Assembly (NCBI GenBank): GCA_903822075.1
Contig: CAIJNK010000008.1
Coordinates: forward strand, 21,961-85,960
DNA from: an uncultured bacterium
GTDB lineage: Bacteria; Patescibacteriota; Minisyncoccia; Phycocordibacterales; GWA1-40-21
Reading direction: 5' to 3'
Length of the DNA stretch: 64,000 nucleotides
Shown: positions 1 through 64,000 of the stretch, piece by piece
Layout of the letters: each line of letters begins with the position of its first letter
Position numbering within the stretch: the first letter of the stretch is position 1
Notes under the pieces: generated by a model
What the model was told of the DNA's origin: nothing
The model's database searches: none
The model's input: only the letters and a program-made list of their open reading frames with translations
Program-made: the position numbers and the translations under genes

Positions 1-39
1 GTCCGCCACGCCTCCAAGAATTCCCGCTTTGTCTCATTG

Positions 40-558
40 TTAAAATTCTTTTTCATTTTGCCATTTCTCCAATTCTTTCAGTACCGCTTTGGGTACATAT
101 TTTGCGACTCTTTTTTCCCAGTTCTTGAAACCAACCATACCCCGGACCGTACTCGAGCTCACTTCGGACAAATTCCGTGGTGGCATCAGAAACACAGTGG
201 TCACCTCGGGATCGATATCCTCATTGACGTGCCTCATCTCGCGCTCAAATTCATAATCCTTGTGACTCCTGATCCCCCGCAGGACGAATTTGGCGTTAAC
301 AGATTTGGCATAATCGACGAGGTATGAACCAACAAAGTCCGTAACTTTTACTTTCTTTGTTTTTCCCACGACCAATCGAAGCATTTTCTTCCGTTGCTCA
401 GTGGAAAACGTCCCATTCTTTCCAGGGTGAACTCCTACCGCCACCACCACCTCGTCAAACATTTCGACGGCTTGTTTTATCATCCACAGATGCCCGTTCG
501 TCAGCAGATCAAAAGAACCGGCATACACCACTCGACGCACATTTTTGCTTGTTTTCAT
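40..558 (-). CDS. coaD: phosphopantetheine adenylyltransferase
   Basis: Nucleotidyltransferase signature AGSFDLLTNGH near the N-terminus; 172 aa; overlaps coaE by 4 nt. Confidence 0.85.
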   Translation of the reverse strand: MKTSKNVRRVVYAGSFDLLTNGHLWMIKQAVEMFDEVVVAVGVHPGKNGTFSTEQRKKMLRLVVGKTKKVKVTDFVGSYLVDYAKSVNAKFVLRGIRSHKDYEFEREMRHVNEDIDPEVTTVFLMPPRNLSEVSSSTVRGMVGFKNWEKRVAKYVPKAVLKELEKWQNEKEF

Positions 559-1169
559 TTCAGCTTTCCTTCCTTGAGTTCCACCAAATTTTGGTAAAGT
601 TTTTCAACTTTTCTTCTCATCTCAACTTCGTTGCAATCAGACCAGATGACCAGATCTGCCCGCTGCACTTTCTCCACTAAGGGCATTTGAGCACCGATTC
701 TTTGCTTGGCCGCCATTTCCGTCATCTTTCGTTCAGTCTGAAGTCTTCGTTCTTGTTCCGTTTCCGAACATGCCACAACGACTACCAGATCAAACAGAGA
801 AGACCAGCCGGTCTCAAAGATCAGAGCGGACTCCACCAGGATTATCCCCTGATCACTTTCCCTGGCCAGTTTTTTCACTTCTTGCCAAACCAGCGGATGC
901 ACTACTTTTTCAAGCTCTTTTCTTTTAGCTTGATCTGTAAAGAGCACCTTGGACAGTTCCTCTTTACCGACCTTTCCTTGAGTGCAAACATCAGAACCAA
1001 AGATCTTCCGGATAGTTATATATAAACCGTCCGAGAAGATCAGCCTTTTGGCCAAGCTATCTGTATCAATGACCAAAACGTCAGTAAACTGACTGAGTAT
1101 TCTGGACACGGTACTTTTCCCGCAACAGATACCGCCAGTGAGACCCACATGTAGTTTGGGACCTTTCAT
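555..1169 (-). CDS. coaE: dephospho-CoA kinase
   Basis: P-loop GLTGGICCGKST at the N-terminus; 204 aa, the typical CoaE size; forms an operon with coaD. Confidence 0.8.
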   Translation of the reverse strand: MKGPKLHVGLTGGICCGKSTVSRILSQFTDVLVIDTDSLAKRLIFSDGLYITIRKIFGSDVCTQGKVGKEELSKVLFTDQAKRKELEKVVHPLVWQEVKKLARESDQGIILVESALIFETGWSSLFDLVVVVACSETEQERRLQTERKMTEMAAKQRIGAQMPLVEKVQRADLVIWSDCNEVEMRRKVEKLYQNLVELKEGKLK

Positions 1170-1213
1170 ATTTCCTCCTTTTTCAAAGATCTATCTACCG
1201 TCACAATACTCGC

Positions 1214-1242
1214 TTGCAAGCTTTTGTTCAATCGTGTATAAT
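1214..1242 (+). promoter_or_regulatory. sigma70-like promoter (TTGCAA-17-TATAAT) upstream of TrmB-like gene
   Basis: -35 TTGCAA at 1214-1219, a 17-nt spacer, and -10 TATAAT at 1237-1242 preceded by TG. Confidence 0.35.
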
Positions 1243-1259
1243 AGTAGTTAGACGATATT

Positions 1260-2021
1260 ATGCAAAATCCCCAAAAAACCCTTGAAAAGCTTGGTCTGAC
1301 CGAATCTGAGATCCGGGTATATTTGTCCTTGGTGTCTGGCGCCAAGAATATCCGGGATATCCTAAAAACTTCGCAACTTAAAAGACCCACCGCCTATTAC
1401 GCCATAAATTCCCTACGCAAGAGAGGCTTGGTTACCAAACCGGTCGAGGAAAATACCATGATTTTTACCTTGGAACCGTATGAAAGACTGGAAACTTTGG
1501 TCGAGGAAAAATCCCGCGACATAGTGGCTCTGTCAAAGGAGATAGATCAGCTCATCCCCTCCTTTACCCGGAAAAACGCCAATAAAGATCAAAAACCGCT
1601 GGTCTCTTTTTATGAAGGAATTGAAGCCGTCAAGACGATCGTGATGGAGACTTTGTATTGTAAAAGCAAACTGCACCTGTCCATTGCCCCGCAAGATAAC
1701 TTTTTTTGGCAAGTCGGGGCAGAATTTGTAAAAACTTATGTGGAAGAAAGGACCAGGCGAAATATTGAAACACGAAATCTTTGGGAAAAAAGAATTGATC
1801 CTGAAGTCTATGAGCAATATTATCGGGAATATTCCAATGTGCGCATCCTGCCGCCGGTAATGCTTGGCAAGTTTGCCACTACCATTTTCCTCTATGATGA
1901 TAAGACTCTTTATATTTCTTCCCTCACAAACGCCTACTGCGTCCTCATCCAGTCCCAGGAACACAAAGATATGATGACCGCCATTTTTGAAGGTCTCTGG
2001 TCTGCTTCGGAGAAGCATTAG
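1260..2021 (+). CDS. TrmB-like winged-helix transcriptional regulator (paralog 1)
   Basis: N-terminal HTH region LEKLGLTESEIRVYLSL; paralogous to the ORFs at 9744, 26538 and 38348. Confidence 0.6.
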   Translation: MQNPQKTLEKLGLTESEIRVYLSLVSGAKNIRDILKTSQLKRPTAYYAINSLRKRGLVTKPVEENTMIFTLEPYERLETLVEEKSRDIVALSKEIDQLIPSFTRKNANKDQKPLVSFYEGIEAVKTIVMETLYCKSKLHLSIAPQDNFFWQVGAEFVKTYVEERTRRNIETRNLWEKRIDPEVYEQYYREYSNVRILPPVMLGKFATTIFLYDDKTLYISSLTNAYCVLIQSQEHKDMMTAIFEGLWSASEKH

Positions 2022-2169
2022 AATAACAATGTATTTTTGAGAAAAGTCAAGATTAACACACCAATCGCCATTAGTGTTGGTGAAGCCTTATTTTAAGCCA
2101 TATTTTGGAACAGTTAAATAACCCTTATTTTGCAACAAACTTACTGCACAGCTTTTGCACCATACCCTG

Positions 2170-2197
2170 TTGCAACAAAAAACCCAAGTATTATAAT
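2170..2197 (+). promoter_or_regulatory. sigma70-like promoter TTGCAA-16-TATAAT upstream of hup
   Basis: -35 at 2170-2175 and -10 TATAAT at 2192-2197; followed by the 18-bp palindrome ATTGCTCGCGCGAGCAAT at 2251-2268. Confidence 0.4.
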
Positions 2198-2280
2198 GGT
2201 TTGGTAGAATAAGGTCGAAAAAATTATTAGAATGAACGTAAAAGTTCATTGCTCGCGCGAGCAATTAATAAAATAAAAAT

Positions 2281-2553
2281 ATGAATAAACAAGCAATTGT
2301 CGAAGTAGTAAATGGTGTTCTTAACACTACCAAAGTACAAGCAGAACAAGTTGTGGATAAGGTATTTGATTCCATTGTCGCTTCTCTAAAGAAGGGCGAG
2401 GAAGTATCCATCGCCGGCCTTGGTATCTTTTCTGTAAAGCAGAGAGCAGCTCGAGACGCTAGAAACCCTCGAACCGGTGAGACCGTCAAGGTCGCCGCTA
2501 TGAAGGTTCCAAAGTTCCGCGCCGCCAAAGCTTTGAAGGACGCTGTAAAATAA
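2281..2553 (+). CDS. hup: DNA-binding protein HU
   Basis: 90 aa; HU/IHF motifs GLGIFSVKQRAARDARNPRTGE. Confidence 0.85.
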   Translation: MNKQAIVEVVNGVLNTTKVQAEQVVDKVFDSIVASLKKGEEVSIAGLGIFSVKQRAARDARNPRTGETVKVAAMKVPKFRAAKALKDAVK

Positions 2554-2566
2554 AGTCTTTAAAAAA

Positions 2567-2632
2567 GCCTCCGGAATATCCTCTTCACTTAACGAAGACT
2601 AATCGTTAGAGGACATTCCGGAGGCTTTTTTG
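2567..2632 (+). terminator. rho-independent terminator after hup
   Basis: 18-bp stem gcctccggaatatcctct / agaggacattccggaggc with one mismatch, followed by TTTTTT. Confidence 0.6.
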
Positions 2633-2704
2633 TTATTCCGTTTAGGCTATTTACAAAAATGGTAAAGTATAGTAGTATGCAAAAAGATAAGAAGGGAGGA
2701 AATT

Positions 2705-2893
2705 ATGGAGACTACCAGTAAAAACAGCATAACCCCAGAAGCTTTTGCTCGCTGGGCCATGCTCCACAAGTGGTGTATAACCACCGCGGAACGTAGGGAA
2801 GTCACCAAGAAAATGAAGCATTTACTCGCCCTCAAGCTCGTTAGCGATGATCAATTGAGTCAGTATAAGAGCTTAAGGAAGGGTCACATTTGA
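2705..2893 (+). CDS. hypothetical small protein
   Basis: Strong SD AAGGGAGGA 5 nt upstream of the ATG; a TTTACA-17-TAGTAT promoter-like sequence lies at 2650-2678. Confidence 0.4.
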   Translation: METTSKNSITPEAFARWAMLHKWCITTAERREVTKKMKHLLALKLVSDDQLSQYKSLRKGHI

Positions 2894-2927
2894 AGGCCGC
2901 AAGATATAGAACGTCTTCGGCCTTTTT

Positions 2928-3971
2928 CTATTTCCGGGGCATAGCTCTGACAATACTGAGGAGTTGTTTTCCTTCAGGCTTATTCAAATCAAACTTATCT
3001 GTCGGACTAGGAATATGCTTAATTCTTTCTCTGATCACTTGGCTATCATAACCCATACTTTTAACTATCCCGATGAGCTCCGCCGAGGCGTTATCATACA
3101 TTTCCAAAGCGCGGCGGTAATTGCCAATCAAGTTTTGATCATTACCCTCGGCTTTTTCCAACTCAATGAATTTTTCCAAGAGTTCGGCGAAAAAGATGAG
3201 TTGTGAGACAGTCTCTCGGATGAAATAAAATTTCAAATCGCAATTATCAAGTCTCTCCCTCAAGTTGGAATCCTCTGCCCCTTCTTCATAGGCGGTAAAA
3301 TCATCCACGGAATCTTCTACCAAATCTCCCGAGCAAGCTAAAATAACGTGTGGAATTTTGAAATCTCTAAGCTTGATGTCTTTTGGACCTTGCAGGGTAC
3401 TAATTTCAGTCTGAAAATATTTCATCTTGGGGATGCGCCCTTGGGACAAGAAAACAATCTGATCAAATATTTTTCCTAGTGCCTCTTTTTGACTCAAAGT
3501 AAAGTCAATGGAAAAGCCAACACAACGGATATCTCTTTCATCTCGGATTTCCCTATCCGGTAAAAGCTGCAAGGCTCCATCTATTTTATTGAAATAATCA
3601 TCATAAAGACTGCTGTTAATGACTTTCACCCGCTCTCCAAGCCAAGCCAGTTCCCTAATCAGTTGCGGTAACATTGACTCCACCAAAGCGGCCATGGCAC
3701 TCACTTCCCCATTATCAATTTTCTCAACAACTTGGGACTTTTCCGTAAAAGCTCTCCTTCTTTCTTCCACTCGCTGTAAATCCGCCTCCACTTCGGCTTT
3801 AGGAAATAAATTTACCACCCGGCCGGCCATTGGCACGGAGTAATCAATAAAGTCCTTTGGGTCAATTCTTCTATTTTCCGGGTTGCCTTCGACTTTCTCT
3901 ATCAAGTCAAATAATTCCCGACCCACGGCACTGAGAGACCCCCCTACAACTGATAGATTTTCTTTAGACAT
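2928..3971 (-). CDS. hypothetical protein
   Basis: 347-aa ORF with no recognisable motif; fits the local gene-dense layout. Confidence 0.5.
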   Translation of the reverse strand: MSKENLSVVGGSLSAVGRELFDLIEKVEGNPENRRIDPKDFIDYSVPMAGRVVNLFPKAEVEADLQRVEERRRAFTEKSQVVEKIDNGEVSAMAALVESMLPQLIRELAWLGERVKVINSSLYDDYFNKIDGALQLLPDREIRDERDIRCVGFSIDFTLSQKEALGKIFDQIVFLSQGRIPKMKYFQTEISTLQGPKDIKLRDFKIPHVILACSGDLVEDSVDDFTAYEEGAEDSNLRERLDNCDLKFYFIRETVSQLIFFAELLEKFIELEKAEGNDQNLIGNYRRALEMYDNASAELIGIVKSMGYDSQVIRERIKHIPSPTDKFDLNKPEGKQLLSIVRAMPRK

Positions 3972-4013
3972 AGACTTGATTGTTATAAATATAGCCGCCA
4001 GATAACTGACGGC

Positions 4014-4295
4014 TTACTTGGTGCAAACAAAGAAATTATCTATAACTTCCACACCTCCTTTTACGGTTATTAATGCTACTGGAACTTTGAAAATCCCCCG
4101 ATCATTCATTCGCTCCAAGAAAGCACTTGTTCCCTGTCTGACCAGCACCTGCCCGTCCGTTTCCGGTATTATGACAGCCTCATCTCTCTCTCCTAAGGAA
4201 AGAGCTACTACGGCTGCTCGTTCGGCCACCCCCTCGGCCAACACATAGCCCATATAGGCCTCTCTTTCTCGTGGTGTGTTATTGTTTTGTTCCAT
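4014..4295 (-). CDS. hypothetical protein
   Basis: 93-aa ORF tightly spaced with its neighbours. Confidence 0.4.
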   Translation of the reverse strand: MEQNNNTPREREAYMGYVLAEGVAERAAVVALSLGERDEAVIIPETDGQVLVRQGTSAFLERMNDRGIFKVPVALITVKGGVEVIDNFFVCTK

Positions 4296-4311
4296 GGTAT
4301 ATATTAACTAA

Positions 4312-5007
4312 TTAATTTACCGTTGTCAACTTTGCACTTATTTTTCTAATCACTTTATTTACCATTGCACCGTCGGAAACCATAATTTTATCCTGACCAT
4401 CCTTGGTGACATGATATGGTCCTCTTTCACCCGGCTCCGGGTCGCCATAAAATTTCACTGCCGCGCCAAAATCAATCACGTAAGGTTGGCAGGTTTCCCG
4501 GTCAATCATAATGTTTCCTTCATGCATATCACGATGATAAATACGCCGTTCATGAATCCTCTCCACGAAATCAAGCAAGTCTTTTTTAAATGAAGCCAAG
4601 TCAAAATTTGCGGGTAATTTTTCTCGGCCCTGTAAAACATCGTCCACACTCATTGCTGGCAAAGTTTCCATCATAAGAAAACTATTGCCGTTATCCGCTT
4701 CAAAACAAGCATAGACCTTTGGCACCTTTACTTTTATCCCCAGATTTTGCAATTCATTCAAAAAAGCTTGCTCTTGAGACGGTGGCAAATAAAAATCTAC
4801 CTCGGTTATTTGCTCCGGTTTCTTATAGATTTTAATGCAAACCTTGTCATTAGAATGCAGAAAACAAATCTTAGCTGTCCGCCCCTCGCCCAAACGCTTG
4901 CTGCTGTCAGCCAAAAGTGCCTCTATTTCCATTTCCTGATCAGCCAAAATCTTCTCCGCAATTGCCCGGTATTCCTCATTTATCTGTAATTTTCCAACTT
5001 CGTACAT
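4312..5007 (-). CDS. protein-kinase-like (RIO/Kdo-kinase-like) protein
   Basis: Catalytic-loop HRDMHEGNIMID and DFG motif VIDFGAA. The start is moved to the Met at 5007 because the longer ORF (to 5049) overlaps a tRNA. Confidence 0.55.
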   Translation of the reverse strand: MYEVGKLQINEEYRAIAEKILADQEMEIEALLADSSKRLGEGRTAKICFLHSNDKVCIKIYKKPEQITEVDFYLPPSQEQAFLNELQNLGIKVKVPKVYACFEADNGNSFLMMETLPAMSVDDVLQGREKLPANFDLASFKKDLLDFVERIHERRIYHRDMHEGNIMIDRETCQPYVIDFGAAVKFYGDPEPGERGPYHVTKDGQDKIMVSDGAMVNKVIRKISAKLTTVN

Positions 5008-5022
5008 AATATATTTTACTCG

Positions 5023-5093
5023 TGCGGGTAGGGCGAATCGAACGCCCAACCAGAGTTTGGAAAACTCTCATTTTACCATTAAACTATACCCGC
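5023..5093 (-). tRNA. tRNA-Gly(UCC)
   Basis: Reverse-complement folds as a cloverleaf: acceptor GCGGGTA/TACCCGC, anticodon loop TTTCCAA, T-loop TTCGATT, discriminator A. Confidence 0.8.
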
Positions 5094-5146
5094 ATTGATT
5101 GTAAAAAGAACCTTCATATTATACACAAAATCGACAAATCTCAAAA

Positions 5147-5455
5147 TTATTTCTCCGCCATGATTTTGACGATTTTTAGCACTTCGTCAAAGTTATCTCT
5201 TTTCTCCACTTTTTTTCGACGTTCAAAACCGCATTTCTCACAGCGAAAAGTGAGTAGATATTCACCCTTTTCCGTTTCAACCTTAATCGGTTTCATCATA
5301 CCCTGACAAGACGAAGATCGATCACCGGGGTTAACATCCACATGTTTACTCCACAAGCATTTGGGACAATGGTTAGTATAGCCGTCCCCCACCACCTTTT
5401 CTCCGCAGTGCTCGCAAATAAAATCCTCCACTTTTTTTTGAAACAGCTTAGTCAT
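5147..5455 (-). CDS. RNHCP-domain zinc-ribbon protein
   Basis: Motif GYTNHCPKCLWSKH plus CxxC pairs; 102 aa. Confidence 0.6.
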   Translation of the reverse strand: MTKLFQKKVEDFICEHCGEKVVGDGYTNHCPKCLWSKHVDVNPGDRSSSCQGMMKPIKVETEKGEYLLTFRCEKCGFERRKKVEKRDNFDEVLKIVKIMAEK

Positions 5456-5819
5456 TTAATTTTAATTTTTCTTCGGCACCGCTAATCAGATTTAAGGTCT
5501 TCGTGCTCTGGATAAAAAGCAGGAAAACTCCCTCTTCAAATTTATCGGGCCCTCTTTGGCCAATCAAGCCATAATCCTTATCCAATTCCTTGTAACGCTC
5601 TCTGCTTTCAAAATACTCTTTGGCCAATTCCTGATCAGTTCTATCAACGGACATCAGGTATTTCTTTATTCTAAGATACCATTCAAGATCCTTGATATAT
5701 TTTTGAAGAAGTTCCTCTCTTTTCGCCTCCGTCTCATGCGCCCTAAATAATGCCTGTTTTATTTTCACCAGACATAAATCCTCTGTGTTCGGAGAAATGT
5801 CATCTTTAATGTATTCCAT
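5448..5819 (-). CDS. hypothetical protein
   Basis: 123-aa ORF overlapping the downstream gene by 8 nt, suggesting an operon. Confidence 0.45.
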   Translation of the reverse strand: MEYIKDDISPNTEDLCLVKIKQALFRAHETEAKREELLQKYIKDLEWYLRIKKYLMSVDRTDQELAKEYFESRERYKELDKDYGLIGQRGPDKFEEGVFLLFIQSTKTLNLISGAEEKLKLND

Positions 5820-5878
5820 ATTTCATATTCTTTCATAAAATAAAAAACTATGCTAGTATTCTTTGGTCAATCAGATAT

Positions 5879-5949
5879 CGGGGCGTGGTGTAACGGTAGC
5901 ATACATGCTTTGGGAGCATGCAGTTCGGGTTCAAATCCCGGCGCCCCGA
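5879..5949 (+). tRNA. tRNA-Pro(UGG)
   Basis: Acceptor CGGGGCG/CGCCCCG, anticodon stem CATGC/GCATG with loop TTTGGGA, T-loop TTCAAAT. Confidence 0.8.
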
Positions 5950-5990
5950 CAAACAAAACGGCTTTCAGGCCGTTTTTAGTTTGTCGGGGC
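5943..5990 (+). terminator. nested palindrome / terminator hairpin after tRNA-Pro
   Basis: Inner hairpin aaacggc-tttcag-gccgttttt; outer arms gccccgacaaac / gtttgtcggggc. Confidence 0.45.
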
Positions 5991-6134
5991 GCAAAAATGC
6001 GACTAAGCATTTTTAGGGATTTGAAAAGGTTCTTCCATATTTTTGAGCAATTCCGATTGTAAAAAAATGGGAAACCTGTACAGAAACTGTAAGTTTCAAA
6101 ATTTCCGTCTATCGGACATTCATATAGGACACTA

Positions 6135-6578
6135 CTAAATTATGATATCTTCGAGATAATTCACCTTCGTTTGCATATTCTTCAGGTCTAAATAAACAGT
6201 TATAACATCAAATTGCCAGTCAGTTTCATATGAAACAGCACTATTACCGCGGTAACCAAGTAAATATGTTTGTATTACTCGACTTAAACGCTTTAATTTC
6301 CAAGGATGAAGATTATCTTCTGGCCGATAGGTATCGGTTTCATGTGGAACATGCTCCAGATTATACTTAAGATTTTCACGTGTAACTGTCTTAACTTCGA
6401 CAAAGTGAAGTTTCTGTCCTTTTCTGGCAATAATATCTATCTCACCCCACTTTTTTGAATAGTTTCGTTCCACAACTTCAAGACCATGTTTCACCAGAAA
6501 CCTACAAGCAATATTCTCGCCAATATCCCCCGTTTTCCTTTTTTCTGTACGATTATCTTTTTTTGTTTCTGGTTTCAT
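6135..6578 (-). CDS. YraN-family (UPF0102) endonuclease-like protein
   Basis: GENIACRFLVKHGLEVVERNY…GEIDIIA matches the YraN core; 147 aa. Confidence 0.55.
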   Translation of the reverse strand: MKPETKKDNRTEKRKTGDIGENIACRFLVKHGLEVVERNYSKKWGEIDIIARKGQKLHFVEVKTVTRENLKYNLEHVPHETDTYRPEDNLHPWKLKRLSRVIQTYLLGYRGNSAVSYETDWQFDVITVYLDLKNMQTKVNYLEDIII

Positions 6579-6584
6579 ATGAAA

Positions 6585-7244
6585 CTATATCTTACGTAGT
6601 GCTATTTCAAACCACGATTGGCCACTGATATCCTGGACATTCTTGTATATTACAAAAAATATATATGGGCAGAGCTTTTCTATATCCTCCAGAGTATAAA
6701 AATAGTAATATTTATCATCACTCATATTCTTTATGTGTTCCTCCCTATACTGTCCAAATTTAGTCCCCATATACAAAATACCACCAATTTTAAGGATTCT
6801 ATAGCAATCAACTACCAGACGAGCCAATTCCTCACGTTTCAGGTGTAACACAGAAGCAAAACTAAAGATAATTCCAAATGTTTCATCTGAAACATCACTC
6901 AAGTCACGCATATCTTTCACCTGAAAGACTGCTTGTGGCACTTTTTGTCTAGCAAATTTAATTAAGCCTAGAGAAGCATCAATACCGACATAATTGTTGA
7001 CTCCCACCTTTGAAACAATATATTCGGCATCACGCCCGCTTCCACAACCAAGTTCCAGTACTTTATTTGATCTGGATTCATTTAATTTTAAAGCACGGTC
7101 AACATCTTCAATCCTGATACCATAACTATCAAACTTATCAGAGTAAAACTGTGCATTTTTATCATACGCTTCTATTGTTTTTTGGTTTTTGTCCATACTT
7201 TTGTGTTTCAGATGTAACCTTGTTTCACGTGAAACTAAATACAC
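6585..7244 (-). CDS. class I SAM-dependent methyltransferase
   Basis: Motif I VLELGCGSGRD; an alternative start is the Met at 7196. Confidence 0.65.
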   Translation of the reverse strand: MYLVSRETRLHLKHKSMDKNQKTIEAYDKNAQFYSDKFDSYGIRIEDVDRALKLNESRSNKVLELGCGSGRDAEYIVSKVGVNNYVGIDASLGLIKFARQKVPQAVFQVKDMRDLSDVSDETFGIIFSFASVLHLKREELARLVVDCYRILKIGGILYMGTKFGQYREEHIKNMSDDKYYYFYTLEDIEKLCPYIFFVIYKNVQDISGQSWFEIALRKI

Positions 7245-7625
7245 TATTTATAAGACCGGAGCAGTGTTACGTAATTCTGTCTATTAAATATAACCTTATT
7301 TATAGCCGTATATTATCAAAGACGAATCTTTCTGTCTAAAATATCTTATTAATGAATAATTAATAAAAGACGTCTTTTATCAACATATCCCCATAGTTAT
7401 CCACAGTTCCATATCCGAATGGTGTTTATAAATAAAGTCAAAATGAACTTTTTCTCACGTATTTCAAAAAACGTGTTGAAATTTGTCCGTAAAAAACTTA
7501 ACCGTCTTTTAAGAAATCCTGCGTTTAGTATAGCACGAATTATTTTATCGATAGAAAAATTTGTAAAAAAAATTGTTTTCGTATATGATAGGTTGGTCAC
7601 CTTCAGTAAAAGTTGGTGTACCAAT

Positions 7626-7696
7626 GCGGGCATGGTTTAGTGGTAGAACAGGTCCTTGCCAAGGATCAGACGGGAGTCCGATTCTCCCTGCCCGCA
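7626..7696 (+). tRNA. tRNA-Gly(GCC)
   Basis: Acceptor GCGGGCA/TGCCCGC, anticodon loop TTGCCAA, T-arm GGGAG-TCCGATT-CTCCC. Confidence 0.8.
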
Positions 7697-7725
7697 CTCC
7701 GAATAGTTTTATTAATCATTTATCC

Positions 7726-7797
7726 GCTCCCATGGTGAAATGGATATCACAACGGTCTTCGGAACCGTTATTGTGGGTTCGAGTCCTACTGGGGGCG
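7726..7797 (+). tRNA. tRNA-Arg(UCG)
   Basis: Acceptor GCTCCCA/TGGGGGC with one G·U pair, D-stem GTGA/TCAC, anticodon stem ACGGT/ACCGT with loop CTTCGGA, T-loop TTCGAGT. Confidence 0.75.
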
Positions 7798-7808
7798 CAA
7801 AAAATTAG

Positions 7809-9311
7809 ATGACTCTAAATAAGTACGAGGTAAAAAAGTTAAATCTTCCGGAAGAAGTGTTATTTGTCGTAAATACCTTGAAAAACAAGGGTTTTGAGGC
7901 GTATTTAATTGGTGGTTGTGTTCGAGATATCCTACTTAGCAGGAAACCAAAAGATTGGGACGTAACGACCAACGCCACACCAGAGGAGATAATCCCTTTA
8001 TTTAAAGATACTTTCTATGAAAACAATTATGGCACCGTAGGAATTGTAAATGAAGAGTGCAAAGATGAGACCTTAAAAGTGATTGAAGTGACACCATATC
8101 GTCTGGAAGCAGAGTATTCTGATAATAGGCGCCCTGATCACGTCACTTTTAGTAAAAACTTGGAAGAAGACTTACAAAGAAGGGATTTTACAATTAATGC
8201 TATTGCCTTAGATATTGATAAAACCGGTAAAAAAGGAGACTGCCTAGATTATTATAACGGACACGAGGACATAAATAATAAGATCATCCGAACCGTGGGG
8301 GAGGCTCATGACAGATTCAACGAAGACGGCCTTAGAATTCTACGCGCAGTCAGAATAGCCACAGAAATAGGTTTTAAAATTGATAAAAACACGGAAAAAG
8401 CCATAATTAACAACGTTTCTTTACTAAAAAAAATCGCTAAGGAAAGGATTCGGGATGAATTTGAAAAGATAGTTATGTCTGACCACCCCATGGATGGGCT
8501 GATTTTCTGTCGCAAGGTGGGTATTTTGCCATATATTTCACCAGAGATAGAAATAATGGTGAGTATTGAACAAAGTCGGTCCCATATTTATGATGTCTAC
8601 GAACACAGCTTACGGGCTTTACAGCATACCGCCGATAAAAAATACTCCTTAGAGTTGAGATTGGCAGCCCTTTTCCATGATATCGGCAAACCCAGCACCA
8701 GAAGGCGAGACGAGGCACAAAACCTTTGGACTTTTTACGGGCATGAAGTAGTGGGTTCTAAAATGGTAGCTAAAATTTTAACGGAGCTAAGATTCCCTAA
8801 GAAAGTGATTGAAAAAGTTACCAAGCTAGTTCGGTGGCATATGTTCTTTGCGGATACTGAACAAATTTCCTTATCGGCAGTCAGACGCATAATATCCAGT
8901 GTGGGGAGAGACAATATTTGGGACCTGATGAACTTACGTGGTGCTGACAGAATGGGCATGGGCAGACCAAAAGAAAGCCCATACCGCCTTAGAAAATATC
9001 ATTCAATGGTAGAAGAAGCGATGACCGATCCAGTATCTGTGGGGATGCTTAAAATTGACGGTCAGAAACTAATGGAAGTTACTCAAGAAAAGCCCGGACC
9101 CAAAATAGGCTATATTTTGCACGCTCTTTTGGAAGAAGTGTTAGAAAACCCAGCCTTAAACACGGAAGAGTATTTAAACAAAAGAAGTAAAGAATTAGTG
9201 AAATTAGATGCCTTAGAACTTAAAAAGCTTGGGGATTCCGGCAAAGAAACTAAAGAAAAGGAAGAGGAGAAGAAAATTGAGGATATAAGAAAAAAGTACT
9301 GGGTGAAATAG
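7809..9311 (+). CDS. cca: CCA-adding tRNA nucleotidyltransferase with HD domain
   Basis: GGCVRDILL…DWD polymerase-beta motif and an HD domain (LFHDIGK); sits directly downstream of the tRNA pair. Confidence 0.8.
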   Translation: MTLNKYEVKKLNLPEEVLFVVNTLKNKGFEAYLIGGCVRDILLSRKPKDWDVTTNATPEEIIPLFKDTFYENNYGTVGIVNEECKDETLKVIEVTPYRLEAEYSDNRRPDHVTFSKNLEEDLQRRDFTINAIALDIDKTGKKGDCLDYYNGHEDINNKIIRTVGEAHDRFNEDGLRILRAVRIATEIGFKIDKNTEKAIINNVSLLKKIAKERIRDEFEKIVMSDHPMDGLIFCRKVGILPYISPEIEIMVSIEQSRSHIYDVYEHSLRALQHTADKKYSLELRLAALFHDIGKPSTRRRDEAQNLWTFYGHEVVGSKMVAKILTELRFPKKVIEKVTKLVRWHMFFADTEQISLSAVRRIISSVGRDNIWDLMNLRGADRMGMGRPKESPYRLRKYHSMVEEAMTDPVSVGMLKIDGQKLMEVTQEKPGPKIGYILHALLEEVLENPALNTEEYLNKRSKELVKLDALELKKLGDSGKETKEKEEEKKIEDIRKKYWVK

Positions 9312-9743
9312 GGAATTAAAAAACCGCTCCTAAGTGGTCTTTCAAAAGTCGGTTAAGAAAAACAATTGGGAACGGTTTGAAGGCCGGCCCATATGTTTTG
9401 TATATTTTGGTACCGAGCTTCGATATGTGTGACATTGATCAGATGTCATTTTTTCTGCGAAAGAACAAATTTTTCTTCAACACTTGATGACTAGTTGGCA
9501 AAAGATGTTTGCCTACATTTTTGTCTTCGGTGTTGGTCTGGTATCATTATAATCTATCTAAAAGACATGTAAAGGACATTTAACCTTCAACCTGTGGATA
9601 ACTTTTTCGTGAATGTCCTTTATAAAGGACATCAAAAAAACATATACAGGATAAGGCTATTTTGCAAAATATAATATCTGTCAAAATAATATTACACAAA
9701 TTATTTAGCATTATGATATAATCGAGACTAATAAAAATATAAA

Positions 9744-10496
9744 ATGTTTGATAAATATTTAAAAGAAATTGGTTTAAGTGAAAAAGAAGCGGAGGTATAT
9801 TTAGCCCTTTTACAAGGTGACAGTTTTTCGATATTGGAAATTGCCAAAAAAACAAAAATTAATAGAACAACAATTTATCCGGTAATCAAGTCATTATCGG
9901 AGAAAGGCTTGGTCAGCGAAACAACCACCAACACTAAAGTTCACTATCAAGCGGAATCTCCGGACCGCTTGGAAACATACATTGAAAGACAAAAAATTCT
10001 TTTGGAAGAAAATTCCAAGAAAATGAAGGACATCATACCCCAATTAAAAAGTACCAGGCGAGAAATGGGCGAGAGGCCGGTTGTAAAATATTTTGAGGGT
10101 AAAGAGGGAGTAATCAGCATTAATGAGGATATTTTTAAGGATCCGGAGCCACAAGAAAAGGCCTATATGATTTATTCCAAAGATTTGGTTGATGATGTGC
10201 TAAAAAACGAAGAAACGGCTAAGTTTAAGCATAAAAGGATTGACAGAAAGATCAAAGGCTTCTCCGTATACACCTATTCAAAAGGGGAAATACCCAGTGA
10301 TGAAACATCAACTAGAGTAAAAATTGACGGTAGCAAATATCCGATAAACTGCGATATCTCTGTCTACAAAGATAAGACCATAATTACAACCTTGAATAAA
10401 AAACTGGCGGGGATATACATTCAAAGCACCGATTTGGCTGAAACCTTAAAAAGTTTAATCAGAGTGATTCACGACTTAACAAACAACAAACAATAG
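9744..10496 (+). CDS. TrmB-like transcriptional regulator (paralog 2)
   Basis: HTH LKEIGLSEKEAEVYLALL; a 20-bp perfect palindrome lies upstream at 9613-9632; borders GC-rich island 1. Confidence 0.6.
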   Translation: MFDKYLKEIGLSEKEAEVYLALLQGDSFSILEIAKKTKINRTTIYPVIKSLSEKGLVSETTTNTKVHYQAESPDRLETYIERQKILLEENSKKMKDIIPQLKSTRREMGERPVVKYFEGKEGVISINEDIFKDPEPQEKAYMIYSKDLVDDVLKNEETAKFKHKRIDRKIKGFSVYTYSKGEIPSDETSTRVKIDGSKYPINCDISVYKDKTIITTLNKKLAGIYIQSTDLAETLKSLIRVIHDLTNNKQ

Positions 10497-10523
10497 TGCG
10501 CTCGCTTAGAGATACAATAAGAA

Positions 10524-10563
10524 AGGGGGTTCAGGAGACGACGTGTCACCCTGAACCCCCTTT
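10524..10563 (+). terminator. terminator hairpin
   Basis: 11-bp stem gggggttcagg / cctgaaccccc followed by TTT. Confidence 0.5.
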
Positions 10564-11107
10564 AAGCGTTTTCACGCAGTTCGCTCTGAGACTCCCATGA
10601 CGAGAACCTCAAAAAAAACGAATTTTACCGACTTACGATCTATCTATGTTTAGTCAAACATACCAGTTCCTCTCTTTCTGTTTAGCTCATATAATTGAGC
10701 CCCGAGCACAGCCATCTGCGCCTCATCCCCCTTAACACGTAAGGGGGAGGCCAGCTTGGCTGTTTAATCGTGCATATTGCCTCCCAATTTGGTTGTTAAC
10801 TACTCGCTGTTCAAAAAGCCTCTGCCAGAAAGTATAGCAGATTGAAATTAATTGTCAAGTAATTTTGACGTTTTTAGCCATTTTATGCACCACTGTGTCA
10901 AAATATGCCCTATTTATAAGGTTATTTTAACAAATAGGGCAAAATTATATGTTTTTGACTAAAAACAGACTAAAAATACCACAAAACATGCTAAATATAT
11001 GTCAAAATTTAGTATATTATGTTTATACTCATTGACATTATATACTATATTTTAGCTTTATTTATAGGCCTTTTTTTGGTTTTTAAAAAAGAAAATGTCA
11101 TTCTTAC

Positions 11108-11135
11108 TTGACAAAAATGTGAATATGAGTATACT
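11108..11135 (+). promoter_or_regulatory. sigma70-like promoter TTGACA-16-TATACT (island 1)
   Basis: Perfect -35 TTGACA at 11108-11113 and -10 TATACT at 11130-11135; an AGGAGG RBS lies downstream. Confidence 0.4.
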
Positions 11136-11176
11136 TACATCAGAAAGCAAAAAGTTCTCTCAAATAGGAGGTGGGT

Positions 11177-11434
11177 ATGGTTTTCAAAAAAGTCTACTTT
11201 GTGTGTATACATTGTGGGCACAAAAACTCACCACACCAAAGTCCGAGGAAGAGTTACCGGTTGGTAATTGCCAATCCACGGATTCAGTGCAGCGCGTGCA
11301 GGAGAGATTTCCAAGCAGATCTTGAAGATCTCTACCGAAAAAGTCCGCTGGCTTGCAGGATAAGGGAAGAACTGGAAGGAGAACAACATGCACTGGCTCA
11401 GACTACGACAAGAGAGAACAGCACTCCGGGTTGA
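11177..11434 (+). CDS. small zinc-ribbon protein (hypothetical)
   Basis: AGGAGG 5 nt upstream of the ATG; CIHCGH…CSACRR CxxC pairs. Confidence 0.45.
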   Translation: MVFKKVYFVCIHCGHKNSPHQSPRKSYRLVIANPRIQCSACRRDFQADLEDLYRKSPLACRIREELEGEQHALAQTTTRENSTPG

Positions 11435-11576
11435 ACGAATGGCCCTCGGAGAAGAACATAGAAAAAGCTGGTTATGGAGATTGCTCGAATACATCTTCGA
11501 GTAAGACCAGCGAAAGGGTGGAGTAAACCATCCTGAAACTGAAACAAACAACGGCGGGTAGATGTTCTACCCGTCT

Positions 11577-11641
11577 ATCCGTCGCAAGATATGTATCTTG
11601 CCTGATGAGTCCTTCACTTAGACGTTCAGGACGAAACGGAA
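11577..11641 (+). ncRNA. hammerhead ribozyme motif HHR1 (type III)
   Basis: GUC cleavage triplet; stem I hairpin gcaagata-tgt-atcttgc; CUGAUGA; stem II gtcct…aggac; GAAAC; a 5-bp stem III (tccgt/acgga) pairs with the upstream flank. Confidence 0.8.
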
Positions 11642-11666
11642 AAGATCTTTGAGAAAATGAAAATAA

Positions 11667-11717
11667 CACCTGCGCCGGATTGTTCTGAAATTATTTCAGA
11701 TTGATCCGGTGCAGGTG
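11667..11717 (+). other. long near-perfect hairpin A in HHR1-downstream leader
   Basis: Arms cacctgcgccggat / atccggtgcaggtg with one G·U pair, plus an inner tctgaaat/atttcaga stem. Confidence 0.5.
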
Positions 11718-12068
11718 TGCGCAGACACCCTAGCATGTATGTGCGGTCCCTAAACTCATCAACTTGACATCCTAGGTTGGGTTGGGTATAGGGCTACCGA
11801 CAATTCTTTCACCTCAGGAAAAGTTTTCCTGTTGCCGAAGGAGGGCATGACCAAACTTCGTTTACCGACGAAGCGCCTTCTGGAAAGAATACGGGGTGTG
11901 TAACCGACAGAAGGAGCAAATTGCCTCTTTCTAAACGGGCGGTGCCGTTCGCTTACACATTTCATGGATATAGGGGCCTTTACTCCGGTCAGGGGTCAAG
12001 GTTAGTAAAGTCCAGCTGCGCAATTTTTCAAACATTAACCATAGACAAAACTCAACGAAAGGGAATAA

Positions 12069-12365
12069 ATGAGTACCAGTTATGGTCACGCAACAGTCGC
12101 TTTCCCGGGATTTCCACCAGTCACGGGAAACACGGTAAATGACCGGGTCCTCTTTGCGAATTATCACTGGGGGTATAAAGTTGAATCCTTTCTTCCAGTG
12201 AGAACTCTAAAGTTCGCCGACGGTACGAAACGCCGCCTCTCCAAAAAAGAGCGCAGCCGCTTACTCACACTTTCTCGAAAGTGGAACAAGCACGGCCAGT
12301 GGGATTATACCCAAAATAAACGCCACCGGCCGTTTCGAACCATCGAAGAGGTGAACGACTACTAG
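12069..12365 (+). CDS. hypothetical protein (weakly supported)
   Basis: 98-aa ORF between HHR1 and HHR2; weak SD. Confidence 0.3.
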   Translation: MSTSYGHATVAFPGFPPVTGNTVNDRVLFANYHWGYKVESFLPVRTLKFADGTKRRLSKKERSRLLTLSRKWNKHGQWDYTQNKRHRPFRTIEEVNDY

Positions 12366-12527
12366 CTTCCGGGAGATCTGAGAGACAGATCGCCATGAAC
12401 CGGACGAGGTAGAGAAAACTACCTTTGGAACAGAAGCGACTACGGGCACATCACTCTACATAATGTCCCGAAAGTAAAATCCGTGAAAAAAATCACGTTA
12501 ATCATCCGAATACGCAAGGTATTCGGG

Positions 12528-12578
12528 TCTGTCTCACGATGTGTGTCGTGACTGATGAGCTCAAAAGAGCGAAACAGA
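12528..12578 (+). ncRNA. hammerhead ribozyme motif HHR2
   Basis: GUC triplet; stem I tcacga-tgtgtg-tcgtga; CUGAUGA; stem II gctc-aaaa-gagc; GAAAC; 5-bp stem III; preceded by the 8-bp hairpin ccgaatac/gtattcgg. Confidence 0.8.
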
Positions 12579-12602
12579 AAAGATCTTTGAGAATAAATAT
12601 TT

Positions 12603-12665
12603 GTCCTGCGTCTAGATTAGAAATTATTACCTGATTTTTAATCTAGACGCAGGACTCTTGCAGGG
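12603..12665 (+). other. 17-bp perfect-stem hairpin B downstream of HHR2
   Basis: gtcctgcgtctagatta … taatctagacgcaggac with a 29-nt AU-rich loop. Confidence 0.55.
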
Positions 12666-12909
12666 GTTGGACGTCTTTTGTTCACCGGTTTTCGCGAGCC
12701 GGTAACCGAATAGTATAAGGTTCGGAGCAGAGATCAGTCTCTGATAGGGGCAATGGGTCACCCTCAACCTGCACGACATAGAGATGCCGATAGTTCAAGC
12801 CTGATGTGAAGATTGTGTGGCTCCATTGTGGGCCCCAGCTTTACAAAAACGGTTTGATCATCTCTCGAGAGGGTAGCATTATGTCTGACCAACATTCTGC
12901 CCCCTCTCG

Positions 12910-12977
12910 TTTCTGTACGGGAGTATGTTCTCTCGCTGATGAGTCCTTCGCTTAGGCGTTCAGGATGAAACAGAAAA
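12910..12977 (+). ncRNA. hammerhead ribozyme motif HHR3
   Basis: GUA triplet; stem I cgggag-tatgtt-ctctcg; CUGAUGA; stem II gtcc…ggat; GAAAC; 7-bp stem III; the 12912-12986 stretch is identical to the HHR4 copy. Confidence 0.8.
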
Positions 12978-13002
12978 GATCTTTCAAACAAAGGGAGCTA
13001 AT

Positions 13003-13584
13003 ATGTTTTCAAGCAAAATCGGCAAAGGCAAGTTGTCAGTGAAAAAAGAATTCGCTGTCACCCTGCCCAAGGAGGCCAAGAAGTGGGATGACTACCGGTC
13101 GGAGATCGTGGAAGCTTTCCATACCTTGGGTGGAGTGCGGGGGATCATGGGCGTGACCGGTCTGCGTCAGACTCAGGCGTATTTACTGGCGGCGAAATTT
13201 GGATTGATTATCGAAAAAGCCGTCCGAAGGAACAGCCAAGTTTACGCCAGACGACGGATGAACAACCTCGAGCACTTAAGAAATGTTTGGGGCTGGCGGC
13301 CGGGGGATGACACAGTAACTTTGAAAAATGGGCGACACTATGCCGCTAACCGCAGTTTTATGGCTGGCAGATCGCATTTCAAAGAAGGTGAAGTCTTCGT
13401 CCAGTACTCTCTGCCTACAGGGAAAGTCCGCGAGTATTTGCTGGCTCACGGAGTTAAATGGTGGATTGCCGGAGTGGAAATGGTTCCAGTCGATGCGGTC
13501 AAAGGAGAGGGGGCCTCTCTTTCCATGAAACTGGAGACTTCGCATTTTGCCAAGGTTGATTGTCAACCCATAAAACAATCTTGA
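13003..13584 (+). CDS. hypothetical protein (island 1)
   Basis: 193 aa; SD AAAGGGAG; lies immediately downstream of HHR3; GC-rich codon usage. Confidence 0.55.
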   Translation: MFSSKIGKGKLSVKKEFAVTLPKEAKKWDDYRSEIVEAFHTLGGVRGIMGVTGLRQTQAYLLAAKFGLIIEKAVRRNSQVYARRRMNNLEHLRNVWGWRPGDDTVTLKNGRHYAANRSFMAGRSHFKEGEVFVQYSLPTGKVREYLLAHGVKWWIAGVEMVPVDAVKGEGASLSMKLETSHFAKVDCQPIKQS

Positions 13585-13611
13585 GTTCCAGATACTCAAA
13601 AATAAAATCTG

Positions 13612-13675
13612 TCTGTACGGGAGTATGTTCTCTCGCTGATGAGTCCTTCGCTTAGGCGTTCAGGATGAAACAGAA
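13612..13675 (+). ncRNA. hammerhead ribozyme motif HHR4
   Basis: Exact repeat of the HHR3 core (13612-13686 matches 12912-12986). Confidence 0.8.
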
Positions 13676-13723
13676 AAGATCTTTCGGGAAAATTAGAAAC
13701 AAAACAGCAGAAGGAGAGAAGCT

Positions 13724-14014
13724 ATGCCTAAGATTAAGTTCTCGTCGAATTTCTTGCAGGAACGCCGGATCCGTCTTGGCTTTGAACCCTGCGAGGTAGC
13801 GAGGCTGGTGGGAGTCAAGCTCGATACTTACCGACAGTGGGAATGCCGCGGGGAAATCCCCGAGAAACATCTGCCACAGTTGGCCGCCGCGCTTCAGATT
13901 CCGGAGAACGAACTGAAGGCCGAGAAGGTGGCAGTGCTGGTGGAGGCGATGTTGGGAATCCCTCGGCAGGAAACCCACGGCTTCATCAACCGAATGTTGC
14001 GCGGAAATGCGTAG
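13724..14014 (+). CDS. HTH (XRE-like) domain protein
   Basis: SD AAGGAGAG; LGFEPCEVARLVGVKLDTYRQWE helix-turn-helix; 96 aa. Confidence 0.5.
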   Translation: MPKIKFSSNFLQERRIRLGFEPCEVARLVGVKLDTYRQWECRGEIPEKHLPQLAAALQIPENELKAEKVAVLVEAMLGIPRQETHGFINRMLRGNA

Positions 14015-14026
14015 CCGGATAACACC

Positions 14027-14053
14027 CCCCGAGCAGAAATGCTCGGGGTTTTC
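14027..14053 (+). terminator. rho-independent terminator closing island 1
   Basis: Stem ccccgagc / gctcgggg followed by TTTT. Confidence 0.55.
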
Positions 14054-14090
14054 TATACGAAAAAAGTTTGGAGTGTGCTAGACTTGAAAG

Positions 14091-15659
14091 ATGAAAGCCT
14101 CGAGATTATTTTTTCAGAAAAGAAATATTTTTGTCTTGGCCTCTTTTATTGCCGGTTTTTCTTTGATGACAGTAGAACTGACTGCTTCCCGGATAATTGC
14201 CCCACTGATTGGTAGTTCTATTTTTACCTGGACCGCCGTCATTGGAGTCATACTCTTAGGCTTGGCCATCGGCAGTTACTTGGGCGGAAAAATCTCGGAT
14301 AAATATTCTGATAAACCTATTCTTGGCTTGACTTTTATTTCCGCCTCCATCACGGTCTTTATTGTGAACTACCTGGCCGCCCACACCCTCTGGCTAATAA
14401 ACAATCTTAATTCAATCGGGGTTCTGTCACTAATTTTAGTGTCCTATCTTTTTTTAATGCCGGCAATTATTCTTGGCGGAATCCAACCAATTATCTTGAA
14501 AGAATACGCCAAAGATTTTTCCCACATCGGCGCTGAATACGGCCTTTTATCCTCGTCCTGGTCTTTGGGGAGTATTTTGGGGGTATTTCTGACCGGTTTT
14601 TTTCTTATTTCTTACGTGGGTAGCGCGGAGACAATTTTTCTTATCTCCCTAACCCTGGCCATCCTGGCTTTAGTTTTCTGCATTATTGGAAAAAACAAGG
14701 ATTTAATTTATCTGTCTGCCATTATGATTTTATTTATAGTTACAGCTCTGGCTATCCAGGCCGGAATAAAAATCTCGGACAAGAATATCCTGTTTGAAAA
14801 AGAAACGGCCTATTACAAGGCCAGAGTAGTTGATTTTAATTATCCGGGTGTGGGTCAGACGAGAGGTTTTTTTTTAGACTTTGATTCTCACAGTCTGGAA
14901 ACAAAAAATACCATCCCAAATTTCTACACGGAAATATACCCAGCTTTTAGTGTCTTTAAGAATGATTTAAAAAATATTTTAGTAATCGGCGGTGGTGCCT
15001 ACACCTTGCCAAAAAATCTGGCAAGCTTTTATTCTGACTCAAGTGTAAAAGTGTGGGAGATAGATCCCGCAGTGCCAAAGCTTGCCGAAAAGTACTTTAA
15101 CCTCAATCCGCAGAAGATACACACCACGATCGGGGACGCCCGCTACCTGATAAAAAAAGACAAAGCAACCTACGACCTAATTTATGGTGATGCTTATAAC
15201 TCTTTCATCTCCGTCCCCGGCCATCTATTGACCAAAGAGTGGAATACCGAAGTCAAAAACCATCTTTCGAGTGGCGGAATATACGCGATTAATTTTATTG
15301 GCTCTCTCACGGGAGAAAAATCTATTTTATTCAAAAGCATCCTGAACACTTTTACCCAAACTTTTGGCAACTATTATATTTTTTCTTTTGGCAACAGCCC
15401 AGAAGAAATCCAAAGTATCACCATCTTGGGCGTGAATGACAATATTAAAAGAAACGGAACAGACTTGGTAGAAATACTCGGTCGGGGAATGAATCCGTTT
15501 TTAGCCCAAAAGTTAATTAGCGAACCGCAAAAATATCTCGATCCTAGAGCCATAATTTTGACCGATGATTATTACCCGACGGAGAGATTAATGTTGCCGG
15601 TAGTTACGGATTATTTTCCCAAGTTTGTCTCTTTTACAAAAAACGTCTTCGGTAATTAA
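14091..15659 (+). CDS. fused polytopic membrane domain / spermidine-synthase-like methyltransferase
   Basis: About 7 N-terminal TM helices; C-terminal VIGGGAYTL…DLIYGDAY aminopropyltransferase fold. Confidence 0.6.
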   Translation: MKASRLFFQKRNIFVLASFIAGFSLMTVELTASRIIAPLIGSSIFTWTAVIGVILLGLAIGSYLGGKISDKYSDKPILGLTFISASITVFIVNYLAAHTLWLINNLNSIGVLSLILVSYLFLMPAIILGGIQPIILKEYAKDFSHIGAEYGLLSSSWSLGSILGVFLTGFFLISYVGSAETIFLISLTLAILALVFCIIGKNKDLIYLSAIMILFIVTALAIQAGIKISDKNILFEKETAYYKARVVDFNYPGVGQTRGFFLDFDSHSLETKNTIPNFYTEIYPAFSVFKNDLKNILVIGGGAYTLPKNLASFYSDSSVKVWEIDPAVPKLAEKYFNLNPQKIHTTIGDARYLIKKDKATYDLIYGDAYNSFISVPGHLLTKEWNTEVKNHLSSGGIYAINFIGSLTGEKSILFKSILNTFTQTFGNYYIFSFGNSPEEIQSITILGVNDNIKRNGTDLVEILGRGMNPFLAQKLISEPQKYLDPRAIILTDDYYPTERLMLPVVTDYFPKFVSFTKNVFGN

Positions 15660-15678
15660 CTTCAACAACTCCAATAAT

Positions 15679-16443
15679 TTATTTGAGTTCCAACCAGACC
15701 GGACAATGATCAGAGCCGAAAATATTTTCGAGTATTTTAGCAGATTTGAGACGAGAAAGAAGGTTGGGGGAGATAAAAAAATAATCCAAACGCCAACCCA
15801 CATTCCGGTCCCGGGCAAAAGTCTTCATATCCCACCAGGAATATTTTACTTCGGTTGGGTACAGATAACGAAAAGTATCCACGTAACCGTTAGAAATAAC
15901 TTTATCCAACCAGTCCCGCTCGATTCGCAAAAAACCGGTATTCTCTTCGTTTTCTTTTGGCCGAGCCAAATCAATTTCATTGTGCGCCGTGTTCACGTCC
16001 CCGCAGAAGATCACCGAGAAACCTTTCTTTTGTAAATTCTCAATATAATTAAAAAATTCTTTGTAGAATTCCAGCTTGAAAGCCAAGCGTTCAGGCCCCC
16101 CACCACCGTTTGGAAAATAACAGGTGATAACCACCATCTTTCCGAAAAAAGCAGCCAGAAACCTTCCTTCTTGGTCTAAATCAAACTTACCCATAGCATC
16201 TTCCACCTTATCCGGCTTAATTTTGCTGTAAATAGCCACGCCGCTATAACCTTTACGCATTTTAGAATGATCAAAATAGGAAAAATAACCGGCTGGATGA
16301 CGCAGTTCTTCGGGCAAATCATCCGGGTGTGCTTTTGTTTCCTGCAAGCAGATAATGTCAGGGTCAAGCTCAAACAGCTGATTCCATTTATCTTTTTTAT
16401 ACACGGCCCGCAAACCATTTACGTTCCAGGATAAAAGTTTCAT
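15679..16443 (-). CDS. xth: exodeoxyribonuclease III
   Basis: MKLLSWNVNGLRA…QETK…GDVNTAHNEIDL…SDHCPV, the EEP nuclease signature. Confidence 0.85.
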   Translation of the reverse strand: MKLLSWNVNGLRAVYKKDKWNQLFELDPDIICLQETKAHPDDLPEELRHPAGYFSYFDHSKMRKGYSGVAIYSKIKPDKVEDAMGKFDLDQEGRFLAAFFGKMVVITCYFPNGGGGPERLAFKLEFYKEFFNYIENLQKKGFSVIFCGDVNTAHNEIDLARPKENEENTGFLRIERDWLDKVISNGYVDTFRYLYPTEVKYSWWDMKTFARDRNVGWRLDYFFISPNLLSRLKSAKILENIFGSDHCPVWLELK

Positions 16444-16465
16444 ACGTTAATAATAGCACAAATCC

Positions 16466-17467
16466 TTAGCCTTTATTATGAAACTTTTTGTGGATGTCGC
16501 GGAGGTGCTTGTCCGTCACATGGGTATAAATCTGGGTGGTCATGATGCTGGAGTGGCCAAGCATGCTTTGCACGGAGCGCAAATCTGCCCCATTACTAAG
16601 CAAATCAGTGGCAAAAACGTGCCGGATAACGTGGGGAGTGACTTTTTTGGTAATGCCAGCAATCGTCGCATAGCGTTTAACAATTCTTTCGATGGAGACA
16701 GTGGTCAGACCTTTGTTTATTTCCGCTCCGCCCCGAAGTTTGGCGGGCTTTCTTTGATATTCTCGCACTCCGCTCACGGGAACAAACAAAGCGTCAGACA
16801 TATCCTTACGTAGAGCCAAATATTGTCGGATGGCGTCTTTGGCTTCATCGGATAGAAAAACCACGCGGACTTTACCGCCTTTGCCCCGAATGGAAAATTC
16901 ATCCAGTTTTATATCCAAATCTCGGCCCAGGGAACACAGCTCGGCTACACGCAAGCCGGTAGAGAAAAGCAACTCTAAGATAGCCCGATCTCGGAAACGG
17001 CGTTCCGGATTTTCTTCCTGATTAGGCGCATCAAGCAAGCGCTGCAGCTCTTTTAGGGAAATCAGGTCAATGGAACGTTCACCCACTTTGGCTAATTCAA
17101 TATTATCGGCAGGGAGGGAAGTGACGCCTCGGCGCGCCAAGAACTTAAGAAAGACACGTAGGGCAATCAGGTAATAGTTCTGGGTTTTTCGGCTTAGGCT
17201 CCCACCGGCTTGCCCCTGCTCACCAAAGGAGTGATAAGCCTTGGCTCCAGGCCGCCGGTTCAGCCAGAGACGAAAGTCACGTACTTTTTCATTGGTAATA
17301 TCTTTGGGGTCAGTGAGCTTGGTCTGACTCAGGAATAAGCTCAGATAACGGTCGTACCGATCGACGGTTTTGAGCGCTCGCCCTTTTTCAATTTCAATAT
17401 ATTCCAGGAATCGAGTTTTGAGTTCATTCAAATTGTTACTCATGGTACTAATTATATCATGTTGCAC
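16466..17467 (-). CDS. tyrosine site-specific recombinase XerC/XerD-like
   Basis: C-terminal HVIRHVFATDLL…LGHSSIMTTQIYTHV catalytic R-H-R-Y motifs. Confidence 0.8.
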   Translation of the reverse strand: MQHDIISTMSNNLNELKTRFLEYIEIEKGRALKTVDRYDRYLSLFLSQTKLTDPKDITNEKVRDFRLWLNRRPGAKAYHSFGEQGQAGGSLSRKTQNYYLIALRVFLKFLARRGVTSLPADNIELAKVGERSIDLISLKELQRLLDAPNQEENPERRFRDRAILELLFSTGLRVAELCSLGRDLDIKLDEFSIRGKGGKVRVVFLSDEAKDAIRQYLALRKDMSDALFVPVSGVREYQRKPAKLRGGAEINKGLTTVSIERIVKRYATIAGITKKVTPHVIRHVFATDLLSNGADLRSVQSMLGHSSIMTTQIYTHVTDKHLRDIHKKFHNKG

Positions 17468-17535
17468 AATAATTTGTGTTTTTAAATTTTTAATGTGCTA
17501 TTATATAGAATATTATTAGAATAAATTAAAAATAT

Positions 17536-20028
17536 ATGACTATTGAAAGTTCTGCGCAAGGAACCGGTCCTCAACAAGAAACTCCGCCATCAGACGAGGC
17601 ATTACTCGGTGTGCCTAACAAAGGAAAGAGGAAGCTTCGCCTTGCAAGCGCGGCCGCGGCAGAGACTGCTCAAAATCCAGGTTCAACTGATGACACGTTA
17701 GCTAGGGCGCTGGAAGATCTTGCTCAACCAAAAGATGTGACACAGGCTCCGCCACCGGCGGCCGAACCGGTAAGAGTTGGCACCGAACAAAAGGAGAATC
17801 CTTTGGATATTCTAGCCGGTATCAGCCAGGAACAAACAGTCGCCGGTATACTAGAGCGCGTGCGGAAAGCTTATGACAATGAGAAAAAAGAAGAAGACAG
17901 AAGCTATTATACGCTCATCCTGGATACATTGGAGCAAATCAACAAGAAAGTTGGCGATCCGAAGGTAAAAATAGCGGCAGACCTTATCGATAGGCTCTCT
18001 GAAAGTTACGGGTTAAGAGAAACCGTTGTAAAGATCCTGAAACAGGAGAGAAAATATAAGGAGGCAGCGCCAATCAAAGAAAAAACAGACCGGCGGGGGG
18101 AGCAAAAAGAAACGGACGTGGAAAGTTTAAATAAAATCAAAGACGCAAAAAGTATGGCGGAGATAATCACCTTGGTAGAACAAGCTGGCGGATTAATAGA
18201 TGACCAAGGTACGTTCTCAGAAGTACCAATGCGTAAGGGTTACCTGCAAAATGTTGAACATGACGCTTCGATTTATTCCAAAGCCAAGGAAGCTGGGACA
18301 GAACAAACACCGGAAATAGCCCAAATCAAGAAAGAGTTGCTGTTTTTATTAGGCCAATTACCTGAAAAATATAGTCTGAAAGCAAAAGTAATTGAGATAT
18401 TGGGATTAGGAGAACTTGTCTCCCCTCAAAAGAAAGGAAGGGTTGAGGAACCGGGAGAAGCTGAAAGAAAGCAAGCCGAGGCTACTCCTGAACCGGTGAC
18501 GGCTGAAGCGGTATTGGCTTTTATCAATCAATCACCGGACAACATGAGTGTCCGCGCAATTATGAGTAAATTCGGCGCCGATGAAGATACCGCCAAAGAA
18601 TATTTGAAAAAATCCTTGGGGGTGGAGACAAAAAAAGAAGGGGCGGAAGAAACCACCGGAGAGACAAGAGCACAAGAGGAAGAAACTCCCGAAGAAAGCA
18701 CCGCCGAAAAAATAGATCTCGCTGACGACAAGATTGAAGGTTTAAACAAAGCTTTTGATACGCCCGGTTTCCTAGAATTTCTGGCAAAAAATCCGGATAA
18801 GAAATTTGATATTGAGGATACCAACAACGCTGAGGCGATACTGAAAATGTACGAGGCCTTCCAAGTCAAAGAACAAGTTTCTAAAGGACTCAAAGGAATA
18901 GTTATTGAGGGCCTGAATGATGTGGTGGGAGTGGGAGACGCCGAATCAGTCTCTTGCCTTGATGATTATTTGAACTCTAAAAATTATGAGGATCCAGAAA
19001 TACTACTAGCACACAAGAAACAATTAGATACTCTGGTAGACGGAAGGAATGAGATTGCCCAATTACAGGAACAAGTGAAGGAAATAACCGCCAGCCTGCC
19101 ATTAGGAAAAGTGACTACCCCCGAAGAGGCCGACCTCGAAGCTTTATATACCCCGATTGACGCCAGCTTTATCGGCCCCGTCGGACGAAAGATTCTCTCT
19201 CAGTTTGCTTCAACCGGAAAAATATTTGAAATAATGAAGGAGGACTCCGCAAAAGACTCTGGCAGTGGACGGATTTGGCGCGATATTTACCGCGGCGGGG
19301 TTATAGGACTAAAACTCTTTTTTGCCGATGTTCCTTATGCTCTCTATCAATTAACCAGGATCCGCTCTGCTGAAAATGTAAAAAATAAGGAAGAAGCACG
19401 GGGTAAAATCGAGAAGATCACCGGCGAAAAATATTCCAGTGCCTCGGTTGGAAAATTTTTGGAAAAAATGCTGGAACAAAAGGAAAAATCTGCGCAAATT
19501 GGAGCGCTTGACGGAAAAATTGGTGGCGAAACTTTTATTTATGAAATATTTAAGGAGAGACTGGCCGCTGAGCTGATGAAGATAGAAGGTATTTCCGAGG
19601 GGGCCGGCCAGACGATCAAAAAAACCATCCGAAATGTCTTGTCCAACAAAAACTTTGATTTGAGCTCGACGGAAAAAGCGCAAGACCTGTTGGAGAAAGC
19701 AGAAAGAGCAGTGGCGCAAGGTGACGGTTTAAGTTTCTTGGGTGAGGACGAACTGGCAGTGCTGCAGGCAGAAATTGATAAGCGAGCCCAGGAGATTGTT
19801 CTGGCTCAGATTAAGAATGCTTTTGAACTTAACAAAAAAACCAAGGGTCCATTTACTAATATTGAAAAAGCTCTAAAAGGGATCCTGGAAAAAACAAGAA
19901 TAGGTTCGAAGGAGGGGGATGGGGTTAGAAAAACAATAAAAGAAGCTTTGGTCGAAGTGGCAAAAAGATGTAATGATCCGGTCATCAGTATTAAAGCTAA
20001 GGCATTCATATTAACTAATAAATTGTAA
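17536..20028 (+). CDS. large acidic coiled-coil hypothetical protein
   Basis: 830-aa K/E-rich ORF with an uninterrupted reading frame. Confidence 0.5.
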   Translation: MTIESSAQGTGPQQETPPSDEALLGVPNKGKRKLRLASAAAAETAQNPGSTDDTLARALEDLAQPKDVTQAPPPAAEPVRVGTEQKENPLDILAGISQEQTVAGILERVRKAYDNEKKEEDRSYYTLILDTLEQINKKVGDPKVKIAADLIDRLSESYGLRETVVKILKQERKYKEAAPIKEKTDRRGEQKETDVESLNKIKDAKSMAEIITLVEQAGGLIDDQGTFSEVPMRKGYLQNVEHDASIYSKAKEAGTEQTPEIAQIKKELLFLLGQLPEKYSLKAKVIEILGLGELVSPQKKGRVEEPGEAERKQAEATPEPVTAEAVLAFINQSPDNMSVRAIMSKFGADEDTAKEYLKKSLGVETKKEGAEETTGETRAQEEETPEESTAEKIDLADDKIEGLNKAFDTPGFLEFLAKNPDKKFDIEDTNNAEAILKMYEAFQVKEQVSKGLKGIVIEGLNDVVGVGDAESVSCLDDYLNSKNYEDPEILLAHKKQLDTLVDGRNEIAQLQEQVKEITASLPLGKVTTPEEADLEALYTPIDASFIGPVGRKILSQFASTGKIFEIMKEDSAKDSGSGRIWRDIYRGGVIGLKLFFADVPYALYQLTRIRSAENVKNKEEARGKIEKITGEKYSSASVGKFLEKMLEQKEKSAQIGALDGKIGGETFIYEIFKERLAAELMKIEGISEGAGQTIKKTIRNVLSNKNFDLSSTEKAQDLLEKAERAVAQGDGLSFLGEDELAVLQAEIDKRAQEIVLAQIKNAFELNKKTKGPFTNIEKALKGILEKTRIGSKEGDGVRKTIKEALVEVAKRCNDPVISIKAKAFILTNKL

Positions 20029-20032
20029 AGAA

Positions 20033-20299
20033 ATGAAAAATATAAAGCTTGATACAAGCAACCGCACCAAACTGGCTGATGATATGATTAAAAACTTGGG
20101 TAAAGTCTCCAAGGTAGACAAAGGAGAAGTAGTGGCAAATATGGCTATTTCCTATATCAAAATAATGAATGAGCTGAATAAGAAGCAGATTGAAGACCTA
20201 AAAAAGACCCTGGCTTTGTTTGGGGATATAAAGAAAGAGGAAAGAGAGGAAGATGAAAAAGTAAGGCTTCAGAGGATTAGAAAGGAGCTTAACAAATAG
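20033..20299 (+). CDS. hypothetical K/E-rich protein
   Basis: 88-aa ORF, 4 nt after the upstream stop. Confidence 0.35.
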   Translation: MKNIKLDTSNRTKLADDMIKNLGKVSKVDKGEVVANMAISYIKIMNELNKKQIEDLKKTLALFGDIKKEEREEDEKVRLQRIRKELNK

Positions 20300-20338
20300 C
20301 CCCTTGCATTTTACAGGAAGATGTGCTAGACTCTGCCA

Positions 20339-20599
20339 ATGCTTACAAAGAACAAAAAAGCTAAGGTTATCAAGGAAGTGGCTGTACACGCTACGGATAC
20401 CGGTTCGACCGAGGTCCAAGTGGCTGTTTTGAGCAAGAGAATTGATGAATTAGCCGCTCATTTGAAGAAGAATCCAAAAGATAATCACTCCCGTCGCGGT
20501 CTTCTAGGGATGGTGGCTGACCGCCGAACTCATTTGAAGTATTTGGAAAAGAAGAACCCGAAGCGTTATGCTTCTCTGGTCAAGAAATTAGGATTGTAA
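20339..20599 (+). CDS. rpsO: 30S ribosomal protein S15
   Basis: 86 aa; [20 protein letters not shown], the S15 signature. Confidence 0.85.
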
Positions 20600-20608
20600 A
20601 ACAAAAAA

Positions 20609-20636
20609 ATCAGTCCAGCTCGGACTGATTTTTTTG
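20609..20636 (+). terminator. rho-independent terminator after rpsO
   Basis: atcagtccg-agct-cggactgat followed by TTTTTTT. Confidence 0.65.
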
Positions 20637-20687
20637 TGGTATAATTGCCACAGGTCGAATTTTAATAAAAATTAATTATATTTTTAT

Positions 20688-21209
20688 ATGTTAATTAAAC
20701 ACAAAGATCAAAGAGTTGGTATTTTTATCGATACTCAGAATCTATATCATTGCGCCAAGAATTTATACGGTGCCAAGGTTAATTTTGCTCAAGTAGTCAA
20801 AGAAGCATTGGCCGAACGCTCGCTAATCAGAGCTATTGCCTATGTTATTACCACCGAAAGTGGTGATGAAAAAAGCTTTTTTGAAGCCTTAACCAAGGCG
20901 GGGATAGAAACCAAAACCAAAGACTTGCAAATATTTGCCGGTGGTGCCAAAAAGGCGGACTGGGATGTTGGTCTGGCCGTGGACGCCATTAAAATGGCGC
21001 CCAAGCTTGATACTGTCATCATAGTTTCCGGTGATGGGGATTTTGTTCCGCTCGTGGAGTACTTAAAGATGAACGAAGGTTGCCAGGTAGAAGCTATCTG
21101 CTTCGGTAAGAGTTCGTCCGCCAAACTGATTGAAGCGGTGGATGGTTTTATGGATTTAGATATCAATCCCAGAAAATATCTTTTAGGACCGGTAGGAGTG
21201 AGGAGGTAG
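20688..21209 (+). CDS. NYN-domain (LabA-like) protein
   Basis: VGIFIDTQNLY…VSGDGDF acidic residues typical of NYN nucleases. Confidence 0.65.
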   Translation: MLIKHKDQRVGIFIDTQNLYHCAKNLYGAKVNFAQVVKEALAERSLIRAIAYVITTESGDEKSFFEALTKAGIETKTKDLQIFAGGAKKADWDVGLAVDAIKMAPKLDTVIIVSGDGDFVPLVEYLKMNEGCQVEAICFGKSSSAKLIEAVDGFMDLDINPRKYLLGPVGVRR

Positions 21210-21226
21210 AAACCTAAAAATTGAAA

Positions 21227-21259
21227 TCCCCACGGTGCCGTTGGCTCCGTGGGGATTTT
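21227..21259. terminator. hairpin terminator (possibly bidirectional)
   Basis: ccccacgg / ccgtgggg 8-bp stem plus TTTT; lies between convergent genes. Confidence 0.5.
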
Positions 21260-21279
21260 GGTATCCTTCCCTAGATAGT

Positions 21280-21516
21280 CTAGTGGGCTTTTTGTTCGGC
21301 AAACGCAACAGCGACGGAAAAGGCCCTCGCCTCAATGTCGTCGCCAGTCAACTCGTGCGTCTGGCCGGTAGCCTCGACAACTTCCCAGACGCCACCTTCG
21401 GTCTTTGACGGAATGACACGAACCTTCTGTATCGTCTCCGAAGGCACGGTATGCCAGTAATGGTTATCCCAAATAAATTGAACACCATATTCAATTCGGT
21501 TTCCACGTTTTTTCAT
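21280..21516 (-). CDS. hypothetical protein
   Basis: 78-aa ORF. Confidence 0.35.
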   Translation of the reverse strand: MKKRGNRIEYGVQFIWDNHYWHTVPSETIQKVRVIPSKTEGGVWEVVEATGQTHELTGDDIEARAFSVAVAFAEQKAH

Positions 21517-21686
21517 TGGTGAACTCCTCTCCTCTTGTCTCGCTCAAATAGCCTAGGTCTATAATAAGATTACATGAATAAATATTTTTGTCAATAACAG
21601 ACTAAGAATAGTTAAATTTTTCTTGCAAAATTTACCCTTTTTGGTAGGCTTTAGACAGAAGAAGTACAAACAAGGAGGAAGTGTGA

Positions 21687-21872
21687 ATGAGCTTATTTGG
21701 TGCAGTAAAACCCTGTAAACACGGTCTGACGCGACAAGATTGTCACATCTGTCGCGTTCAAGCAAAAACTTTGAGCAAGGAAGCAGTTACGGAGGTAAAA
21801 CAGATACTCACGGGAAATCTACCTCGAAACAGAGCACAGAGAACCTTCAGGACAATGAATCGAAAGGTTTGA
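21687..21872 (+). CDS. hypothetical small protein
   Basis: Strong SD AAGGAGGAAG; followed by a terminator. Confidence 0.4.
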   Translation: MSLFGAVKPCKHGLTRQDCHICRVQAKTLSKEAVTEVKQILTGNLPRNRAQRTFRTMNRKV

Positions 21873-21881
21873 ATCGGGGTG

Positions 21882-21916
21882 GTCGGGCACGCGGTGTACC
21901 CGACCTGTTTTTTTTA
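21882..21916 (+). terminator. rho-independent terminator
   Basis: gtcgggcac…gtacccgac stem followed by T8. Confidence 0.55.
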
Positions 21917-22085
21917 TTTCATTTGTGCTACTCTAAAATTGAAAGTTTTATTAATTTATTAGCGATTTGCCTTCAAATAAGCAGTTTGGAACATATGTTC
22001 TAATCTGAAATTTGACGGTAAATCTAATTTAGAAAGAGTATCGCGCTTTAATGGACGGTTGCGCGATATAATTTCGTAAAATCAA

Positions 22086-24203
22086 ATGATTAAAAGAGAG
22101 TTTTCAATGGAGCTTAACGGCAAGAAATTGACCGCGGAGTTCAACGACCTAGTAGAAAATGCACATGGTTCCTGTTTATTAAGATATGGCAACACGGTGA
22201 TTTTGGCCACCGCCGTTATAAGTAAGGATGAGATTAGTAAAGATTATTTGCCTTTGACCGTAGACTATGAAGAAAAGTTTTACGCTTCCGGTCAAATTCT
22301 GGGCAGTCGTTTTATGAAAAGGGAAGGTAAGCCGTCTGATGAGGCCATCTTAACTGGCCGCGTAGTGGACCGTACCATTCGTCCACTCTTTGATCAGTGG
22401 ATACGGAATGAGATGCAAGTGGTAATAACCATTCTTTCCATTGATGAGGATGATCCGGATGTACTTGGTGTTGTCGCCGCCTCCCTCGCTCTTGGCGTGT
22501 CCAAGATTCCTTTCCATGGCCCGGTCTCCGCGGTCAGAATTGGCAAGCACAAGACGGACGGCTTTGAGATAAACCCAACCTATACCGAAAGAGAAAATGA
22601 AAATTTTGAAATCGACTTAATTGCCTGCGGTAAAGATGGAAACATAAACATGATCGAACTTGGTGGTGATGAAGCCCAGGAAAACGTGATTATGGAGGCA
22701 ATGAAAAAGGCGTCAGAGGAAATTGAAAAAATAAATGCTTGGCAGAAAACGGTTATCGCCGAAATTGGCGTGCCAAAGATTTCTCTGCCAGCTCCAGTCA
22801 TGCCTGAAGAAATAAAAGATCTTTTCACTTCTGAAATTGAACCAAAACTAGAAAACTACGTAATGAGCGGTATCCCTGGCGGCTCAAAAATAGGGGAGAT
22901 CATGGATATCTGGATGCAGCTGGCTGCCGAAAAATATCCAGAAGTAAAATCTTCTTTTTCGGAACATTTATTCGAGGAAAAAGTGGACGCCTTGATTCAC
23001 GAGCAAGTTTTGAAAAATAACAAACGAGCTGACGGCCGAGGCATTGATGAGATTCGTCCTTTGTTTGCCCAGGCCGGTGGCATTTCCCCAATCTTGCACG
23101 GTTCCGGTATCTTCTACCGCGGCGGTACCCACATCCTGACCGCTTTGACTTTAGGCGGCCCGTCTGACGCCCAGATAATTGATGGGATGGAAGAAAGCAC
23201 GGAAGCCAAAAGATTTATGCATCATTACAACTTCCCACCGTACTCTACGGGTGAGACCGGTAAGATGGGTGGTACAAATAGAAGAATGATCGGTCACGGC
23301 GCCTTAGCCGAAAAAGCTTTACTGCCAATGATCCCAAAGAATTCCGTTTTCCCTTATACCGTTAGACTCGTCTCGGAAGCCATGTCCTCAAACGGTTCTA
23401 CTTCTATGGGTTCCGTCTGCGCCTCCACCATCGCTTTGATGGATGGTGGCGTGCCAATCAAAGCTCCAGTCGCCGGTATCGCTTCGGGTCTCATGATGGA
23501 TGATAAAGGTAATTACAAAGTACTCACTGATATTCAAGGACCAGAAGATCATTACGGTGATATGGATTTTAAAGTGGCCGGAACAAAGAACGGTGTGACC
23601 GCCATCCAAATGGACGTAAAAGTCAGCGGTGTACCGATTCCTGCTTTAGCGGAAGCTTTTGAAAAAGCAAAAATAGCCAGACTAAAAATCTTGGATGTTA
23701 TCTTGGCCGCCATTCCGGAAGTACGAAAAGATATTTCCGTCAACGCGCCAAAAATCTTAGTGTTAAAAATTCGACCAGACCAGATTGGCGGAGTGATTGG
23801 TTCTGGTGGAAAAATTATTAAAGAAATAAAAGAAAAGACCGGGGCCGATATTGATATTGAAGATGATGGCACGGTTTATTGTACCGGTAAGAATGGTTCG
23901 GCCGAAAAAGCCAAAGCGGTGATTGAAGCTTTAACCCACGAATACAAGCCAGGTGAAAGATATGAGGGTGTTGTCACCAAGATTGCGGACTTTGGTGCCT
24001 TTGTCCGCCTGCAAGGTGATACTGAAGGATTGGTTCACGTTTCCGAGATTGCGCCGTTCAGAGTTGACGTAGTTGGTTCAATCTTAAAAGTTGGTGATAA
24101 AGTACCCGTAATAGTTAAGGAGGTTGACCCGGAAAGAGGTCGTGTCAGTCTGTCTATCAAATTGGCGGATCCAGACTGGGCTAAGAGAAAGATGGGAAAA
24201 TAA
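22086..24203 (+). CDS. pnp: polynucleotide phosphorylase
   Basis: Two RNase PH domains plus C-terminal KH and S1 domains (KIADFGAFVRL…GLVHVSEI); 705 aa. Confidence 0.9.
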   Translation: MIKREFSMELNGKKLTAEFNDLVENAHGSCLLRYGNTVILATAVISKDEISKDYLPLTVDYEEKFYASGQILGSRFMKREGKPSDEAILTGRVVDRTIRPLFDQWIRNEMQVVITILSIDEDDPDVLGVVAASLALGVSKIPFHGPVSAVRIGKHKTDGFEINPTYTERENENFEIDLIACGKDGNINMIELGGDEAQENVIMEAMKKASEEIEKINAWQKTVIAEIGVPKISLPAPVMPEEIKDLFTSEIEPKLENYVMSGIPGGSKIGEIMDIWMQLAAEKYPEVKSSFSEHLFEEKVDALIHEQVLKNNKRADGRGIDEIRPLFAQAGGISPILHGSGIFYRGGTHILTALTLGGPSDAQIIDGMEESTEAKRFMHHYNFPPYSTGETGKMGGTNRRMIGHGALAEKALLPMIPKNSVFPYTVRLVSEAMSSNGSTSMGSVCASTIALMDGGVPIKAPVAGIASGLMMDDKGNYKVLTDIQGPEDHYGDMDFKVAGTKNGVTAIQMDVKVSGVPIPALAEAFEKAKIARLKILDVILAAIPEVRKDISVNAPKILVLKIRPDQIGGVIGSGGKIIKEIKEKTGADIDIEDDGTVYCTGKNGSAEKAKAVIEALTHEYKPGERYEGVVTKIADFGAFVRLQGDTEGLVHVSEIAPFRVDVVGSILKVGDKVPVIVKEVDPERGRVSLSIKLADPDWAKRKMGK

Positions 24204-24218
24204 AATAATTCAAATTAA

Positions 24219-24247
24219 AAAACCTCCGGAACTTCCTGAGGTTTTTT
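24219..24247 (+). terminator. rho-independent terminator after pnp
   Basis: aacctc…gaggtt stem plus TTTTTT. Confidence 0.6.
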
Positions 24248-24251
24248 AAAT

Positions 24252-25424
24252 CTATTGATGGAAATAAAAGGCCACGGCCATAATGAAATAAGCCACTAAG
24301 AGCTGAGCGCCTTCAAACCAATTACTCTCACCGTCTTCAATAATAGAGTTAACAATAAAGACTGAGAAGATGATAGCTACCAGCTCAAATGTGTTGAAGA
24401 CTAGATTCATTTGATTCTGGAAAAATAAACTAATCAAAACTAAGACTGGGGCCACGAGCATAATGATTTGTGTGGCTGAGCCAATAGATATCTGCAAAGC
24501 TAAGTCCATTTTCCCTTTGATGGCTACAGTAATGGCCGAAGTATGCTCGGCAACGTTACCAATAATGGCCACAAAAATCACACCAATAAATAATTCCGTC
24601 CAACCAAAACTGGCCACCAAGGGCTCGATGGAGCCGACTAATACCCTGCTCATAAAAGCAACGGCGATGGTGGACAAAGCTAGGATGAAGATACTTCTGG
24701 AGATACTCCAACGGCCATCGTATTTCCCAACATCCTCCGTGTATAAATGCTTATGAGTATAAAGGGAAAAAAATAAGCTAGCCAAATAAACACCGATCAT
24801 CAAAAAGGAAACGGAGATACTCAGCTTCTCAACCACAACCGAAGGAGCGGTAGTTGAGGTAACGAGAAAAACCGCGGGAATAACTAACGCAACCATCGCC
24901 AATAACAAGGTGGAGCCGCTGGCTTTGGCAGCGGTAGCGTTAAAGGTTTGTTTTTCTTTTTTCAGACCACCAAAGAAAATAGCTGAACCAAGGACTAGAA
25001 GCAAATTGCCGATAATCGATCCGGTAATGGAAGCTTTCACAACCTCGATCAAACCGGATTGCAAGGCAAAGATACCGATAATGAGTTCTGTAGCGTTACC
25101 AAAAGAGGCATTCAAAAAGCCACCGAGCGCTGGGCCGGTGTAGACCGCTAACTCTTCAGTGGCTTCCCCGATAAACTTGGCTAGAGGAATAATAGCCAAA
25201 GCTGACAGGATAAACAAAGTAAGAGGTGAAGCATGCCGAACTTCTGCAATGACCGTAATAGGGATGAATAATAAAAGAAATGAAAAAATCTTATCTATCA
25301 TAAATTTAATTAAAACTGATAATATTCCAAATTGTAACACAAATACAACAATAAAGTAGAAGACTGCGGACAGCCATGTTATACTGAAGGTCAGATATGC
25401 CTCCCACTGAAAATAAAAACCCAA
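24252..25424 (-). CDS. Ca2+/cation antiporter (CaCA family)
   Basis: Paired alpha-repeats GNATELIIG and GNVAEHTSAI; the true start may be the Met at 25301. Confidence 0.7.
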   Translation of the reverse strand: MGFYFQWEAYLTFSITWLSAVFYFIVVFVLQFGILSVLIKFMIDKIFSFLLLFIPITVIAEVRHASPLTLFILSALAIIPLAKFIGEATEELAVYTGPALGGFLNASFGNATELIIGIFALQSGLIEVVKASITGSIIGNLLLVLGSAIFFGGLKKEKQTFNATAAKASGSTLLLAMVALVIPAVFLVTSTTAPSVVVEKLSISVSFLMIGVYLASLFFSLYTHKHLYTEDVGKYDGRWSISRSIFILALSTIAVAFMSRVLVGSIEPLVASFGWTELFIGVIFVAIIGNVAEHTSAITVAIKGKMDLALQISIGSATQIIMLVAPVLVLISLFFQNQMNLVFNTFELVAIIFSVFIVNSIIEDGESNWFEGAQLLVAYFIMAVAFYFHQ

Positions 25425-26530
25425 ATAACCAAAGTTTTGAGCCCATTAAGGTGGGGATTGACCCAGTCTTCAAAGGCACCAATTCCTACCAAAATATTCC
25501 AGGCCAAAGCCCCGTAACTCCGATTGGCGGAGCTTTTGGCGTCTTAAATAACCAAAGATATAACCCTTCGCAATCGCCAATAACTTTAGGAGTAAAAGAA
25601 CCTAGCACAACTTCAGCCGTCCCGAAATCAATAGTTCGAACATTCAAAGGCGACATTGAGTCGGCTATTGAGAATAACCATTTGAACTCAATTAATATCG
25701 CCTTGGCCGAAAAGGAAAAAATGCGCGGGGAAATCAAAGCTGCAGAAGGAGAAGTGGGAGAAGAATCATCGACAGCAGCCGCCAAAAATGGCTATTCAAA
25801 AAGTAAAATAGCGGTTTTTCTCAGTGTGATCTTGATTATCGCAGGGGCGGCCGGTTTAACACTCCTTTATCTGACAAAAAAACAGGACAGCATTCCGGTG
25901 TCGCAAACCCAGGAATTACCGTCCTTAATTACAGCCGAATACAAAGATGAAATTGATACCAGCCGCATCGCCAAAGACAAATTTGCGGCAGCGTTGAGTA
26001 GTAAGCTAAATGACACTGTAATCCCAACTGACAATCTTTATAATTTATACGTGACGGCGGCTTCCGGCACAGAAAAAAGATTACTCACCTCGACCGAATT
26101 TACAACTTTATTAGGCTTTAAAATTCCCGATATTGTAAAAAGAAGCCTAGAACCTGACTTTATGGTCGGGATGTATTACGTGGACAAAAGCTTACCTTTT
26201 GTTATTTTAAAAACTTCCTATTTTGAAAATGCTTTTGCGGGAATGCTCTCCTGGGAAACGAGTCTGGAGAGAGACTTTCGGCTATTATTTGAACTGCCAG
26301 GTTATGAAAACGCCAATACTCTAGAAACTACTTTAGCTACAGCCGAGCAGGATAAATTTGAAGATACAGTGATTGTTAACAAAGACGTCCGGCAACTTCG
26401 AGATGCAACCGGAAATGTAATTCTCCTATATAGTATAGTCGACAAAGAAACGATAATCATTACCGTTAATGATATCGCTTTTAAAGAAATAATTAATCGC
26501 CTAAATAAGGAAAAGGGGATGCAGAGATAA
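25397..26530 (+). CDS. hypothetical membrane-anchored protein
   Basis: 377-aa ORF with one TM helix; its 5' end overlaps the antiporter ORF, so the start is uncertain. Confidence 0.4.
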   Translation: MPPTENKNPNNQSFEPIKVGIDPVFKGTNSYQNIPGQSPVTPIGGAFGVLNNQRYNPSQSPITLGVKEPSTTSAVPKSIVRTFKGDIESAIENNHLNSINIALAEKEKMRGEIKAAEGEVGEESSTAAAKNGYSKSKIAVFLSVILIIAGAAGLTLLYLTKKQDSIPVSQTQELPSLITAEYKDEIDTSRIAKDKFAAALSSKLNDTVIPTDNLYNLYVTAASGTEKRLLTSTEFTTLLGFKIPDIVKRSLEPDFMVGMYYVDKSLPFVILKTSYFENAFAGMLSWETSLERDFRLLFELPGYENANTLETTLATAEQDKFEDTVIVNKDVRQLRDATGNVILLYSIVDKETIIITVNDIAFKEIINRLNKEKGMQR

Positions 26531-26537
26531 ATACTGC

Positions 26538-27269
26538 TTAGCCTAATTTCTCATAGAAAGTTTGGAATATTTGCTTTTGGAACTCGGCGATCCTCTTACT
26601 CTCAATAATCATGACCGTTTCCGTATTGTAATCGATAAAAGCGACTTTATTACCATAGATTATCTCAGTAACATTATGTTCAAAAGGACCAAAATCGTTC
26701 GGCATAATTTTTGCAAAGCGATCCAGGCTTGGTCTTTTGTGCACTGCCGTCTGGGCGTTAGTAATCACTTCTCGCTGTAATTTCTTTTCGTCACGCATTT
26801 GACGATAAATCCTGGGCACATATTTATCTTTTTTTTCATTACCGTCCTTGTTTGAACTGTAACGGTAAAAGACATCCCCTTTTTTAAGACTGCGCACCAC
26901 ATCATCAAAAATTCTTTTAGTTCCATCTCTTCCTTCAAGAAATCTGATCTTCGGTTTTTTCTCACTGCTATTATAGGCGTCCTCCATGTCCGGCAGGATT
27001 TCAAAAAAATCAATTCGTAAATCGTCAAAAAGAGTTTCTAATCGATTGGGTGGTTCAGCGCCATAAACTACACTTTTTATTTTTTGCGTTTTAGTGACTA
27101 GTTTTTTTTCCATGAGGGAGGGTAGGGCCTTGTAAACCAGGGGACGATGGATTGAAGTTTTTTCGGAAATTTGGGAGATATTGGAGGTTCCCATCTCCAG
27201 CAAAGCCAGGTAAATGGCACTTTCATGCTTAGTCAGGCCTATTTTCTCCAAAATCTTGTTTTTATCCAT
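26538..27269 (-). CDS. TrmB-like transcriptional regulator (paralog 3)
   Basis: HTH LEKIGLTKHESAIYLALL; divergently oriented from island 2. Confidence 0.6.
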   Translation of the reverse strand: MDKNKILEKIGLTKHESAIYLALLEMGTSNISQISEKTSIHRPLVYKALPSLMEKKLVTKTQKIKSVVYGAEPPNRLETLFDDLRIDFFEILPDMEDAYNSSEKKPKIRFLEGRDGTKRIFDDVVRSLKKGDVFYRYSSNKDGNEKKDKYVPRIYRQMRDEKKLQREVITNAQTAVHKRPSLDRFAKIMPNDFGPFEHNVTEIIYGNKVAFIDYNTETVMIIESKRIAEFQKQIFQTFYEKLG

Positions 27270-27569
27270 ATATTTAGTTATTTTTGCTGTAATTTTAGCT
27301 TACATAGAGTATAGATAAATATCTTCAAAAAATCAAGTATTTAAGGTATTTAATATACCTTTTCTTGATTATCTATTCTTAATGTAATAATTAGTTACAT
27401 TTTTAATCAGCAAGGATTGTTGATACATAAGGGTTATTTGGGATTTAGCCAATAAACATTACATGACATTGAGCAAATTCAAGCAAGAGTTCTCCCTTTA
27501 ATATATGCTGTTCCGAGACCAAGAACGGCACTTCGAGAAGATAAACCAACCAAACAGGAGGGAACGAGG

Positions 27570-27869
27570 ATGAACAGCCCCATCATGAGTCGATACCAGG
27601 CTTGGCGTGAGGACAGAAACGCTCGAATTGCTTTCCTGATGCTAAGGAAACAGTGGGCCAGAAACTTACTAAGGGAGGCGGCACTGACCGAACCCGGACA
27701 GGAGACTGAAGCCGAGTTCCGGGGAGCAGTCTACCGGGTCTGGATTGGCCCGCGAGGCGGAGTCAGAATCCACCAAACAAGAGTACTGCCAAAACCCCTG
27801 CCGCCGGCAACGCTGCCAAAAACTGAAAATCTGCCCATGCTCGCCGCCTTTCAAAGGGTTGGGCTATAA
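27570..27869 (+). CDS. hypothetical protein (first gene of island 2)
   Basis: SD ACAGGAGGGAACGAGG; GC-rich; 99 aa. Confidence 0.45.
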   Translation: MNSPIMSRYQAWREDRNARIAFLMLRKQWARNLLREAALTEPGQETEAEFRGAVYRVWIGPRGGVRIHQTRVLPKPLPPATLPKTENLPMLAAFQRVGL

Positions 27870-27898
27870 ACAACGGCGGGGATTAGGAACCCCCGCCT

Positions 27899-27960
27899 TC
27901 CGTCGCCAAGTGAAACTTGGCCTGATGAGTCCTTCACTTAGACGTTCAGGACGAAACGGA
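27899..27960 (+). ncRNA. hammerhead ribozyme motif HHR5
   Basis: GUC; stem I gccaag-tgaaa-cttggc; CUGAUGA; stem II as in HHR1; GAAAC; 5-bp stem III; preceded by the hairpin ggcgggg/ccccgcc. Confidence 0.8.
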
Positions 27961-27999
27961 TAAAGGTCGAAAGATTATCAAAATAACTAAAAATAAATA

Positions 28000-28371
28000 A
28001 TGCTCAAAAAAGTAAAAACATTGAGAACGCCGGCGTCGCATGCGGAATACGAACGCTACCAAAAAACGCCAAAGTTCCCGGCTTGTTACATCTGCACGGC
28101 CAAGACGATAAAAACTTATGAGAAATGGAAGATGATTGAAAACGAGTTTCCTTACAACGAAATAGCCACGAAAAACGACATGATTGTCCCGATCAGGCAC
28201 ACCACTGAAAACGACTTGACGGAGGAAGAACTAAGGGAGTTTACAAAGATAAAAGAAGACATCAACGACAAATACGACATGATTCTGGAAAATACCCACA
28301 AACAAAAATCCATCCCCGGGCACTTCCACTTGCACCTCTTACAAATAAAAGAGCGGGAAATTGAAATTTAA
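28000..28371 (+). CDS. HIT-family (histidine triad)-like protein
   Basis: HFHLHLL histidine-triad motif; N-terminal CYIC. Confidence 0.5.
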   Translation: MLKKVKTLRTPASHAEYERYQKTPKFPACYICTAKTIKTYEKWKMIENEFPYNEIATKNDMIVPIRHTTENDLTEEELREFTKIKEDINDKYDMILENTHKQKSIPGHFHLHLLQIKEREIEI

Positions 28372-28400
28372 CGGCCGAGAGGCTGTTTTTTAGACCCAAA

Positions 28401-28450
28401 CTGTCTCGGAATGTGTATTCCGGCTGATGATTCCGAAAGGATGAAACAGG
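28401..28450 (+). ncRNA. hammerhead-like motif HHR6 (variant, U·U at 10.1/11.1)
   Basis: GUC; stem I cggaat-gtgt-attccg; CUGAUGA; stem II ttcc-gaaa-ggat; GAAAC; 4-bp stem III. The conserved G10.1-C11.1 pair is replaced by U/U, so it may be inactive. Confidence 0.5.
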
Positions 28451-28478
28451 TAAGTTCATTAACAACAGGAGATATAAA

Positions 28479-28700
28479 ATGTCGTGCCCAGTATGCGGAA
28501 GAGTCTTATGTGATCACTCGCCGGATGAACGTGGACAATCCTACGAGGGGATGATGGCAGATATGGATAATGATACACGCCGAATACAAGGCGGGGGTGG
28601 CTTATTGGGGCCAGCAACACCATTTCATCCAAACAGCTTCAATCCTCGTAGAGATTTACCTCCAGGGGAACGACCAGCTGACTGGGGGTTACGAGATTGA
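28479..28700 (+). CDS. small Cys-containing hypothetical protein
   Basis: SD AGGAG 9 nt upstream; MSCPVCG…C. Confidence 0.35.
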   Translation: MSCPVCGRVLCDHSPDERGQSYEGMMADMDNDTRRIQGGGGLLGPATPFHPNSFNPRRDLPPGERPADWGLRD

Positions 28701-28732
28701 CAATACACCCCGCATCTTAATTGATGCGGGTA

Positions 28733-28782
28733 CTGTCCGAGAGTGTGTACTCTCGCTGATGAGTCCAAAAGGACGAAACGGA
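28733..28782 (+). ncRNA. hammerhead ribozyme motif HHR7
   Basis: GUC; stem I cgagagt-gtgt-actctcg; CUGAUGA; stem II gtcc-aaaa-ggac; GAAAC; preceded by the hairpin cccgcatc/gatgcggg. Confidence 0.8.
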
Positions 28783-28798
28783 AAAGTTCTTTGAAAAA

Positions 28799-28859
28799 GT
28801 TGCCAAGAGATTTGAGAACTTGATTTGTGATTAATTGATTTTTCAAATCTCTTGGCAAC
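28799..28859 (+). other. 17-bp perfect-stem hairpin C in 5' leader of REC-domain gene
   Basis: gttgccaagagatttga … tcaaatctcttggcaac with a 27-nt AU-rich loop. Confidence 0.55.
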
Positions 28860-28892
28860 AATAAACAAAAAGAAAGGAAACGAGGTAGAGGT

Positions 28893-30332
28893 ATGAATAA
28901 GACAAGCGGCATTGAGATCGTGAAGGGTACGCTCCATTTTGAACATGACGGAAACGGTTTCGTCTGTCGAGAGCTCAGGGAACTGCCGGTACTGTTTGGG
29001 GAGACTCATGGCACCGATAAAGTGGATGAGGCAATCAAGCAATACTTGGCGGGTCTGCGAGGAATTTTCGAACCGAGGTACGGCTCCAGGACGGAGCGGG
29101 ACGCGGTTCCGGAAGTCGAGCGGGTGCGTTTGGGTGGTTTGGCCTTCGATGAAATCGTGGGCTCGATCGACACCAAAGATCTCTCGCTCTTCCAGAAGCT
29201 CATGTTCTGGCTGTCGGACTGGTGGTATTACAATGTGGCTCTTCGTCAGAAGTGCAACTTTGATTACAACAAATTCGACTTCTACGGAATAAGCTCGAAA
29301 ATCATCGGCGAATTCGTGCTGGCTTTGCTGCCGGAACAGATTCAGTCGGTGCTCGGGAAGATGCAGGTAGCCGGAACCGCAGTGGGATTTGGTCACTTCG
29401 CCATTTTGTTCATTGATGGTGTTCATGGCCGGTCGGGAACGGTGCGCCGGATTGTGACGGATACGCAGCTCATTGAGTTGCATGACGTCAGCGGGTACAC
29501 CTACCTCGACATCACCAAGGAAGGGAAGCCGGTCGCAAGGTCGGTGACCAGCCGCGGTGGTGAGCGAGCGTTCTTCGACGGGGTTCGACTCATGTCGCAT
29601 GACATGTTTCAGACCTGCGCGCCCAAGACGGTCGTGATCAATGGTGGATACAAGGTGAACTCCACCCAATGCACGATTATCAATGGGATTCTGTTCCCGG
29701 TGATCGAGAGCAATGATGCCGTGGCGAAAACGACCGGCGCCTTTATGGGGATGGTGGATTTCACCAATACCCAGGCCCTCGAGTCTTATGCCTTGTCGGA
29801 AGCGACGGGGACGCGACTCAAGGTTGATGGGCCAAGGGTGTTTCTGGATAAAAAAGAGCTCAAACCGATCGGGGTTTTCCAACCCAGCTCGGTGCATCTA
29901 CTGGATTCAGGGTTTGCCCTCTACGACTGGTCGGACTTTCACGAGGTGATGAACTGTCGGTTCGATTCCGTTCTGGTCATTGATGACAAGAAGGATTGGA
30001 TCGATCAATTTCGGCAAGCCTTTGGCTCCGAGATCACTCACCTCAAAGAGGTCCAGACCAGTAGCCGTGAAGAAGCGCTTGGGGCGATTGTCAACGGAAA
30101 GCCAGAAGTGGTGATCCTCGACATGCACCTGTCCGACTCCGAGGGTTTTGAAGGCCTTTGGATTGCGAACCAGTTGTTCGCCAACGCATTCGGTGGTCGA
30201 ATCGTGATTGCGAGCAGTTACCCGGATGAACAATTGAAAGCCATGACTACTCTAATCAAGGGTAAGGTCTGGGCTCCAGGCAAGAACATCGACCGTATTC
30301 GTAAACTGCTCGGCAGTACGAATTGGCGATAA
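28893..30332 (+). CDS. protein with unknown N-terminal domain and C-terminal CheY-like receiver domain
   Basis: C-terminus VLVIDDKKD…VVILDMHLSDSEG…GKVWAPGK fits a response-regulator receiver domain; SD GAGGTAGAGG. Confidence 0.6.
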   Translation: MNKTSGIEIVKGTLHFEHDGNGFVCRELRELPVLFGETHGTDKVDEAIKQYLAGLRGIFEPRYGSRTERDAVPEVERVRLGGLAFDEIVGSIDTKDLSLFQKLMFWLSDWWYYNVALRQKCNFDYNKFDFYGISSKIIGEFVLALLPEQIQSVLGKMQVAGTAVGFGHFAILFIDGVHGRSGTVRRIVTDTQLIELHDVSGYTYLDITKEGKPVARSVTSRGGERAFFDGVRLMSHDMFQTCAPKTVVINGGYKVNSTQCTIINGILFPVIESNDAVAKTTGAFMGMVDFTNTQALESYALSEATGTRLKVDGPRVFLDKKELKPIGVFQPSSVHLLDSGFALYDWSDFHEVMNCRFDSVLVIDDKKDWIDQFRQAFGSEITHLKEVQTSSREEALGAIVNGKPEVVILDMHLSDSEGFEGLWIANQLFANAFGGRIVIASSYPDEQLKAMTTLIKGKVWAPGKNIDRIRKLLGSTNWR

Positions 30333-30403
30333 CGGCGACACTTGCGCCTATAAGTTGTAAGACTTATTAAAACTTACGACCTGCATCTTGATCGATGCAG
30401 GTT

Positions 30404-30452
30404 CTGTCCGAGAGTGTGTACTCTCGCTGATGAGTCCAAAAGGACGAAACAG
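30404..30452 (+). ncRNA. hammerhead ribozyme motif HHR8
   Basis: Same core as HHR7 with a different stem III (tctg/caga versus HHR7 tctg/cgga); preceded by the hairpin cctgcatc/gatgcagg. Confidence 0.8.
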
Positions 30453-30502
30453 TAGTTCTTTGAAACAAACAAGTCCCGACAGGGACGGAAAGGTGGAAAC
30501 AG

Positions 30503-30949
30503 ATGAAGAAGGCAGCATTTCTCTCGTACAATTCGATAGCGGGTTTTAGTGCCGGATGGATCGACGGCACGACAGACTGCAAGGCTCTGATTATTCCTTG
30601 TTCGCATGGGTCATCAGCCGCCCCGAAAGTTCGCAGCGAAGCTCAGTGTCATGATGTCACGAATGAGATCACTCGACTGTGGGCCCAGCTCCGAGAACAC
30701 GTAAAGGAGTTGGATTACATCGTCGTGTATGTTGGAAGTGATGGGTCGGAAAATGCCATCACACTAGCTTCTGAGCTACCTTCCGAAAAGGTAACCTTCG
30801 TGATGTGTGACTGCCGTCTTGGTACAAAGGATGAGCTTCTCAGAAGAGCTGGCCACACAAATGCTCGGCAAATTATGTGTGAATGTCGTGGGTTAGAGAC
30901 CATGGGCCGGCTCTGCAAAAGATTCCTGGATACTGGCATGATCGGCTAA
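30503..30949 (+). CDS. hypothetical Cys-rich protein
   Basis: 148 aa; SD AAAGGTGG. Confidence 0.45.
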   Translation: MKKAAFLSYNSIAGFSAGWIDGTTDCKALIIPCSHGSSAAPKVRSEAQCHDVTNEITRLWAQLREHVKELDYIVVYVGSDGSENAITLASELPSEKVTFVMCDCRLGTKDELLRRAGHTNARQIMCECRGLETMGRLCKRFLDTGMIG

Positions 30950-30990
30950 CGGAGGCATGGTTAGAGGTTCCATTACAAAAACCTCACACT

Positions 30991-31036
30991 AGCAAAGTGT
31001 GTACTTTCGCTGATAAGTCCAGAAGTATGAAACAGA
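30991..31036 (+). ncRNA. degenerate hammerhead relic HHR9
   Basis: CUGAUAAG (G8 changed to A), stem II disrupted (gtcc-agaa-gtat), no U at 16.1; still aligned with HHR7/8 and followed by the same leader. Confidence 0.4.
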
Positions 31037-31068
31037 AAAGTTCATAAACAACAAGATATGGAGATTAA

Positions 31069-31638
31069 ATGTCTAGTATATTGATGAAGTATGAATCCAG
31101 TTTCCGTGACGGTGAGAGCCTTGAGAATTTCGAGCTCTGTCTTCTACCTGGTGAAGTATGGCTTACCACTGAGCCGGAAATGATGACTTGGCTTGAAGCA
31201 ATAGAGATTGCTGGAGCTAAATCAAACTTACGCCTGCCACATTACGCTGATCTAATAAGGGCGGTAGAAAGTTTGTCGAAAGATAGCCGGCTTGGCGAGC
31301 AGTTCTCTCCACTTGAAGATGGAGAGTTTTGGACAATAGGTTCGGAGGGATATGAAGCAAATCAGCCATTCGCCTGTTGTGTTCAAGCCACACACAGTAG
31401 CTATGACTCACACAGCCTAAAGACTTGCCTAAAATGGGTAAGGTTCATCAAACGAGGTAAGGCAGAAACATCATTTGAAATCCAAAAGAAAAAGGAGTTG
31501 AGAGAAAGATGGATGCATGAGGTTAATCTTCACCGGAAAGTATCCGATATTCTTGATTTAGATCAAGTTGAAATTGGTACCATACATGGACAATTTCAAC
31601 TTGAATCAAAATCGCAAATTCGCAAAAGGCTGCAGTAA
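31069..31638 (+). CDS. hypothetical protein
   Basis: 189 aa; SD GGAG upstream of the ATG. Confidence 0.45.
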   Translation: MSSILMKYESSFRDGESLENFELCLLPGEVWLTTEPEMMTWLEAIEIAGAKSNLRLPHYADLIRAVESLSKDSRLGEQFSPLEDGEFWTIGSEGYEANQPFACCVQATHSSYDSHSLKTCLKWVRFIKRGKAETSFEIQKKKELRERWMHEVNLHRKVSDILDLDQVEIGTIHGQFQLESKSQIRKRLQ

Positions 31639-31711
31639 TGTCAATGCGGCGCAGAGAAAGATAAAAAGTGGAGACAACCACCTATCAAAAACCCTGGGGA
31701 ATTTACCCAGG

Positions 31712-31764
31712 TTCTGTCCGGGAGTGTGTACTCTCGCTGATGAGTCCAAAAGGACGAAACGGAA
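31712..31764 (+). ncRNA. hammerhead ribozyme motif HHR10
   Basis: GUC; stem I cgggagt-gtgt-actctcg with a G·U pair; CUGAUGA; gtcc-aaaa-ggac; GAAAC; 6-bp stem III; preceded by the hairpin cctggg/cccagg. Confidence 0.8.
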
Positions 31765-31795
31765 AAAGGTCGAAAAATTATTAAAGGAGAAAGTG

Positions 31796-32950
31796 ATGAC
31801 AACAAAAAAAGAGAAAACAATTCTGTGCGACGCCAAGGCTTTCTGCTTTGGGCCCATATCGAAACTCTTAACGATTAGCGAGAGACTCTTTGAAAAGTAT
31901 CGAATTGTGTTTCTGGTCTCCCGGACAAGCAAGATGCTTTCCGCGCATGCTTGCGCCGATGAGATAGTGGAATGTGATACGGAAAACATCACCGATCTAT
32001 TGGCACACGAGGCCTTGTTTAAGTCGGCCGACCTGTTTGTAAACATTATGAATCCGCTCTCGGCACGTTTTGCGGCCGAAAGAGGATTACCGATGGTCCA
32101 GATAGACAGCTTGTTCTGGATGTGGGAACAGATAGCGGAAGAAATTCTCAGCTCAGAGATTTATTTCATTCAGGACTTTGAAGGAGTCGCTGAGCAAATG
32201 AAAAAATTCTCTGGCCGGATAAAGAATCCGGTTCTGGTCGGTCCAATCATAAAAGAGGTTCCTAATGGCGTACCGAAGAAGAACAAACTGCTCATTAATT
32301 TGGGCGGGATGGAATCGGCTTCGATAAAGGTGGGGGTTAATACGGAGTACCCTTACGTAATAATGCGACTCATCAATGATTTGCTGGCAAAAGGCCACGA
32401 CTTTGCTGAGATTGTCTGTGCGGGTAACCGAGACATTCTGGAAGAGATGAAAAGGAGGACACCGAACGGGGCTATTCATTACCAGTTCTTTGAACATAAT
32501 GATTTTCTCCGGCAGATAGCGGAATCAAGGTTGATCATATCGTCTCCGGGACTGACAACCGCCTTCGAGGTTTTTAATTCGGGGACACCGGTGTTCTTCA
32601 TACCGCCCCAGAATTACAGCCAATATTGGAATCTTGATAGTTTTATCAAGAACGGTGTGGCGGAAGAAGCAATAAACTGGAATCACCTCTACTCGGAGGT
32701 AAGCATTCTGAAAAACGAGGAACAAAAGAAAGGGATTGAAAAAGTACTTCAATGTACCCGCCAATTCGAAAAGGATCCAAAAGCTTGGTCCAAAGTGGAG
32801 GGAGGTGTAAAACACTTTCTCACTCTCCCAACAGATGAATTGGAGGGGGTGGGGAAGCGTCAGAAGAAGTACTTCGAAACGCTCGGTGGTAACGGTACAG
32901 AGGTCATAGTCAAAGGTATTATAGACTTACTCGAGAAGAGGAAAGTATAA
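31796..32950 (+). CDS. GT-B fold glycosyltransferase-like protein (MurG/GT28-like C-terminal domain)
   Basis: The start is placed at the ATG after SD AAAGGAGA, because the longer ORF from 31568 runs through HHR10 and the upstream gene. C-terminal LIISSPGLTTAFEVFNSGTPVFFIPP resembles the nucleotide-sugar-binding half of MurG-like enzymes. Confidence 0.5.
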   Translation: MTTKKEKTILCDAKAFCFGPISKLLTISERLFEKYRIVFLVSRTSKMLSAHACADEIVECDTENITDLLAHEALFKSADLFVNIMNPLSARFAAERGLPMVQIDSLFWMWEQIAEEILSSEIYFIQDFEGVAEQMKKFSGRIKNPVLVGPIIKEVPNGVPKKNKLLINLGGMESASIKVGVNTEYPYVIMRLINDLLAKGHDFAEIVCAGNRDILEEMKRRTPNGAIHYQFFEHNDFLRQIAESRLIISSPGLTTAFEVFNSGTPVFFIPPQNYSQYWNLDSFIKNGVAEEAINWNHLYSEVSILKNEEQKKGIEKVLQCTRQFEKDPKAWSKVEGGVKHFLTLPTDELEGVGKRQKKYFETLGGNGTEVIVKGIIDLLEKRKV

Positions 32951-33042
32951 TATACTTGACTTTTAGGCCTAGACGTGCTACCATTGTAAACAGAACAGAG
33001 GGTATCACTTGCCCTGATTTAGAGCCGTAAAATCGGCCACAA

Positions 33043-33444
33043 GTGAAGAAGAAGGAGACAAACATGAAGAAGTACCTTGGTAAGTTGGTGCAGATGTTGT
33101 CGGTAATTGCACTGTTGGCGCTGGCCACATTTTCGAGCGGCTGTGCGACGGTCCTGCCTGGCGGGGATGGTGATAAGGAAACTCGAGTTATGTCCGGTGA
33201 CATACCGCGGGCGGGGTCGACGATCTTTATCTTCTACGCCGGCAGCAACATGAACTGCGGGTATAGCGGGTTTGAGTCTGTCATCATCTGGGCCTATGAG
33301 GTGGGTGACGGACTCGATAAGATGAAGGTACTCAGAACCAAGGGGTTCGCCTTCAACTTCAAATCCGAATGTCCGCGCGGCCGGTTCTTCGTAGGCGAAG
33401 ATGGCCAGACAAGGATCAGCTTCGAGCCCAAACCAGGCGAATAA
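33043..33444 (+). CDS. lipoprotein (hypothetical)
   Basis: Signal peptide with lipobox LATFSSGC. Confidence 0.5.
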   Translation: MKKKETNMKKYLGKLVQMLSVIALLALATFSSGCATVLPGGDGDKETRVMSGDIPRAGSTIFIFYAGSNMNCGYSGFESVIIWAYEVGDGLDKMKVLRTKGFAFNFKSECPRGRFFVGEDGQTRISFEPKPGE

Positions 33445-33484
33445 CTCCGCCACAGACCTGATATGTCTGAACCAACTGTCAACA

Positions 33485-33510
33485 AAGCCCAACTTCGGTT
33501 GGGCTTTTTC
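33485..33510 (+). terminator. rho-independent terminator closing island 2
   Basis: aagcccaac-ttcg-gttgggctt followed by TTTT. Confidence 0.6.
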
Positions 33511-33542
33511 TATGCCGGATTTCACGTTATAATGCCAGCATT

Positions 33543-35216
33543 ATGAAAACAGAAATAATAACCCAATCGGAAGCAGTTAAAGAAGTCGAAAGAAAGTTTA
33601 AGCTTAGAAGTCTGCCAGAAAACTTGGGAACTTTTCCAAAAAAGATAATCCGCCAAGGATATGTTTCCATCACAGATGACGGCACGGAAACAAGGGTTCG
33701 GCAAAAAGACGATAAATATTTTAAAACGATAAAAAGCGGCGCCGGAATTTCTAGGTCAGAAAATGAAGTTGAAATTCCGCCGGAAGATTTTGAAAGGCTG
33801 TGGCCCGAGACCGAGGGGAGGAGGATCGAGAAAACCCGTTATGAAATAACTTTGACTGGTGGATACCTGGCGGAACTTGATATATATGGCGGAAGCCTGG
33901 AGGGGCTTATGGTGGTGGAGGTGGAATTTACAGATGAAAACCAGGCGGCCGAGTTTGTTCCGCCGGAATGGTTTGGCGAGGATGTCACCGATAATTCTGC
34001 TTATAAAAATGCGTCATTGGCCGTTAACGGCAATCCCGAAAAAGTAGCCGGGCAACCGACGTTTGAATTGGAGGAAGGTGTCGATTTTTTGAAAAAAGAA
34101 ATAGAGACCAGGAAAAACGAGCAGGTTGGTCCGTTGGTGGTTTTGATTGCCGGCGGTTCCGCTTCCGGCAAGACTAGCGCTGTGGCCAGTAAGATTCATG
34201 AGGCTTTTGCCGACGAATCCATCATTTTGTCTTTGGACGATTATTACCGCGGTAAAAAATTTATGCAAGACATGGCCGCCCGGGGGATAGACTACAATTA
34301 TGATCAGCCGGAGGTGATTGATTTGGATCTTTTTAATCGCCATCTAAACTCCCTGAAAACCGGACAGGCCGTAGAAAAACCAGTCTATAATTTTTCAATC
34401 GGTGAGGCCGATAAGACAGAAACTATCGAGCCAAAGAAAATTATAATCGTTGAGGGTCTGTTTGCCTTAAACGAAAAACTGTTGGAGGTTGGCGACGTGA
34501 AAGTGTTTGTGGAAGTTGGAACCCATGGCCGTCTTGTCAGAAGAATTTTGCGTGACATCGAGTCACGGGGGCAGGAGCCTAACGGCATCCTGGAATATTT
34601 TGCCAGGGTGGTTGAACCGATGCATCAAGAATACATTGAGAGTACCAAAAAATCGGCCGATGTGGTTATTACGAATGAATACAATCCAGAGATAGAGGCT
34701 AGGGGAATGAAAGAAGTGCAATTGAAATTCAAAGGCGTCATTGATCAGGAAAAACTGAGAAAGTTGGGTGCAGAAAGGATCGGCAGTTCGGTCCAGGTGG
34801 ATACATATTACAATCCTAAAGATCGAAACCTAAATGAAACCGGCGAAGTTTTAAGGGTTAGGGAAGAAAATGGACACAATATTGTTTCCTATAAAGGCCC
34901 AAAACAAGATGGGGACTTCCGAGTTAGGCCAAAGATTGATTTTGAAATCGATAGGAGCACAAGGGATACCTTTATTGGTATGTACGGCGGAGAGACGGTA
35001 GTTATAAAAAAGGACAGGACACTTTATCAGTTGGAAGGAGTCACTTTTAGCGTTGACAAGGTAGTGAAAGTTGAAGACGGGATAGAAAAAGATTTGGGTG
35101 ACTTTGTAGAGATAAGAGGAGTCAATTCTTCAGACGAAGGTTTGTTAGTAAGAATAACTGAACGTCTGGGATTCAAAATGGAGGATGGTGACAAGAGGGC
35201 CTATTCAGAAATGTAA
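33543..35216 (+). CDS. CYTH–uridine kinase–CYTH fusion protein
   Basis: P-loop LIAGGSASGKTS with a uridine-kinase-like core, flanked by triphosphate-tunnel (CYTH) like segments (EVERKFKL…; VQVDTYYN…). Confidence 0.65.
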   Translation: MKTEIITQSEAVKEVERKFKLRSLPENLGTFPKKIIRQGYVSITDDGTETRVRQKDDKYFKTIKSGAGISRSENEVEIPPEDFERLWPETEGRRIEKTRYEITLTGGYLAELDIYGGSLEGLMVVEVEFTDENQAAEFVPPEWFGEDVTDNSAYKNASLAVNGNPEKVAGQPTFELEEGVDFLKKEIETRKNEQVGPLVVLIAGGSASGKTSAVASKIHEAFADESIILSLDDYYRGKKFMQDMAARGIDYNYDQPEVIDLDLFNRHLNSLKTGQAVEKPVYNFSIGEADKTETIEPKKIIIVEGLFALNEKLLEVGDVKVFVEVGTHGRLVRRILRDIESRGQEPNGILEYFARVVEPMHQEYIESTKKSADVVITNEYNPEIEARGMKEVQLKFKGVIDQEKLRKLGAERIGSSVQVDTYYNPKDRNLNETGEVLRVREENGHNIVSYKGPKQDGDFRVRPKIDFEIDRSTRDTFIGMYGGETVVIKKDRTLYQLEGVTFSVDKVVKVEDGIEKDLGDFVEIRGVNSSDEGLLVRITERLGFKMEDGDKRAYSEM

Positions 35217-35476
35217 TATTTTGCTTTAGTATTTATCTTCTCTCTTTTGTAATAAAAAATTACACTATTATCGCTAAAATAAGTTGATAATTAAGGGTTA
35301 TTTATTATACTTGTTTTTGATGTTACATATTTATAACAAAAATTAAGCAAGATTAGATGTTATCTATATAATGATACTTTGGATAGAACTAATAAGTTCT
35401 GTAACAAAATAAGGTGAGATATCCTGGATTAAGAGTATAATTGAGGTAAATTTTAATAATTAACCATAAAAAATAA

Positions 35477-36277
35477 ATGAAATTTAAGGATTTTGTGAAA
35501 AAGAATAAAATACTGGTTGGAATGGTTCATGTTCAGTCATTACCGGGGACGCCAGGTAGCAGATTATCTTCCCAGGAAATAATTGATAGAGCTGCAGAGG
35601 AAGCGATGATTTTTAAGAAATTAGGTTTTAATACGGTAATGATTGAGAATATGCACGATATTCCCTACATCAAGACTGTTGGACCAGAAATTACTTCGCT
35701 GATGACTTTGGTAGGTAAAGAAATAAAGAAATTAGGATTATACTGCGGAATTCAGATTCTGGCTGGTGCAAACAAGGAAGCGATGGCGGCGGCCAAAGCC
35801 TCGGATTTAGATTTTATAAGAGCCGAAGGATTTGTTTTTGCCCATGTAGCTGACGAGGGTTACATCGAATCTTGCGCCGGAGAATTAACAAGATATCGAA
35901 AGATGATTAACGCCGAAGATGTAATGATTTTTACCGACATAAAAAAGAAACATTCATCCCACTCCATCACCGCTGACGTCAGCATAGAAGAAACCGCCCA
36001 CGCCGCCGAATTTTTCTTGTCTGACGGAGTCATTGTCACCGGTGTTTCGACCGGCACGGAGGCATCACTCGATGAAGTAAAGGGTGTTAAAAAAGCCGTC
36101 AAGATTCCGGTCCTGATCGGATCGGGCATCACTGATAAAAATCTTAAAAATTATTTCCCTTATGCCGACATTTTTATCGTCGGATCATTTATTAAGAAGG
36201 GTGGCTATTGGAAAAATGAGTTGGATGAGACTAATATCAAATTATTAATGGACGAGTTTAATAAATTAAATAAATAA
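35477..36277 (+). CDS. BtpA/SgcQ-family TIM-barrel protein
   Basis: ILVGMVHVQSLPGTPG N-terminal motif typical of the BtpA family. Confidence 0.65.
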   Translation: MKFKDFVKKNKILVGMVHVQSLPGTPGSRLSSQEIIDRAAEEAMIFKKLGFNTVMIENMHDIPYIKTVGPEITSLMTLVGKEIKKLGLYCGIQILAGANKEAMAAAKASDLDFIRAEGFVFAHVADEGYIESCAGELTRYRKMINAEDVMIFTDIKKKHSSHSITADVSIEETAHAAEFFLSDGVIVTGVSTGTEASLDEVKGVKKAVKIPVLIGSGITDKNLKNYFPYADIFIVGSFIKKGGYWKNELDETNIKLLMDEFNKLNK

Positions 36278-36885
36278 TGAAAAAGAAAATAATTTTGGCT
36301 TCGACCTCGCCCCGGCGGCATGGTCTGGCTCAACAAATGGGTTTGGAATTTGAGATTGTGCCAAGCAACTATGAAGAGGATATGTCTATGGATATAGGAC
36401 CAGCCGAGCTCTCAATGACCCTGGCTTACGGAAAAGCAAAAGAAGTGGCCGTCAGATTAAAAAAAGGAGTCGTTCTCGGAGTTGATACTTTTATTGTCTT
36501 TGAAGGAAAAAAATTGGGCAAACCAAAATCAAAGGAGGATGCGTTTCTTATGTTAAAGAGTTTTTCAGGCAAGTCTCAAGAAGTTTACTCTGGTGTGACC
36601 ATAATTGACTGTGAAACTGGGCAGGAACTCAAAGATTTTGAAGTAACAAAGGTAAAATTCAGGGAAATGGAAGATTCTGAAATTAATAACTACATCAAGA
36701 CTGGCGAGCCAATGGATAAGGCCGGATCTTATGGTATACAGGATTTAGGTGCTGTCTTTGTGGAAAAAATCGATGGTTGCTATTCAAACGTTATGGGCTT
36801 TCCTATACACAATATCTACAAAAACCTGAAAAAACTTGGGGTAGACATCTTTGAGTATGAGAAATGGCAGGGTGGGCAAGAGTAG
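36277..36885 (+). CDS. maf: Maf-like nucleoside triphosphate pyrophosphatase
   Basis: ILASTSPRR N-terminal signature; 202 aa. Confidence 0.8.
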   Translation: MKKKIILASTSPRRHGLAQQMGLEFEIVPSNYEEDMSMDIGPAELSMTLAYGKAKEVAVRLKKGVVLGVDTFIVFEGKKLGKPKSKEDAFLMLKSFSGKSQEVYSGVTIIDCETGQELKDFEVTKVKFREMEDSEINNYIKTGEPMDKAGSYGIQDLGAVFVEKIDGCYSNVMGFPIHNIYKNLKKLGVDIFEYEKWQGGQE

Positions 36886-36920
36886 CTTTGATTTTTTAGC
36901 GTTTATGCTATTATTAGGCT

Positions 36921-37274
36921 ATGAAAGATACAAATAAATATAAAAAATTACTGGAGGTGGAAAAAGAGAAATTGCTAAAAGAACTGGCCACCGTCGGCAA
37001 AAAAACTGGTAAAGTGGACGGTTGGGAAGCCACCGCCACTGACCTTGATTCAGACTCGGCCGACGAGAATGAAACAGCAGACGTGATGGAAAGCCTGGAT
37101 GAGAATAAAGGCATTTTGGAACAGTTGGAAATCCAATTACTGCAAGTAGAAAGTGCTTTGGGGAAAATAGAATCCGGCACGTACGGCAAGTGTAACGTTT
37201 GCGGGAAAGAGATCCCCGAACACCGCCTGGACGCCAACCCCGCCTCGCTGACTTGTATGGAGCATACAAAATAA
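36921..37274 (+). CDS. DksA/TraR-family C4 zinc-finger protein
   Basis: C-terminal GTYGKCNVCGKEIPEHRLDANPASLTC. Confidence 0.65.
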   Translation: MKDTNKYKKLLEVEKEKLLKELATVGKKTGKVDGWEATATDLDSDSADENETADVMESLDENKGILEQLEIQLLQVESALGKIESGTYGKCNVCGKEIPEHRLDANPASLTCMEHTK

Positions 37275-37336
37275 AGTGAAGGAATTCCAATGAAACGATA
37301 ATCAGTCGGATTCTTTTTATCCGTGGGAAAAAGGTA

Positions 37337-37819
37337 ATGTTTGATAGTGACTTAGCTAAATTATACCAGGTAGAAACTAAGCAACTTAACCAAGCGGTAA
37401 AGAGGAACAAAGAAAGGTTTCCGGAGGATTTCATGTTTCAACTGAATGATTTAGAAACTTTAAACTTGAGGTCACAATTTGTGACCTCAAGTTTAGATAC
37501 CAATACTTCTCCAAGGTCACAATTTGTGACCTTGAACCATGGCGGAAGAAGAAATAATCCCTACGTTTTTACCGAAGAAGGCGTAGCCATGCTTTCTAGT
37601 GTTTTAAATAGCAAGAAAGCCATCCAAGTAAATATTCAAATCATCCGCACCTTCAAAAAACTGCGAGAAATATTGTCGGAAAATAAAAAACTCGCCGAGA
37701 AGCTGGAAAAAATGGAGAAAAAATACGACTCCAAAATCTCCGTCATCTTCGACGTCCTGAAATCCCTGATGACCGAAAAATCCAAACCAAAATCCGAAAT
37801 TGGTTTCTCCACAAAATAA
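37337..37819 (+). CDS. ORF6N-domain protein
   Basis: MFDSDLAKLYQVETKQLNQAVKRNKERFPEDFMFQL…HGGRR…FTEEGVAMLSSVL matches ORF6N; contains an internal duplicated palindrome. Confidence 0.65.
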   Translation: MFDSDLAKLYQVETKQLNQAVKRNKERFPEDFMFQLNDLETLNLRSQFVTSSLDTNTSPRSQFVTLNHGGRRNNPYVFTEEGVAMLSSVLNSKKAIQVNIQIIRTFKKLREILSENKKLAEKLEKMEKKYDSKISVIFDVLKSLMTEKSKPKSEIGFSTK

Positions 37820-38037
37820 TTTTCCAAAATAAAACCCCACTGATGTTACTCGGTGGGGGAGGGAAACATTGGATTTCCAAAGAACATCAAACGTCGCCAG
37901 TGTGCCAGTAATAATCTTTACCTGGACCCGGGTCTGGCAACTCATCCTTATCCTTGCTTGCTTCAGCCGCATTCGCTATGGTTTCCTGCCACTCCCTCTC
38001 CCTATCTTCCTCAATTGTTGTATTTGGGTCACACATG

Positions 38038-38316
38038 CTACACACTCCTTATCTTTCTTTCCATTTCTTGATACCAAACAGTTAGCGTGAATGTCCTTGC
38101 TAAACCTTCTGGATTTGTCGTCGAAATACCTCTTACTAAAAGTTTTCTCCTATATTTCCTCCTTTGTTTTATTAACCACTCTGTAGCGCGTTGCTGGCAT
38201 TCACCACCAGTAAAAGTCTCAAAATAGTCATAAACCATAATCAACTCCTCTCTGTTATCAAATACCTTTCTATCACCAGGATAGCAAACAACATTAGTGG
38301 TGGCTAATACCACCAT
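38038..38316 (-). CDS. hypothetical protein
   Basis: 92-aa ORF. Confidence 0.3.
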   Translation of the reverse strand: MVVLATTNVVCYPGDRKVFDNREELIMVYDYFETFTGGECQQRATEWLIKQRRKYRRKLLVRGISTTNPEGLARTFTLTVWYQEMERKIRSV

Positions 38317-38347
38317 TTTACTTGCATTATTTTAGAGCTTTGCTATA

Positions 38348-39094
38348 ATGACTAATATGTACGAAGAAACATTGGAAATGCTAGGTTTATCACCAAACGA
38401 GGCTAAAATATACAAGGCTTTATTGGAGCTAAAAAATGCCAACATCTGGAATATCAGCACTCATGCCCAAATACACAGAAGAAATACTTATGATGCCATC
38501 CAACGGCTAATGAACAAAGGTTTGGCCTATCAAATACTACCCAAAAAGACATTAACTTATGCTCCGGTCCATCCAGAAAAACTTCGTGAAATTGTTGAAG
38601 AAAAACAAAAAGAGCTTGAATCAGTGATGCCCGGCCTGGTCAGGCGATTCAGTGAAATAAATATAGAACAAACTATTTATGTCTATAAAGGCATAGGTGG
38701 TTTAAAAAACTTCATAGATCTTATCATCAGAGAGAAAAGGGATATCTACGGCATTGGGAGCAAGGGAACATGGTTTGACCCAAGAATAAGAAACTTTGCA
38801 ACCAGAGCTCAGAAGAAATACATAAAGGCGGGGATAACAAGCCATTTGATATATGATCAGAATCTAGAGGGACATCCTGAGGTGATAAAAATAGTCGGTG
38901 GAAATAAAAAATTTCTGCCACAAAAATATTGCGGTGGTTCGTCCGTTGATATATTTGGCGATTATGTGGCAATTTACTCCGGAGTCGGCGTAAAATCGCT
39001 TGAACAAGATATCACGATTTTTATATTGAAAGATAAGACTCTGGCTAAAGATTATATGAGGTGGTGGCACTTCATCTGGGATATGCTCCCATAG
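38348..39094 (+). CDS. TrmB-like transcriptional regulator (paralog 4)
   Basis: HTH LEMLGLSPNEAKIYKALLEL; a -10 TATAAT lies 17 nt upstream. Confidence 0.6.
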   Translation: MTNMYEETLEMLGLSPNEAKIYKALLELKNANIWNISTHAQIHRRNTYDAIQRLMNKGLAYQILPKKTLTYAPVHPEKLREIVEEKQKELESVMPGLVRRFSEINIEQTIYVYKGIGGLKNFIDLIIREKRDIYGIGSKGTWFDPRIRNFATRAQKKYIKAGITSHLIYDQNLEGHPEVIKIVGGNKKFLPQKYCGGSSVDIFGDYVAIYSGVGVKSLEQDITIFILKDKTLAKDYMRWWHFIWDMLP

Positions 39095-39171
39095 AGTATG
39101 ATATACTTAGTCCAGGTTTTTTGTTTTATAAATTTCCTCTATTTTCCCTTAATCGAATATAAATAAACTAA

Positions 39172-40824
39172 ATGGGTTTTGCCAAAACTTATAGCGCGCA
39201 ACCAAGCGTTTTAGGGGCGCGGATTATCGACGTGGAAGTGGATATTTCCAAAGGATTGAATGCCTTAACCATTGTCGGGCTAGGGGACAAAAGTGTAGAA
39301 GAAAGCAAGGACAGGATCTCTTCGGCCATTAAAAATTCCGGCTTTAAATCACCCAAGCAGTGCAACCAAAAGGTAGTTATCTCGCTCGCACCAGCTGATT
39401 TTAAAAAAGAAGGACCGGTATTTGATCTGGCCATGGCCATTGCTTACCTGACAGCCAACGAAGAAATCTCTTTTGACCCAGGGGGTAAAATATTCCTGGG
39501 TGAACTTTCCCTGGACGGTAATTTGCGAAAAATCAGCGGCGTATTACCGGCGGTAGCTGAAGCCAAGAAAAAAGGTTTTACGGAAATTTACTTACCGAAA
39601 GAAAACGCCCGCGAAGCCGCCCTGATTTCTGATGTTTTAATTTACGGCGCAGAAACCTTGGAGGAAATAATCACGCATTTGAGCCTGGTTGATGAAAAAA
39701 ATGACCACATTGATAATGCTGACCCGGAATGTTTTGAAGCAGAGGAGCTGAAAAATACAGGCACCTTACAAAAAATAAATGGGCAAACAAAAAATCGGTT
39801 TCACGAATATTCACAAAAGATAAAAAGTCAGATCAAAACCAAAATTGATTACCCGGATGAGGAAAATGAAATTGATTTCTCCGACGTGGTCGGGCAGGAG
39901 AGTGCCAAACGCGGACTGGAAATCGCGGCGGCCGGAGGACACAATATCGCCATGTACGGCCCGCCCGGCACCGGTAAGACCATGTTGGCCAAAGCTTTTT
40001 CCGGTATCTTACCTCCGCTGTCTTTTGAAGAAATTATTGAAATCACTGGTATCCATTCCGTGGCCGGAGTCTTAAAAGGAGACCTGGTTTGTGTGCCCCC
40101 TATTCGCGCTCCACACCACACCGCATCTTACGTATCACTCGTGGGTGGCGGGGCGATTCCCAAACCAGGCGAAGTGACTTTGGCGCATAGAGGAGTCTTG
40201 TTTCTCGATGAGTTTCCCGAGTTTGATAAGAAAGTATTGGAAACCTTACGCCAACCGTTGGAAGAAAGGGAGATCAGTATTTCCCGCGCGCGCGGCTCCA
40301 TTACCTTCCCGGCCAATTTTATTTTGATTGCCGCCATGAACCCCTGTCCTTGTGGTAATTATGGCTCCAAAACAAAGGAGTGCATCTGCCGGGCCATAGA
40401 CCTGTTAAAATACCAACGAAAAATTTCCGGCCCGATCATGGACCGGATAGACATGTGGGTAGAAGTTTCACAGATTAACCACGCAGACTTGTCTGGACGC
40501 AAAAGTGACAACCAGAAAAAGTCTAACTCCGTAATTAGAAATAGGATTTCTCTTGCCCGGGCGATGCAAACAGAAAGATTTTCTAAATTGAAACGTAAGA
40601 TAAAAACCAACAGTGACATGAGCTCAAAAGAGCTATCCAATCTGATTGAATTATCAAAAGAGGTAAAGGATGTTTTAGATAAAAGTGCTGCCAAGCTGGC
40701 CCTTTCCGCTCGCGCTTACCACCGAGTTATAAAACTTGCCCGTACTATCGCGGACTTGGAACAGAAAAAGGAGATCGGCCTCCCGCACATTCTGGAAGCA
40801 CTGCAATACCGACCAAAGAATTAA
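39172..40824 (+). CDS. comM: YifB/ComM-family Mg-chelatase-like AAA+ ATPase
   Basis: N-terminal Lon-like domain, Walker A GPPGTGKT and Walker B FLDEFPE. Confidence 0.85.
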   Translation: MGFAKTYSAQPSVLGARIIDVEVDISKGLNALTIVGLGDKSVEESKDRISSAIKNSGFKSPKQCNQKVVISLAPADFKKEGPVFDLAMAIAYLTANEEISFDPGGKIFLGELSLDGNLRKISGVLPAVAEAKKKGFTEIYLPKENAREAALISDVLIYGAETLEEIITHLSLVDEKNDHIDNADPECFEAEELKNTGTLQKINGQTKNRFHEYSQKIKSQIKTKIDYPDEENEIDFSDVVGQESAKRGLEIAAAGGHNIAMYGPPGTGKTMLAKAFSGILPPLSFEEIIEITGIHSVAGVLKGDLVCVPPIRAPHHTASYVSLVGGGAIPKPGEVTLAHRGVLFLDEFPEFDKKVLETLRQPLEEREISISRARGSITFPANFILIAAMNPCPCGNYGSKTKECICRAIDLLKYQRKISGPIMDRIDMWVEVSQINHADLSGRKSDNQKKSNSVIRNRISLARAMQTERFSKLKRKIKTNSDMSSKELSNLIELSKEVKDVLDKSAAKLALSARAYHRVIKLARTIADLEQKKEIGLPHILEALQYRPKN

Positions 40825-40842
40825 TTATTAAAAAAAGATTAT

Positions 40843-42030
40843 TTAGAACGGGTTCTTGGCCCCACGAACTTCAAAGTGGAGGTGTGGACCGGTGGACTTG
40901 CCGGTATTACCGGAATAACCAATCAACTGACCTTGTTTGACAACCTGGCCGACAGCAACCTCCGGATCACTCATATGGCCATAAACAGTTTGTGTACCGT
41001 TTGGATGTTGTATAACCACATATTCACCGTAGCCACCGTTATAACCAGAACTCTTGCTGATGATGATAGTTCCGTCGGCGGCCGCATAAAGAGGGGAACC
41101 AACTGGCATGCCGTAATCCACCGCATTGTGTCCATGCAGACCTTGGGTCCTATGACCGCCAACAAATGGTTTCATATAGTAGCTGTCATAGTCGGGAAGA
41201 GTGTTCACGTTTACGAGCAGTGGCTCAGAAAGTTTTCCACTCACTGGCTTTTTAGAGACTGGAGCTGGAGCGACATAAGAAGCTTCGCCATCCGGAATCA
41301 TAATAGTGTCACCAATAGTCAGTTTGTCATTCACAGCCAAGTCATTGAAGTTGGCAACTTCTGTAACATCCCCGCCATATTTCTTGGCAATGGAGTTCAA
41401 GGTATCGCCAGCAGCCACAGTATGCATTACTCCAGAGATAGGCAGAATTATCAAATTTTGTCCTTCCTTAAGGGCTGACCCTTTGGACATATTGTTGGCC
41501 CAAAGTATGGTATTAACCGAAACATCAAACATTTTGGCGACAGAGGCCAAAGTATCCCCACTTCTCACGGTATAAGTACTAATCTGATCACTAGAAGTAT
41601 CGGCCTTGTCTGGTGCTTCGGTGGATGGCCCAACTTCTGGCAATAAAGCTTCGCCTCCATCAATAGTCATCTCCGTACTTGCTTTTAAAGAGGGGTCAAA
41701 GTTCGTGGCTGGTTCAGGCAAAGGCATATCTTGCGAGCTAGAACCGATAGTTGATTCCGTTTGAGCCGAAGCCTCTTGGCCACTAAAGAGACCAGAAATG
41801 AAAGAAATAACTCCGGCATGTGTGGTGGCAGGAGTTATTAACACGCTAAAAATTAAGGCCGAAAGCAAAAAAAGCTTTCCTAGGGACAGCTGAACACGCT
41901 TATTTACTATAATTTGAGGTTTAAAATCCATAATCGAGGCAGCTTGTAAATCGGAAAAGTGGTAATCTGAGGGAAAAGTCTTTAAGACCAGTGGACTGCC
42001 TACCCCAATACAATAGCAGAAAAGGGGCAT
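40843..42030 (-). CDS. LysM-domain M23 peptidoglycan endopeptidase
   Basis: Two LysM repeats (YTVRSGDTLASVA; HTVAAGDTLNSIA) plus M23 motifs HNAVDY…GNTGKSTGPHLHFE. Confidence 0.8.
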   Translation of the reverse strand: MPLFCYCIGVGSPLVLKTFPSDYHFSDLQAASIMDFKPQIIVNKRVQLSLGKLFLLSALIFSVLITPATTHAGVISFISGLFSGQEASAQTESTIGSSSQDMPLPEPATNFDPSLKASTEMTIDGGEALLPEVGPSTEAPDKADTSSDQISTYTVRSGDTLASVAKMFDVSVNTILWANNMSKGSALKEGQNLIILPISGVMHTVAAGDTLNSIAKKYGGDVTEVANFNDLAVNDKLTIGDTIMIPDGEASYVAPAPVSKKPVSGKLSEPLLVNVNTLPDYDSYYMKPFVGGHRTQGLHGHNAVDYGMPVGSPLYAAADGTIIISKSSGYNGGYGEYVVIQHPNGTQTVYGHMSDPEVAVGQVVKQGQLIGYSGNTGKSTGPHLHFEVRGAKNPF

Positions 42031-42132
42031 TAAAACAAGATTAAGGGGGCTTGCCTGTGGATATCTTTAGGCGTATTTTGGCTTAAAATAAGGGTTTTTT
42101 GGCTAGGTAAAGGAAAACAACTATGCTATGAT

Positions 42133-44106
42133 ATGTCAATGAATCAAAACAATGAAATTCAGGATTACTTGGCTGGGCTCAACCCGGGTCAGAAAGAGGC
42201 CGTTTTACACACCGAAGGACCGCTTTTAATCTTTGCCGGGGCAGGAGCGGGTAAAACCAAGACTGTTACCCATAGAATAATGCATTTAATCAAGTCTGGG
42301 GTTGAACCCAGGAACATTTTGGCCATCACCTTTACCAATAAAGCGGCCAAGGAGATGCGGGATCGAGTTCTGACTGCCTTAGAAAAAGAAAGGGGGCTCA
42401 CAGGAACTTCCTTCCAAGAAAAACCTTTCGTCAGTACCTTCCACTCACTCGGCGTGCACATCCTGAAAGAAAACAGCCGGGAGATCGGCCTTACCCGCCA
42501 TTTTTCCATTTTTGATAAGAGTGATTCCTTGAGGACAGTCAAAGATATTGTCCGAGATATGGGACTTGATCCAAAACAGCACGAACCAGGCAAGATCTTG
42601 AACATTATTTCTCGGGAAAAAGGAAATCTAAAAAATGCCGCAGATTTTGCCGAGTCTATCCAAGGAGAAAACAACACTGCCCAACACAGCCTCATCTCCC
42701 GCGTTTGGACCGAGTACGAAAGAAAGCTGAAAGAGGAAAAATCTTTGGATTTTGACGACCTACTGCTTAAAACCTACAAACTGCTTAAAAACAGCAAAGA
42801 GATTTTGGAGAAATACCAAAATATCTGGAAATACATTCACATCGACGAGTATCAAGACACCAACAAGGTGCAGTATATGACCGTCAAACTGTTGGCGGAA
42901 AAACATCAGAACCTCTGCGTGGTTGGGGATATTGATCAGAACATTTATTCCTGGCGTGGAGCGGACATAAAAAATATTTTAAATTTTGAAAAAGATTACC
43001 CAAGGGCCAAGGTCGTTTTATTAGAGGAAAATTACCGTTCCACGCAAAATATCCTGGCCGCCGCCAACAGCATCATTAAGATAAACACCAACCGAGTAGA
43101 AAAAAACCTTTTTACAAAAAATGCCGAGGGGGAAAAATTATCCCTATATGCCGGCTACAACGAAAATGAAGAAGCGCACTACATCGCCAACAAGGCAAAG
43201 GAACTCATTGGCAAAGGTGTTTCAGCCAAAGAAATTGCCGTACTGTACCGGGCAAACTTTCAAAGCCGAATACTGGAAGATGCTTTTCTGACTAAAAGTG
43301 TCCCGTACCAAGTCCTCGGGACAAAATTCTTTGAGCGAAAGGAGGTTAAAGATGTTATTTCTTTTGTTCGAGCCGGATTAAACCCGGACAGTATGACGGA
43401 TATCAAAAGAATCATCAACGTACCGGTGCGGGGGATAGGCAAGGTAACTATCATCAAAATTTTTGCCGGGCAAAAGGAAGAGTTGCCGTCCGGAACAAAA
43501 ATAAAAGTAAACCAGTTTTTTGACTTGCTGAAAAAAATTGGTGAGTTAGCTCTGACGACTAAACCTTCAGAGGTAATCAAATTTATTATTAAGGAGAGTG
43601 GGATAGAAAAGGAACTGAGAGACGGAAGCGACGAGGATAAGGAAAGACTTGAAAATATGAGAGAATTGGCCACTTTAGCCATCAAATACGACCACCTACC
43701 GGTGGGTGAAGGAATAGAAAAATTGATCGAGGAGGCGGCACTGGCCACGGACCAGGACAGCCTGGAGAAGAACGAGGAAGCGGTAAAACTCCTGACGGTC
43801 CACGCCTCCAAAGGTCTGGAATTTGACTATGTTTTTATTACCGGTTTGGAAGAAGACTTGTTTCCGCACCAAAGGATGAACACCACCAAAAATAAGGAGG
43901 ATAATGAGGAGGAAAGGCGCTTGTTTTACGTAGCGCTGACTCGCGCGCGGAAGAAAGTATTTCTCACTTACGCCAATACTCGGACCATCTTTGGTTCGAC
44001 TCAATCAAACACACCCTCCCAGTTCATAGGAGATGTGCCTGAAGATCTAATAGAACAGGACCAGACATTTGAATATCGGGAGAAGATAATTTACTTGGAA
44101 TTGTAG
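42133..44106 (+). CDS. pcrA: ATP-dependent DNA helicase UvrD/PcrA family
   Basis: Motif I AGAGAGKTKT; motifs II to VI are also present; 657 aa. Confidence 0.85.
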   Translation: MSMNQNNEIQDYLAGLNPGQKEAVLHTEGPLLIFAGAGAGKTKTVTHRIMHLIKSGVEPRNILAITFTNKAAKEMRDRVLTALEKERGLTGTSFQEKPFVSTFHSLGVHILKENSREIGLTRHFSIFDKSDSLRTVKDIVRDMGLDPKQHEPGKILNIISREKGNLKNAADFAESIQGENNTAQHSLISRVWTEYERKLKEEKSLDFDDLLLKTYKLLKNSKEILEKYQNIWKYIHIDEYQDTNKVQYMTVKLLAEKHQNLCVVGDIDQNIYSWRGADIKNILNFEKDYPRAKVVLLEENYRSTQNILAAANSIIKINTNRVEKNLFTKNAEGEKLSLYAGYNENEEAHYIANKAKELIGKGVSAKEIAVLYRANFQSRILEDAFLTKSVPYQVLGTKFFERKEVKDVISFVRAGLNPDSMTDIKRIINVPVRGIGKVTIIKIFAGQKEELPSGTKIKVNQFFDLLKKIGELALTTKPSEVIKFIIKESGIEKELRDGSDEDKERLENMRELATLAIKYDHLPVGEGIEKLIEEAALATDQDSLEKNEEAVKLLTVHASKGLEFDYVFITGLEEDLFPHQRMNTTKNKEDNEEERRLFYVALTRARKKVFLTYANTRTIFGSTQSNTPSQFIGDVPEDLIEQDQTFEYREKIIYLEL

Positions 44107-44166
44107 GTAAGAAAAAGGGCGTTTACGGTCTTATAACACGTAAACGCCCAAACTGTCCAACCCCGC

Positions 44167-44916
44167 TCAAAGCGAGAAAGTACAGGACTCGATGGTCAGA
44201 CCCGACTCCGCCAATCGTTGATCAAAAAAACCGTGCACCAACCTGGCAAACCTCTCCTGATGCTCTTTGTTCAGTGGATTGTAGAGTTCGGCCAGGTCCC
44301 GTGAATGAACTTCAATGAAGTCATAAAGCAGGCTCTTCACTGCGTCTCCCCATCCTAGTCCACTTTCACAATACGAAGGTTGAGACAAATAGGCCCTGCC
44401 GAACTTGTCTTCGCCGGCAAAATGGATCACCCGCTGGAAGCCAGCGACGGTTTCTTCCATCACTTTAAGCTGCAACTGACAGATGATATCGCGAACTTTT
44501 GGATTACTGGTCACAGGGTGAGCAACGATCCTTAGGCTACCGCTTTCGGCAATCCTTGTCACCAAGTAACTCTCACCGAGAACCGGATGTGTATCTCGTA
44601 AATAAGTGACCTTATCCAACACCTCTTCAACTTTCTGGGTAATCTTGCTGTAGATCACCGTCCCGGCCCGGAGTTTAGTAACAAAAATGTGACACTCGTC
44701 CGACCAGTAGTTGAGACTGAAAAATAAGAAGCCGATGAATCCTATAAAGACTGAGAATCCTTGGATGCCCTCATCTGTCCACGAACCGTTGCTCCAACCT
44801 GCGGTCAGCCTGCAGAAACAGACAACGATAACGATAAAAACAGGCAGGATCAAACCAACGATCAACGAACCGAGGAACCTCCAAGAATACGCCGACAAAC
44901 TGTTTGCAGCTTTCAT
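44167..44916 (-). CDS. hypothetical membrane protein (GC-richer)
   Basis: 249-aa ORF with 2 N-terminal TM helices. Confidence 0.4.
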   Translation of the reverse strand: MKAANSLSAYSWRFLGSLIVGLILPVFIVIVVCFCRLTAGWSNGSWTDEGIQGFSVFIGFIGFLFFSLNYWSDECHIFVTKLRAGTVIYSKITQKVEEVLDKVTYLRDTHPVLGESYLVTRIAESGSLRIVAHPVTSNPKVRDIICQLQLKVMEETVAGFQRVIHFAGEDKFGRAYLSQPSYCESGLGWGDAVKSLLYDFIEVHSRDLAELYNPLNKEHQERFARLVHGFFDQRLAESGLTIESCTFSL

Positions 44917-45045
44917 TTTCTCCTCCTTTTTCGCTTGCTCTTAGCCTTTTGGCCAAATTCTGCCGAGCAATAGGCAAGTCAAAGATCAAAACTACTAACT
45001 GGAAGTTAAGCATAAATGACGTTAAAAGTCAATAGATAAAAAATA

Positions 45046-45864
45046 ATGGTCGGTGGTAGGATAAGTGGAATGAAAGCAAAAAAATCATTGGGGCAGAACT
45101 TTTTGAAGTCCAAGGTGGCTTTGTTTAAGATGCTTGAGGCGGGGGAGGTGAATGATGCCGATACTATCTTGGAAGTTGGCCCCGGCAAAGGCGCGTTAAC
45201 GGAAAAACTCTTGGAAAAGGCCAAGAAAGTGATTGCCGTGGAAAAAGATGACCGCTTGATTTCCTTTTTGCAAGAAAAATTTGTCGCAGAAGTAACCGCC
45301 GGTAAGCTCGCTATTGTTCATGAGGATATTTTAGATTTTACTCCTTCTGATCACCAGCTAGCCACCCAAAACTATAAGATAATTGCCAATATTCCGTATT
45401 ACATTACCGGCCAATTTTTGCGGAAATTTTTGGAAACGGCCAATCAGCCGGAAAAGATAGTGGTGATGGTTCAAAAGGAAATTGCCGACCGGATAGTGGC
45501 GAGAGACGGCAAAGAAAACCTGCTCTCCCTGTCCATTAAGGCTTTTGGCGCGCCTAAAAAAATAATGAAAGTGGACAAGGAAAATTTCTCACCGTCACCC
45601 AAAGTAGATTCCGCTATTCTTTTGATCGACAAGATTTCAAAAAGTTTTTTCTTGGACAACAAAATTACCGAGGAAAATTTCTTTACCGTCATCCACGCCG
45701 GTTTTGCCCACAAAAGAAAAATGCTCTTCGGTAATCTGAAAAGCATTTTCTCCAACAAAGACTTGACTCAAATTTTTACAACTTGCGGAATACCGGTGAA
45801 GGCCCGCGCTGAGGACTTACCTCTTCAAAAGTGGGTTCCCCTTATTAATGACCTGTTGTCGTAG
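45046..45864 (+). CDS. rsmA: 16S rRNA (adenine1518/1519-N6)-dimethyltransferase
   Basis: SLGQNFL… ILEVGPGKGALT motifs; an alternative start is the ATG at 45070. Confidence 0.85.
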   Translation: MVGGRISGMKAKKSLGQNFLKSKVALFKMLEAGEVNDADTILEVGPGKGALTEKLLEKAKKVIAVEKDDRLISFLQEKFVAEVTAGKLAIVHEDILDFTPSDHQLATQNYKIIANIPYYITGQFLRKFLETANQPEKIVVMVQKEIADRIVARDGKENLLSLSIKAFGAPKKIMKVDKENFSPSPKVDSAILLIDKISKSFFLDNKITEENFFTVIHAGFAHKRKMLFGNLKSIFSNKDLTQIFTTCGIPVKARAEDLPLQKWVPLINDLLS

Positions 45865-47809
45865 CGGTACTGGTGGCAATATTTGGTACTCCATTAATAC
45901 CATAATCCCAGGAGGTCCCGAACTCTTGAATATAACCCAACTTCTTATAATAAAGATGGCTAACAAAAGGGTTTAAGCTGGGGCCGCTAAGATAGTAGGA
46001 ACAACTTGGACCACCGCTGTTCAACGCGTAACCTAAAATGGGTTTAGCAACGATAAAAGGTTGGGCCTTGGTAGTACCGCTACTTGAAGTGGTTGTGGCT
46101 AATTTTTCTTTAGCATAATAGACATACCAGCCGGTAAAAGGCTTGACTCCTTCAATCTCTATTCTCAATGTCGCCGGCTTCACCCCAGCGCAAAGACCAA
46201 CACCAGAAATCGTTCCGGCGAAGACAGTCTTGCCAACCAGTTTCTTTTCTATTTCTGCCATATCTGGAAGTGTCGAGCTGGCCGATTCGTCATCTGCAGC
46301 CAATTGGTCCTGTATATCAGCAAGATCCTGATCTGTGGTACTAGCAAAATCTGAAGACAGGTCGTCGGTGAGGGACAGGGTAGCAATGTCGGCAACTGGT
46401 CCTCCTAAACCACCGCTACAGACTAGCCTAAATTGGGTGGAAGTTGATAATCTCAACCATTCAAAACCATTGGTCGTCTTGGTTCCACTCCAACCTGAAA
46501 CGCTAGGGGAAGAGGAGGCGATACAACTATCAACGTTTTGCGCTACCCAGGAAATCAGATACTCCCCGCCGTTTCCTGAACCGGATGAATAGTCGACGTA
46601 ATCGTCTTGTGAATTTATCTTCACATCCACGGAAGGAGAACCGTCCGATAAATTACCATTATCAGTTGAGGTAGAAACTGAAGTATCCTCTGTAGAGGTT
46701 GAAGTGTCACCGGAAGTATCTGCGTTACCAATATCGGTTCCAAGGGAAACATCAACCGAATCCGTAACTGAACCACTAGGACCGGAACAAGTAATAGTAT
46801 AGCGGCTGGAACTGGCAACAGATACGGTTAGCGAGCCGTTGGCCGCTCGAGTACCATTGGCAAAAACACAAGAAGTAACATTGTAGGAACTCCAAGAGAA
46901 TGTCACGTTGGCGGGAGACATCATAAACAGCATGCCGTATTGATTATTAGCTTTTAGATTCACATAAGAAACATCGGCAGCGTTTTGCGGATTAACAAAA
47001 GTAAAAGGATTATAATTCCCCGAATTAGAATAATTACCGGAATTGGAGTAGTTTGAGTTAGAGTTACCGTTTGATGAGGAATTTACGGTAGAAGAACAGC
47101 CCATTGCCGACCGAGCGGCCGTGGCTTTATTTGCCGATACGGCGCCAATATTTATTAAGAGTTCGACAAACTGACAGGTGGTGGAAGTAGTACAACTAAG
47201 AGCCGAACGAGCCAAAGCGACTTTACTAGGGGCAATGGCACCAATACTGATCAAAAGTTCGACAAATTGGCACGAGGTCATGGTCGACTGGCCCACAGTT
47301 GAGGCAGATGAGGAGGAATAGGTGCTGCTACCAGTATTGGCGCTTGCGCCCCCTCGACTTTGAGGTGAACCAACAGAATCATCAGTGGTCATCACTCCAA
47401 TCAAAAGGTTCAGCTTGGTTCTGGTGGCCTTATTGACCACTCCGTTGGCGGCTGTCAGACCACTTTGGGCAAAAATGACGTCTTTATACTTATTTTGAAA
47501 CTTAATAACGGCGAGCTTGGTCATTTCACCATAGTAAGTGGTCTCTTTTCCCTTAGAGCCCACATTATCAGTGGCAACAATGGTGTCTACATCCGCATTC
47601 AGCACTTTTTGCAATTCTTTCACAGCGGGATCAGTATCACCCGGCGCCAAATCCATCTTGAAGGAAAAGCCGGAGGTTACGACGTCTCCAAAACTTTCAA
47701 TATTTCCAATTATCCTAGCTTCGGCTTTTGGCGTAAAAGAATAAAGACCGATCAAGAATAAAAAAGAGAGAGAAAAGAGAACCGCCACTGTGATAAATTT
47801 ATTGTGCAT
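45845..47809 (-). CDS. secreted protein with peptidoglycan-binding-like domain and tandem Cys-containing repeats
   Basis: Signal peptide; PG-binding-like segment DPAVKELQKVLN…; repeats TxCQFVELLI(S/N)IGA…; S/T-rich. Confidence 0.5.
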   Translation of the reverse strand: MHNKFITVAVLFSLSFLFLIGLYSFTPKAEARIIGNIESFGDVVTSGFSFKMDLAPGDTDPAVKELQKVLNADVDTIVATDNVGSKGKETTYYGEMTKLAVIKFQNKYKDVIFAQSGLTAANGVVNKATRTKLNLLIGVMTTDDSVGSPQSRGGASANTGSSTYSSSSASTVGQSTMTSCQFVELLISIGAIAPSKVALARSALSCTTSTTCQFVELLINIGAVSANKATAARSAMGCSSTVNSSSNGNSNSNYSNSGNYSNSGNYNPFTFVNPQNAADVSYVNLKANNQYGMLFMMSPANVTFSWSSYNVTSCVFANGTRAANGSLTVSVASSSRYTITCSGPSGSVTDSVDVSLGTDIGNADTSGDTSTSTEDTSVSTSTDNGNLSDGSPSVDVKINSQDDYVDYSSGSGNGGEYLISWVAQNVDSCIASSSPSVSGWSGTKTTNGFEWLRLSTSTQFRLVCSGGLGGPVADIATLSLTDDLSSDFASTTDQDLADIQDQLAADDESASSTLPDMAEIEKKLVGKTVFAGTISGVGLCAGVKPATLRIEIEGVKPFTGWYVYYAKEKLATTTSSSGTTKAQPFIVAKPILGYALNSGGPSCSYYLSGPSLNPFVSHLYYKKLGYIQEFGTSWDYGINGVPNIATSTATTTGH

Positions 47810-47889
47810 AGTGCTTTAAAATTAATAAAATTAATAAAATTAATAATCACTGTATTTTATCATAGATACTTGGTATAATCTATCCACTT

Positions 47890-48957
47890 ATGTCTAATAA
47901 ATATAAAAAATATCTGCCTTCAAAAAAATTCTCATTAATTATTCTTTCCATTATAATCGCCCTTGGTATTGTGTTTGGCTTTTCTTTCTTTGGGAGACCG
48001 AAAACTGTCGCTGTAAAACTGACCGATGATCAAGCTAGAGCTAAAATCCAAGAATTTATGGTTTTGGATTCGGACCATGACGGCTTGCCGGATTGGGAAG
48101 AGGCTTTGTGGAAAACCGACCCCAAGAAAGCTGATACTGACAGTGACGGCACGAGCGACGGTGATGAGATTAATGCCAATCGTGATCCGCTCAAGCCAAA
48201 CACTGCGCCAAAAGGCCAAGAGCCAAATGACAAAATAGATCAAAAAATAATTGCCGATAATAAAAAGGTAGAGGATGATTTTGCTGCCCTGTCAAGTACA
48301 GACAAGATTGGCCGAACACTTTTTTCCCAATATCTGGCCGTTAAGAAAGTAAACGGCAGTTTATCAAATGACGACATAGCTGTGATAGTCGGTAATACGC
48401 TAGCCGAACTGCCACAGGTAACCCTAAAACAATACTCCTTGACGGATTTAACAGTTTTCCCCTCAGGAACAACAGCATCGGTGAAAAAATATGGAAATGA
48501 TGTTTCCGAAGTCCTAATGAAAGACCTTTTCGCCAAACAACTGGCCGTGCAGAGCTATGACTTTTATGCTCAGGCCCAAATTAATGACATTGTCAATCAG
48601 TTACAGAGTGAGGATAACAGCGGCGTGGCCACCTCCACCCTGACCGAGCTCCAATCTGTCATCGACGAATACGATATATTGGTCAAAGCTCTGTTGAAAG
48701 TACCGGTACCGACAGTTGTCATGAACGAACATTTAGCCTTGGTCAATTCCATTGAATCCATTCATAGCAACTTATCCCAGATTAAGGCCTCGGTCAATGA
48801 CATTGTTTTATTTACTTCTCTTTTATCTGTCTATTCTGACAATATAAGTAATTTCTGGCCAATTATCGATAATTTAGGGACGGCACTAAAAAACAATCAA
48901 GTTACTTTTACCTCGGGTGATTATGGCAACCAATTATTTAATGGTATACTAAATTAG
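47890..48957 (+). CDS. membrane-anchored protein with Ca-binding Asp-rich repeats
   Basis: N-terminal TM helix; DSDHDGLPDWEE and DTDSDGTSDGDE repeats. Confidence 0.45.
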   Translation: MSNKYKKYLPSKKFSLIILSIIIALGIVFGFSFFGRPKTVAVKLTDDQARAKIQEFMVLDSDHDGLPDWEEALWKTDPKKADTDSDGTSDGDEINANRDPLKPNTAPKGQEPNDKIDQKIIADNKKVEDDFAALSSTDKIGRTLFSQYLAVKKVNGSLSNDDIAVIVGNTLAELPQVTLKQYSLTDLTVFPSGTTASVKKYGNDVSEVLMKDLFAKQLAVQSYDFYAQAQINDIVNQLQSEDNSGVATSTLTELQSVIDEYDILVKALLKVPVPTVVMNEHLALVNSIESIHSNLSQIKASVNDIVLFTSLLSVYSDNISNFWPIIDNLGTALKNNQVTFTSGDYGNQLFNGILN

Positions 48958-48963
48958 TAAAAG

Positions 48964-50565
48964 ATGCCTTCCATTTTTTTAAAATTTAAAAAGGCCCTAT
49001 CCATTATCTTGATTCTCTCTTTCCTATTGCCGGCAATGGCCATGCTTAATCCCCAAAAGGCACAGGCAACCATCCCAACCATTGATTATTCAGCCATACT
49101 AACGGCCATAAAAGGTTGGGCTTCTCAGGCTGCCCAGTGGGCAAAAGAGAACGCCCGGTGGGTAGAAGAGAACGCCCTCAAATATCTTGAGGCCCGAGTC
49201 CTGCGCCTGCTTACTCAGGCCATTGTCAATTGGATTGACAATGGTTTCAAGGGCAACCCTGCTTTTATAACCAATACCGGACAATTTCTTGAAGACACGG
49301 CTGATGCTACAATTGGTGATCTCCTCATGAGTTCCACTACCGGACTGGCTTTTCTCTGTGACCCGTTCAAAATTCAAGTAAAATTATCTCTTGGTCTGCA
49401 GTATAGACCCTTTCAAGACCAAATAAAATGCAGCCTGACCGGGGTTCTGAAAAATATAAAAGGAGCGATGAATGATTTTACCAACGGTGACTTTATCGCC
49501 GGCGGAGGCTGGGACTCGTGGGTGCAAATAAGCACGGTGCCGCAAAATAATCAGATGGGAGCGATGATTTTGGCCCAAAATGAAATGGACGCGCGAATAA
49601 CCGGTAGTAAGAATGTGGCGTTGACGGAAGCCAGCTGGGGTAATGGTTTTCTTTCATACAAAGATGACAAAGGGGTTATTCAAACTCCCGGTAGTGTTAT
49701 TTCCAATAAAATCGACTGGGCGGACACCAGTGATATTCGGAAAACCGAGCTGGCCAATGATATCAACGAAATAATAAACGCCCTGGTAAATCAAGTCGTA
49801 ACGAAGATGAAGAATGGCCTATTGAAGAGTGGGGATAATAATAGGATAACCGGCTCTAATGCCAGACAAAGTAATATAAATTACCTGAACGGCCTCCAGG
49901 CACAATCCGGTTCAGGAAATGGTGTGAATTATTCTTACGGTACCGGTAGTGGAGGTGACAACTTCAACTCGGGTGGGGACACCGGCTCTGGTAACGGGAC
50001 TGGAGACGGATCAGGTAACGGAACGGGGAATGGAACCGGTTCGGGTTCGGGCACAGACGTTAATTTTAACGGGCTCACTAATGTGACAGATATTCTGACG
50101 GCAATTGACGCCCAAAACACAAATGAGAATCGCTTCTTGCTCACCCAAAACAATATCTATGACCTGCTTAGCACCACTCAAGATCTCTTTAATTCTTCCA
50201 CCTGCAGCCCGGCTATTAAAACCGCTATAATCAATCAACTTACCGGTAATTACAGCCCCGCTGCCAAAGAATTGATCTGGAACGAAAGAGACGCCACCCG
50301 AGCCGCCACCACCACTGTCAATAACCTGACCTCTTTGGCGCAAGTCCGCGGAGCGGTCGCAGTAAGCACCAACAGTACGGCCCTGGCTGGTTTGGTCCAA
50401 AACCTGAACGCTATCAGCACCTTACACTCATCGGCCGATATTGCCAATTATTCTACCGGTGGCACTTACCTTGAAGGCGTGAAGAGCTGGGTGAGAGGCA
50501 AGATAAACCTTTATGGGACGTCCTGTGGCATCAACGCAAGTTTGTTATCCAGCTGGGGGATATAG
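48964..50565 (+). CDS. secreted Gly/Ser/Asn-rich protein
   Basis: Signal peptide ending AQA; low-complexity GSGNGTG repeats. Confidence 0.45.
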   Translation: MPSIFLKFKKALSIILILSFLLPAMAMLNPQKAQATIPTIDYSAILTAIKGWASQAAQWAKENARWVEENALKYLEARVLRLLTQAIVNWIDNGFKGNPAFITNTGQFLEDTADATIGDLLMSSTTGLAFLCDPFKIQVKLSLGLQYRPFQDQIKCSLTGVLKNIKGAMNDFTNGDFIAGGGWDSWVQISTVPQNNQMGAMILAQNEMDARITGSKNVALTEASWGNGFLSYKDDKGVIQTPGSVISNKIDWADTSDIRKTELANDINEIINALVNQVVTKMKNGLLKSGDNNRITGSNARQSNINYLNGLQAQSGSGNGVNYSYGTGSGGDNFNSGGDTGSGNGTGDGSGNGTGNGTGSGSGTDVNFNGLTNVTDILTAIDAQNTNENRFLLTQNNIYDLLSTTQDLFNSSTCSPAIKTAIINQLTGNYSPAAKELIWNERDATRAATTTVNNLTSLAQVRGAVAVSTNSTALAGLVQNLNAISTLHSSADIANYSTGGTYLEGVKSWVRGKINLYGTSCGINASLLSSWGI

Positions 50566-50606
50566 TGATTGGCTTTTGGAGTTTTTTAAGGTAAAATAAA
50601 GTCGGA

Positions 50607-52715
50607 ATGAAGAAAATTTCTTCAAAAATTATCGTATGTATAATTCTTGTCACGCTTTTTTGGGGCGGGTTTGGTTTTGTTTCAAATGGAACAAAAACCG
50701 CCTTCTCAATAAATAAGGCTCAGGCCTCAATCGCTGATGAAAAATGCGGAAATACCGCCCCGAATTCAGACGTAAACAGTCCAGCCTATACCCAATGGAG
50801 AACTTGCCGAGCTGACGCTACTAAAGCCCAAGCACCAATAGATAATGGCTATCTGGCATTTTTAAAAGATGTCGGCACTAACGCCCTAGCCTATTTAGGA
50901 GAAGGAGCTGTTCGTGCCGCGACCGCAGTGATTGGTGGAGTTTTACAGTTAATCGTTATACCTGTTTTAGGTATGCTTTTGCGAATAGTTGCGGCTTGTT
51001 TGGATTTAGCAATTAAGTTTACTTTAGACTCCGGCCATATATCAGCAGTCTCTGATGCTATTAATAGTGTTTGGACGATCGTAAGAAATATATTCAATAT
51101 TACGTTTATCTTTATTCTCCTTTGGGCAGCTATTCAAACGATCGTTGGTGTAGCTGGAGCAAATACCAAGAAAATCATTGCCGATGTGGTAATCGCTGCC
51201 CTGCTAATAAATTTCAGTCTTCTAATTACCAGAATTATCATTGATGCTGGTAATATTATTGCTGTAGCTCTGTATAATTTAATTACCAGTAACGATAGCA
51301 TTACCATCTCAACAATAATAGCCAATAATCTACAATTAGGAACTCTTTATGCTACCACAGGAACCACAGGGAGTGTTTTTTCCACACCATTTTTTATAAT
51401 CAGCGCTCTGCAATTCATTACTATCCTGACGGCAATCATTACCTTGGGTTATGCCGCTTTACTGTTCTTAGTAAGAAACGTTATGCTAATTTTCCTTATG
51501 GCGCTTTCGCCGGTCGGCTTTATGGGTAATGTTTTACCAAAAGTTGATGAGTATTCGAAAATGTGGCGGAAAAATCTTTACGGCATGGTTTTTATGGCCC
51601 CAATTTTTTTACTCCTATTTTATTTGATTGTTAAGATAGGGGACGGCTTAACTCTCTCTGGATCGGCAGCTGGTATAAATACCGACTACACAGCCTACTT
51701 CAAATACATGATGATAATCATATTACTAATAGCCGCCACCAAGATGACCAAAAGTATGAGTGGAGTAGCTGGGGAGTTTACAGAAAAAATGGGGACACTG
51801 GCAGCAGGTGCAGCAATTGGTGTCGCCACTGGTGGACTAGCTTTGGCGGGGAGGGCAACACTGGGTAGGGCAGCATCACATATTGCCCAGAGTGAGACGT
51901 TAACTAACGCGGCATCAAAAGGCGGGCTTGGTGGAATTGCTTCCCGCATGGCCCTAAAGAGTGCGGTAGGAACTTCCAAAGCCAGCTTTGATGCTAGAAA
52001 TACCGGTGGCTTTAAATCAGCAACTAATATGATTGGTTCACAAACTGGCTTAAAGATTGACTACAATAGGGGGATGAAGACTCAAAAGGATGGCTACGTT
52101 GGTATGGCGGACCGTCAAGAAAAGAGGGAATTGGATACGGCAAAAATGATAAACAAGGGTCGTGTAAGTCTAACTAAAGAAGAAAAGGAGGCAATAACAA
52201 AAAAGAGGGAGGATCGAGAGCAAGCTGAACAGGACACTATCAACAAAAACAAGACGGAAATAGAGACTCTCGAAGCAGCCAAGAGAGTTGGGACGATACC
52301 AAAAGAAGATGAGGAGAAGCTGGAGAAACTTAAAAAAGATACGGCAGTCTTAACAAGCAAACCGGTCCGAACTCCGGAAGAGAAGCAGAAAGATATCGAA
52401 AAAGAGGAAGCAGAGATGATAAAAGAAAAGGAGAAGGACAAGAAGAATGAGCGAACCGAGGCATATGCCAGCCAAGCGCAAAGTTCTTGGTTGAGCCGAA
52501 CATTTAGAAACGAAGCCGAGGCTAAGGAAGCAGCTGACAAAGTTAGGAAAACGACAAAACCAAAAGACGGGAAGACTCTGGCGGCGGAGGCGGCAGAATT
52601 ACTTGCTAAAGAAAAGGCGGAGGCAGAAGGTAAGCCAGCCGCAGGTACTCCAGCACCGGCACCAGCCGCTGCGCCAGCAGGCGGTGGAGCGCCGGCCGGA
52701 GGGCAGTGGGGGTAG
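50607..52715 (+). CDS. TrbL/VirB6-like polytopic membrane protein
   Basis: Signal peptide, at least 6 TM helices, a long charged C-terminal tail and a Pro/Ala/Gly tail; adjacent to VirB4. Confidence 0.45.
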   Translation: MKKISSKIIVCIILVTLFWGGFGFVSNGTKTAFSINKAQASIADEKCGNTAPNSDVNSPAYTQWRTCRADATKAQAPIDNGYLAFLKDVGTNALAYLGEGAVRAATAVIGGVLQLIVIPVLGMLLRIVAACLDLAIKFTLDSGHISAVSDAINSVWTIVRNIFNITFIFILLWAAIQTIVGVAGANTKKIIADVVIAALLINFSLLITRIIIDAGNIIAVALYNLITSNDSITISTIIANNLQLGTLYATTGTTGSVFSTPFFIISALQFITILTAIITLGYAALLFLVRNVMLIFLMALSPVGFMGNVLPKVDEYSKMWRKNLYGMVFMAPIFLLLFYLIVKIGDGLTLSGSAAGINTDYTAYFKYMMIIILLIAATKMTKSMSGVAGEFTEKMGTLAAGAAIGVATGGLALAGRATLGRAASHIAQSETLTNAASKGGLGGIASRMALKSAVGTSKASFDARNTGGFKSATNMIGSQTGLKIDYNRGMKTQKDGYVGMADRQEKRELDTAKMINKGRVSLTKEEKEAITKKREDREQAEQDTINKNKTEIETLEAAKRVGTIPKEDEEKLEKLKKDTAVLTSKPVRTPEEKQKDIEKEEAEMIKEKEKDKKNERTEAYASQAQSSWLSRTFRNEAEAKEAADKVRKTTKPKDGKTLAAEAAELLAKEKAEAEGKPAAGTPAPAPAAAPAGGGAPAGGQWG

Positions 52716-52795
52716 TGGTGGAGGAGCAAGTGGCGGAGGTGGAGCGTCGGGTGGAGGCGGGGGTGGCGGAAAATAAAAAATAATTAAAGTAAAAA

Positions 52796-53599
52796 ATGGA
52801 CGCGGAGACCAAAAAAATAATACAGGATCAGATGAAGAACCTGCCACAGGACGTTAAAGAGGCGATTATTTCTGTGGACTACACAAACAGAATGCAGGAA
52901 ATCACCCGCCGACAAAAACTGCTGATTGACCAAGCGGCCAAACTGGAGATGGAAACCACTTTAGTCCTGATTGGCCTGGAACCGCTGACTGATTACATTA
53001 GTAACCTGCAAAGAGAGCTTGTTGTGAACGAGATTCGGGCCAGAGAAGTGGCTTTGGACGTCAGTGAAAATGTTTTTAAGCCGATTCGAGAATCCCTAAA
53101 AAGAATGAACAGTAACGTCTTGAACGAAAAAGGTGAAGTGGTGGACGGATCAGAGATTCTGTCGGAAGATGAGCCGGAGCCACCAGCCCCAAGATTCACT
53201 GACAGTAATGAGACCAGCTTAAATCGTGATCAGATCTTAAAAGAAATCGAAGACCCAGCCCAGATTGATGGAGGAGACCGAAGTATGAATTTTGCTCCCG
53301 TCGCAAGCCCTAAACCGGAAAATCTGGCCCCAACCGCTGAAAAAAAGACTGAACTTGAAGTAAAACCGGCCCAAGAAATCCAAATCCGCCAGGTTGAAGC
53401 TAGACAAATGGAAACTATTCCGGGACAGATAGCTAAGGACGTAACTCAGGAGACAGGTGATATGGTGAAATCCAAAATGACCGGCACGACCATCGTTTCC
53501 CAGCAGATCATTGATGTCAAACCGGACACCAAATTACCGGAGATAGAGAAAAAACGTCCATCAAGCGGCGCAGACCCCTACCGTGAACCAATAATATAA
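52796..53599 (+). CDS. hypothetical acidic protein
   Basis: 267-aa ORF in the secretion-like cluster. Confidence 0.4.
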   Translation: MDAETKKIIQDQMKNLPQDVKEAIISVDYTNRMQEITRRQKLLIDQAAKLEMETTLVLIGLEPLTDYISNLQRELVVNEIRAREVALDVSENVFKPIRESLKRMNSNVLNEKGEVVDGSEILSEDEPEPPAPRFTDSNETSLNRDQILKEIEDPAQIDGGDRSMNFAPVASPKPENLAPTAEKKTELEVKPAQEIQIRQVEARQMETIPGQIAKDVTQETGDMVKSKMTGTTIVSQQIIDVKPDTKLPEIEKKRPSSGADPYREPII

Positions 53600-54031
53600 A
53601 TGCGATTCCAAGTCCCACAATTTATTGACATCGAAGACAAAATATTTGGCCCGCTGACCATCAAGCAATTTATCTACGTTGCTGGCGGCGCGGGTTTGTC
53701 TTTCATCCTGTTCCGTTTCATTTACCTGCCCGTGGCTATTATCCTTATTATCGTGGTTTTGGGTTTTTCCTTGGCTCTAGCCTTTTACCAAATAAATAAC
53801 AAACCCTTGATTTATATTATCCAGAGCGCGCTTGGTTATTTTTTATCCAGCAAACTGTATCTTTGGAAAAAAAGAGATAAGTCACTTCAAAAAATAACCA
53901 ACTCCGCCCCACAAAACGTAAATTTACCGCCAGTTTATGTCCCCAAATTATCTCAAAGCAAACTGCACGATTTGACGTGGAGTCTGGATATCAAGGAAAG
54001 TTTGAACCCCGTCACCAGAGAGGAGAAATAA
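53600..54031 (+). CDS. small two-TM membrane protein (VirB3/PrgI-like, putative)
   Basis: The start overlaps the upstream stop; two hydrophobic helices; sits immediately upstream of VirB4. Confidence 0.35.
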   Translation: MRFQVPQFIDIEDKIFGPLTIKQFIYVAGGAGLSFILFRFIYLPVAIILIIVVLGFSLALAFYQINNKPLIYIIQSALGYFLSSKLYLWKKRDKSLQKITNSAPQNVNLPPVYVPKLSQSKLHDLTWSLDIKESLNPVTREEK

Positions 54032-54068
54032 TAGGAGGAAAAAGAAATTTAAGTTATAATAACAGGGT

Positions 54069-54704
54069 ATGACCGAAGCCAAAACAACCCAAGAGTTTGT
54101 CCCTATAAAGGAAGTCCGTGACGGCATCATAATCATGAAAGATGGCAGTATGCGGGCCATAATTTTGTCCTCTTCATTAAACTTTGCCTTGAAGTCAACA
54201 GAGGAGCAAGAAGCCATCATCTACCAATTCCAAAATTTCCTCAACTCACTGGATTTTTCTATTCAAATTTCCGTCCAAAGCCGCGAACTGGACATCCGCC
54301 CCTATCTCGCTACACTGGAGAAACGTTACAACGAAGAGCTTAATGACCTTCTTAAAATTCAGACCAAGGAATACATCAGCTTCGTAAAAAGTTTTACCGA
54401 AAGCCAAAATATCATGTCCAAAACCTTTTTTATTGTGATCCCTTTTGCTCCCACTTTTCTGGGAGCCAAAAAAGACACCGGGCTGGGCCGGTTTTTACCC
54501 AGCAAGAACGCCCCAGAAAAAGTAGCTGAAAAAAGTGACAACTTTGAAGAAAACCGGACGCAGTTAGAGCAGAGAGTTTCCGTCGTTCAACAAGGTCTCA
54601 CGCGTTGCGGTATCAGAAGCGTTAGTCTTGGGACCGAAGAAACCATCGAATTGTTCTACAAATTATTCAATCCAGGTGATACCGAAAAACCAATTAAACT
54701 ATAA
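54069..54704 (+). CDS. VirB4-family ATPase, N-terminal fragment
   Basis: EVRDGIIIMKDGSMRAIILSSSLNFALKSTEEQ resembles the VirB4 N-terminal domain; stops 5 nt before the next ORF. Confidence 0.5.
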   Translation: MTEAKTTQEFVPIKEVRDGIIIMKDGSMRAIILSSSLNFALKSTEEQEAIIYQFQNFLNSLDFSIQISVQSRELDIRPYLATLEKRYNEELNDLLKIQTKEYISFVKSFTESQNIMSKTFFIVIPFAPTFLGAKKDTGLGRFLPSKNAPEKVAEKSDNFEENRTQLEQRVSVVQQGLTRCGIRSVSLGTEETIELFYKLFNPGDTEKPIKL

Positions 54705-54709
54705 ATGAA

Positions 54710-56527
54710 ATGGGTATACTTGATTTTTTAAAAAAGAAAAAAGCCAGCGAACCGGAACTTACTTCCTTCTTGCCCCAGGAAATATACAATTCTGGCGTCT
54801 TGGAATTGCAAGATATTATTGCTCCCTCAGCCCTAAAGATCACCCCCAACCAAATAAACCTGGGAGAAAAAATTGCTCGAACTTTTTTTGTCATTTCTTA
54901 TCCTCGTTTTCTGACCGAAAGCTGGTTTGCGCCAATCATAAACTTGGATAAAATTTTTAATATTTCCATCTTCGTCCACCCAATCGAAACGGCCAAAATA
55001 TTGCGGACATTCCAGAAAAAAGTGGCCGAGGTCCAAAGCCAGATCAACCAAAGAGAAGGGCGGGGACTGGTCAGAGATCCTATGCTGGATACCGCTTATC
55101 AAGATCTCGAATCCTTGCGTGATAACTTGCAACAAGCCCAGGAAAAGCTTTTTGATGTTGGTGTGTATATTACCCTTTATGGTAATAGTGATGAAGACCT
55201 AAACAAACTGGAATCAGAAATAAAATCCCTGCTCGAATCGAAATTAGTTTACTTAAAACCAGCTCTTTTCCAGCAAGAACAAGGCTACAAAAGCATCCTG
55301 CCGATTGCGGATGATCAATTGGGTATCCACTCCAAGCTCAACTCCTCACCCCTGTCCAGTATTTTTCCGTTTGTCTCCTTCGATTTAACGTCCGACAAAG
55401 GTATTCTCTACGGGATTAACCGCCACAATAACAGCTTGGTTCTTTTTGATCGCTTTTCCTTGGACAACTATAACTCCGTTACCTTTGCCAAGTCCGGTTC
55501 CGGTAAAAGCTACGCCACTAAGTTGGAAATCTTGCGTTCCCTGATGTTTGAAACGGAAGTGATCGTAATTGACCCGGAAAAGGAGTACCAATACCTATCG
55601 GAAGCCGTTGGTGGGAAAAATTTCAATATCTCCCTTAACTCAACAAACCATATCAACCCATTTGACCTGCCTTTTCCACGGGATGACGAGCCGGCAGCTG
55701 ATATTTTGCGTTCCAACATTATTAACTTGGTGGGCTTGTTCCGGATTATGTTTGGCGGTCTGACACCGGAAGAAGATGCGATCGTTGACCGCGCTATCAG
55801 TGAAACTTACGCCCTTAAAGACATCACACCCGAATCAGATTTCTCCAATTTGGAACCGCCATTGTTGTCAGATTTTGAGCTAGTTCTTTCTGGGATGGAA
55901 GGGGCCGAAGGTTTGGTTCAGAAATTATCAAAATATACCCGTGGTTCTTGGGCAGGCTTTATAAACAGACCTACTAACGTTGATATTAATGCCAAGTTTG
56001 TGGTTTTCTCCATTCGAGATATGGAAGACGAGCTCAAGCCGGTCGCCATGTATATTATCACTCACTATATTTGGACCGCCGTCAGACGTGAGAAAAAGAA
56101 GAGATTACTGGTGATTGATGAGGCTTGGTGGATGATGAAGACCGAAGACACCGCCTCTTTCTTGTTCAGTTTGGCCAAAAGAGGCCGTAAATATTGGCTG
56201 GGGCTGGCTACCATCACTCAGGATGTGGATGACTTCTTGCGCTCACCTTATGGTTTGCCGATCGTGACCAACTCTTCCATCCAGATTCTTCTGAAACAAA
56301 GCCCGTCAACTGTCGATAGCCTGCAAAAAACTTTCAACTTAACTGACGAAGAGAAATTCCTGCTCTTGGAGTCTGATGTGGGGGAGGGGTTGTTCTTTGT
56401 TGGGCAAAAACACGTCGCTATCAAGGTTATTGCCTCTTACACCGAGGATCAGATCATCACTTCTGACCCATCACAATTATTGGCCATCAAAAGATCCCGA
56501 GAAGAGCTGAACAACAGTGGACAATAA
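54710..56527 (+). CDS. VirB4/TrbE-family type IV secretion ATPase (C-terminal ATPase part)
   Basis: Walker A FAKSGSGKSYAT and Walker B LLVIDEAWWMM. Confidence 0.8.
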   Translation: MGILDFLKKKKASEPELTSFLPQEIYNSGVLELQDIIAPSALKITPNQINLGEKIARTFFVISYPRFLTESWFAPIINLDKIFNISIFVHPIETAKILRTFQKKVAEVQSQINQREGRGLVRDPMLDTAYQDLESLRDNLQQAQEKLFDVGVYITLYGNSDEDLNKLESEIKSLLESKLVYLKPALFQQEQGYKSILPIADDQLGIHSKLNSSPLSSIFPFVSFDLTSDKGILYGINRHNNSLVLFDRFSLDNYNSVTFAKSGSGKSYATKLEILRSLMFETEVIVIDPEKEYQYLSEAVGGKNFNISLNSTNHINPFDLPFPRDDEPAADILRSNIINLVGLFRIMFGGLTPEEDAIVDRAISETYALKDITPESDFSNLEPPLLSDFELVLSGMEGAEGLVQKLSKYTRGSWAGFINRPTNVDINAKFVVFSIRDMEDELKPVAMYIITHYIWTAVRREKKKRLLVIDEAWWMMKTEDTASFLFSLAKRGRKYWLGLATITQDVDDFLRSPYGLPIVTNSSIQILLKQSPSTVDSLQKTFNLTDEEKFLLLESDVGEGLFFVGQKHVAIKVIASYTEDQIITSDPSQLLAIKRSREELNNSGQ

Positions 56528-56577
56528 TCACTTGTTCTTGGAAATTAACGAACTGGTGTGATATAATTGGTATTAGT

Positions 56578-57582
56578 ATGATAAAGAAAATTTTTAGCGG
56601 CTGGCTAATAATAACAGCTTTTCTCCTCGTTCTTTCTCCCATGATTTCTTCGGCGCAAAGCATCCCAACCGAAGGAGTAATCAGCATCACCATGAAGCCG
56701 GAAAATCCGGCACCCTTGCAAACCGTGACCCTAACTTTAGAGAGCTACACTTATGATTTGGACCGGTCTAAGATAACCTGGTCAGTTGACGGTCAAAATA
56801 AAACGACCGATCTCGGCCTTAGGGAATTCACCGTTCAAGCTGGTAAAAATGGTCATATGACTACGGTAAAGGCCCAGGTACAAACTCAACAAGATGGCAC
56901 AGTGGAGACAGAAATATCGTTTATCCCCTCGGCAGTGGATCTGATTTATGAATCACAATCCTATACACCACCATTTTATAAAGGCCGGTCTTTAAATCCA
57001 AACCAAGGAAAAGTCCTGGTGGCTGCTATTCCCGAACTTATCAAAACGACTGGCGAAAAAATCAGTTCTAAAAGTATTATTTATTCCTGGAAAAAGAACG
57101 GAACGATAGATCAGTCTGCCTCGGGTATGGGGAAGGATACTTTTACTTTTACCGGATCTGTTCCAATCAGAGACTCGGTAGTGGAAGTGACCGCTTCATC
57201 TTTGGACGGCACACTCACGGCTTCAAAAGAAATAACGATTACCAATGTCGACCCGAAAATAATTTTTTATGAAGATAGCCCGGTCTACGGAATTATGATG
57301 AACAAGGCCATAAAAAGTACGGTTAAAATGCTTACTGACGAGTTCAGTATTTTTACGGCACCATATTTCTTTAGCACCGGATATGCCAACACACAGGACT
57401 TGGATTATACCTGGAGCATGAATGGAAAAGATATTGACAGCCAAGACCCAAAAAATTCCTTCACCGCCAGAGTAGATAAAGCCGGTTCAGGAACGGCAAA
57501 TATAAGTCTGAAAATAAGCAACAACCTCCGAATATTCCAAATTGCAACCAACAGTTATTCGATTAATTTTGAAAAACAATAA
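56578..57582 (+). CDS. secreted hypothetical protein
   Basis: Signal peptide ending SSAQS; 334 aa. Confidence 0.45.
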   Translation: MIKKIFSGWLIITAFLLVLSPMISSAQSIPTEGVISITMKPENPAPLQTVTLTLESYTYDLDRSKITWSVDGQNKTTDLGLREFTVQAGKNGHMTTVKAQVQTQQDGTVETEISFIPSAVDLIYESQSYTPPFYKGRSLNPNQGKVLVAAIPELIKTTGEKISSKSIIYSWKKNGTIDQSASGMGKDTFTFTGSVPIRDSVVEVTASSLDGTLTASKEITITNVDPKIIFYEDSPVYGIMMNKAIKSTVKMLTDEFSIFTAPYFFSTGYANTQDLDYTWSMNGKDIDSQDPKNSFTARVDKAGSGTANISLKISNNLRIFQIATNSYSINFEKQ

Positions 57583-57583
57583 A

Positions 57584-57895
57584 ATGGCCTTAGGATATAC
57601 ACCTTTAGAAAATGGGGTTTTTAATGATTTTAACACTGGAGTAAGCTCAAATAATCAGTTGGGCACTTTCCTTGGTCAGGCTTTTCAGTTTGGGCTAGCG
57701 GTGGCTGCCGCTTTGGCAGTAGTGATGATTGTCTGGGGTGGGGTAGAGATAATGCTTTCGGAATCCATGTTTAAGAAAGAAGATGGCAAGAAGAAAATTC
57801 AAGATGCCATCTGGGGGCTGCTGTTGGCGCTGGTTTCCTGGCTAATCCTCTTCACCATCAATCCGGATATTTTGAACTTTAAAATAACAAATTAA
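57584..57895 (+). CDS. pilin-like small membrane protein (VirB2/TrbC-like, putative)
   Basis: The start is set at the ATG 1 nt after the upstream stop; two hydrophobic helices. Confidence 0.4.
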   Translation: MALGYTPLENGVFNDFNTGVSSNNQLGTFLGQAFQFGLAVAAALAVVMIVWGGVEIMLSESMFKKEDGKKKIQDAIWGLLLALVSWLILFTINPDILNFKITN

Positions 57896-57899
57896 TTTT

Positions 57900-59153
57900 A
57901 TGATGTCTAAAAAAACAGCCATAATACTTATCCTTGTTGTCTTCCTTGGCGCTTTGGGCGCTTTGGTTTATTTCTATTTTTCTTTAAATAACCATCCTGC
58001 AGTGACCTCAAAACCCGCAAGCACGACGGTTGATGTCTACGATCAATTTGGCATTAGGCCAGTTGAGGACAATCCCTTTTCCGCCACTAGCTCTCAAGAA
58101 ATAACTATCGAACCCCAAACACAACCGGTATCTCTAGACAAACTTCGCCAAATCACTCAAGATCCCGTCTCCGGTTACTCAGTGATTGAGGATTTAAAAA
58201 ACAAACAGACAGACATCCACTACATCCTGCGCGCCAACGGCAACATTTACGAATCTTACACTGATTCTTTGGAAAGTAAGCGCCTTTCCATCACAACTAT
58301 TCCCAAAGTCTATGAATCAAACTGGTTGCCAGACGGCAAGAGATTGATTATTAGGTATTTACGCGGTAACACGGAAGATATTGATACTTTCTCCGTAAAA
58401 ATTAACCCCGCCACCACTACTTTAAATACTTTCGAGGGTGGGGTAGATGGAAATCATCTGGTTCAAAATATTAACGGGTTAGCTATAAACCCGGCTGGCG
58501 ATAAGATCTTTTACCTTACAAATAATCTAGTAGGCGCAAATGGTTATATCGACAAGCCAGATGGGCTTAGTGGAAAGCTGCTACTCAAAACTCCACTGAC
58601 GGAATGGACTGTTTCTTGGCCAAAAGAGGAAACGATTGCTTTAAATACTGCTCCGGCAGCCAATATTGCCGGTTATCTATATTTCGTAAATAGCAAAACA
58701 GGAGATTTTACTCATATTTTAGGAGGAATAAACGGCTTAACCACGAAAACAAATAAGACCGCCACTGAAGTTCTTTACTCAGACAGTACCGGAGCCGCCC
58801 CTAAACTTTATCTATACGATGTAAAAAGTGGGGGAGTTAAAACTCTTCCTTGGAATACCCTACCAGAAAAATGTCTCTGGAGTGAGGCAGATTCCAAGAT
58901 TGTTTATTGTGCCGTTCCAAAGAGCTTCCCTGAGGGTGATTATCCCGATGCTTGGTACCAAGGTTTGGTTAATTTTACCGATGATATTTGGATGATAAAT
59001 ACCGACACCATGGCCTCCACCTTAGTTATGGATTTAGAAAAAGAAACAAACAATGACTTGGATATTACCGATCTAAAAATGGATAGTAAGGGCAACTTCC
59101 TCTTCTTTGTGAATAAAACAGACCTGACTCTGTGGAGTTTGAATTTAAAATAA
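57900..59153 (+). CDS. membrane-anchored hypothetical protein
   Basis: N-terminal TM helix followed by a beta-rich ectodomain; 417 aa. Confidence 0.45.
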   Translation: MMSKKTAIILILVVFLGALGALVYFYFSLNNHPAVTSKPASTTVDVYDQFGIRPVEDNPFSATSSQEITIEPQTQPVSLDKLRQITQDPVSGYSVIEDLKNKQTDIHYILRANGNIYESYTDSLESKRLSITTIPKVYESNWLPDGKRLIIRYLRGNTEDIDTFSVKINPATTTLNTFEGGVDGNHLVQNINGLAINPAGDKIFYLTNNLVGANGYIDKPDGLSGKLLLKTPLTEWTVSWPKEETIALNTAPAANIAGYLYFVNSKTGDFTHILGGINGLTTKTNKTATEVLYSDSTGAAPKLYLYDVKSGGVKTLPWNTLPEKCLWSEADSKIVYCAVPKSFPEGDYPDAWYQGLVNFTDDIWMINTDTMASTLVMDLEKETNNDLDITDLKMDSKGNFLFFVNKTDLTLWSLNLK

Positions 59154-59157
59154 GAGA

Positions 59158-59622
59158 CTAGATGGCTAGATACTTTACTTTTACTCGTCTTTCTTTGCCA
59201 ATACCAATAGATTCAGTACTGATATCAGGCTGGCCAGCGAGGGTGCTGTGCACGATCATTCTTTCATAAGAAGACATTGGTTCCATAAGAACATCTGTTT
59301 TTAAGTTCTTGGCCTCTTCTGCGGCGTTGAGGGCTTTCATTTTTATTTTGGCATCCACTTTGGATTGTAAATCATTGATATCAATAGTGCATTTAAAAAT
59401 TTCCTCACCAGGGCGGGAATCCTTATTAAACATCCTTTTAAGTAGATAGACGAGGTCGCGCGTCAAATCATCTCTCTCCGCTGATACCTTCTCGAATTCC
59501 ACGCTCTTCACAGCAAAAACATGACCTCTTTTTTCATCCACAGCATAGCTCACAGATTCTGTTGGTATCCCAATGAGGGAAAAAATGTCTTCTATTGTTT
59601 TTTTGGCTTTTTCAGCATCCAT
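59158..59622 (-). CDS. khpB: Jag/KhpB-like RNA-binding protein (KH + R3H)
   Basis: R3H segment YERMIVHSTLA; conserved position next to yidC. Confidence 0.65.
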   Translation of the reverse strand: MDAEKAKKTIEDIFSLIGIPTESVSYAVDEKRGHVFAVKSVEFEKVSAERDDLTRDLVYLLKRMFNKDSRPGEEIFKCTIDINDLQSKVDAKIKMKALNAAEEAKNLKTDVLMEPMSSYERMIVHSTLAGQPDISTESIGIGKERRVKVKYLAI

Positions 59623-59635
59623 ATTGTTATGTTAA

Positions 59636-60382
59636 TTATTTTTTATCTTCCTGTGCTATTTTTTTCCGCATATATATTTCCTGACCAATGGCGAAAATAC
59701 TGGAGGTGATAAGGTAAAGCGAAACGAGGGAAGGGAAACTCCTGGCAATAAAGAACATGAACACGGGCATCACATATTTCATCTGCATACTCATGCTTTT
59801 GGCCAGTTCACCCTGGAATGAAGAGTCTTTCTTGCCATCGGCCGTCTTTGGGGTGGGGGTCATGGCCGGCATTGTATATCTGATTTGTAAGTACTGGCCC
59901 AAAGCCACCACAACCGCCAGTATAGTGTTTTTTTGCGTGATGTCAAAGAGACCAAGGAACCAAGTGTTGATGTGGGCGGGAGCGTGAACAAAAGAGTAAA
60001 GAAGATTGGTATTTACTTGGCCCAAGCTATTCTTATAAAAAACCATATAAAGGGCTATCAGTATGGGGAGTTGGATCAGGGTCAAGAGGATGCCGGAAAA
60101 TGGACTAACACCCTTTTCTTTGTATAAAGCCATGGTTTTTAAGGCTTGTTCCTGTTTATCCTGGTATTTAAGCTTTATAGCATCTATTTCCGGCTGAATC
60201 TTCTTCATCTCAATCTGACTTCTGACGGACTTCTGGGATAATGGAAACAAAATTAGCTTAACGAGCAGAGTAAAAAGAATAACGACGATACCCGCGTCTA
60301 TCCATGGAAAAGTGCCTATAAAGCCGATAAAGACGTTATAAAAGGGCCGATATAAGAGCATATTGAAGATATTACCGATCAT
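59636..60382 (-). CDS. yidC: membrane protein insertase YidC/Oxa1
   Basis: Short YidC type; position within the yidC–rnpA–rpmH block. Confidence 0.8.
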   Translation of the reverse strand: MIGNIFNMLLYRPFYNVFIGFIGTFPWIDAGIVVILFTLLVKLILFPLSQKSVRSQIEMKKIQPEIDAIKLKYQDKQEQALKTMALYKEKGVSPFSGILLTLIQLPILIALYMVFYKNSLGQVNTNLLYSFVHAPAHINTWFLGLFDITQKNTILAVVVALGQYLQIRYTMPAMTPTPKTADGKKDSSFQGELAKSMSMQMKYVMPVFMFFIARSFPSLVSLYLITSSIFAIGQEIYMRKKIAQEDKK

Positions 60383-60413
60383 GGGGAGAGTATACCTTAT
60401 ATGGTCCCCAAAC

Positions 60414-60755
60414 TCAACCCAAGATCTTCGCTTTTTTTAGTAATTCGATAATCTCTTTCTCTGTATCGTCAAAAGGAAAGGCAGACACGTCTTTTTTGGC
60501 GAAAAATATGACCAGAAAGCCCGGTTTTAGAGTTATCAACAGCTTTTCCACCACCGCAGACATTCTTCTTTTGATTAAATGCCGGCCGACAGAGGTCTTT
60601 TTAATCTTATTCGGCACCACAAAGCTAAAAAACGAGGGAAGTTTATCTTTCCTATCCACAAGACGAAGGTAAAAGTTTGGCGAGTGCACAAAAACACCCT
60701 CTTTCATGATTTTACCGAAAGATTCCTTCCTAACCCGACTTTTAGTGGGTAACAT
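60414..60755 (-). CDS. rnpA: RNase P protein component
   Basis: 113-aa basic protein; position between yidC and rpmH. Confidence 0.8.
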   Translation of the reverse strand: MLPTKSRVRKESFGKIMKEGVFVHSPNFYLRLVDRKDKLPSFFSFVVPNKIKKTSVGRHLIKRRMSAVVEKLLITLKPGFLVIFFAKKDVSAFPFDDTEKEIIELLKKAKILG

Positions 60756-60762
60756 AGTGAGT

Positions 60763-60898
60763 TTAGACCGTGCTTAAGCGCTTGCGACCCTTCTGCATCC
60801 TCTTTCGAAGCACTCTCTTACCATAAGAAGTCCGGCTTCGAGATAGGAAACCGTGCTTTTTTGCTCTTTTAACCTTTTTTGGTTTATATGTAAACGAC
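60763..60898 (-). CDS. rpmH: 50S ribosomal protein L34 with apparent +1 frameshift
   Basis: The minus strand reads MSFTYKPKKVKRAKKHGF, then loses frame at a ttcc run, and YRSRTSYGKRVLRKRMQKGRKRLSTV* continues in the +1 frame. Deleting one C restores a 44-aa L34. Confidence 0.6.
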
Positions 60899-61041
60899 AT
60901 GTGAAAGAGTATAGTTTATTTTTTGCCCGCCGTCAAATCCAAACCAAGAAAAGTTTCCCCAGGTTATAAACAACTTATGAACATATAAACGTGTTTCCCA
61001 CAACTTTAACATTTTAGAATTCAGTATATAATCTATGGAGC

Positions 61042-62385
61042 ATGACGGAAGAAAATAAAAAACTCTGGCAAAGCGTCCTATCAGAAATAGAACTGTCTAT
61101 TTCTAAGGCCAACTTTAATATGTGGTTTAAAGACACCTTTATTAACAAGCAGGAAGAGGGAACAATTTTTGTCGGTGTACCAAATGTCTTCGTTAAAGAT
61201 TGGTTGATAAATAAATACCATAAAAACATCCTGAAGAGTCTCCGTTCTTTCGGTGAGCACATCCACGCAGTTGAGTACTTAGTAATAAAACCCGAGGGGA
61301 AAAGGGAGTTGCCTAAAGAAAATACCAACGAAAGCCATAGTGAGCTGCCCCTGCAGGATTTCTATATTAATAAAGAAGATAACCTGAACTCTAAATATAC
61401 TTTTGACAATTTTGTCGTAGGCCCATTTAATGAGCTTGCTTACGCGGCTGCCCAAGCAATTATAAAAAGGACGGCCATTTATAATCCGCTCTTTATCTAC
61501 GGTGGTACCGGGCACGGTAAGACCCACCTGGTTCAAGCGGTAGGCAATCATGTTAAAAATAGCGGGCAAGGTAAGAAAATATATTATCTGACCTCGGAAA
61601 AATTTACCCTGGACCTTATGAACTCCATCCAAGGGGGGACAGCTAACCAATTTAAAGAAAAATACCGCCGCTACGATCTTTTGATTGTTGACGACATCCA
61701 ATTTTTTGCTGGAAAACAAAAAACCGAAGAAGAGTTCTTCCATCTTTTCAACAGCTTCTATGACAATAACAAACAAATCATTTTCTCTTCAGATAAACAC
61801 CCAAACTTTATTGTTGGACTGGAAGACCGTTTAAAATCAAGACTTAACTCCGGGATGATTGTGGAGATACCAAAGCCAGACCTAGAGTCTCGTATCCAGA
61901 TCTTTAAAACTAAGTCTCGAATGTTAGGTTTCTCATTGTCAGCGGAAATTATTGAATATCTGGCCTCCTCAGTGGAAGGGAACATCCGTGAACTCGAGGG
62001 GGTTCTAAACTCCATAATCTGCCAAAGTAAACTGAAGGGGAGAGACCTAACCATCACGGAAATAAAGGATCTGATCAAAAACAACCTAAAACCAAAGAAA
62101 AATTCTTCCATCAAGGAGGTAATCAAGACAATCGCGGAGTTTTATGGTATTACGGAAGAGGAAATTTATGAAAAAACCAGGAAAAAGACCGTGGTGAAGC
62201 CAAGGCAGGTAGTTATGTATATTCTCCGAGAAGACTTTGATGTTTCTTACCCCACCATTGGAGAAAAACTGGGGGGAAAGGACCACACTACAGTTATGCA
62301 CTCTTGCGAAAAAATAAAAGAAGATATCAAAACCGACTCGTCATTGATCCGAGAGCTTAGTCAGATCCGCTCAATGCTCACCTAA
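61042..62385 (+). CDS. dnaA: chromosomal replication initiator DnaA
   Basis: AAA+ Walker A GGTGHGKTHL and C-terminal DNA-binding domain; 447 aa. Confidence 0.9.
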   Translation: MTEENKKLWQSVLSEIELSISKANFNMWFKDTFINKQEEGTIFVGVPNVFVKDWLINKYHKNILKSLRSFGEHIHAVEYLVIKPEGKRELPKENTNESHSELPLQDFYINKEDNLNSKYTFDNFVVGPFNELAYAAAQAIIKRTAIYNPLFIYGGTGHGKTHLVQAVGNHVKNSGQGKKIYYLTSEKFTLDLMNSIQGGTANQFKEKYRRYDLLIVDDIQFFAGKQKTEEEFFHLFNSFYDNNKQIIFSSDKHPNFIVGLEDRLKSRLNSGMIVEIPKPDLESRIQIFKTKSRMLGFSLSAEIIEYLASSVEGNIRELEGVLNSIICQSKLKGRDLTITEIKDLIKNNLKPKKNSSIKEVIKTIAEFYGITEEEIYEKTRKKTVVKPRQVVMYILREDFDVSYPTIGEKLGGKDHTTVMHSCEKIKEDIKTDSSLIRELSQIRSMLT

Positions 62386-62547
62386 AGAGGAAAACATGTG
62401 GAAAAGTTATGGATTAAATGTTAAGAATTCACTTCCAAAAAAGAATAACTTTATAAAGAGTAAGGAAAAATAAAAATTAATAAAAAGTTACCAACAAGTT
62501 TAATAATTAAAATAAGAAAAAACGAACCAATATATAGGTAAAAAAGT

Positions 62548-62564
62548 TTATCCACATATCCACA
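62548..62564 (+). promoter_or_regulatory. tandem DnaA boxes in dnaA–dnaN intergenic region (putative oriC)
   Basis: Perfect TTATCCACA at 62548-62556, immediately followed by ATATCCACA; AT-rich surroundings. Confidence 0.5.
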
Positions 62565-62607
62565 CTTGTAATAGTAATAGTCTTTATAAAAATTAGAAAA
62601 TAAAAAA

Positions 62608-63708
62608 ATGAAAGCAGAGTGCCTGAAAGAAAAATTTTGTTTGGCAGTTTCCAAAGCCGAAAAAATAACCGGTAAAACCATGACCCTACCTATCCTTTCT
62701 TGTATTCTGATAGAAGCTAAGGGTAGCCACTTAATATTAAAAGCGACTAATTTAGATCTGGGTATAGAAATAAAAATTCCCGCCAAGATTATTAAAGAAG
62801 GGGTGGTAGCGGTGCCGGGAGCTATTTTAAATAGTTTCCTTACTAATCTTACCAATGATAAAAATCTGAATCTGGAAGAAAAGGACGGCAACCTATATGT
62901 CTTGGGTACCAACAGCCAGACCATAATTAAAAGTCACCAAAGTGAGGATTTTCCATCCATACCCAAGGTAGTGGACGGCCGAATCTATGAAATGAACTCC
63001 ATTGATTTGGTAAAAGGTTTAAAATCTGTCTGGTACAGCGCTTCTTTGTCAAACATCAAACCGGAGTTATCCAGTGTTTATATTCATACTAAGGATGAAG
63101 GTTTGGTCTTCGTGGCCACTGACTCCTTCCGTTTGGCGGAAAAAACCGTTAAGTTTAAGAGAAACGATGATTTTGAGCAGATTCTTATCCCCTTTAAGAA
63201 CGTGGCAGACTTACTAAAGATCATTAGTGATGAAAAGGATAACTTAGCCATTAATTCCACTAAGAACCAAATTTCTTTCGAGTACCAAGATATTTACATT
63301 GTTTCCCGGGTAATTGACGGTATTTTTCCAGATTATCAGCAGATTATTGCCAAAGATTTTAAAACTGAAGTGATAGTCTTGAAGCAAGATTTTGTAAACG
63401 TTTTGAAGCTATCGAACGTTTTCTCCGATAGTTTCAATCAGATAAATATAAAAGTGTCTCCCAAAGATAAGATCCTCCAAATAAAATCTAAGAATTCCAA
63501 TGTGGGAGAAAATGCCAACCGCTTACCAGCGACCGTGTCGGGGGAGGAGATAGAGATTAATTTCAACCACAAGTATATTATCGATTGTTTCCAGTCTATT
63601 GATTCTGACAGCGTCTCCCTTTCTTTTAACGGTCTAAATAAGCCTATGGTCATCCGTGGCGTGTCAGATAAGAGTTTTACCTATCTCGTAATGCCAATGA
63701 ACAAGTAG
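62608..63708 (+). CDS. dnaN: DNA polymerase III beta sliding clamp
   Basis: 366 aa with three-domain clamp architecture; directly downstream of dnaA. Confidence 0.9.
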   Translation: MKAECLKEKFCLAVSKAEKITGKTMTLPILSCILIEAKGSHLILKATNLDLGIEIKIPAKIIKEGVVAVPGAILNSFLTNLTNDKNLNLEEKDGNLYVLGTNSQTIIKSHQSEDFPSIPKVVDGRIYEMNSIDLVKGLKSVWYSASLSNIKPELSSVYIHTKDEGLVFVATDSFRLAEKTVKFKRNDDFEQILIPFKNVADLLKIISDEKDNLAINSTKNQISFEYQDIYIVSRVIDGIFPDYQQIIAKDFKTEVIVLKQDFVNVLKLSNVFSDSFNQINIKVSPKDKILQIKSKNSNVGENANRLPATVSGEEIEINFNHKYIIDCFQSIDSDSVSLSFNGLNKPMVIRGVSDKSFTYLVMPMNK

Positions 63709-63714
63709 TTATAT

Positions 63715-63969
63715 ATGTTTAATATCGCCGCTTATTTAGATAAGTTTAAAAACCTCGGTTTGGGCGAGAGACTTTTGAAGGAAGCCATCCGAACCTCCGT
63801 CAAAGAAATATTAAGCTTTGATTTGGATACCAAAAATATTCTCCTGAAGAACGGCGAGGTAACCTTCAAAGTTTCTCCCTCCATAAAAAATGCCATCTTT
63901 ATAAAGAAGAACGCTATTTTAAAACGACTGGCGGAGAATGGGGTCGAGAATATAGAAGATATCCATTAA
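63715..63969 (+). CDS. hypothetical small protein downstream of dnaN
   Basis: 84-aa ORF followed by the hairpin cctcttctaa…agaagagg. Confidence 0.35.
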   Translation: MFNIAAYLDKFKNLGLGERLLKEAIRTSVKEILSFDLDTKNILLKNGEVTFKVSPSIKNAIFIKKNAILKRLAENGVENIEDIH

Positions 63970-64000
63970 CCTCTTCTAACTTAGAAGAGGGTTAGCTTAT

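Follow-up and report, generated by a model that had tools for sequence, protein, structure and literature searches.

A candidate structured non-coding RNA between two predicted hammerhead ribozymes in a gene array of Paceibacteria

What would two self-cleaving ribozymes release from a transcript if the stretch between them codes for no protein? This question is raised by positions 12579-12909 of the window, by which we mean the whole stretch of DNA that was analysed, 64 kb in length. A preliminary description had taken the segment for a non-coding RNA that is cut out by the hammerhead ribozymes on its two sides. Here we refer to it as RNA B.

RNA B is one element of array 1, a series that comes after a gene for a TrmB-family regulator (9744-10496, plus strand). 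The order in the array is ORF87, HHR1, leader A with ORF98, HHR2, RNA B (12534-12917), HHR3, ORF193, HHR4 and ORF96. The features of the array are:

11108-11135, plus strand: putative promoter-like site that heads the array, TTGACA-16-TATACT, agreeing with the consensus at 11 of 12 positions
11578-11640, plus strand: HHR1, type III hammerhead, predicted to cut after 11583
11641-12068, plus strand: leader A of ORF98, structured, with 20 pairs that carry compensatory changes among 3 sequences
12069-12365, plus strand: ORF98, a small, basic, conserved protein
12528-12578, plus strand: HHR2, type III hammerhead, predicted to cut after 12533, with triplet GUC and core CUGAUGA...GAAAC
12579-12602, plus strand: post-ribozyme linker, AAAGATCTTTGAG..., present 3' of most hammerheads of the family
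12910-12976, plus strand: HHR3, type III hammerhead, predicted to cut after 12917, with triplet GUA, an extended stem II and G10.1-U11.1
13003-13584, plus strand: ORF193, the downstream cassette, with one homologue (57% identity) that likewise has a hammerhead upstream
13612-13674, plus strand: HHR4, type III hammerhead, predicted to cut after 13617, part of a 74-nt exact repeat of HHR3
13724-14014, plus strand: ORF96, an Xre-type HTH protein, conserved, the last gene of the array
14027-14058, plus strand: terminator-like hairpin (14027-14048) and T run, the end of the array

We infer that array 1 is co-transcribed. The site near 11108-11135 is the probable start of a polycistronic transcript, and a single transcript from this promoter (about 11108) to the terminator (about 14050) would carry all cassettes of the array. 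Two near-consensus promoters, at 10831-10874 and 11092-11135, are divergently oriented. The two arms of a 23-nt inverted repeat (TTGTCAAG...CTTGACAA) overlap one promoter each, and the repeat could be a putative operator pair for the adjacent TrmB regulator. Also upstream of array 1 are four tRNA genes, at 5023-5093 (minus strand), 5879-5949, 7626-7696 and 7726-7797 (plus strand), with no encoded 3' CCA.

The first point to settle is whether the ribozymes are genuine. HHR2 reads UCUGUC^UCACGA-UGUGUG-UCGUGA CUGAUGA GCUC-AAAA-GAGC GAAAC AGA and HHR3 reads UUUCUGUA^CGGGAG...CUCUCG CUGAUGA GUCC...GGAU GAAAC AGAAA, with the predicted cut at the caret. The pattern CTGATGA-N8-38-GAAAC has nine matches in the 64-kb window, all of them on the plus strand, while 0.37 are expected from shuffles. 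Against the Rfam model Hammerhead_3 (RF00008), HHR1 scores 39.6 bits (E=2.8e-6), HHR3 and HHR4 score 30.8 (E=8.5e-4 for HHR3) and HHR2, whose register the model partly mis-assigns, scores 23.8. As all these values are below the gathering score of 48.5, the fold was tested on 41 distinct hammerheads from the window and related contigs.

The fold has three helices around the core, of which stems I and II are capped and stem III is open. In this alignment 97.1% of the cells are paired and 12 of 15 pairs show compensatory changes, while slid registers of the 41 sequences, used as control, pair at 33-47%. Stem I is paired in 100% of the cells, although it was never a selection criterion. Eight related loci contain 29 further Hammerhead_3 matches of 35-49.5 bits, only one of which passes the gathering score; their E-values reach down to 6e-8, which indicates a divergent subgroup rather than noise. 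From these comparisons we conclude that the array hammerheads are a real, divergent subgroup of type III. Cores, triplets and covariation among the 41 relatives uphold the earlier view that the segment is flanked by hammerheads, with predicted cuts behind 12533 and 12917.

The flanking ribozymes differ in stem II. HHR2 combines the core CUGAUGA/GAAA with a G10.1-C11.1 closing pair of stem II, whereas in HHR3 and HHR4 this pair is G-U instead of the usual G-C, which may slow the cleavage by HHR3. The G-U variant recurs in locus L075. Across the arrays the stem III sequences CUGU/ACAG are nearly universal, and the linker AAAAGATCTTT or AAAGTTCTTT comes after most of the ribozymes. HHR3 and HHR4 form, together with their linkers, an exact direct repeat of 74 nt (12912-12985 and 13612-13685) on either side of ORF193. 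The repeat points to a recent duplication or gene conversion, and it is a possible substrate for deletion of the ORF193 cassette.

Next we consider whether the segment could code for a protein. The plus-strand ORFs that touch 12534-12917 are only two, one of 31 aa (12539-12634) and one of 49 aa (12806-12955, with a GTG start and running into HHR3), in agreement with the earlier observation that no plus-strand ORF of at least 60 aa lies between HHR2 and HHR3. The 49-aa ORF is not conserved. Nearly every plus frame of each homologue holds 4-10 stop codons, and the longest internal ORFs of the homologues, 19-37 aa, differ in position between them. When the homologues are translated in six frames all frames are equally similar, as one would expect of conservation at the nucleotide level. 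In the six-sequence comparison no conserved ORF with a coding-type substitution pattern was found in RNA B.

This sets RNA B apart from the other cassettes. Among 57 distinct hammerhead-to-hammerhead segments of at most 3 kb, taken from all fetched loci, the median longest ORF is 112 aa; it is shorter than 45 aa in only five segments, and all five belong to the RNA B family. The survey therefore shows one gene per cassette to be the rule of the arrays, with the RNA B family as the sole exception. The preliminary description had regarded the preceding segment, 11584-12533, as similar, with only a weak 98-aa ORF after a structured leader of about 430 nt. The leader is indeed there, but ORF98 is conserved, with homologues of 41-53% identity in L011 and L044-L053, and the segment is an mRNA.

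Leader A is itself of some interest. Together with L011:1326-1876 (minus strand) and L049:5109-5587 it makes up a second conserved structured RNA of about 430 nt, with a P1-like hairpin of 24 bp, a closing stem GCGCAG...CUGCGC and a conserved core GCCGAAGGARGG...CCUUCUGGAAAGAA. It may regulate the basic protein ORF98 in cis. Its P1-like hairpin and closing stem echo the front end of RNA B.

If RNA B is a structured RNA its fold should be found in relatives. Besides the window (12581-12917) we found five other distinct homologues, all in metagenome and MAG contigs of Candidatus Paceibacterota, and a truncated remnant:

L031:3109-3475, minus strand: RNA B homologue, from the GTDB scan with the conserved junction
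L075:2673-3039, minus strand: RNA B homologue
L001:3013-3364, minus strand: RNA B homologue; L040 is identical
L023:6150-6493, minus strand: RNA B homologue; L012 is identical
L014:796-about 1120, plus strand: RNA B homologue
L068, 9390-9040, minus strand: truncated remnant, outside the six distinct sequences

The GTDB scan with the conserved junction of RNA B gave six matches, of which five are chance and one, L031, is real. Common to the homologues are the linker, the 23-bp hairpin P1, the junction UCU, P2, the 3' domain and P9. In the window these elements are:

12603-12655, plus strand: P1 (hairpin B), an inverted repeat of 22-23 bp, 12603-12625 with 12633-12655, base GUCCUGCG/CGCAGGAC; 6 of 23 pairs compensatory
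12659-12773, plus strand: P2, closing stem, UGCAGGGGUU with AACCUGCA, enclosing the variable domain P2a-P6
12669-12683, plus strand: P2a, inside the P2 domain
12684-12703, plus strand: P3, loop UUUUCGCGAG, covarying among the window, L031, L075 and L001
12706-12725, plus strand: P4, covarying among the same four sequences
12728-12743, plus strand: P5, inside the P2 domain
12746-12764, plus strand: P6, loop UGGG/GGUCA at 12754-12760
12780-12865, plus strand: 3' domain (P7, internal loop GCCGAUAG and P8)
12780-12785 (AGAGAU) with 12860-12865 (AUCUCU), plus strand: P7, nearly invariant, the weakest helix in single-sequence folds
12795-12801 with 12851-12857, plus strand: P8, with variable interior; 7 of 7 pairs compensatory
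12866-12909, plus strand: P9, the 3' hairpin next to HHR3, loop ACCA/UGACC at 12885-12891; 5 of 7 pairs compensatory

Hairpin B is thus present as first described. Across the homologues the consensus of P2 is UGCAG(GNG)UU with AAC(C)UGCA, and P7 is GGAGAU/AUCUCC, enclosing the internal loop CCGAUAG. L023 has a reduced form, and L014 a different form, of the domain of small hairpins inside P2 (P2a, P3 with loop UUUCGCGAG, P4, P5 and P6).

When the full RNA B is aligned with MAFFT several of the covarying helices are misplaced. For this reason we counted pairs on a block alignment, in which the strands were assigned by hand and their order was verified in each sequence. This curated alignment of six sequences, all from a narrow clade of Paceibacteria, contains 66 pairs; 97.6% of the cells are paired and 27 pairs show changes on both sides, counts that hand curation biases towards the proposed structure. 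None of 500 shuffled controls reaches any of these measures, and slid registers pair at 34-47%. Given the bias of a hand-made alignment each sequence was also folded alone, and these independent minimum free energy folds recover 278 of the 328 proposed pairs (85%).

The signal is not evenly distributed over the structure. P8 is wholly different between sequences (UCAAGCC/GGUUUGA, CCAUUAU/AUAAUGG, CUUGUUG/CAACAAG), while P2 and most of P7 are uninformative for covariation because they are invariant. About two dozen cells of the alignment are G-U on the plus strand, and since the complement of each would be an A.C mismatch the structure is specific for the plus strand. The RNA that double cleavage would release, 12534-12917 or 384 nt, has a folding z of -6.9 against shuffles; for 12664-12909, without hairpin B, z is -2.7.

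In Rfam 15 the body at 12579-12909 has only sub-threshold matches, to miRNA hairpins and folP, on P1 and far below gathering, and no homologue has a body match at E<=0.001. RNA B is apparently a candidate new structured RNA family of about 340 nt in CPR bacteria. The conservation and covariation among relatives that the preliminary description had proposed to look for are found, in the architecture common to six distinct homologues and its 27 compensatory pairs, and the conserved fold together with the absence of a conserved frame supports its reading of 12579-12909 as a candidate non-coding RNA.

A tertiary contact is also suggested. The loop of P9 (12885-12891) probably contacts the loop of P6 (12754-12760) by the candidate loop-loop pairing UGGY/RCCA, whose fourth pair is U-A in three sequences, C-G in two and G.A in the window; as an alternative the window offers the shifted pairing GGUCA/UGACC.

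Further, the P3 loop UUU(U)CGCGAG, seen in the window (12684-12703), L031, L075 and L001, holds the 6-nt palindrome UCGCGA, by which RNA B could dimerise as a kissing loop. Two other candidates were rejected. A 21-nt repeat (11199-11219/12813-12833), considered as a decayed copy of a zinc ribbon, falls in the variable part inside P8 and has no counterpart in the homologues, and we take it to be chance. Likewise, a pairing of the 3' strand of P9 with stem I of HHR3 (12904-12923, flagged as terminator-like) is not conserved in the homologues and is taken as a coincidence.

The chromosomal setting of RNA B is conserved although its neighbours are not. Starting from homologues of ORF96 and of the second TrmB we found a TrmB-array-HTH locus in the chromosomes of Candidatus Paceibacterota, including 9744-14060 and 26538-33000 of the window, L040, L044-L051, L060, L064 and L066-L076; the homologues of TrmB2 form more than 120 clusters at 53-100% identity. 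A metagenome scan with hammerhead and linker gave 28 contigs, many of them with 2-8 hammerheads on the same strand. The cassette content of these loci varies even between close relatives. Arrays next to HTH homologues of 58-66% identity have no RNA B, and the search for ORF193 homologues gave one related locus, with a hammerhead and without RNA B.

RNA B belongs to the array on the TrmB1 side in the window, L001 and L023, and to the one on the TrmB2 side in L031 and L075. In five of six homologues a hammerhead stands between RNA B and the next ORF, and the neighbouring ORFs vary by locus. In some relatives the flanking ribozymes are altered: the hammerhead upstream of RNA B has the core CCGAUGA, not CUGAUGA, in L031 (about 1528-1576, minus strand), and CCGACGA upstream of the remnant in L068 (about 9430-9380, minus strand). 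These U4-to-C hammerheads may be inactive, which would leave RNA B fused to the upstream cassette. In L014 the hammerhead 3' of RNA B is missing, and ATTTTGG runs directly into the linker-like AAAGTTCTAAG (1100-1320); from the junction it looks as if precisely the hammerhead unit had been deleted. All that L068 retains is P6, a hairpin like P9 and, of P1, the 3' half; this remnant is joined to the leader of a HIT-like gene.

Taking these comparisons together, the reading that we prefer, with a probability of roughly 0.7, is that 12534-12917 is a non-coding cassette of a hammerhead-punctuated operon, which would release a structured RNA that may act in trans. Cuts at HHR2 and HHR3 would free a 384-nt RNA with a 5'-OH and, just after P9, a 2',3'-cyclic phosphate. 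Its 5' end would be the folded body of HHR2, followed by the linker and then the conserved body of about 330 nt. Such an RNA would be made in fixed stoichiometry with the small proteins of the array, and its likeliest role would be that of a stable trans-acting structured RNA, for instance a protein-binding scaffold or a regulator. The two hammerheads then appear as makers of the ends of a conserved structured RNA and not of an mRNA.

The comparison shows ribozyme motifs on both sides, a lack of coding potential, conservation with covariation, and the cassette context, whereas the cleavage in vivo, the stability and the trans action of RNA B are what we infer; the trans-acting role is a guess, because no protein family was found to co-occur with RNA B across the arrays. 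Some observations count against this reading: HHR2 and HHR3 score below threshold, HHR3 has the G-U pair, the cores are changed in L031 and L068, L014 has no downstream hammerhead, and the evidence is wholly comparative, from six sequences of a single clade.

The preferred reading can be extended to a circular RNA, in which the excised 384 nt are closed by hammerhead-catalysed or RtcB-type ligation. The 3' tail UUUCUGUA>p would pair with ACAGAAA of the HHR2 body, and the ends would lie in a reconstituted hammerhead, which is retrozyme-like except that no RNA or DNA replication step is involved. In minimum free energy folds the linear RNA and its permuted junction do form a three-way hammerhead junction, with a stem III of 7 bp made from the two ends, and given the near-universal CUGU/ACAG stem III every cassette could circularise. 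However, a common stem III may only reflect the common descent of the ribozymes, and P9 resembles the 3' hairpins found ahead of other array hammerheads, which fits linear products. Further, circular or spliced products of clustered bacterial hammerheads have been sought and none were found (Perreault et al., PMC3088659).

That RNA B is ligated into a circle, possibly self-associating through the UCGCGA loop of P3, therefore appears unlikely to us. If true, bacteria would have a circular structured RNA that is encoded in the chromosome and made by ribozymes, and the TrmB-linked arrays of Paceibacteria would serve as a system of cassettes for circular or end-protected RNAs.

Rather than being released, RNA B might be a cis-acting 5' leader of ORF193, with an HHR3 that is slow or regulated through G10.1-U11.1. 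As part of a fused mRNA the leader would control how this is translated or how stable it is, or else modulate the cleavage by which the two are separated. The non-canonical closing pair and low Rfam score of HHR3 would fit such a role, as would the lack of a hammerhead after RNA B in L014, the fusion of the truncated relative in L068 to the leader of the HIT-like gene, and the sister element leader A, which is a true leader of ORF98. However, L031, L075, L001 and L023 have a fully canonical hammerhead 3' of RNA B, the downstream genes are unrelated between loci, and the gene that comes after HHR4, the exact copy of HHR3, is an unrelated one. Variation of the closing pair is also not peculiar to this site, as the G-U variant recurs in L075 and a U-U variant at 28424 of the window is shared with L045. 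We regard a leader function as quite improbable.

The conserved feature could also act as DNA, with the inverted repeats and hammerhead units as integron-like recombination sites and the RNA as incidental. The cassette does stand in the TrmB1-side array of some loci and in the TrmB2-side array of others, the deletion-like junction of L014 is exactly at the hammerhead unit, and HHR3 equals HHR4 over 74 nt. Recombination at the DNA level may explain the movement of cassettes; such shuffling is compatible with an RNA function and is no replacement for it. The many strand-specific G-U pairs, the location of all hammerheads on the coding strand and the lack of an integrase linked to the arrays make it very improbable that DNA is the level at which the feature acts.

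Finally, a decayed protein-coding cassette or a micro-peptide gene can hardly be what is conserved here: a start codon in P9 is in frame with CAA-CAY in most homologues (e.g. MSDQH / VSNQH) and the 5' strand of P9 is Shine-Dalgarno-like in four of six, but substitutions over the 10 shared codons are 6, 5 and 5 at positions 1, 2 and 3, with no third-position bias, the Shine-Dalgarno-like strand is lost in L001 and L014, the frame enters the cleavage site without a stop codon in three sequences, all six frames are equally similar, and compensatory changes in pairs are not expected of a decaying ORF. The P9 micro-ORF was rejected for its lack of third-position bias and of a conserved Shine-Dalgarno-like strand.

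How does RNA B compare with known systems? In bacterial prophages clustered hammerheads flank genes (Perreault et al. 2011, PMC3088659), and clustered hammerheads of other bacteria cut polycistronic RNAs of about 2 kb in vitro and in E. coli (PMC3088659). A review still calls the function of the thousands of bacterial hammerheads unresolved (PMC6765202). As in those clusters, hammerheads of one strand would here punctuate a multi-gene transcript (the plus strand has four at 11578-13674 and another five or six at 27899-31764), processing into single-gene RNAs is proposed, and the cassette genes vary. Unlike the prophage clusters, the arrays are at the chromosomal TrmB-array-HTH locus without recognisable phage genes, there are up to 8 ribozymes per locus, all of type III, and one cassette is a structured RNA.

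Retrozymes and viroid-like circular RNAs (Cervera et al. 2016, PMC4918200) share with RNA B a non-coding structured segment between type III hammerheads whose ends can re-form a ribozyme. RNA B differs in being bacterial and within an operon, with one copy in the window and one per related locus; its flanking HHR2 and HHR3 are different and not identical LTR repeats, its circularity is hypothetical, and no PBS/PPT sequence, reverse transcriptase or rolling-circle logic was noticed. Synthetic designs in which flanking ribozymes give exact ends to guide RNAs or recombinant RNA (PMC3401473) are also similar. RNA B would be their natural counterpart; it is conserved, and the 5' ribozyme would stay on the product, as the cut of a type III hammerhead falls close to the 5' end of the ribozyme itself.

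OLE, ROOL, GOLLD and raiA are large structured bacterial non-coding RNAs whose function is not established. RNA B is like them in having many helices, several hundred nucleotides, covariation, variable peripheral domains and a candidate long-range loop contact, while it is smaller, has ends predicted to be set by ribozymes, and is so far confined to a narrow clade of Paceibacteria.

In the literature searched we found neither hammerheads described from CPR bacteria nor a naturally occurring non-coding RNA of a bacterium that is bounded by hammerheads. Hammerheads that flank genes are thus known, and what appears to be new is a ribozyme-processed operon with a structured-RNA cassette. RNA B adds a candidate family of non-coding RNA to CPR bacteria, a group in which RNA biology has hardly been studied, and the widespread TrmB-array-HTH locus with up to eight ribozymes is a setting in which to study ribozyme function, cassette turnover and possible circularisation.

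The searches gave no phage signal. Array proteins compared with Pfam and PHROGs gave weak matches only (zinc ribbon, HTH and receiver domain), and in the locus no PHROG beyond generic HTH was matched. Scans of IMG/VR and blastn against phage and plasmid collections gave no matches, and the pattern of hammerheads with a long stem II is absent from the IMG/VR and GTDB genomes that were scanned.

The second array of the window adjoins a divergent TrmB gene (26538-27269, minus strand):

27480-33000, plus strand: array 2, with five or six hammerheads at 27899-31764 that are predicted to cut after 27904, about 28405, 28737, 30408 and 31718

The cassettes of this array code for a HIT-like protein, a zinc-ribbon peptide, a glycosyltransferase-like protein and a protein of 479 aa whose C-terminal part is a receiver domain. 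The hammerhead at 28401-28450 is a variant with U at 10.1 (CUGAUGAUUCC...GGAUGAAAC), and the same variant is found in L045 at about 3575-3600. A degenerate hammerhead at about 30985-31040 (CUGAUAAG), in which stem II is broken, is probably dead. L023 also has, within a hammerhead array, a sub-threshold match to the type-P1 twister (5173-5238, minus strand; 36.7 bits against a gathering score of 67.2, E=2e-4), and a second class of ribozyme may thus take part in the same arrays.

Follow-up and report, generated by a model that had tools for sequence, protein, structure and literature searches.

An upstream hairpin and a boxA-like leader accompany hammerhead ribozymes in a Patescibacteria-type genome: a candidate three-part punctuation module

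Hammerhead ribozymes and their operon context

The window, i.e., the whole analyzed stretch of 64,000 nucleotides, carries ten type III hammerhead units (HH1-HH10) on its + strand, arranged in two clusters (Table 1). The conserved core (CUGANGA...GAAA) and the NUH triplet are intact in nine of the ten units, with a GUC or GUA cleavage site; HH9, in which GUC is absent and stem II is broken, does not have an intact core. With the Rfam model RF00008, which consists mainly of viroid and plant sequences, all matches in the window score 23.8-45.3 bits, below the gathering score of 48.5, and relatives in the locus L117 exceed this threshold (52.1 and 48.8 bits). The helices have the type III layout, with stem III open and the other two closed. 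Stems I, II, and III are paired in 96-99% of 129 relatives, and 13 of 15 pairs have changes on both sides, i.e., covariation, as counted in an alignment fitted to the model. Despite their sub-threshold Rfam scores, the window hammerheads other than HH9 have intact cores and three helices, and self-cleavage is predicted. Rfam matches to miRNA families at 12585-12665, 28797-28861, and 2554-2675 were rejected as merely long hairpins with scores far below threshold.

Most ribozyme-bounded segments are ordinary cistrons that encode a protein and have an SD sequence, and a promoter scan indicated that the genes downstream of the hairpins are without promoters of their own. A PNPase gene is present in the same window. 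A 16-mer search of viral contigs for relatives of the RNA between HH2 and HH3 gave 25 matches, all of them chance matches in unrelated coding DNA, and there was no Rfam match in this RNA. On balance, we read the ten units as intercistronic punctuation modules within two polycistronic operons, located at about 11.1-14.05 kb and 27.5-33 kb, in a genome of Patescibacteria type.

Table 1 Hammerhead units, hairpins, leader motifs, and transcription signals in the window
Feature	Position	Strand	Details
C of CUGAUGA core, HH1-HH10	11602, 12552, 12936, 13636, 27922, 28424, 28756, 30427, 31010, 31737	+	From the sequence
Sigma-70-type promoter TTGACA-16-TATACT	11108..11135	+	11/12 consensus matches; head of hammerhead cluster 1
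boxA-like GTTCTCTCA	11154..11162	+	18 nt past -10; just ahead of SD/ATG (11177) of first gene of cluster 1
HH1 hairpin	11553..11575	+	10 bp, loop UGU; 8-nt tail predicted; -16.5 kcal/mol, z -4.8
HH1 type III hammerhead	11578..11640	+	Predicted cleavage after C11583; Rfam 39.6 bits; model R1 80.9 bits
boxA-like GATCTTTGA after HH1	11644..11652	+	Followed by about 420 nt without convincing ORF
HH2 hairpin	12504..12528 (core 12506-12526)	+	-13.3 kcal/mol, z -4.8
HH2 type III hammerhead	12528..12578	+	Predicted cleavage after C12533; model R1 85.3 bits
boxA-like GATCTTTGA after HH2	12582..12590	+	5' end of untranslated structured RNA
HH3 branched hairpin CGAGAGGG...CCCTCTCG	12866..12909	+	44 nt; 3' end 8 nt ahead of cleavage; equivalent branched hairpin in L092
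HH3 type III hammerhead	12910..12976	+	GUA site, G10.1-U11.1 wobble; predicted cleavage after A12917
boxA-like GATCTTTCA(AACAAAG) after HH3	12978..12986	+	16 nt ahead of ATG at 13003
HH4, weak AU hairpin only	13581-13599	+	18 nt upstream of HH4
HH4 type III hammerhead	13612..13674	+	Predicted cleavage after A13617
boxA-like GATCTTTCG after HH4	13678..13686	+	
Intrinsic terminator, 9-bp GC stem + TTTTCT	14027..14056	+	Closes cluster 1; true terminator type of the genome
HH5 hairpin	27875..27897	+	7 bp GC; begins 5 nt past stop codon 27867-27869; 7-nt tail; -15.5 kcal/mol
HH5 type III hammerhead	27899..27960	+	Predicted cleavage after C27904; Rfam 37.1 bits; model R1 72 bits
Alternative motif AAAGGTCGAAAGATTAT after HH5	27962..27978	+	Not boxA-like: G at key U6 position
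HH6, terminator-like hairpin + T6	28370..28393	+	After gene 28000-28371; about 12-18 nt upstream of HH6 cleavage site
HH6 type III hammerhead	28401..28449	+	CUGAUGAU, U-U at 10.1/11.1; predicted cleavage after C28405; model R1 55.1 bits
boxA-like GTTCATTAACAAC after HH6	28454..28466	+	One mismatch to GYTCTTTAANA
HH7 hairpin CCCGCATC/GATGCGGG	28709..28730	+	7-nt tail; -15.7 kcal/mol, z -4.9
HH7 type III hammerhead	28733..28781	+	Predicted cleavage after C28737; Rfam 41.6 bits; model R1 104.7 bits
boxA-like GTTCTTTGA after HH7	28786..28794	+	Same as rRNA-operon boxA core of Listeria, Priestia, Tsukamurella
HH8 hairpin, core CCTGCATC/GATGCAGG	30378..30403	+	5-7 nt tail; -16.1 kcal/mol, z -4.7
HH8 type III hammerhead	30404..30452	+	Predicted cleavage after C30408; Rfam 45.3 bits; model R1 94.1 bits
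boxA-like GTTCTTTGA(AACAAAC) after HH8	30455..30463	+	
HH9 decayed module	30964..31048	+	Weak hairpin 30964-30985; dead hammerhead CUGAUAAG at 31010; decayed boxA GTTCATAAA at 31040-31048; model R1 33.5 bits, weakest window match
HH10 hairpin CCTGGG/CCCAGG	31693..31711	+	7-nt tail; -11.6 kcal/mol
HH10 type III hammerhead	31712..31764	+	Predicted cleavage after C31718; Rfam 45.3 bits; model R1 91.1 bits
Alternative motif AAAGGTCGAAAAATTAT after HH10	31765..31781	+	

Hairpins ahead of the cleavage site

The sequence-only reading of this DNA had placed a GC-rich hairpin before every ribozyme and had listed seven of them. All seven exist, with coordinates right to within 1-2 nt. The generalization holds for seven of the ten units with a simple hairpin and for one with a branched hairpin, but not for HH4 and HH6, which are without an adjoining hairpin. 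The seven simple hairpins are GC-rich, have their 3' end 5-8 nt ahead of the cleavage site, and have folding energies of -6.1 to -16.5 kcal/mol, with z-scores against dinucleotide shuffles of -4.7 to -4.9 in four and -1.9 to -2.6 in three. The homolog of the HH1 hairpin in the locus L078 differs by two fully compensatory pair changes, and a compensatory C-G to U-A change distinguishes the hairpins of HH7 and HH8.

The survey sample comprised 113 hammerheads from about 75 genomes and 152 hammerheads from viral contigs, and in both sets the position of the hairpin relative to the cleavage site was found to be conserved, as had been proposed for the window. A stable hairpin adjoins stem III in 50-64% of the surveyed hammerheads. 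The 28 nt next to stem III fold with a mean energy of -8.8 kcal/mol, compared with about -4.2 at every other offset up to 130 nt upstream (n = 113), and 48% of these intervals lie at or below -8 kcal/mol, compared with about 13% at the other offsets. Among the strong hairpins, the 3' end and the cleaved nucleotide are 5-7 nt apart in 52/95 cases in genomes and 86/124 in viral contigs. The hairpin sequences are unrelated between units, with double changes in every pair of an alignment that was fitted to the model. They begin 1-14 nt (genomes) or 3-13 nt (viral contigs) past the stop codon and almost never within the ORF, and their presence is associated with an upstream ORF in genomes (48/56 vs 35/56, p=0.009) as well as in viral contigs (89/94 vs 35/52, p=2e-5). 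While they share the GC-rich stem-loop with intrinsic terminators, they lack a U-tract, with only 1-3 T in the 8 nt 3' of the stem in 86/94 viral and 42/62 genome hairpins; terminator prediction called the site at 14027 and none of the + strand hairpins in the window. The class of the ribozyme is irrelevant to this arrangement: all five twister-P1 units of the loci L049 and L117 have a hairpin whose end is 0-1 nt ahead of the ribozyme.

These observations tie the hairpin to the cleavage event and to the 3' end of the upstream gene, and they support the earlier idea of a 3' cap. At the sequence level, the explanation with the best support is that the hairpin caps the 3' end of the upstream fragment, because it is conserved in position and not in sequence, separates the stop codon from the ribozyme, is statistically linked to the upstream ORF, has no terminator U-tract, and also stands in front of twister ribozymes. 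[quoted passage not shown]

A boxA-like motif after the ribozyme

A leader, AAAAG(A/T)TCTTTGA, had been described downstream of most copies of the ribozyme. It is exact in HH1, HH2, and HH7, whereas the others carry variants: TAGTTCTTTGA in HH8, AAAAGATCTTTC(A/G) in HH3 and HH4, GTTCATTAA in HH6, and GTTCATAAA in HH9. The palindrome AAAGATCTTT is indeed perfect in HH1-HH4, but only there, and its GATC form is found in 10 of 54 motif-bearing relatives compared with 40 of 54 for the GTTC form; therefore, the palindrome is regarded as incidental. It was also rejected as a functional feature on the grounds that the GATC form is rare among relatives and that a 10-nt palindrome cannot fold on itself. 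Other candidate roles of the leader were rejected as well: as a pairing partner (stem III mimicry, loop I/II, the A-rich flank upstream of the hairpin, or a CUUUG-AAA-CAAAG hairpin), inspection gave at most 3-5 weak pairs, none of them conserved; as a promoter -35 element, it has no suitably spaced -10, and the SD is often directly 3'; as an integron attC site, GTTCTTT has C where GTTRRRY requires R, and AAACAAC misfits RYYYAAC. The alternative motif AAAGGTCGAAA(G/A)ATTAT, reported earlier as common to HH5 and HH10, was confirmed in both; it differs from the boxA-like core, and the boxA reading set out below offers no explanation for it.

The conserved core of the leader, G(U/A)UCUUU(G/C)A, agrees with the published boxA consensus GYTCTTTAANA (PMC5725501), to which perfect matches are present in the loci L014, L049, and L084. 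The position weight matrix of the leader family reads aaa(a/u)GUUCUUUGAAAaa, with the core form GUUCUUUGAAA. The boxA nucleotides that contact NusB are G2, C5, and U6 (PMC3177189), and these are invariant in the leader motif set, in which the search pattern itself fixed these positions. HH1-HH4 carry A at position 3, a minority variant of the family, and C at position 7 occurs in 4/54 family members, as in the 11154 site of the window. Listeria and Priestia have the exact 9-mer GTTCTTTGA in their 16S-23S spacer, and Tsukamurella has it in its rRNA leader; the motif is the same as this rRNA-operon boxA of Bacillota and Actinomycetota, which may differ from the Patescibacteria rRNA boxA. rRNA probes gave no rRNA match across all retrieved relative loci. 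An extension of the analysis beyond the window ends found dnaA, dnaN, rnpA, yidC, and type IV secretion genes, and no rRNA or nus genes; nusB, nusE, and rho are not in the window, and their presence elsewhere in the genome is assumed from general conservation.

The leader core follows 54/113 hammerheads, 0-8 nt past stem III, compared with 6-7/113 control windows. By source, the motif is present at 40/85 hammerheads of Patescibacteria (about 47%), 2/15 of other bacteria, and 0/152 of viral contigs. A boxA-like motif also follows three of five twisters. At the head of five ribozyme arrays (L002, L035, L083, L116, and L117), a boxA-like 9-mer is located 7-16 nt past the -10 of a strong promoter (5 observed vs 0.9 expected, p=0.0025), and the 11154 site of the window is similarly placed. 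About half of the strict 9-mers in Patescibacteria loci (n=53) are at segment starts, and the remainder is near chance (about 20). Predicted single-strandedness is higher for the leader motif than for the sequence 3' of it (0.51 vs 0.41, p=0.018). Its spacing from the ribozyme is fixed at 0-8 nt and that from the SD ranges from 0 to >400 nt; the RNAs that it heads also include long, structured, untranslated ones (after HH1 and HH2). Long untranslated transcripts that need boxA include rRNA and CRISPR arrays (PMC7665894).

The description of this element as a standard leader feeding the next RBS fits less well, as its RBS distance is variable, it also precedes untranslated RNAs, and it follows promoters and twisters. 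Judging from the sequence, the leader is better read as boxA, a candidate NusB/NusE loading site, because its distance to the ribozyme is fixed and that to the RBS is variable, because it heads long untranslated RNAs as well as genes, because it also directly follows promoters and twisters, and because its core is the same as boxA of rRNA operons. The proposed modular cassette of hairpin, ribozyme, and leader is real as a three-part module but is not indivisible: hairpin and leader are statistically independent in their co-occurrence (odds ratio 1.76, p=0.14).

Alternative explanations

The hairpin could act as a structural helper that blocks mispairing of the upstream coding sequence with the ribozyme strands and, by coaxial stacking on stem III, which is short (4-6 bp), promotes folding, with no role in RNA stability. 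It is commonly flush with the outermost stem III pair (a gap of 0 nt in 23/62, the rest mostly within plus or minus 1-2), the twister hairpins are flush against the P1 strand and could stack equally well, and stem III in viral contigs is shorter with a hairpin than without (5.15 vs 5.94 bp, p=0.0009). In the genome set, however, its length is equal with and without a hairpin (4.98 vs 4.96, p=0.89), and compensation for a short stem III was rejected, being unsupported in genomes with a weak signal in viral contigs. A pure folding aid also needs no upstream ORF, on which the hairpin depends, and the hairpin is missing at a third to half of seemingly intact ribozymes, while the short tail is equally a prediction of an exonuclease block. 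We consider this helper-only explanation unlikely; the helper and cap roles are not mutually exclusive. It appears highly improbable that the hairpins act as pause sites or leaky intrinsic terminators, with the ribozyme trimming read-through to about the same 3' end, even though the stems are GC-rich, phage examples often have UUCG or GAAA tetraloops, some tails in the window (e.g., UUCUGUC) are moderately rich in U, and a true hairpin with T6 precedes HH6. Furthermore, a metagenome search with the 479-aa protein of the window found one locus (L120), where the ortholog has an ordinary terminator, and no ribozyme, at the position of the hairpin and hammerhead of the window gene. Against termination, most tails are poor in T, as given above, many of them reading ACCGUC, GCCGUC, or CCCGUC; a clear T-tract is present where the same genome terminates (14027); and efficient termination would silence the downstream genes, which have no promoters of their own.

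For the leader, a role as a 5' untranslated leader or translational enhancer that feeds the next RBS, possibly via the AAAGATCTTT palindrome, seems improbable. The motif does separate the ribozyme from the SD/ATG in most coding cassettes (e.g., HH3, HH6, and HH8), it is A/U-rich and predicted to be mostly unpaired, and RBS-adjacent boxA-like elements can alter translation; boxA near the RBS can repress rather than antiterminate, as at suhB (PMC5725501; PMC12360218). Nevertheless, its spacing is fixed to the ribozyme and not to the SD, the untranslated RNAs after HH1 and HH2 have it too, its core is that of boxA in the untranslated rRNA operons, and the palindromic form, confined to the minority of the family noted above, could not form a hairpin with a loop of 2 nt. 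We give very little credence to a retrozyme- or viroid-like excision and circularization of the ribozyme-flanked segments, with hairpin and leader as parts of the circle junction. Structure prediction for the HH2-HH3 segment (384 nt) pairs its 3' tail (UUUCUGU) with ACAGAAA in the hammerhead at its 5' end, which would rebuild a nicked hammerhead, and the stem III sequences (CUGU/ACAG) are unusually uniform between units and between genomes. Self-cleavage leaves ends that RtcB-type ligases join. However, common descent may explain the uniform stem III, most segments are ordinary coding cistrons with an SD, and Perreault et al. sought circular or spliced products of clustered bacterial hammerheads and found none (PMC3088659). 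The reading of the hairpin as a 3' cap and of the leader as boxA is the one followed below.

Comparison with known systems

The module resembles intrinsic terminators in its GC-rich stem-loop right after the stop codon and differs from them in that the stem III strand replaces the U-tract and the downstream genes need read-through. At the RNase III sites of the T7 early region and at REP elements, an intercistronic cut leaves a 3' stem-loop that protects the upstream mRNA from 3' exonucleases; unlike at the T7 sites, the cut here is predicted to be made in cis by a ribozyme beside the stem, rather than inside the stem by an enzyme of the host, and to leave an end with a 2',3'-cyclic phosphate. 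In the synthetic insulator RiboJ, a ribozyme before the cistron standardizes the 5' end, and its body remains on the downstream RNA. Unlike RiboJ, the present module is natural and adds a putative 3' cap and a candidate Nus-factor site, not an RBS-exposing hairpin.

Clustered hammerheads have been described in prophages and bacterial genomes, where the arrays cleave in vitro and processing to gene-length RNAs was proposed (Perreault et al. 2011, PMC3088659). The window arrays likewise consist of several hammerheads in the same orientation between single genes or small varied gene blocks, but they are located in chromosomal islands of a Patescibacteria-type genome, rather than in prophages and cultivated bacteria, and twisters are intermixed in the relatives. 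Neither an upstream stem-loop nor a conserved downstream element is described in PMC3088659, whereas both are present here. Like boxA of rRNA, CRISPR, and suhB, the leader motif has a core with G2, C5, and U6 and occurs in promoter-proximal positions, again after a processing site, and before long untranslated RNAs. rRNA operons have one boxA in the leader and a second in the 16S-23S spacer, and the repetition of the module resembles this; precedent for the spacer boxA is Pfeiffer and Hartmann 1997, as cited in PMC12541390. Unlike the rRNA boxA, the motif is repeated here after self-cleaving ribozymes in mostly protein-coding operons, as a putative NusB/S10 site. No boxB or boxC partner was identified here; where boxB would be expected, there are the ribozyme helices, which may be a stand-in for it.

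Proposed mechanism and significance

We propose a three-part punctuation model (cap hairpin, ribozyme, and boxA re-arming), towards which the evidence leans as a whole. The first part would be a stable stem-loop that lacks a U-tract; located in the 3' UTR of the preceding gene, it would adjoin the 5' strand of the outer helix of the ribozyme. The second part, a self-cleaving ribozyme (type III hammerhead here, twister-P1 in some relatives), would cut 5-8 nt past the stem-loop. The upstream RNA would then end with the hairpin and a very short tail bearing a 2',3'-cyclic phosphate, presumably a poor substrate for 3' exonucleases, and the downstream RNA would retain the ribozyme body at its 5'-hydroxyl end. 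The third part, the single-stranded G(U/A)UCUUU(G/C)A(AA) located 0-8 nt past the ribozyme, would be boxA and load NusB/NusE(S10), which would nucleate a processive antitermination complex; NusB-S10 of Patescibacteria is predicted to bind GUUCUUUGA RNA via G2/C5/U6. BoxA is tethered to polymerase-bound Nus factors, and the RNA made in the meantime is looped out (PMC10250234). A cut downstream of boxA would sever the link of boxA and the Nus factors to RNA polymerase, and therefore every segment produced by cleavage would bring along a boxA with which the polymerase is re-armed. Once re-armed, the polymerase would continue, in spite of Rho and past the stem-loops, through the following cistron or untranslated structured RNA. 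A broader and more tentative proposal, which we hold to be possible rather than probable, is that co-transcriptional self-cleavage resets the antitermination state of the polymerase and that these operons are built of ribozyme-delimited units, each with its own boxA at the 5' end and a cap hairpin at the 3' end. Against the model, each element is present at only about half of the Patescibacteria hammerheads, and boxA is present at 0/152 phage hammerheads, and hence re-arming is no general necessity.

The role of the thousands of self-cleaving ribozymes in bacteria and phages has been described as unsettled (PMC6765202), and in the available literature we found no published link of hammerheads with Patescibacteria, CPR, or TM7, or of boxA with self-cleavage. 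A stop codon, a hairpin without a U-tract, and a cut 5-8 nt further on form the majority architecture of type III hammerheads in phage contigs; this architecture is found at about half of those in Patescibacteria and also at the twisters of the arrays. It predicts capped upstream mRNAs of differing stability. In Patescibacteria, a downstream product that starts with an rRNA-type boxA would link ribozyme cleavage to Nus-factor antitermination. The module thus suggests a concrete role for bacterial ribozymes, sharper than the processing of polycistronic RNA. If the model is true, hammerheads and twisters would uncouple the fates of neighboring RNAs while transcription remains processive. It would also offer a naturally occurring template for synthetic operons that are insulated and processive, and a first look at transcription control in the ultrasmall Patescibacteria, a phylum that has barely been studied experimentally.

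Hammerhead inventory and genome setting

The window is part of a cellular genome and not of a phage. It encodes PNPase, a CCA-adding/poly(A)-polymerase-family enzyme, KsgA, UvrD and dnaA-dnaN-rnpA-yidC. It also carries a XerC/D-like recombinase, tRNAs and type IV secretion genes, and one stretch is 100% identical to a MAG contig (Table). Scanning permissively with Rfam and searching by pattern yielded ten type III hammerhead units (HH1–HH10, in coordinate order), all on one strand and in two groups. Their Rfam scores are 23.8–45.3 bits, none reaching the gathering score of 48.5; in nine units the CUGANGA...GAAA core is intact, the site reads GUC or GUA and all three helices are present. The stretches holding the groups are higher in G+C (0.46–0.55 vs ~0.40), each group is directly flanked by a TrmB-family regulator, and most of their genes have no match in a Pfam/PHROG search. 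The window has four such regulators, and the comparison locus L092 conserves the intergenic region adjoining the third.

Coordinates of hammerheads and associated features (window positions unless a comparison locus is named)
Feature	Coordinates	Strand	Remarks
Hammerhead group 1 (HH1–HH4, cluster 1)	predicted cleavage after 11583, 12533, 12917, 13617	+	Rfam scan, patterns
Hammerhead group 2 (HH5–HH10)	predicted cleavage after 27904, 28405, 28737, 30408, 31718; decayed unit ~31010	+	Rfam scan, patterns
HH9 module	30964-31048	+	G8 to A, GUC absent, stem II broken
HH1, alternative pairing	11553-11583	+	GGCGGGUAGAUG with CGUCUAUCCGUC, 12 bp
Region past HH1 and its leader	11653-12068	+	~420 nt without convincing ORF; 98-aa ORF begins at 12069; z -5.6 for 11584-12080
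Long near-perfect hairpin opening that region	11666-11718
HH2–HH3 segment	12534-12917	+	384 nt, no ORF; -149 kcal/mol, z -6.9 vs shuffles
17-bp hairpin in HH2–HH3 segment	12591-12663
Conserved HH2–HH3 segment, L092	3110-3520	-	compensatory changes in at least 3 helices
Hammerhead syntenic with HH1/HH2, L092	~3500-3508	-	CCGAUGAG replaces CUGAUGAG, U4 to C
17-bp perfect hairpin	28797-28861	+	GTTGCCAAGAGATTTGA...TCAAATCTCTTGGCAAC, between HH7 leader and 479-aa gene start
End of cluster 1 operon	14027		stem and T-tract
Alternative motif of HH5, HH10	27962-27978, 31765-31781	+	AGGTCGAAA-GATTAT
Further exact GATCTTTGA copies	1183-1191, 44979-44987	-	5' untranslated regions
TrmB-family regulators	1260-2021, 9744-10496, 38348-39094
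TrmB-family regulator	26538-27269	-
dnaA-dnaN origin region with rnpA, yidC	54710-63708		type IV secretion genes adjoin (TraG-like ATPase, T4SS pilin)
Identity to MAG 'AM-lipid-01-D7_bin-1316'	31000-32900		1,901-nt contig
Mixed ribozyme array, L049	716-2481	-	twister-P1 and type III hammerheads
Mixed ribozyme array, L117	4458-4756	+	twister-P1 and type III hammerheads

A hairpin abutting stem III

The sequence-only reading had set a GC-rich hairpin just 5' of every ribozyme. This held in part: the seven hairpins it listed exist, correctly placed within 1–2 nt, with folding energies of -6.1 to -16.5 kcal/mol (z near -4.8 in four, -1.9 to -2.6 in three), but "every" was too strong. HH3, HH4 and HH6 lack a simple adjacent GC hairpin; HH3 has a branched 44-nt hairpin at the equivalent position, HH4 no more than a weak AU hairpin at a distance of 18 nt, and HH6 a terminator-like hairpin with T6 farther upstream.

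For comparison, one genome per species was scanned with a pattern of hammerhead core and loop letters only, without hairpin or leader, which gave 119 loci, mostly from Patescibacteria MAGs; the identical pattern gave 120 viral loci in IMG/VR. A simple structural finder recovered 113 (genomes) and 152 (viral) non-redundant type III hammerheads. Among upstream windows the 28 nt next to stem III are by far the most stably folded (mean -8.8 vs ~-4.2 kcal/mol), and 48% of them, vs ~13% elsewhere upstream, lie at or below -8 kcal/mol. The best upstream hairpin ends 5–7 nt from the cleavage site in 52/95 genome and 86/124 viral cases, the rest being evenly spread. By this end-distance measure, an adjacent hairpin accompanies about 50% of genome and 64% of viral hammerheads. 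The stems share no common sequence. A covariance model including the hairpin recovered 129 hammerheads with two-sided changes in all eight hairpin pairs, in a model-fitted alignment taken as supporting evidence only; cleaner compensatory changes are the C-G to U-A change between the HH7 and HH8 hairpins and two pairs between the HH1 hairpin and its homologue in comparison locus L078.

In HH9, whose core is dead, no other hairpin of the set is as weak, and U7 is missing from the leader; it looks as if the three module parts decay jointly after cleavage is lost. At HH1 the tail repeats the 3' arm of the hairpin (CUACCCGUC, then CUAUCCGUC), and in longer context the minimum-energy fold contains a pairing that would bury the cleavage site and the stem III strand, and may be an inactive alternative conformation. 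The L092 hammerhead with the U4-to-C change, otherwise perfect in helices, hairpin and leader, is either without activity or a natural variant of the core. The HH2–HH3 segment, whose compensated helices include its 17-bp hairpin, matches no Rfam family and is a candidate for a new structured RNA that two hammerheads would set free. The perfect hairpin past HH7 shares the layout of the long hairpins past HH1 and HH2.

The hairpin and the upstream 3' end

Four results tie the hairpin to the cleavage event and the 3' end of the upstream gene rather than to the way the hammerhead folds. It lies between the stop codon and the ribozyme that closely follows, starting 1–14 nt (genomes) or 3–13 nt (viral) past the stop and essentially never lying inside an ORF. 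It is much commoner with the end of an ORF no more than 200 nt upstream, both in genomes (48/56 vs 35/56, p=0.009) and in viral contigs (89/94 vs 35/52, p=2e-5). A role as terminator was rejected, as usually only 1–3 T occur in the following 8 nt, unlike the stem and T-tract at the true end of the cluster 1 operon. Finally, all five twister-P1 ribozymes in the relatives' mixed arrays have a hairpin ending 0–1 nt 5' of the ribozyme. In these arrays of Saccharibacteria MAGs the two ribozyme classes alternate, with flanking hairpin and boxA-like element common to both. In another organism, the orthologue of the 479-aa gene has a plain terminator in place of the window's hairpin and hammerhead.

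The hairpin may also help the ribozyme to fold: most often no nucleotide separates it from stem III, and viral contigs with the hairpin have a slightly shorter stem III, although in genomes stem III is equally long with and without it. The earlier proposal of a 3' cap stands as the best explanation, given the placement at gene ends, the non-terminator character and the association with twisters; we consider it more likely than not that the hairpin belongs to the upstream RNA as an element of its 3' end. After cleavage this RNA would end in a stable stem, 5–8 nt and a cyclic phosphate. [quoted passage not shown]

The downstream leader

The two motifs described downstream of the ribozymes were found as stated; the palindrome AAAGATCTTT is present but confined to HH1–HH4. 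Among relatives the leader core reads G-(U>A)-U-C-U-U-U-(G>C,A)-A with A-rich sequence after it, and it lies 0–8 nt past stem III in 54/113 hammerheads vs 6–7/113 control windows. It is specific to Patescibacteria (40/85 vs 2/15 in other bacteria and 0/152 in viral hammerheads). Of the proposed interpretation, a cassette with a standard leader feeding the next ribosome-binding site, only part is supported: hairpin and leader occur statistically independently, which speaks against an indivisible unit, the distance to the next Shine-Dalgarno sequence ranges from none to hundreds of nucleotides, and the leaders of HH1 and HH2 precede long, strongly structured untranslated RNA.

The positions of the strict 9-mer across Patescibacteria loci were decisive. 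It lies 7–16 nt past the -10 of near-perfect promoters heading five ribozyme arrays (5 observed vs 0.9 expected, p=0.0025), and also directly 3' of twister ribozymes; a similar boxA-like site follows the cluster 1 promoter in the window. Because it is found past promoters, twisters and hammerheads alike, the element marks the start of every RNA segment, by whatever means that start arises.

Listeria and Priestia have exact GTTCTTTGA in the 16S-23S spacer, and Tsukamurella has it in the rRNA leader. Spacer and leader are the classical boxA positions; that these rRNA sites are boxA is established (reportedly by Berg et al. 1989 and Arnvig et al. 2008). The leader fits the published boxA consensus GYTCTTTAANA (PMC5725501) and retains G2, C5 and U6, which contact NusB (PMC3177189). 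From this likeness, the leader is probably boxA, an element that can also repress (PMC5725501; PMC12360218). The additional GATCTTTGA copies, downstream of promoter-like sites and preceding the coaE operon and a hypothetical gene, may be ribozyme-free boxA elements or chance.

HH5 and HH10 have a different motif, AAAGGTCGAAA(G/A)ATTAT, in which the key U6 position is broken. Seen in this genome only, it resembles the 3' end of the preceding hammerhead (AGGACGAAACGGAT) and may be a partial tandem duplication. In phage loci (L147, L150, L161 and others) a recurrent A/U-rich leader, (A/U)AACUUAAUAAAACUUA...AUG, takes the place of boxA after many hammerheads; this suggests that post-ribozyme leaders are lineage-specific.

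Proposed model

In the rRNA antitermination complex, NusB on the polymerase holds boxA while the nascent RNA loops out (PMC10250234). The second boxA of rRNA operons lies in the spacer, past the pre-16S cut point (Pfeiffer and Hartmann 1997, as cited in PMC12541390), and boxA also guards further long RNAs that are not translated, for example CRISPR arrays, against Rho (PMC7665894). By analogy with the spacer boxA and tethered looping, a ribozyme cut would part the polymerase from the boxA upstream, and Nus factors would be reloaded by the boxA past each ribozyme, the ribozyme helices taking the place held by boxB in rRNA leaders. The layout would be promoter, boxA, repeats of gene or RNA, hairpin, ribozyme and boxA, and a terminator. 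We offer such re-arming tentatively, as somewhat short of an even chance, and lean slightly towards the combined model of hairpin, ribozyme and boxA. Its weak points are that each element occurs on only about half of the units, that the HH5 and HH10 leaders break U6, that phage hammerheads lack boxA (0/152), and that boxA may act as a repressing element.

Gene-flanking clustered hammerheads and the idea of polycistronic RNA processing were reported in 2011 (PMC3088659), in a paper that is silent on both the upstream hairpin and any element downstream, and a 2019 review calls the purpose of such ribozymes still undefined (PMC6765202). Our literature search returned no paper that connects hammerheads with Patescibacteria, or natural self-cleaving ribozymes with boxA. 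Ribozyme, 3' stabiliser stem-loop and putative boxA each belong to a known kind; what is new is that they are regularly combined.

Follow-up and report, generated by a model that had tools for sequence, protein, structure and literature searches.

Variant, duplicated and degenerate members of a type III hammerhead ribozyme family from variable islands on a Patescibacteria chromosome

The window analysed here is a stretch of 64,000 nucleotides from a Patescibacteria (Paceibacteria/Parcubacteria-like) chromosome, in which ten hammerhead ribozyme (HHR) sites sit in two variable gene islands. All ten are on the + strand, in spacers between consecutive + strand genes. The question raised by this locus is whether its unusual copies, namely HHR6 with a U/U mismatch in stem II, HHR9 with a substituted core, and HHR3 and HHR4 in a direct repeat, reflect turnover within one ribozyme family, and whether HHR6 and HHR9 are both decaying, as the heading of the original prediction implied. 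Proteins from Paceibacterota and Taylorbacteria match the PNPase at 88-89% identity, and among the 24-mer core genome matches listed, 58 of 80 carry CPR lineage labels.

Nine of the sites (HHR1-8 and HHR10) are intact type III hammerheads, and the tenth, HHR9, is a degenerate copy. The CUGAUGA core (C3 U4 G5 A6 N7 G8 A9) is complete in the nine and reads CUGAUAA in HHR9. All nine intact copies also have GAAAC and U16.1, and position 17 is C, except in HHR3 and HHR4, where it is A. Stems I and II are loop-capped and stem III is open, and the covariation is consistent with the type III fold: 96% of cells are paired across the window copies in the true register, compared with 32-49% in slid-partner controls, and compensatory changes on both sides of the pair occur at 9 of the 16 pairs. 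The MFE structure of HHR1 (11578-11640, +; long stem II, predicted cleavage after C11583) is the hammerhead fold, and the energy of this fold lies between -10.8 and -14.9 kcal/mol in the copies other than HHR9, versus +9.8 kcal/mol for HHR9.

In a search of the window with R1, a model built without HHR9, the nine intact copies score 58-77 bits. HHR9 reaches 26.8 bits, with an E-value of 4e-5 for the complete window. Reversed-sequence controls for this type of search gave zero matches. HHR1 scores 66.2 bits (39.6 bits with Rfam model RF00008). Copies of the short form include HHR2 (12528-12578, +; stem II GCUC/GAGC, predicted cleavage after C12533, 16/16 pairs) at 70.1 bits, HHR7 in the 5' UTR of w479 (28732-28782, +; predicted site 28737/28738) at 74.9 bits (RF00008, 41.6), HHR8 in the 5' UTR of w148 (30403-30453, +; predicted site 30408/30409) at 76.6 bits (RF00008, 45.3), and HHR10 in the 5' UTR of w384 (31713-31763, +; gene at 31796-32950; 16/16 pairs) at 76.5 bits. 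The copies share with RF00008 type III hammerheads the core from C3 to A9, the GAAA that includes G12-A14, the A15.1-U16.1 pair, the H17 site and the open stem III, but they are compact and uniform, with a stem I of 7 bp under a GUGU loop, and with AAAA or GAAA capping a stem II of 4 bp. Their RF00008 scores, 23.8-45.3 bits across the copies matched, never reach the gathering threshold of 48.5 because the stems and loops are short; all catalytic positions are consensus. At the gathering threshold Rfam reports only tRNAs, and the hammerheads emerge solely at E-value thresholds, so standard annotation overlooks them.

The fact that every Rfam score falls under the gathering threshold could be taken to mean that these matches arose by chance or through faulty assembly. 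We give this reading practically no weight. The pattern CTGATGA-N(6-36)-GAAAC is observed 9 times in the 64-kb window, where 0.34 occurrences are expected, and this excess, together with the covariation, the R1 scores, the empty reversed controls and the identical copies in independent assemblies, already refutes it. We take the anatomy, covariation, homology, distribution and degeneracy of the family to be established. Two other R1 matches were rejected: both lack the hammerhead core, and the one at 5271-5315 (-; 21.7 bits) appears to be coding, with a Zn-ribbon-like ORF reading through it, as the one at 8506-8551 (+) apparently lies within coding sequence.

HHR6 (28400-28450, +) is the copy with the U/U mismatch, for which the heading of the original prediction implies decay. 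It reads, segment by segment, CUGUC up to the predicted cleavage site (after C28405), then UCGGAAU, GUGU, AUUCCGG, CUGAUGA, UUCC, GAAA, GGAU and GAAACAG. Stems I and III are intact, stem II is UUCC-GAAA-GGAU with its GAAA loop 2, U and U face each other at 10.1/11.1, and all other positions are consensus. It scores 69.4 bits with R1 and 32 bits with RF00008 (local scan only), and its hammerhead fold is stable at -10.8 kcal/mol. Sequence and fold thus agree with the description of HHR6 as keeping the core elements CUGAUGA and GAAAC and stems I and III, with U/U at 10.1/11.1.

The inference of decay does not follow from this description. U10.1-U11.1 hammerheads occur naturally, and U-U is the best-tolerated and most active mismatch at this position (Perreault 2011, PMC3088659, which cites a 1990 mutational analysis); HHR6, whose stem II is closed by precisely this mismatch, differs in nothing essential from those variants. 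Eight further copies among the first 255 hammerheads that we collected have U-U. A U-U pattern was matched by 53 stretches of viral DNA and by at least 120 from metagenomes, and 170 of 174 matches lie within complete folds. The mismatch recurs, then, in at least 170 complete, covarying hammerheads. The loci fetched contain 104 distinct U-U sequences, which makes this subclass large, and covariation in stem I is strong, each position being occupied by 4-6 pair types. Most of its members have A17, while HHR6 has C17. In locus L337, a copy identical to HHR6 at 49 of 49 positions stands in unrelated flanks.

Could HHR6 nonetheless be crippled and heading for loss, the U/U being a deleterious change from the near-universal G-C? 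G-C is by far the commonest state at 10.1/11.1 (235/255), the N7 of G10.1 contributes to a catalytic metal site (PMC7151607), and a copy in L160 that shares stem I with HHR6 has the canonical stem II GCUC/GAGC. We nevertheless regard this as very unlikely, given the 104 distinct, fully paired and covarying U-U hammerheads, the identical copy in L337, the consensus state of all other positions in a stable fold, and the tolerance of U-U in the literature (PMC3088659). Judged from their sequences, the closest relatives of HHR6 show purifying conservation and not decay. Most likely, HHR6 belongs to a widespread and conserved U10.1-U11.1 subclass of functioning ribozymes and is predicted to be active, although its cleavage might be slower or depend on metals in another way. 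To treat the mismatch as damage is a tempting misreading, which the existence of a conserved working subclass corrects. Just upstream of HHR6 and 3' of w123 there is a canonical terminator-like hairpin (CGGCCGAGAGGCUG) with a U6 tract (28372-28391, +), so read-through RNA alone would contain HHR6; an equivalent hairpin and U-run follow the w123 counterpart in L160.

HHR9 (30986-31036, +), in the 5' UTR of w189 (31069-31638), is a different case. It has the same length, 51 nt, as HHR6, HHR7, HHR8 and HHR10, and is 38/49 identical to HHR8 in an ungapped alignment, which agrees with the predicted base-for-base alignment. It has no match in Rfam, but its score against a model that lacks it indicates that it is related to the other copies. 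G8 has become A and C3 is unchanged, so there is no C3U partner. Stem II has C/U at 10.3/11.3 and G/U at 10.1/11.1, and altogether 10/16 pairs are kept and 6/16 are broken, across stems I, II and III; the G8 substitution and the disrupted stem II were correctly called. Whether U16.1 is absent, as had been noted, varies with the register chosen. Infernal aligns the copy with a 2-nt deletion in stem I and a G at 16.1, whereas the ungapped register keeps U16.1 and A17 and breaks 16.2, 16.3 and the two basal pairs of stem I. The hammerhead fold is lost in either register.

The surroundings of HHR9 are in better condition than the ribozyme. Its upstream hairpin (30964-30985, +; GAGGUU...AACCUC) is still intact and resembles the hairpin in L164, and its leader (31037-31068, +; AAAGTTCATAAACAACAAGA...GGAG) is conserved and reaches the w189 start codon. 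Hairpin, leader and start codon align with relatives (HHR6, L163 and L164 in the leader alignment). The leader had been described as kept, and it is, but it (AAAGTTCATAAACAACA) is 86% identical to that of HHR6 and belongs to the HHR6 type, not to the HHR7/8 type.

Comparison with related loci supports the view that HHR9 is a degenerate copy. The relative L160 has no homologs of w73, w148, w189 or w126, and counterparts of HHR9 were therefore sought through w189 homologs. No HHRs were found in L157-159, which have a 71% identical w479, or in L339-341, which have an about 90% identical PNPase, and these loci therefore cannot serve as counterparts of HHR6 or HHR9. In L163, L164 and L347 the gene homologous to w189 is preceded by a structurally intact hammerhead (50.7-62.1 bits). 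The counterpart in L347 also has G8A, with all stems intact, so the reasonable expectation that G8A means a dead ribozyme is not a simple one.

We also considered that HHR9 or its G8A is kept for a function, as an attenuated or conditional ribozyme or as a leader that holds w148 and w189 on one mRNA. In the loci scanned, which contain about 419 copies, G8A with intact stems was seen once, before the homologous gene in L347; the protein tree places L347 apart from the window, which suggests that the two G8A events may be independent; and the hairpin and leader of HHR9 are still conserved. Since L347 shares G8A in this way, the substitution may represent attenuation under selection and not simply decay. 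Yet 6/16 pairs are broken in all three stems of HHR9, at the cost in folding energy given above, and there is no compensating C3U: the U3/A8 covariation has been reported as an active form (Perreault 2011, PMC3088659), and no U3/A8 covariants occur in the loci scanned. The tree, moreover, is only a rough one, built by NJ from a protein of 189 aa, and recombination moves HHR parts about; the two G8A copies may therefore share ancestry. We consider a retained function improbable. HHR9 is most likely a dead relic, by G8A and broken stems I, II and III, of a hammerhead that is structurally intact in relatives. The w189-family locus then offers a natural series, from intact copies (L163, L164) through G8A alone (L347) to the fully decayed HHR9, and this is a ready-made test set for hammerhead loss.

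Turnover is also visible in the first island, where HHR3 and HHR4 with 11 nt of their leaders form a perfect direct repeat (12912-12985 and 13612-13685, both +; HHR3 has A17, G10.1-U11.1, a long stem II and 60.6 bits with R1). The original prediction put the repeat at 75 bp and took it to indicate a recent duplication. A recent copy is in agreement with our results, but the repeat is 74 nt and contains the ribozyme and leader only. Since the genes on either side occur once each, we take it for a module copy, a gene conversion or a cassette insertion, and not a segmental duplication. The two copies flank a single gene, w193 (13003-13584), whose 193-aa ORF does not vary among several contigs, and two independent assemblies (L342, L343) carry the repeat with zero mismatches. 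Most likely the ribozyme and leader module was copied, or converted, very recently on the two sides of one gene. Retrozymes, non-autonomous retroelements of plants and animals, also have type III hammerheads in direct repeats, and HHR3/HHR4 resemble them in having two identical direct repeats, a type III hammerhead in each, and a segment of about 700 nt. They differ in the protein-coding interior (w193), the lack of a linked reverse transcriptase and the bacterial host.

The copies are also mosaic, as had been proposed for HHR3 and HHR4. Stem I of these two is 83-89% identical to HHR7, HHR8 and HHR10 and 33% identical to HHR1, while their stem II is 88% identical to HHR1 and HHR5. HHR5 (27899-27960, +; 58.2 bits with R1) has a long stem II identical to that of HHR1 and a leader of the HHR10 type. 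All three segments, stem I, stem II and leader, vary in type independently of one another among the copies, and we believe that they were most likely reassorted by recombination. With the decay of HHR9 and the copying of HHR3/HHR4, these mosaic parts agree with the proposal of a dynamic paralogous family with turnover.

Mosaic modules and a repeat that ends exactly at the module borders, with a single gene between, may also be read as signs of mobility. The modules might be junctions of mobile gene cassettes, with the 74-nt repeat marking insertion or excision of w193, or the HHR-bounded RNA might circularise; turnover would then be mobility and not mutation in place. Gene order is shuffled between the window and its 70%-identity relative L160, with an HHR at every junction, close relatives lack the islands, and 21 pairs of identical HHRs stand in unrelated flanks. 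However, an HHR is present in every island spacer, and breakpoints would fall on HHRs in any case; the window shows no recombinase or reverse transcriptase associated with the modules, PHROGs gave nothing phage-like apart from weak regulator hits, and no presence/absence polymorphism of w193 was seen in 5 contigs. We rate this explanation as unlikely. In its fullest form, portable junctions akin to integron attC would insert, delete and reorder single genes by recombination or gene conversion at repeats of about 50-75 nt, which would account for the w193 repeat, the order shuffle in L160, the mosaic composition, the recurrence of identical HHRs between unrelated flanks, and the rare G8A found before both of two homologous genes; we hold this, too, to be doubtful. 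The same low standing applies to its corollary that graded ribozyme states (G-C, U-U/A-A, G8A, dead) tune the sharing of one mRNA by neighbours.

The position of the ribozymes relative to genes would fit a role in transcript processing. The module has a fixed order of hairpin, HHR, leader and gene. Most copies are preceded, at a distance of 0-3 nt, by a hairpin of -14 to -18 kcal/mol, for example the stable hairpin directly before HHR7 (28709-28730, +); others are at 11553-11575, 12506-12526, 12867-12908, 27875-27897, 30379-30402 and 31693-31711. The leader contains the conserved motif AAAG[A/T]TC[T/A]TT. In 432 unique HHR contexts, a same-strand ORF starts within 250 nt in 91%, at a median of 29 nt (65% and 93 nt in the mirror control), and the median MFE of the 40 nt upstream is -10.6 kcal/mol versus -4.7 kcal/mol (p 5e-54). 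The first gene after the divergent TrmB gene has no HHR (w99 in the window, and the w189 homolog in L166-168), while the w189 gene family has one when it is island-internal (window, L163, L164 and L347).

Based on this arrangement, the most likely function, we infer, is self-cleavage of long island transcripts into single-gene mRNAs. The islands would be transcribed as long RNAs from a start next to the TrmB-type regulator gene, and the ribozymes would cut these RNAs co-transcriptionally. The upstream product would end in the hairpin with a 2',3'-cyclic phosphate, and the downstream mRNA would carry a 5'-OH and the folded ribozyme at its beginning, some 30 nt ahead of the start codon, where the short conserved leader would supply a ribosome-binding site ahead of the next gene. 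With HHR9 dead, w148 and w189 would remain on one RNA. Promoter and terminator scans gave counts not above those in shuffled sequence, and no island promoters could be defined. RiboJ-type synthetic insulators place a type III hammerhead between the upstream RNA and the ribosome-binding site and so give a defined mRNA 5' end that is independent of upstream context. The window copies would be natural functional analogues, with the hairpin upstream of the ribozyme and not downstream of it. As a whole, the explanation that one type III family cuts the island transcripts, with HHR6 working, HHR9 dead, HHR3 and HHR4 a recent copy and the parts reassorted, seems to us probable.

Clusters of same-strand hammerheads that flank single genes or short blocks have been described in prophages and bacteria, where processing of long transcripts into gene-length mRNAs was proposed, some copies were considered possibly non-functional, integrase genes were often nearby and type II was very common in bacteria (Perreault 2011, PMC3088659). 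The window resembles these clusters in having several same-strand HHRs that flank individual genes. Its hammerheads are type III, in chromosomal Patescibacteria islands by TrmB with no clear phage signature in PHROGs, and they form a fixed hairpin-HHR-leader module, with up to 11 copies in 10 kb in Patescibacteria variable islands. No integrase gene was seen within the islands; in L160 a tyrosine recombinase lies about 5 kb off, beside the ribosomal protein S15 gene. A blastn search of 27.5-33 kb against a phage database gave no match, and PHROGs left 8/10 island proteins unmatched, w479 being phrog_731 (function unassigned) and w96 weakly repressor-like.

A variant of the HHR6 type, a relic and the swapping of parts all fit existing knowledge of hammerheads. 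In the literature searched we found no paper linking hammerheads to Patescibacteria or CPR, and their high density in the variable islands of these bacteria appears to be unreported. Compact type III hammerheads are very dense in these islands, yet they fall under the Rfam cut-off. Should cleavage be confirmed, mRNA maturation in these reduced genomes would routinely include processing by ribozymes.

The pattern CTGATGA-N(6-36)-GAAAC has nine matches in the window, all on the plus strand, against 0.34 expected from shuffled sequences. Eight of these nine sites are also matched by the Rfam type III hammerhead model RF00008, with E-values from 1e-6 to 1.3, although the RF00008 scores of the window copies (23.8-45.3 bits) are all below the gathering score of 48.5. 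HHR6 was matched in a local scan only (32 bits), and HHR9, the degenerate member of the ten hammerhead sites, had no RF00008 match at all. When the eight distinct intact copies were aligned with the canonical three-stem structure imposed, 96% of cells were paired and 9 of 16 pairs had changes on both sides, while sliding the partners as a control lowered pairing to 32-49%, so the hammerhead fold of the window copies is well supported. R1, a covariance model from these eight copies, gave the nine intact copies scores of 58-77 bits and the left-out HHR9 a score of 26.8 bits (E-value 4e-5 for the window as a whole). Two weaker R1 matches were dropped on reading the sequence, as they have no hammerhead core and apparently lie in coding sequence. 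The window copies agree with type III hammerheads in every tested sequence and structure feature except the Rfam score cut-off.

Each window copy is preceded by a hairpin, 0-3 nt upstream for most, typically at -14 to -18 kcal/mol and weaker before HHR4 and HHR9. Downstream of each copy lies an A-rich leader, short and with a motif like AAAGATCTTT, AAAGTTCTTT or AAAGGTCGAAA, and then a ribosome-binding site and the start codon of the next gene. A pairing-based scan of all fetched loci, of which an earlier run gave no matches in reversed controls, provided 432 unique hammerhead contexts. In these, 91% have a same-strand ORF start within 250 nt of the hammerhead, at a median of 29 nt (65% and 93 nt in a mirror-image control), and the upstream 40 nt have a median folding energy of -10.6 kcal/mol versus -4.7 for random 40-mers (p 5e-54).

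We made several further observations on this module. The leader motif, AAAG(A/T)TC(T/A)TT, is kept after the ribozyme in this genome (for example at 11641-11652, 12579-12590, 12975-12985 and 28783-28795) and in many Patescibacteria loci, and AAAGATCTTT is a perfect palindrome. The hairpins upstream of HHR5, 7, 8, 10 and 1 (27875-27897, 28709-28730, 30379-30402, 31693-31711 and 11555-11573) have the score of an intrinsic terminator only when read on the minus strand, with the T-run on the minus side and the A-run on the plus side; on the plus strand the hammerhead occupies the place of the U-tract. Such hairpins may stop antisense transcription and let sense transcription enter the ribozyme. 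Downstream of the leaders of HHR1, HHR2 and HHR7 are long near-perfect hairpins of ~53-61 nt with AT-rich loops (11666-11718, 12603-12655 and 28799-28859, the third inside the 5' UTR of gene w479). Their Rfam hits are weak microRNA-like chance matches, and they could act as 5' stabilisers or operators or be small elements. CCGAUGA (U4 to C), found in four hammerheads with fully intact stems (L160 436-486, L163 5395-5445, L118 and L078, all comparison loci), may be a further recurrent core variant.

The original prediction placed HHR6 (28400-28450) among variant and decaying copies. Its description is accurate: the core is consensus, stems I and III are intact, and stem II, UUCC-GAAA-GGAU, is closed by a U-U mismatch at 10.1/11.1. 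Decay does not fit, as the U-U mismatch, in agreement with the natural variant reported before (Perreault et al. 2011, PMC3088659), recurs widely in complete folds and a metagenome contig (L337 2350-2398, minus strand of that locus) has a copy identical to HHR6 at 49/49 positions, U-U included, in unrelated flanks. In the first 255 hammerheads that were scanned, positions 10.1/11.1 hold G-C in 235 copies, U-U in 9, A-A in 5 and G-U in 3, and the stems are intact in the non-G-C copies. A U-U-specific pattern matched 53 stretches of viral and at least 120 of metagenome sequence, and 170 of 174 matches have a complete three-stem fold. The number of distinct sequences is 104, and every position of stem I shows 4-6 pair types among them. 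Given that the N7 of G10.1 takes part in a metal site (PMC7151607), an altered rate or ion preference of the U-U copies is possible. The cleavage position is mostly A in this subclass (86/104 distinct sequences from metagenome and IMG/VR loci L169-L338) and mostly C in the G-C class (184/255), so that the combination of U-U with C17 makes HHR6 unusual. Hammerheads before homologs of w189, the gene downstream of HHR9, in L163 and L164 have the leader type and GAAA loop in common with HHR6, with A-A and A/C at 10.1/11.1.

For HHR9 (30986-31036), nearly all of the earlier description was borne out. The core reads CUGAUAA, which is G8A with C3 unchanged, all three stems are broken with 10 of 16 pairs left, and the copy has the length of HHR6/7/8/10 and is identical to HHR8 at 38/49 positions without gaps. 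The reported absence of U16.1 depends on the register: that of Infernal, with a 2-nt deletion in stem I, puts G at 16.1, whereas the ungapped register retains U16.1/A17 but loses the pairing at 16.2, at 16.3 and at the foot of stem I. The ribozyme fold is at +9.8 kcal/mol, compared with -10.8 to -14.9 in the remaining short hammerheads, and the minimum-energy fold is another structure (-9.9). The downstream leader is kept as claimed: the upstream hairpin, leader (AAAAGTTC.T..ACAACA) and start codon align with loci of w189 homologs. Because structurally intact hammerheads precede these homologs (L163, 59.9 bits; L164, 50.7 bits; L347, 62.1 bits), the window lineage has lost a once-present ribozyme, and HHR9 is a relic of it.

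The hammerhead at L347 1867-1917 has the same G8A as HHR9 with all stems intact, and is the only G8A copy among ~419 strictly paired hammerheads from all loci. In a rough NJ protein tree, the window groups with L163 (G8), and L347 with the protein P0078 and L164 (G8). The shared G8A may therefore have two separate origins at the same gene; that the history of the ribozyme differs from that of the gene is also plausible because of the module mosaicism described below. An attenuated ribozyme could be selectively favoured at this gene. We prefer the reading that G8A is a first hit toward decay, which would be early in L347 and late in the window, since HHR9 has breaks in each of its three stems and C3U compensation is absent; U3-A8 is the active covariant reported by Perreault et al. 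(2011, PMC3088659).

HHR3 and HHR4 do lie in a perfect direct repeat, of 74 nt (12912-12985 and 13612-13685), one less than originally predicted. It runs from the first base of stem III to 11 nt into the leader, with unrelated genes on either side of the copies, and the ~3 kb spanning both are reproduced without mismatch in two independent assemblies of other samples. As the repeat covers the module only, segmental duplication is ruled out; gene conversion between adjacent modules, copy-paste of a module, and insertion of a cassette with w193, the gene between them, by recombination at a hammerhead all fit. The suggested mosaic is also seen: stem I of HHR3/4 shares 83-89% identity with HHR7/8/10 and 33% with HHR1, and the 24-nt stem II shares 88% with HHR1/5. 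In the leader, the identity of HHR3/4 to HHR1/2 is 79-86%, and HHR5 combines the stem II of HHR1 (100%) with a leader of the HHR10 type (86%). All four combinations of stem II and leader type occur, and likewise of stem I and stem II type, an assortment that no simple recombination-free tree explains.

Gene order differs as well. The w384 counterpart comes next after w123 in L160, while in the window w73, w479, w148 and w189 lie in between; in both, the upstream terminator stays with w123 and the leader with w384. Besides the L337/HHR6 case, another 21 hammerhead pairs are identical but have unrelated flanking sequence. These differences and identical copies are compatible with cassette shuffling at modules, although breakpoints at hammerheads are trivially expected because every island spacer has one.

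The window encodes a PNPase 88-89% identical to Candidatus Paceibacterota and Taylorbacteria proteins, a CCA-adding enzyme (7809-9311) and, adjoining it upstream of the first island, four tRNA genes (5023-5093 (-), 5879-5949, 7626-7696, 7726-7797 (+)), and it has no phage database match. The exact 24-mer that spans the core and stem II in HHR7/8/10 is present in >119 genome stretches and 34 IMG/VR contigs; the 80 matches listed are 58 from Patescibacteria lineages, 17 unlabelled and 5 from other phyla. L160 (w479 protein 70% identical) has 11 hammerheads in 10 kb, L157-159 (71% identical) have none in 27 kb, and three close relatives (L339-L341, PNPase ~90% identical) have none in the 66 kb of housekeeping sequence that surrounds PNPase. 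By this distribution, the hammerheads reside in variable islands whose small genes have no assigned family, and these ribozyme-rich islands vary between related genomes.

A TrmB-family regulator gene lies beside the start of both window islands (9744-10496 (+) and 26538-27269 (-)) and is also found at L160 3644-4375, L166 4306-5827 and L347 342-1082; in several relatives its neighbours belong to the same gene families. No hammerhead precedes the gene that comes first after the divergent TrmB gene (w99 in the window, a w189 homolog in L166-168), and the w189 family carries one where it is island-internal. Long island transcripts cut by hammerheads into single-gene mRNAs would predict this arrangement, and we infer co-transcription and cleavage in the window organism from it. 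An mRNA-cutting role was proposed for clustered prophage hammerheads, supported by three native tandem arrangements that cleaved in vitro, in a study that also reported clustering around genes, the U-U variant and a suspicion that some copies are non-functional (Perreault et al. 2011, PMC3088659). We found no paper on hammerheads in Patescibacteria islands in the literature searched. New here are the clear mosaicism of the module parts, the series at one position before a gene family from structurally intact through G8A only to decayed, and the abundance of compact type III hammerheads, in a fixed hairpin-hammerhead-leader module, in variable islands of Patescibacteria.
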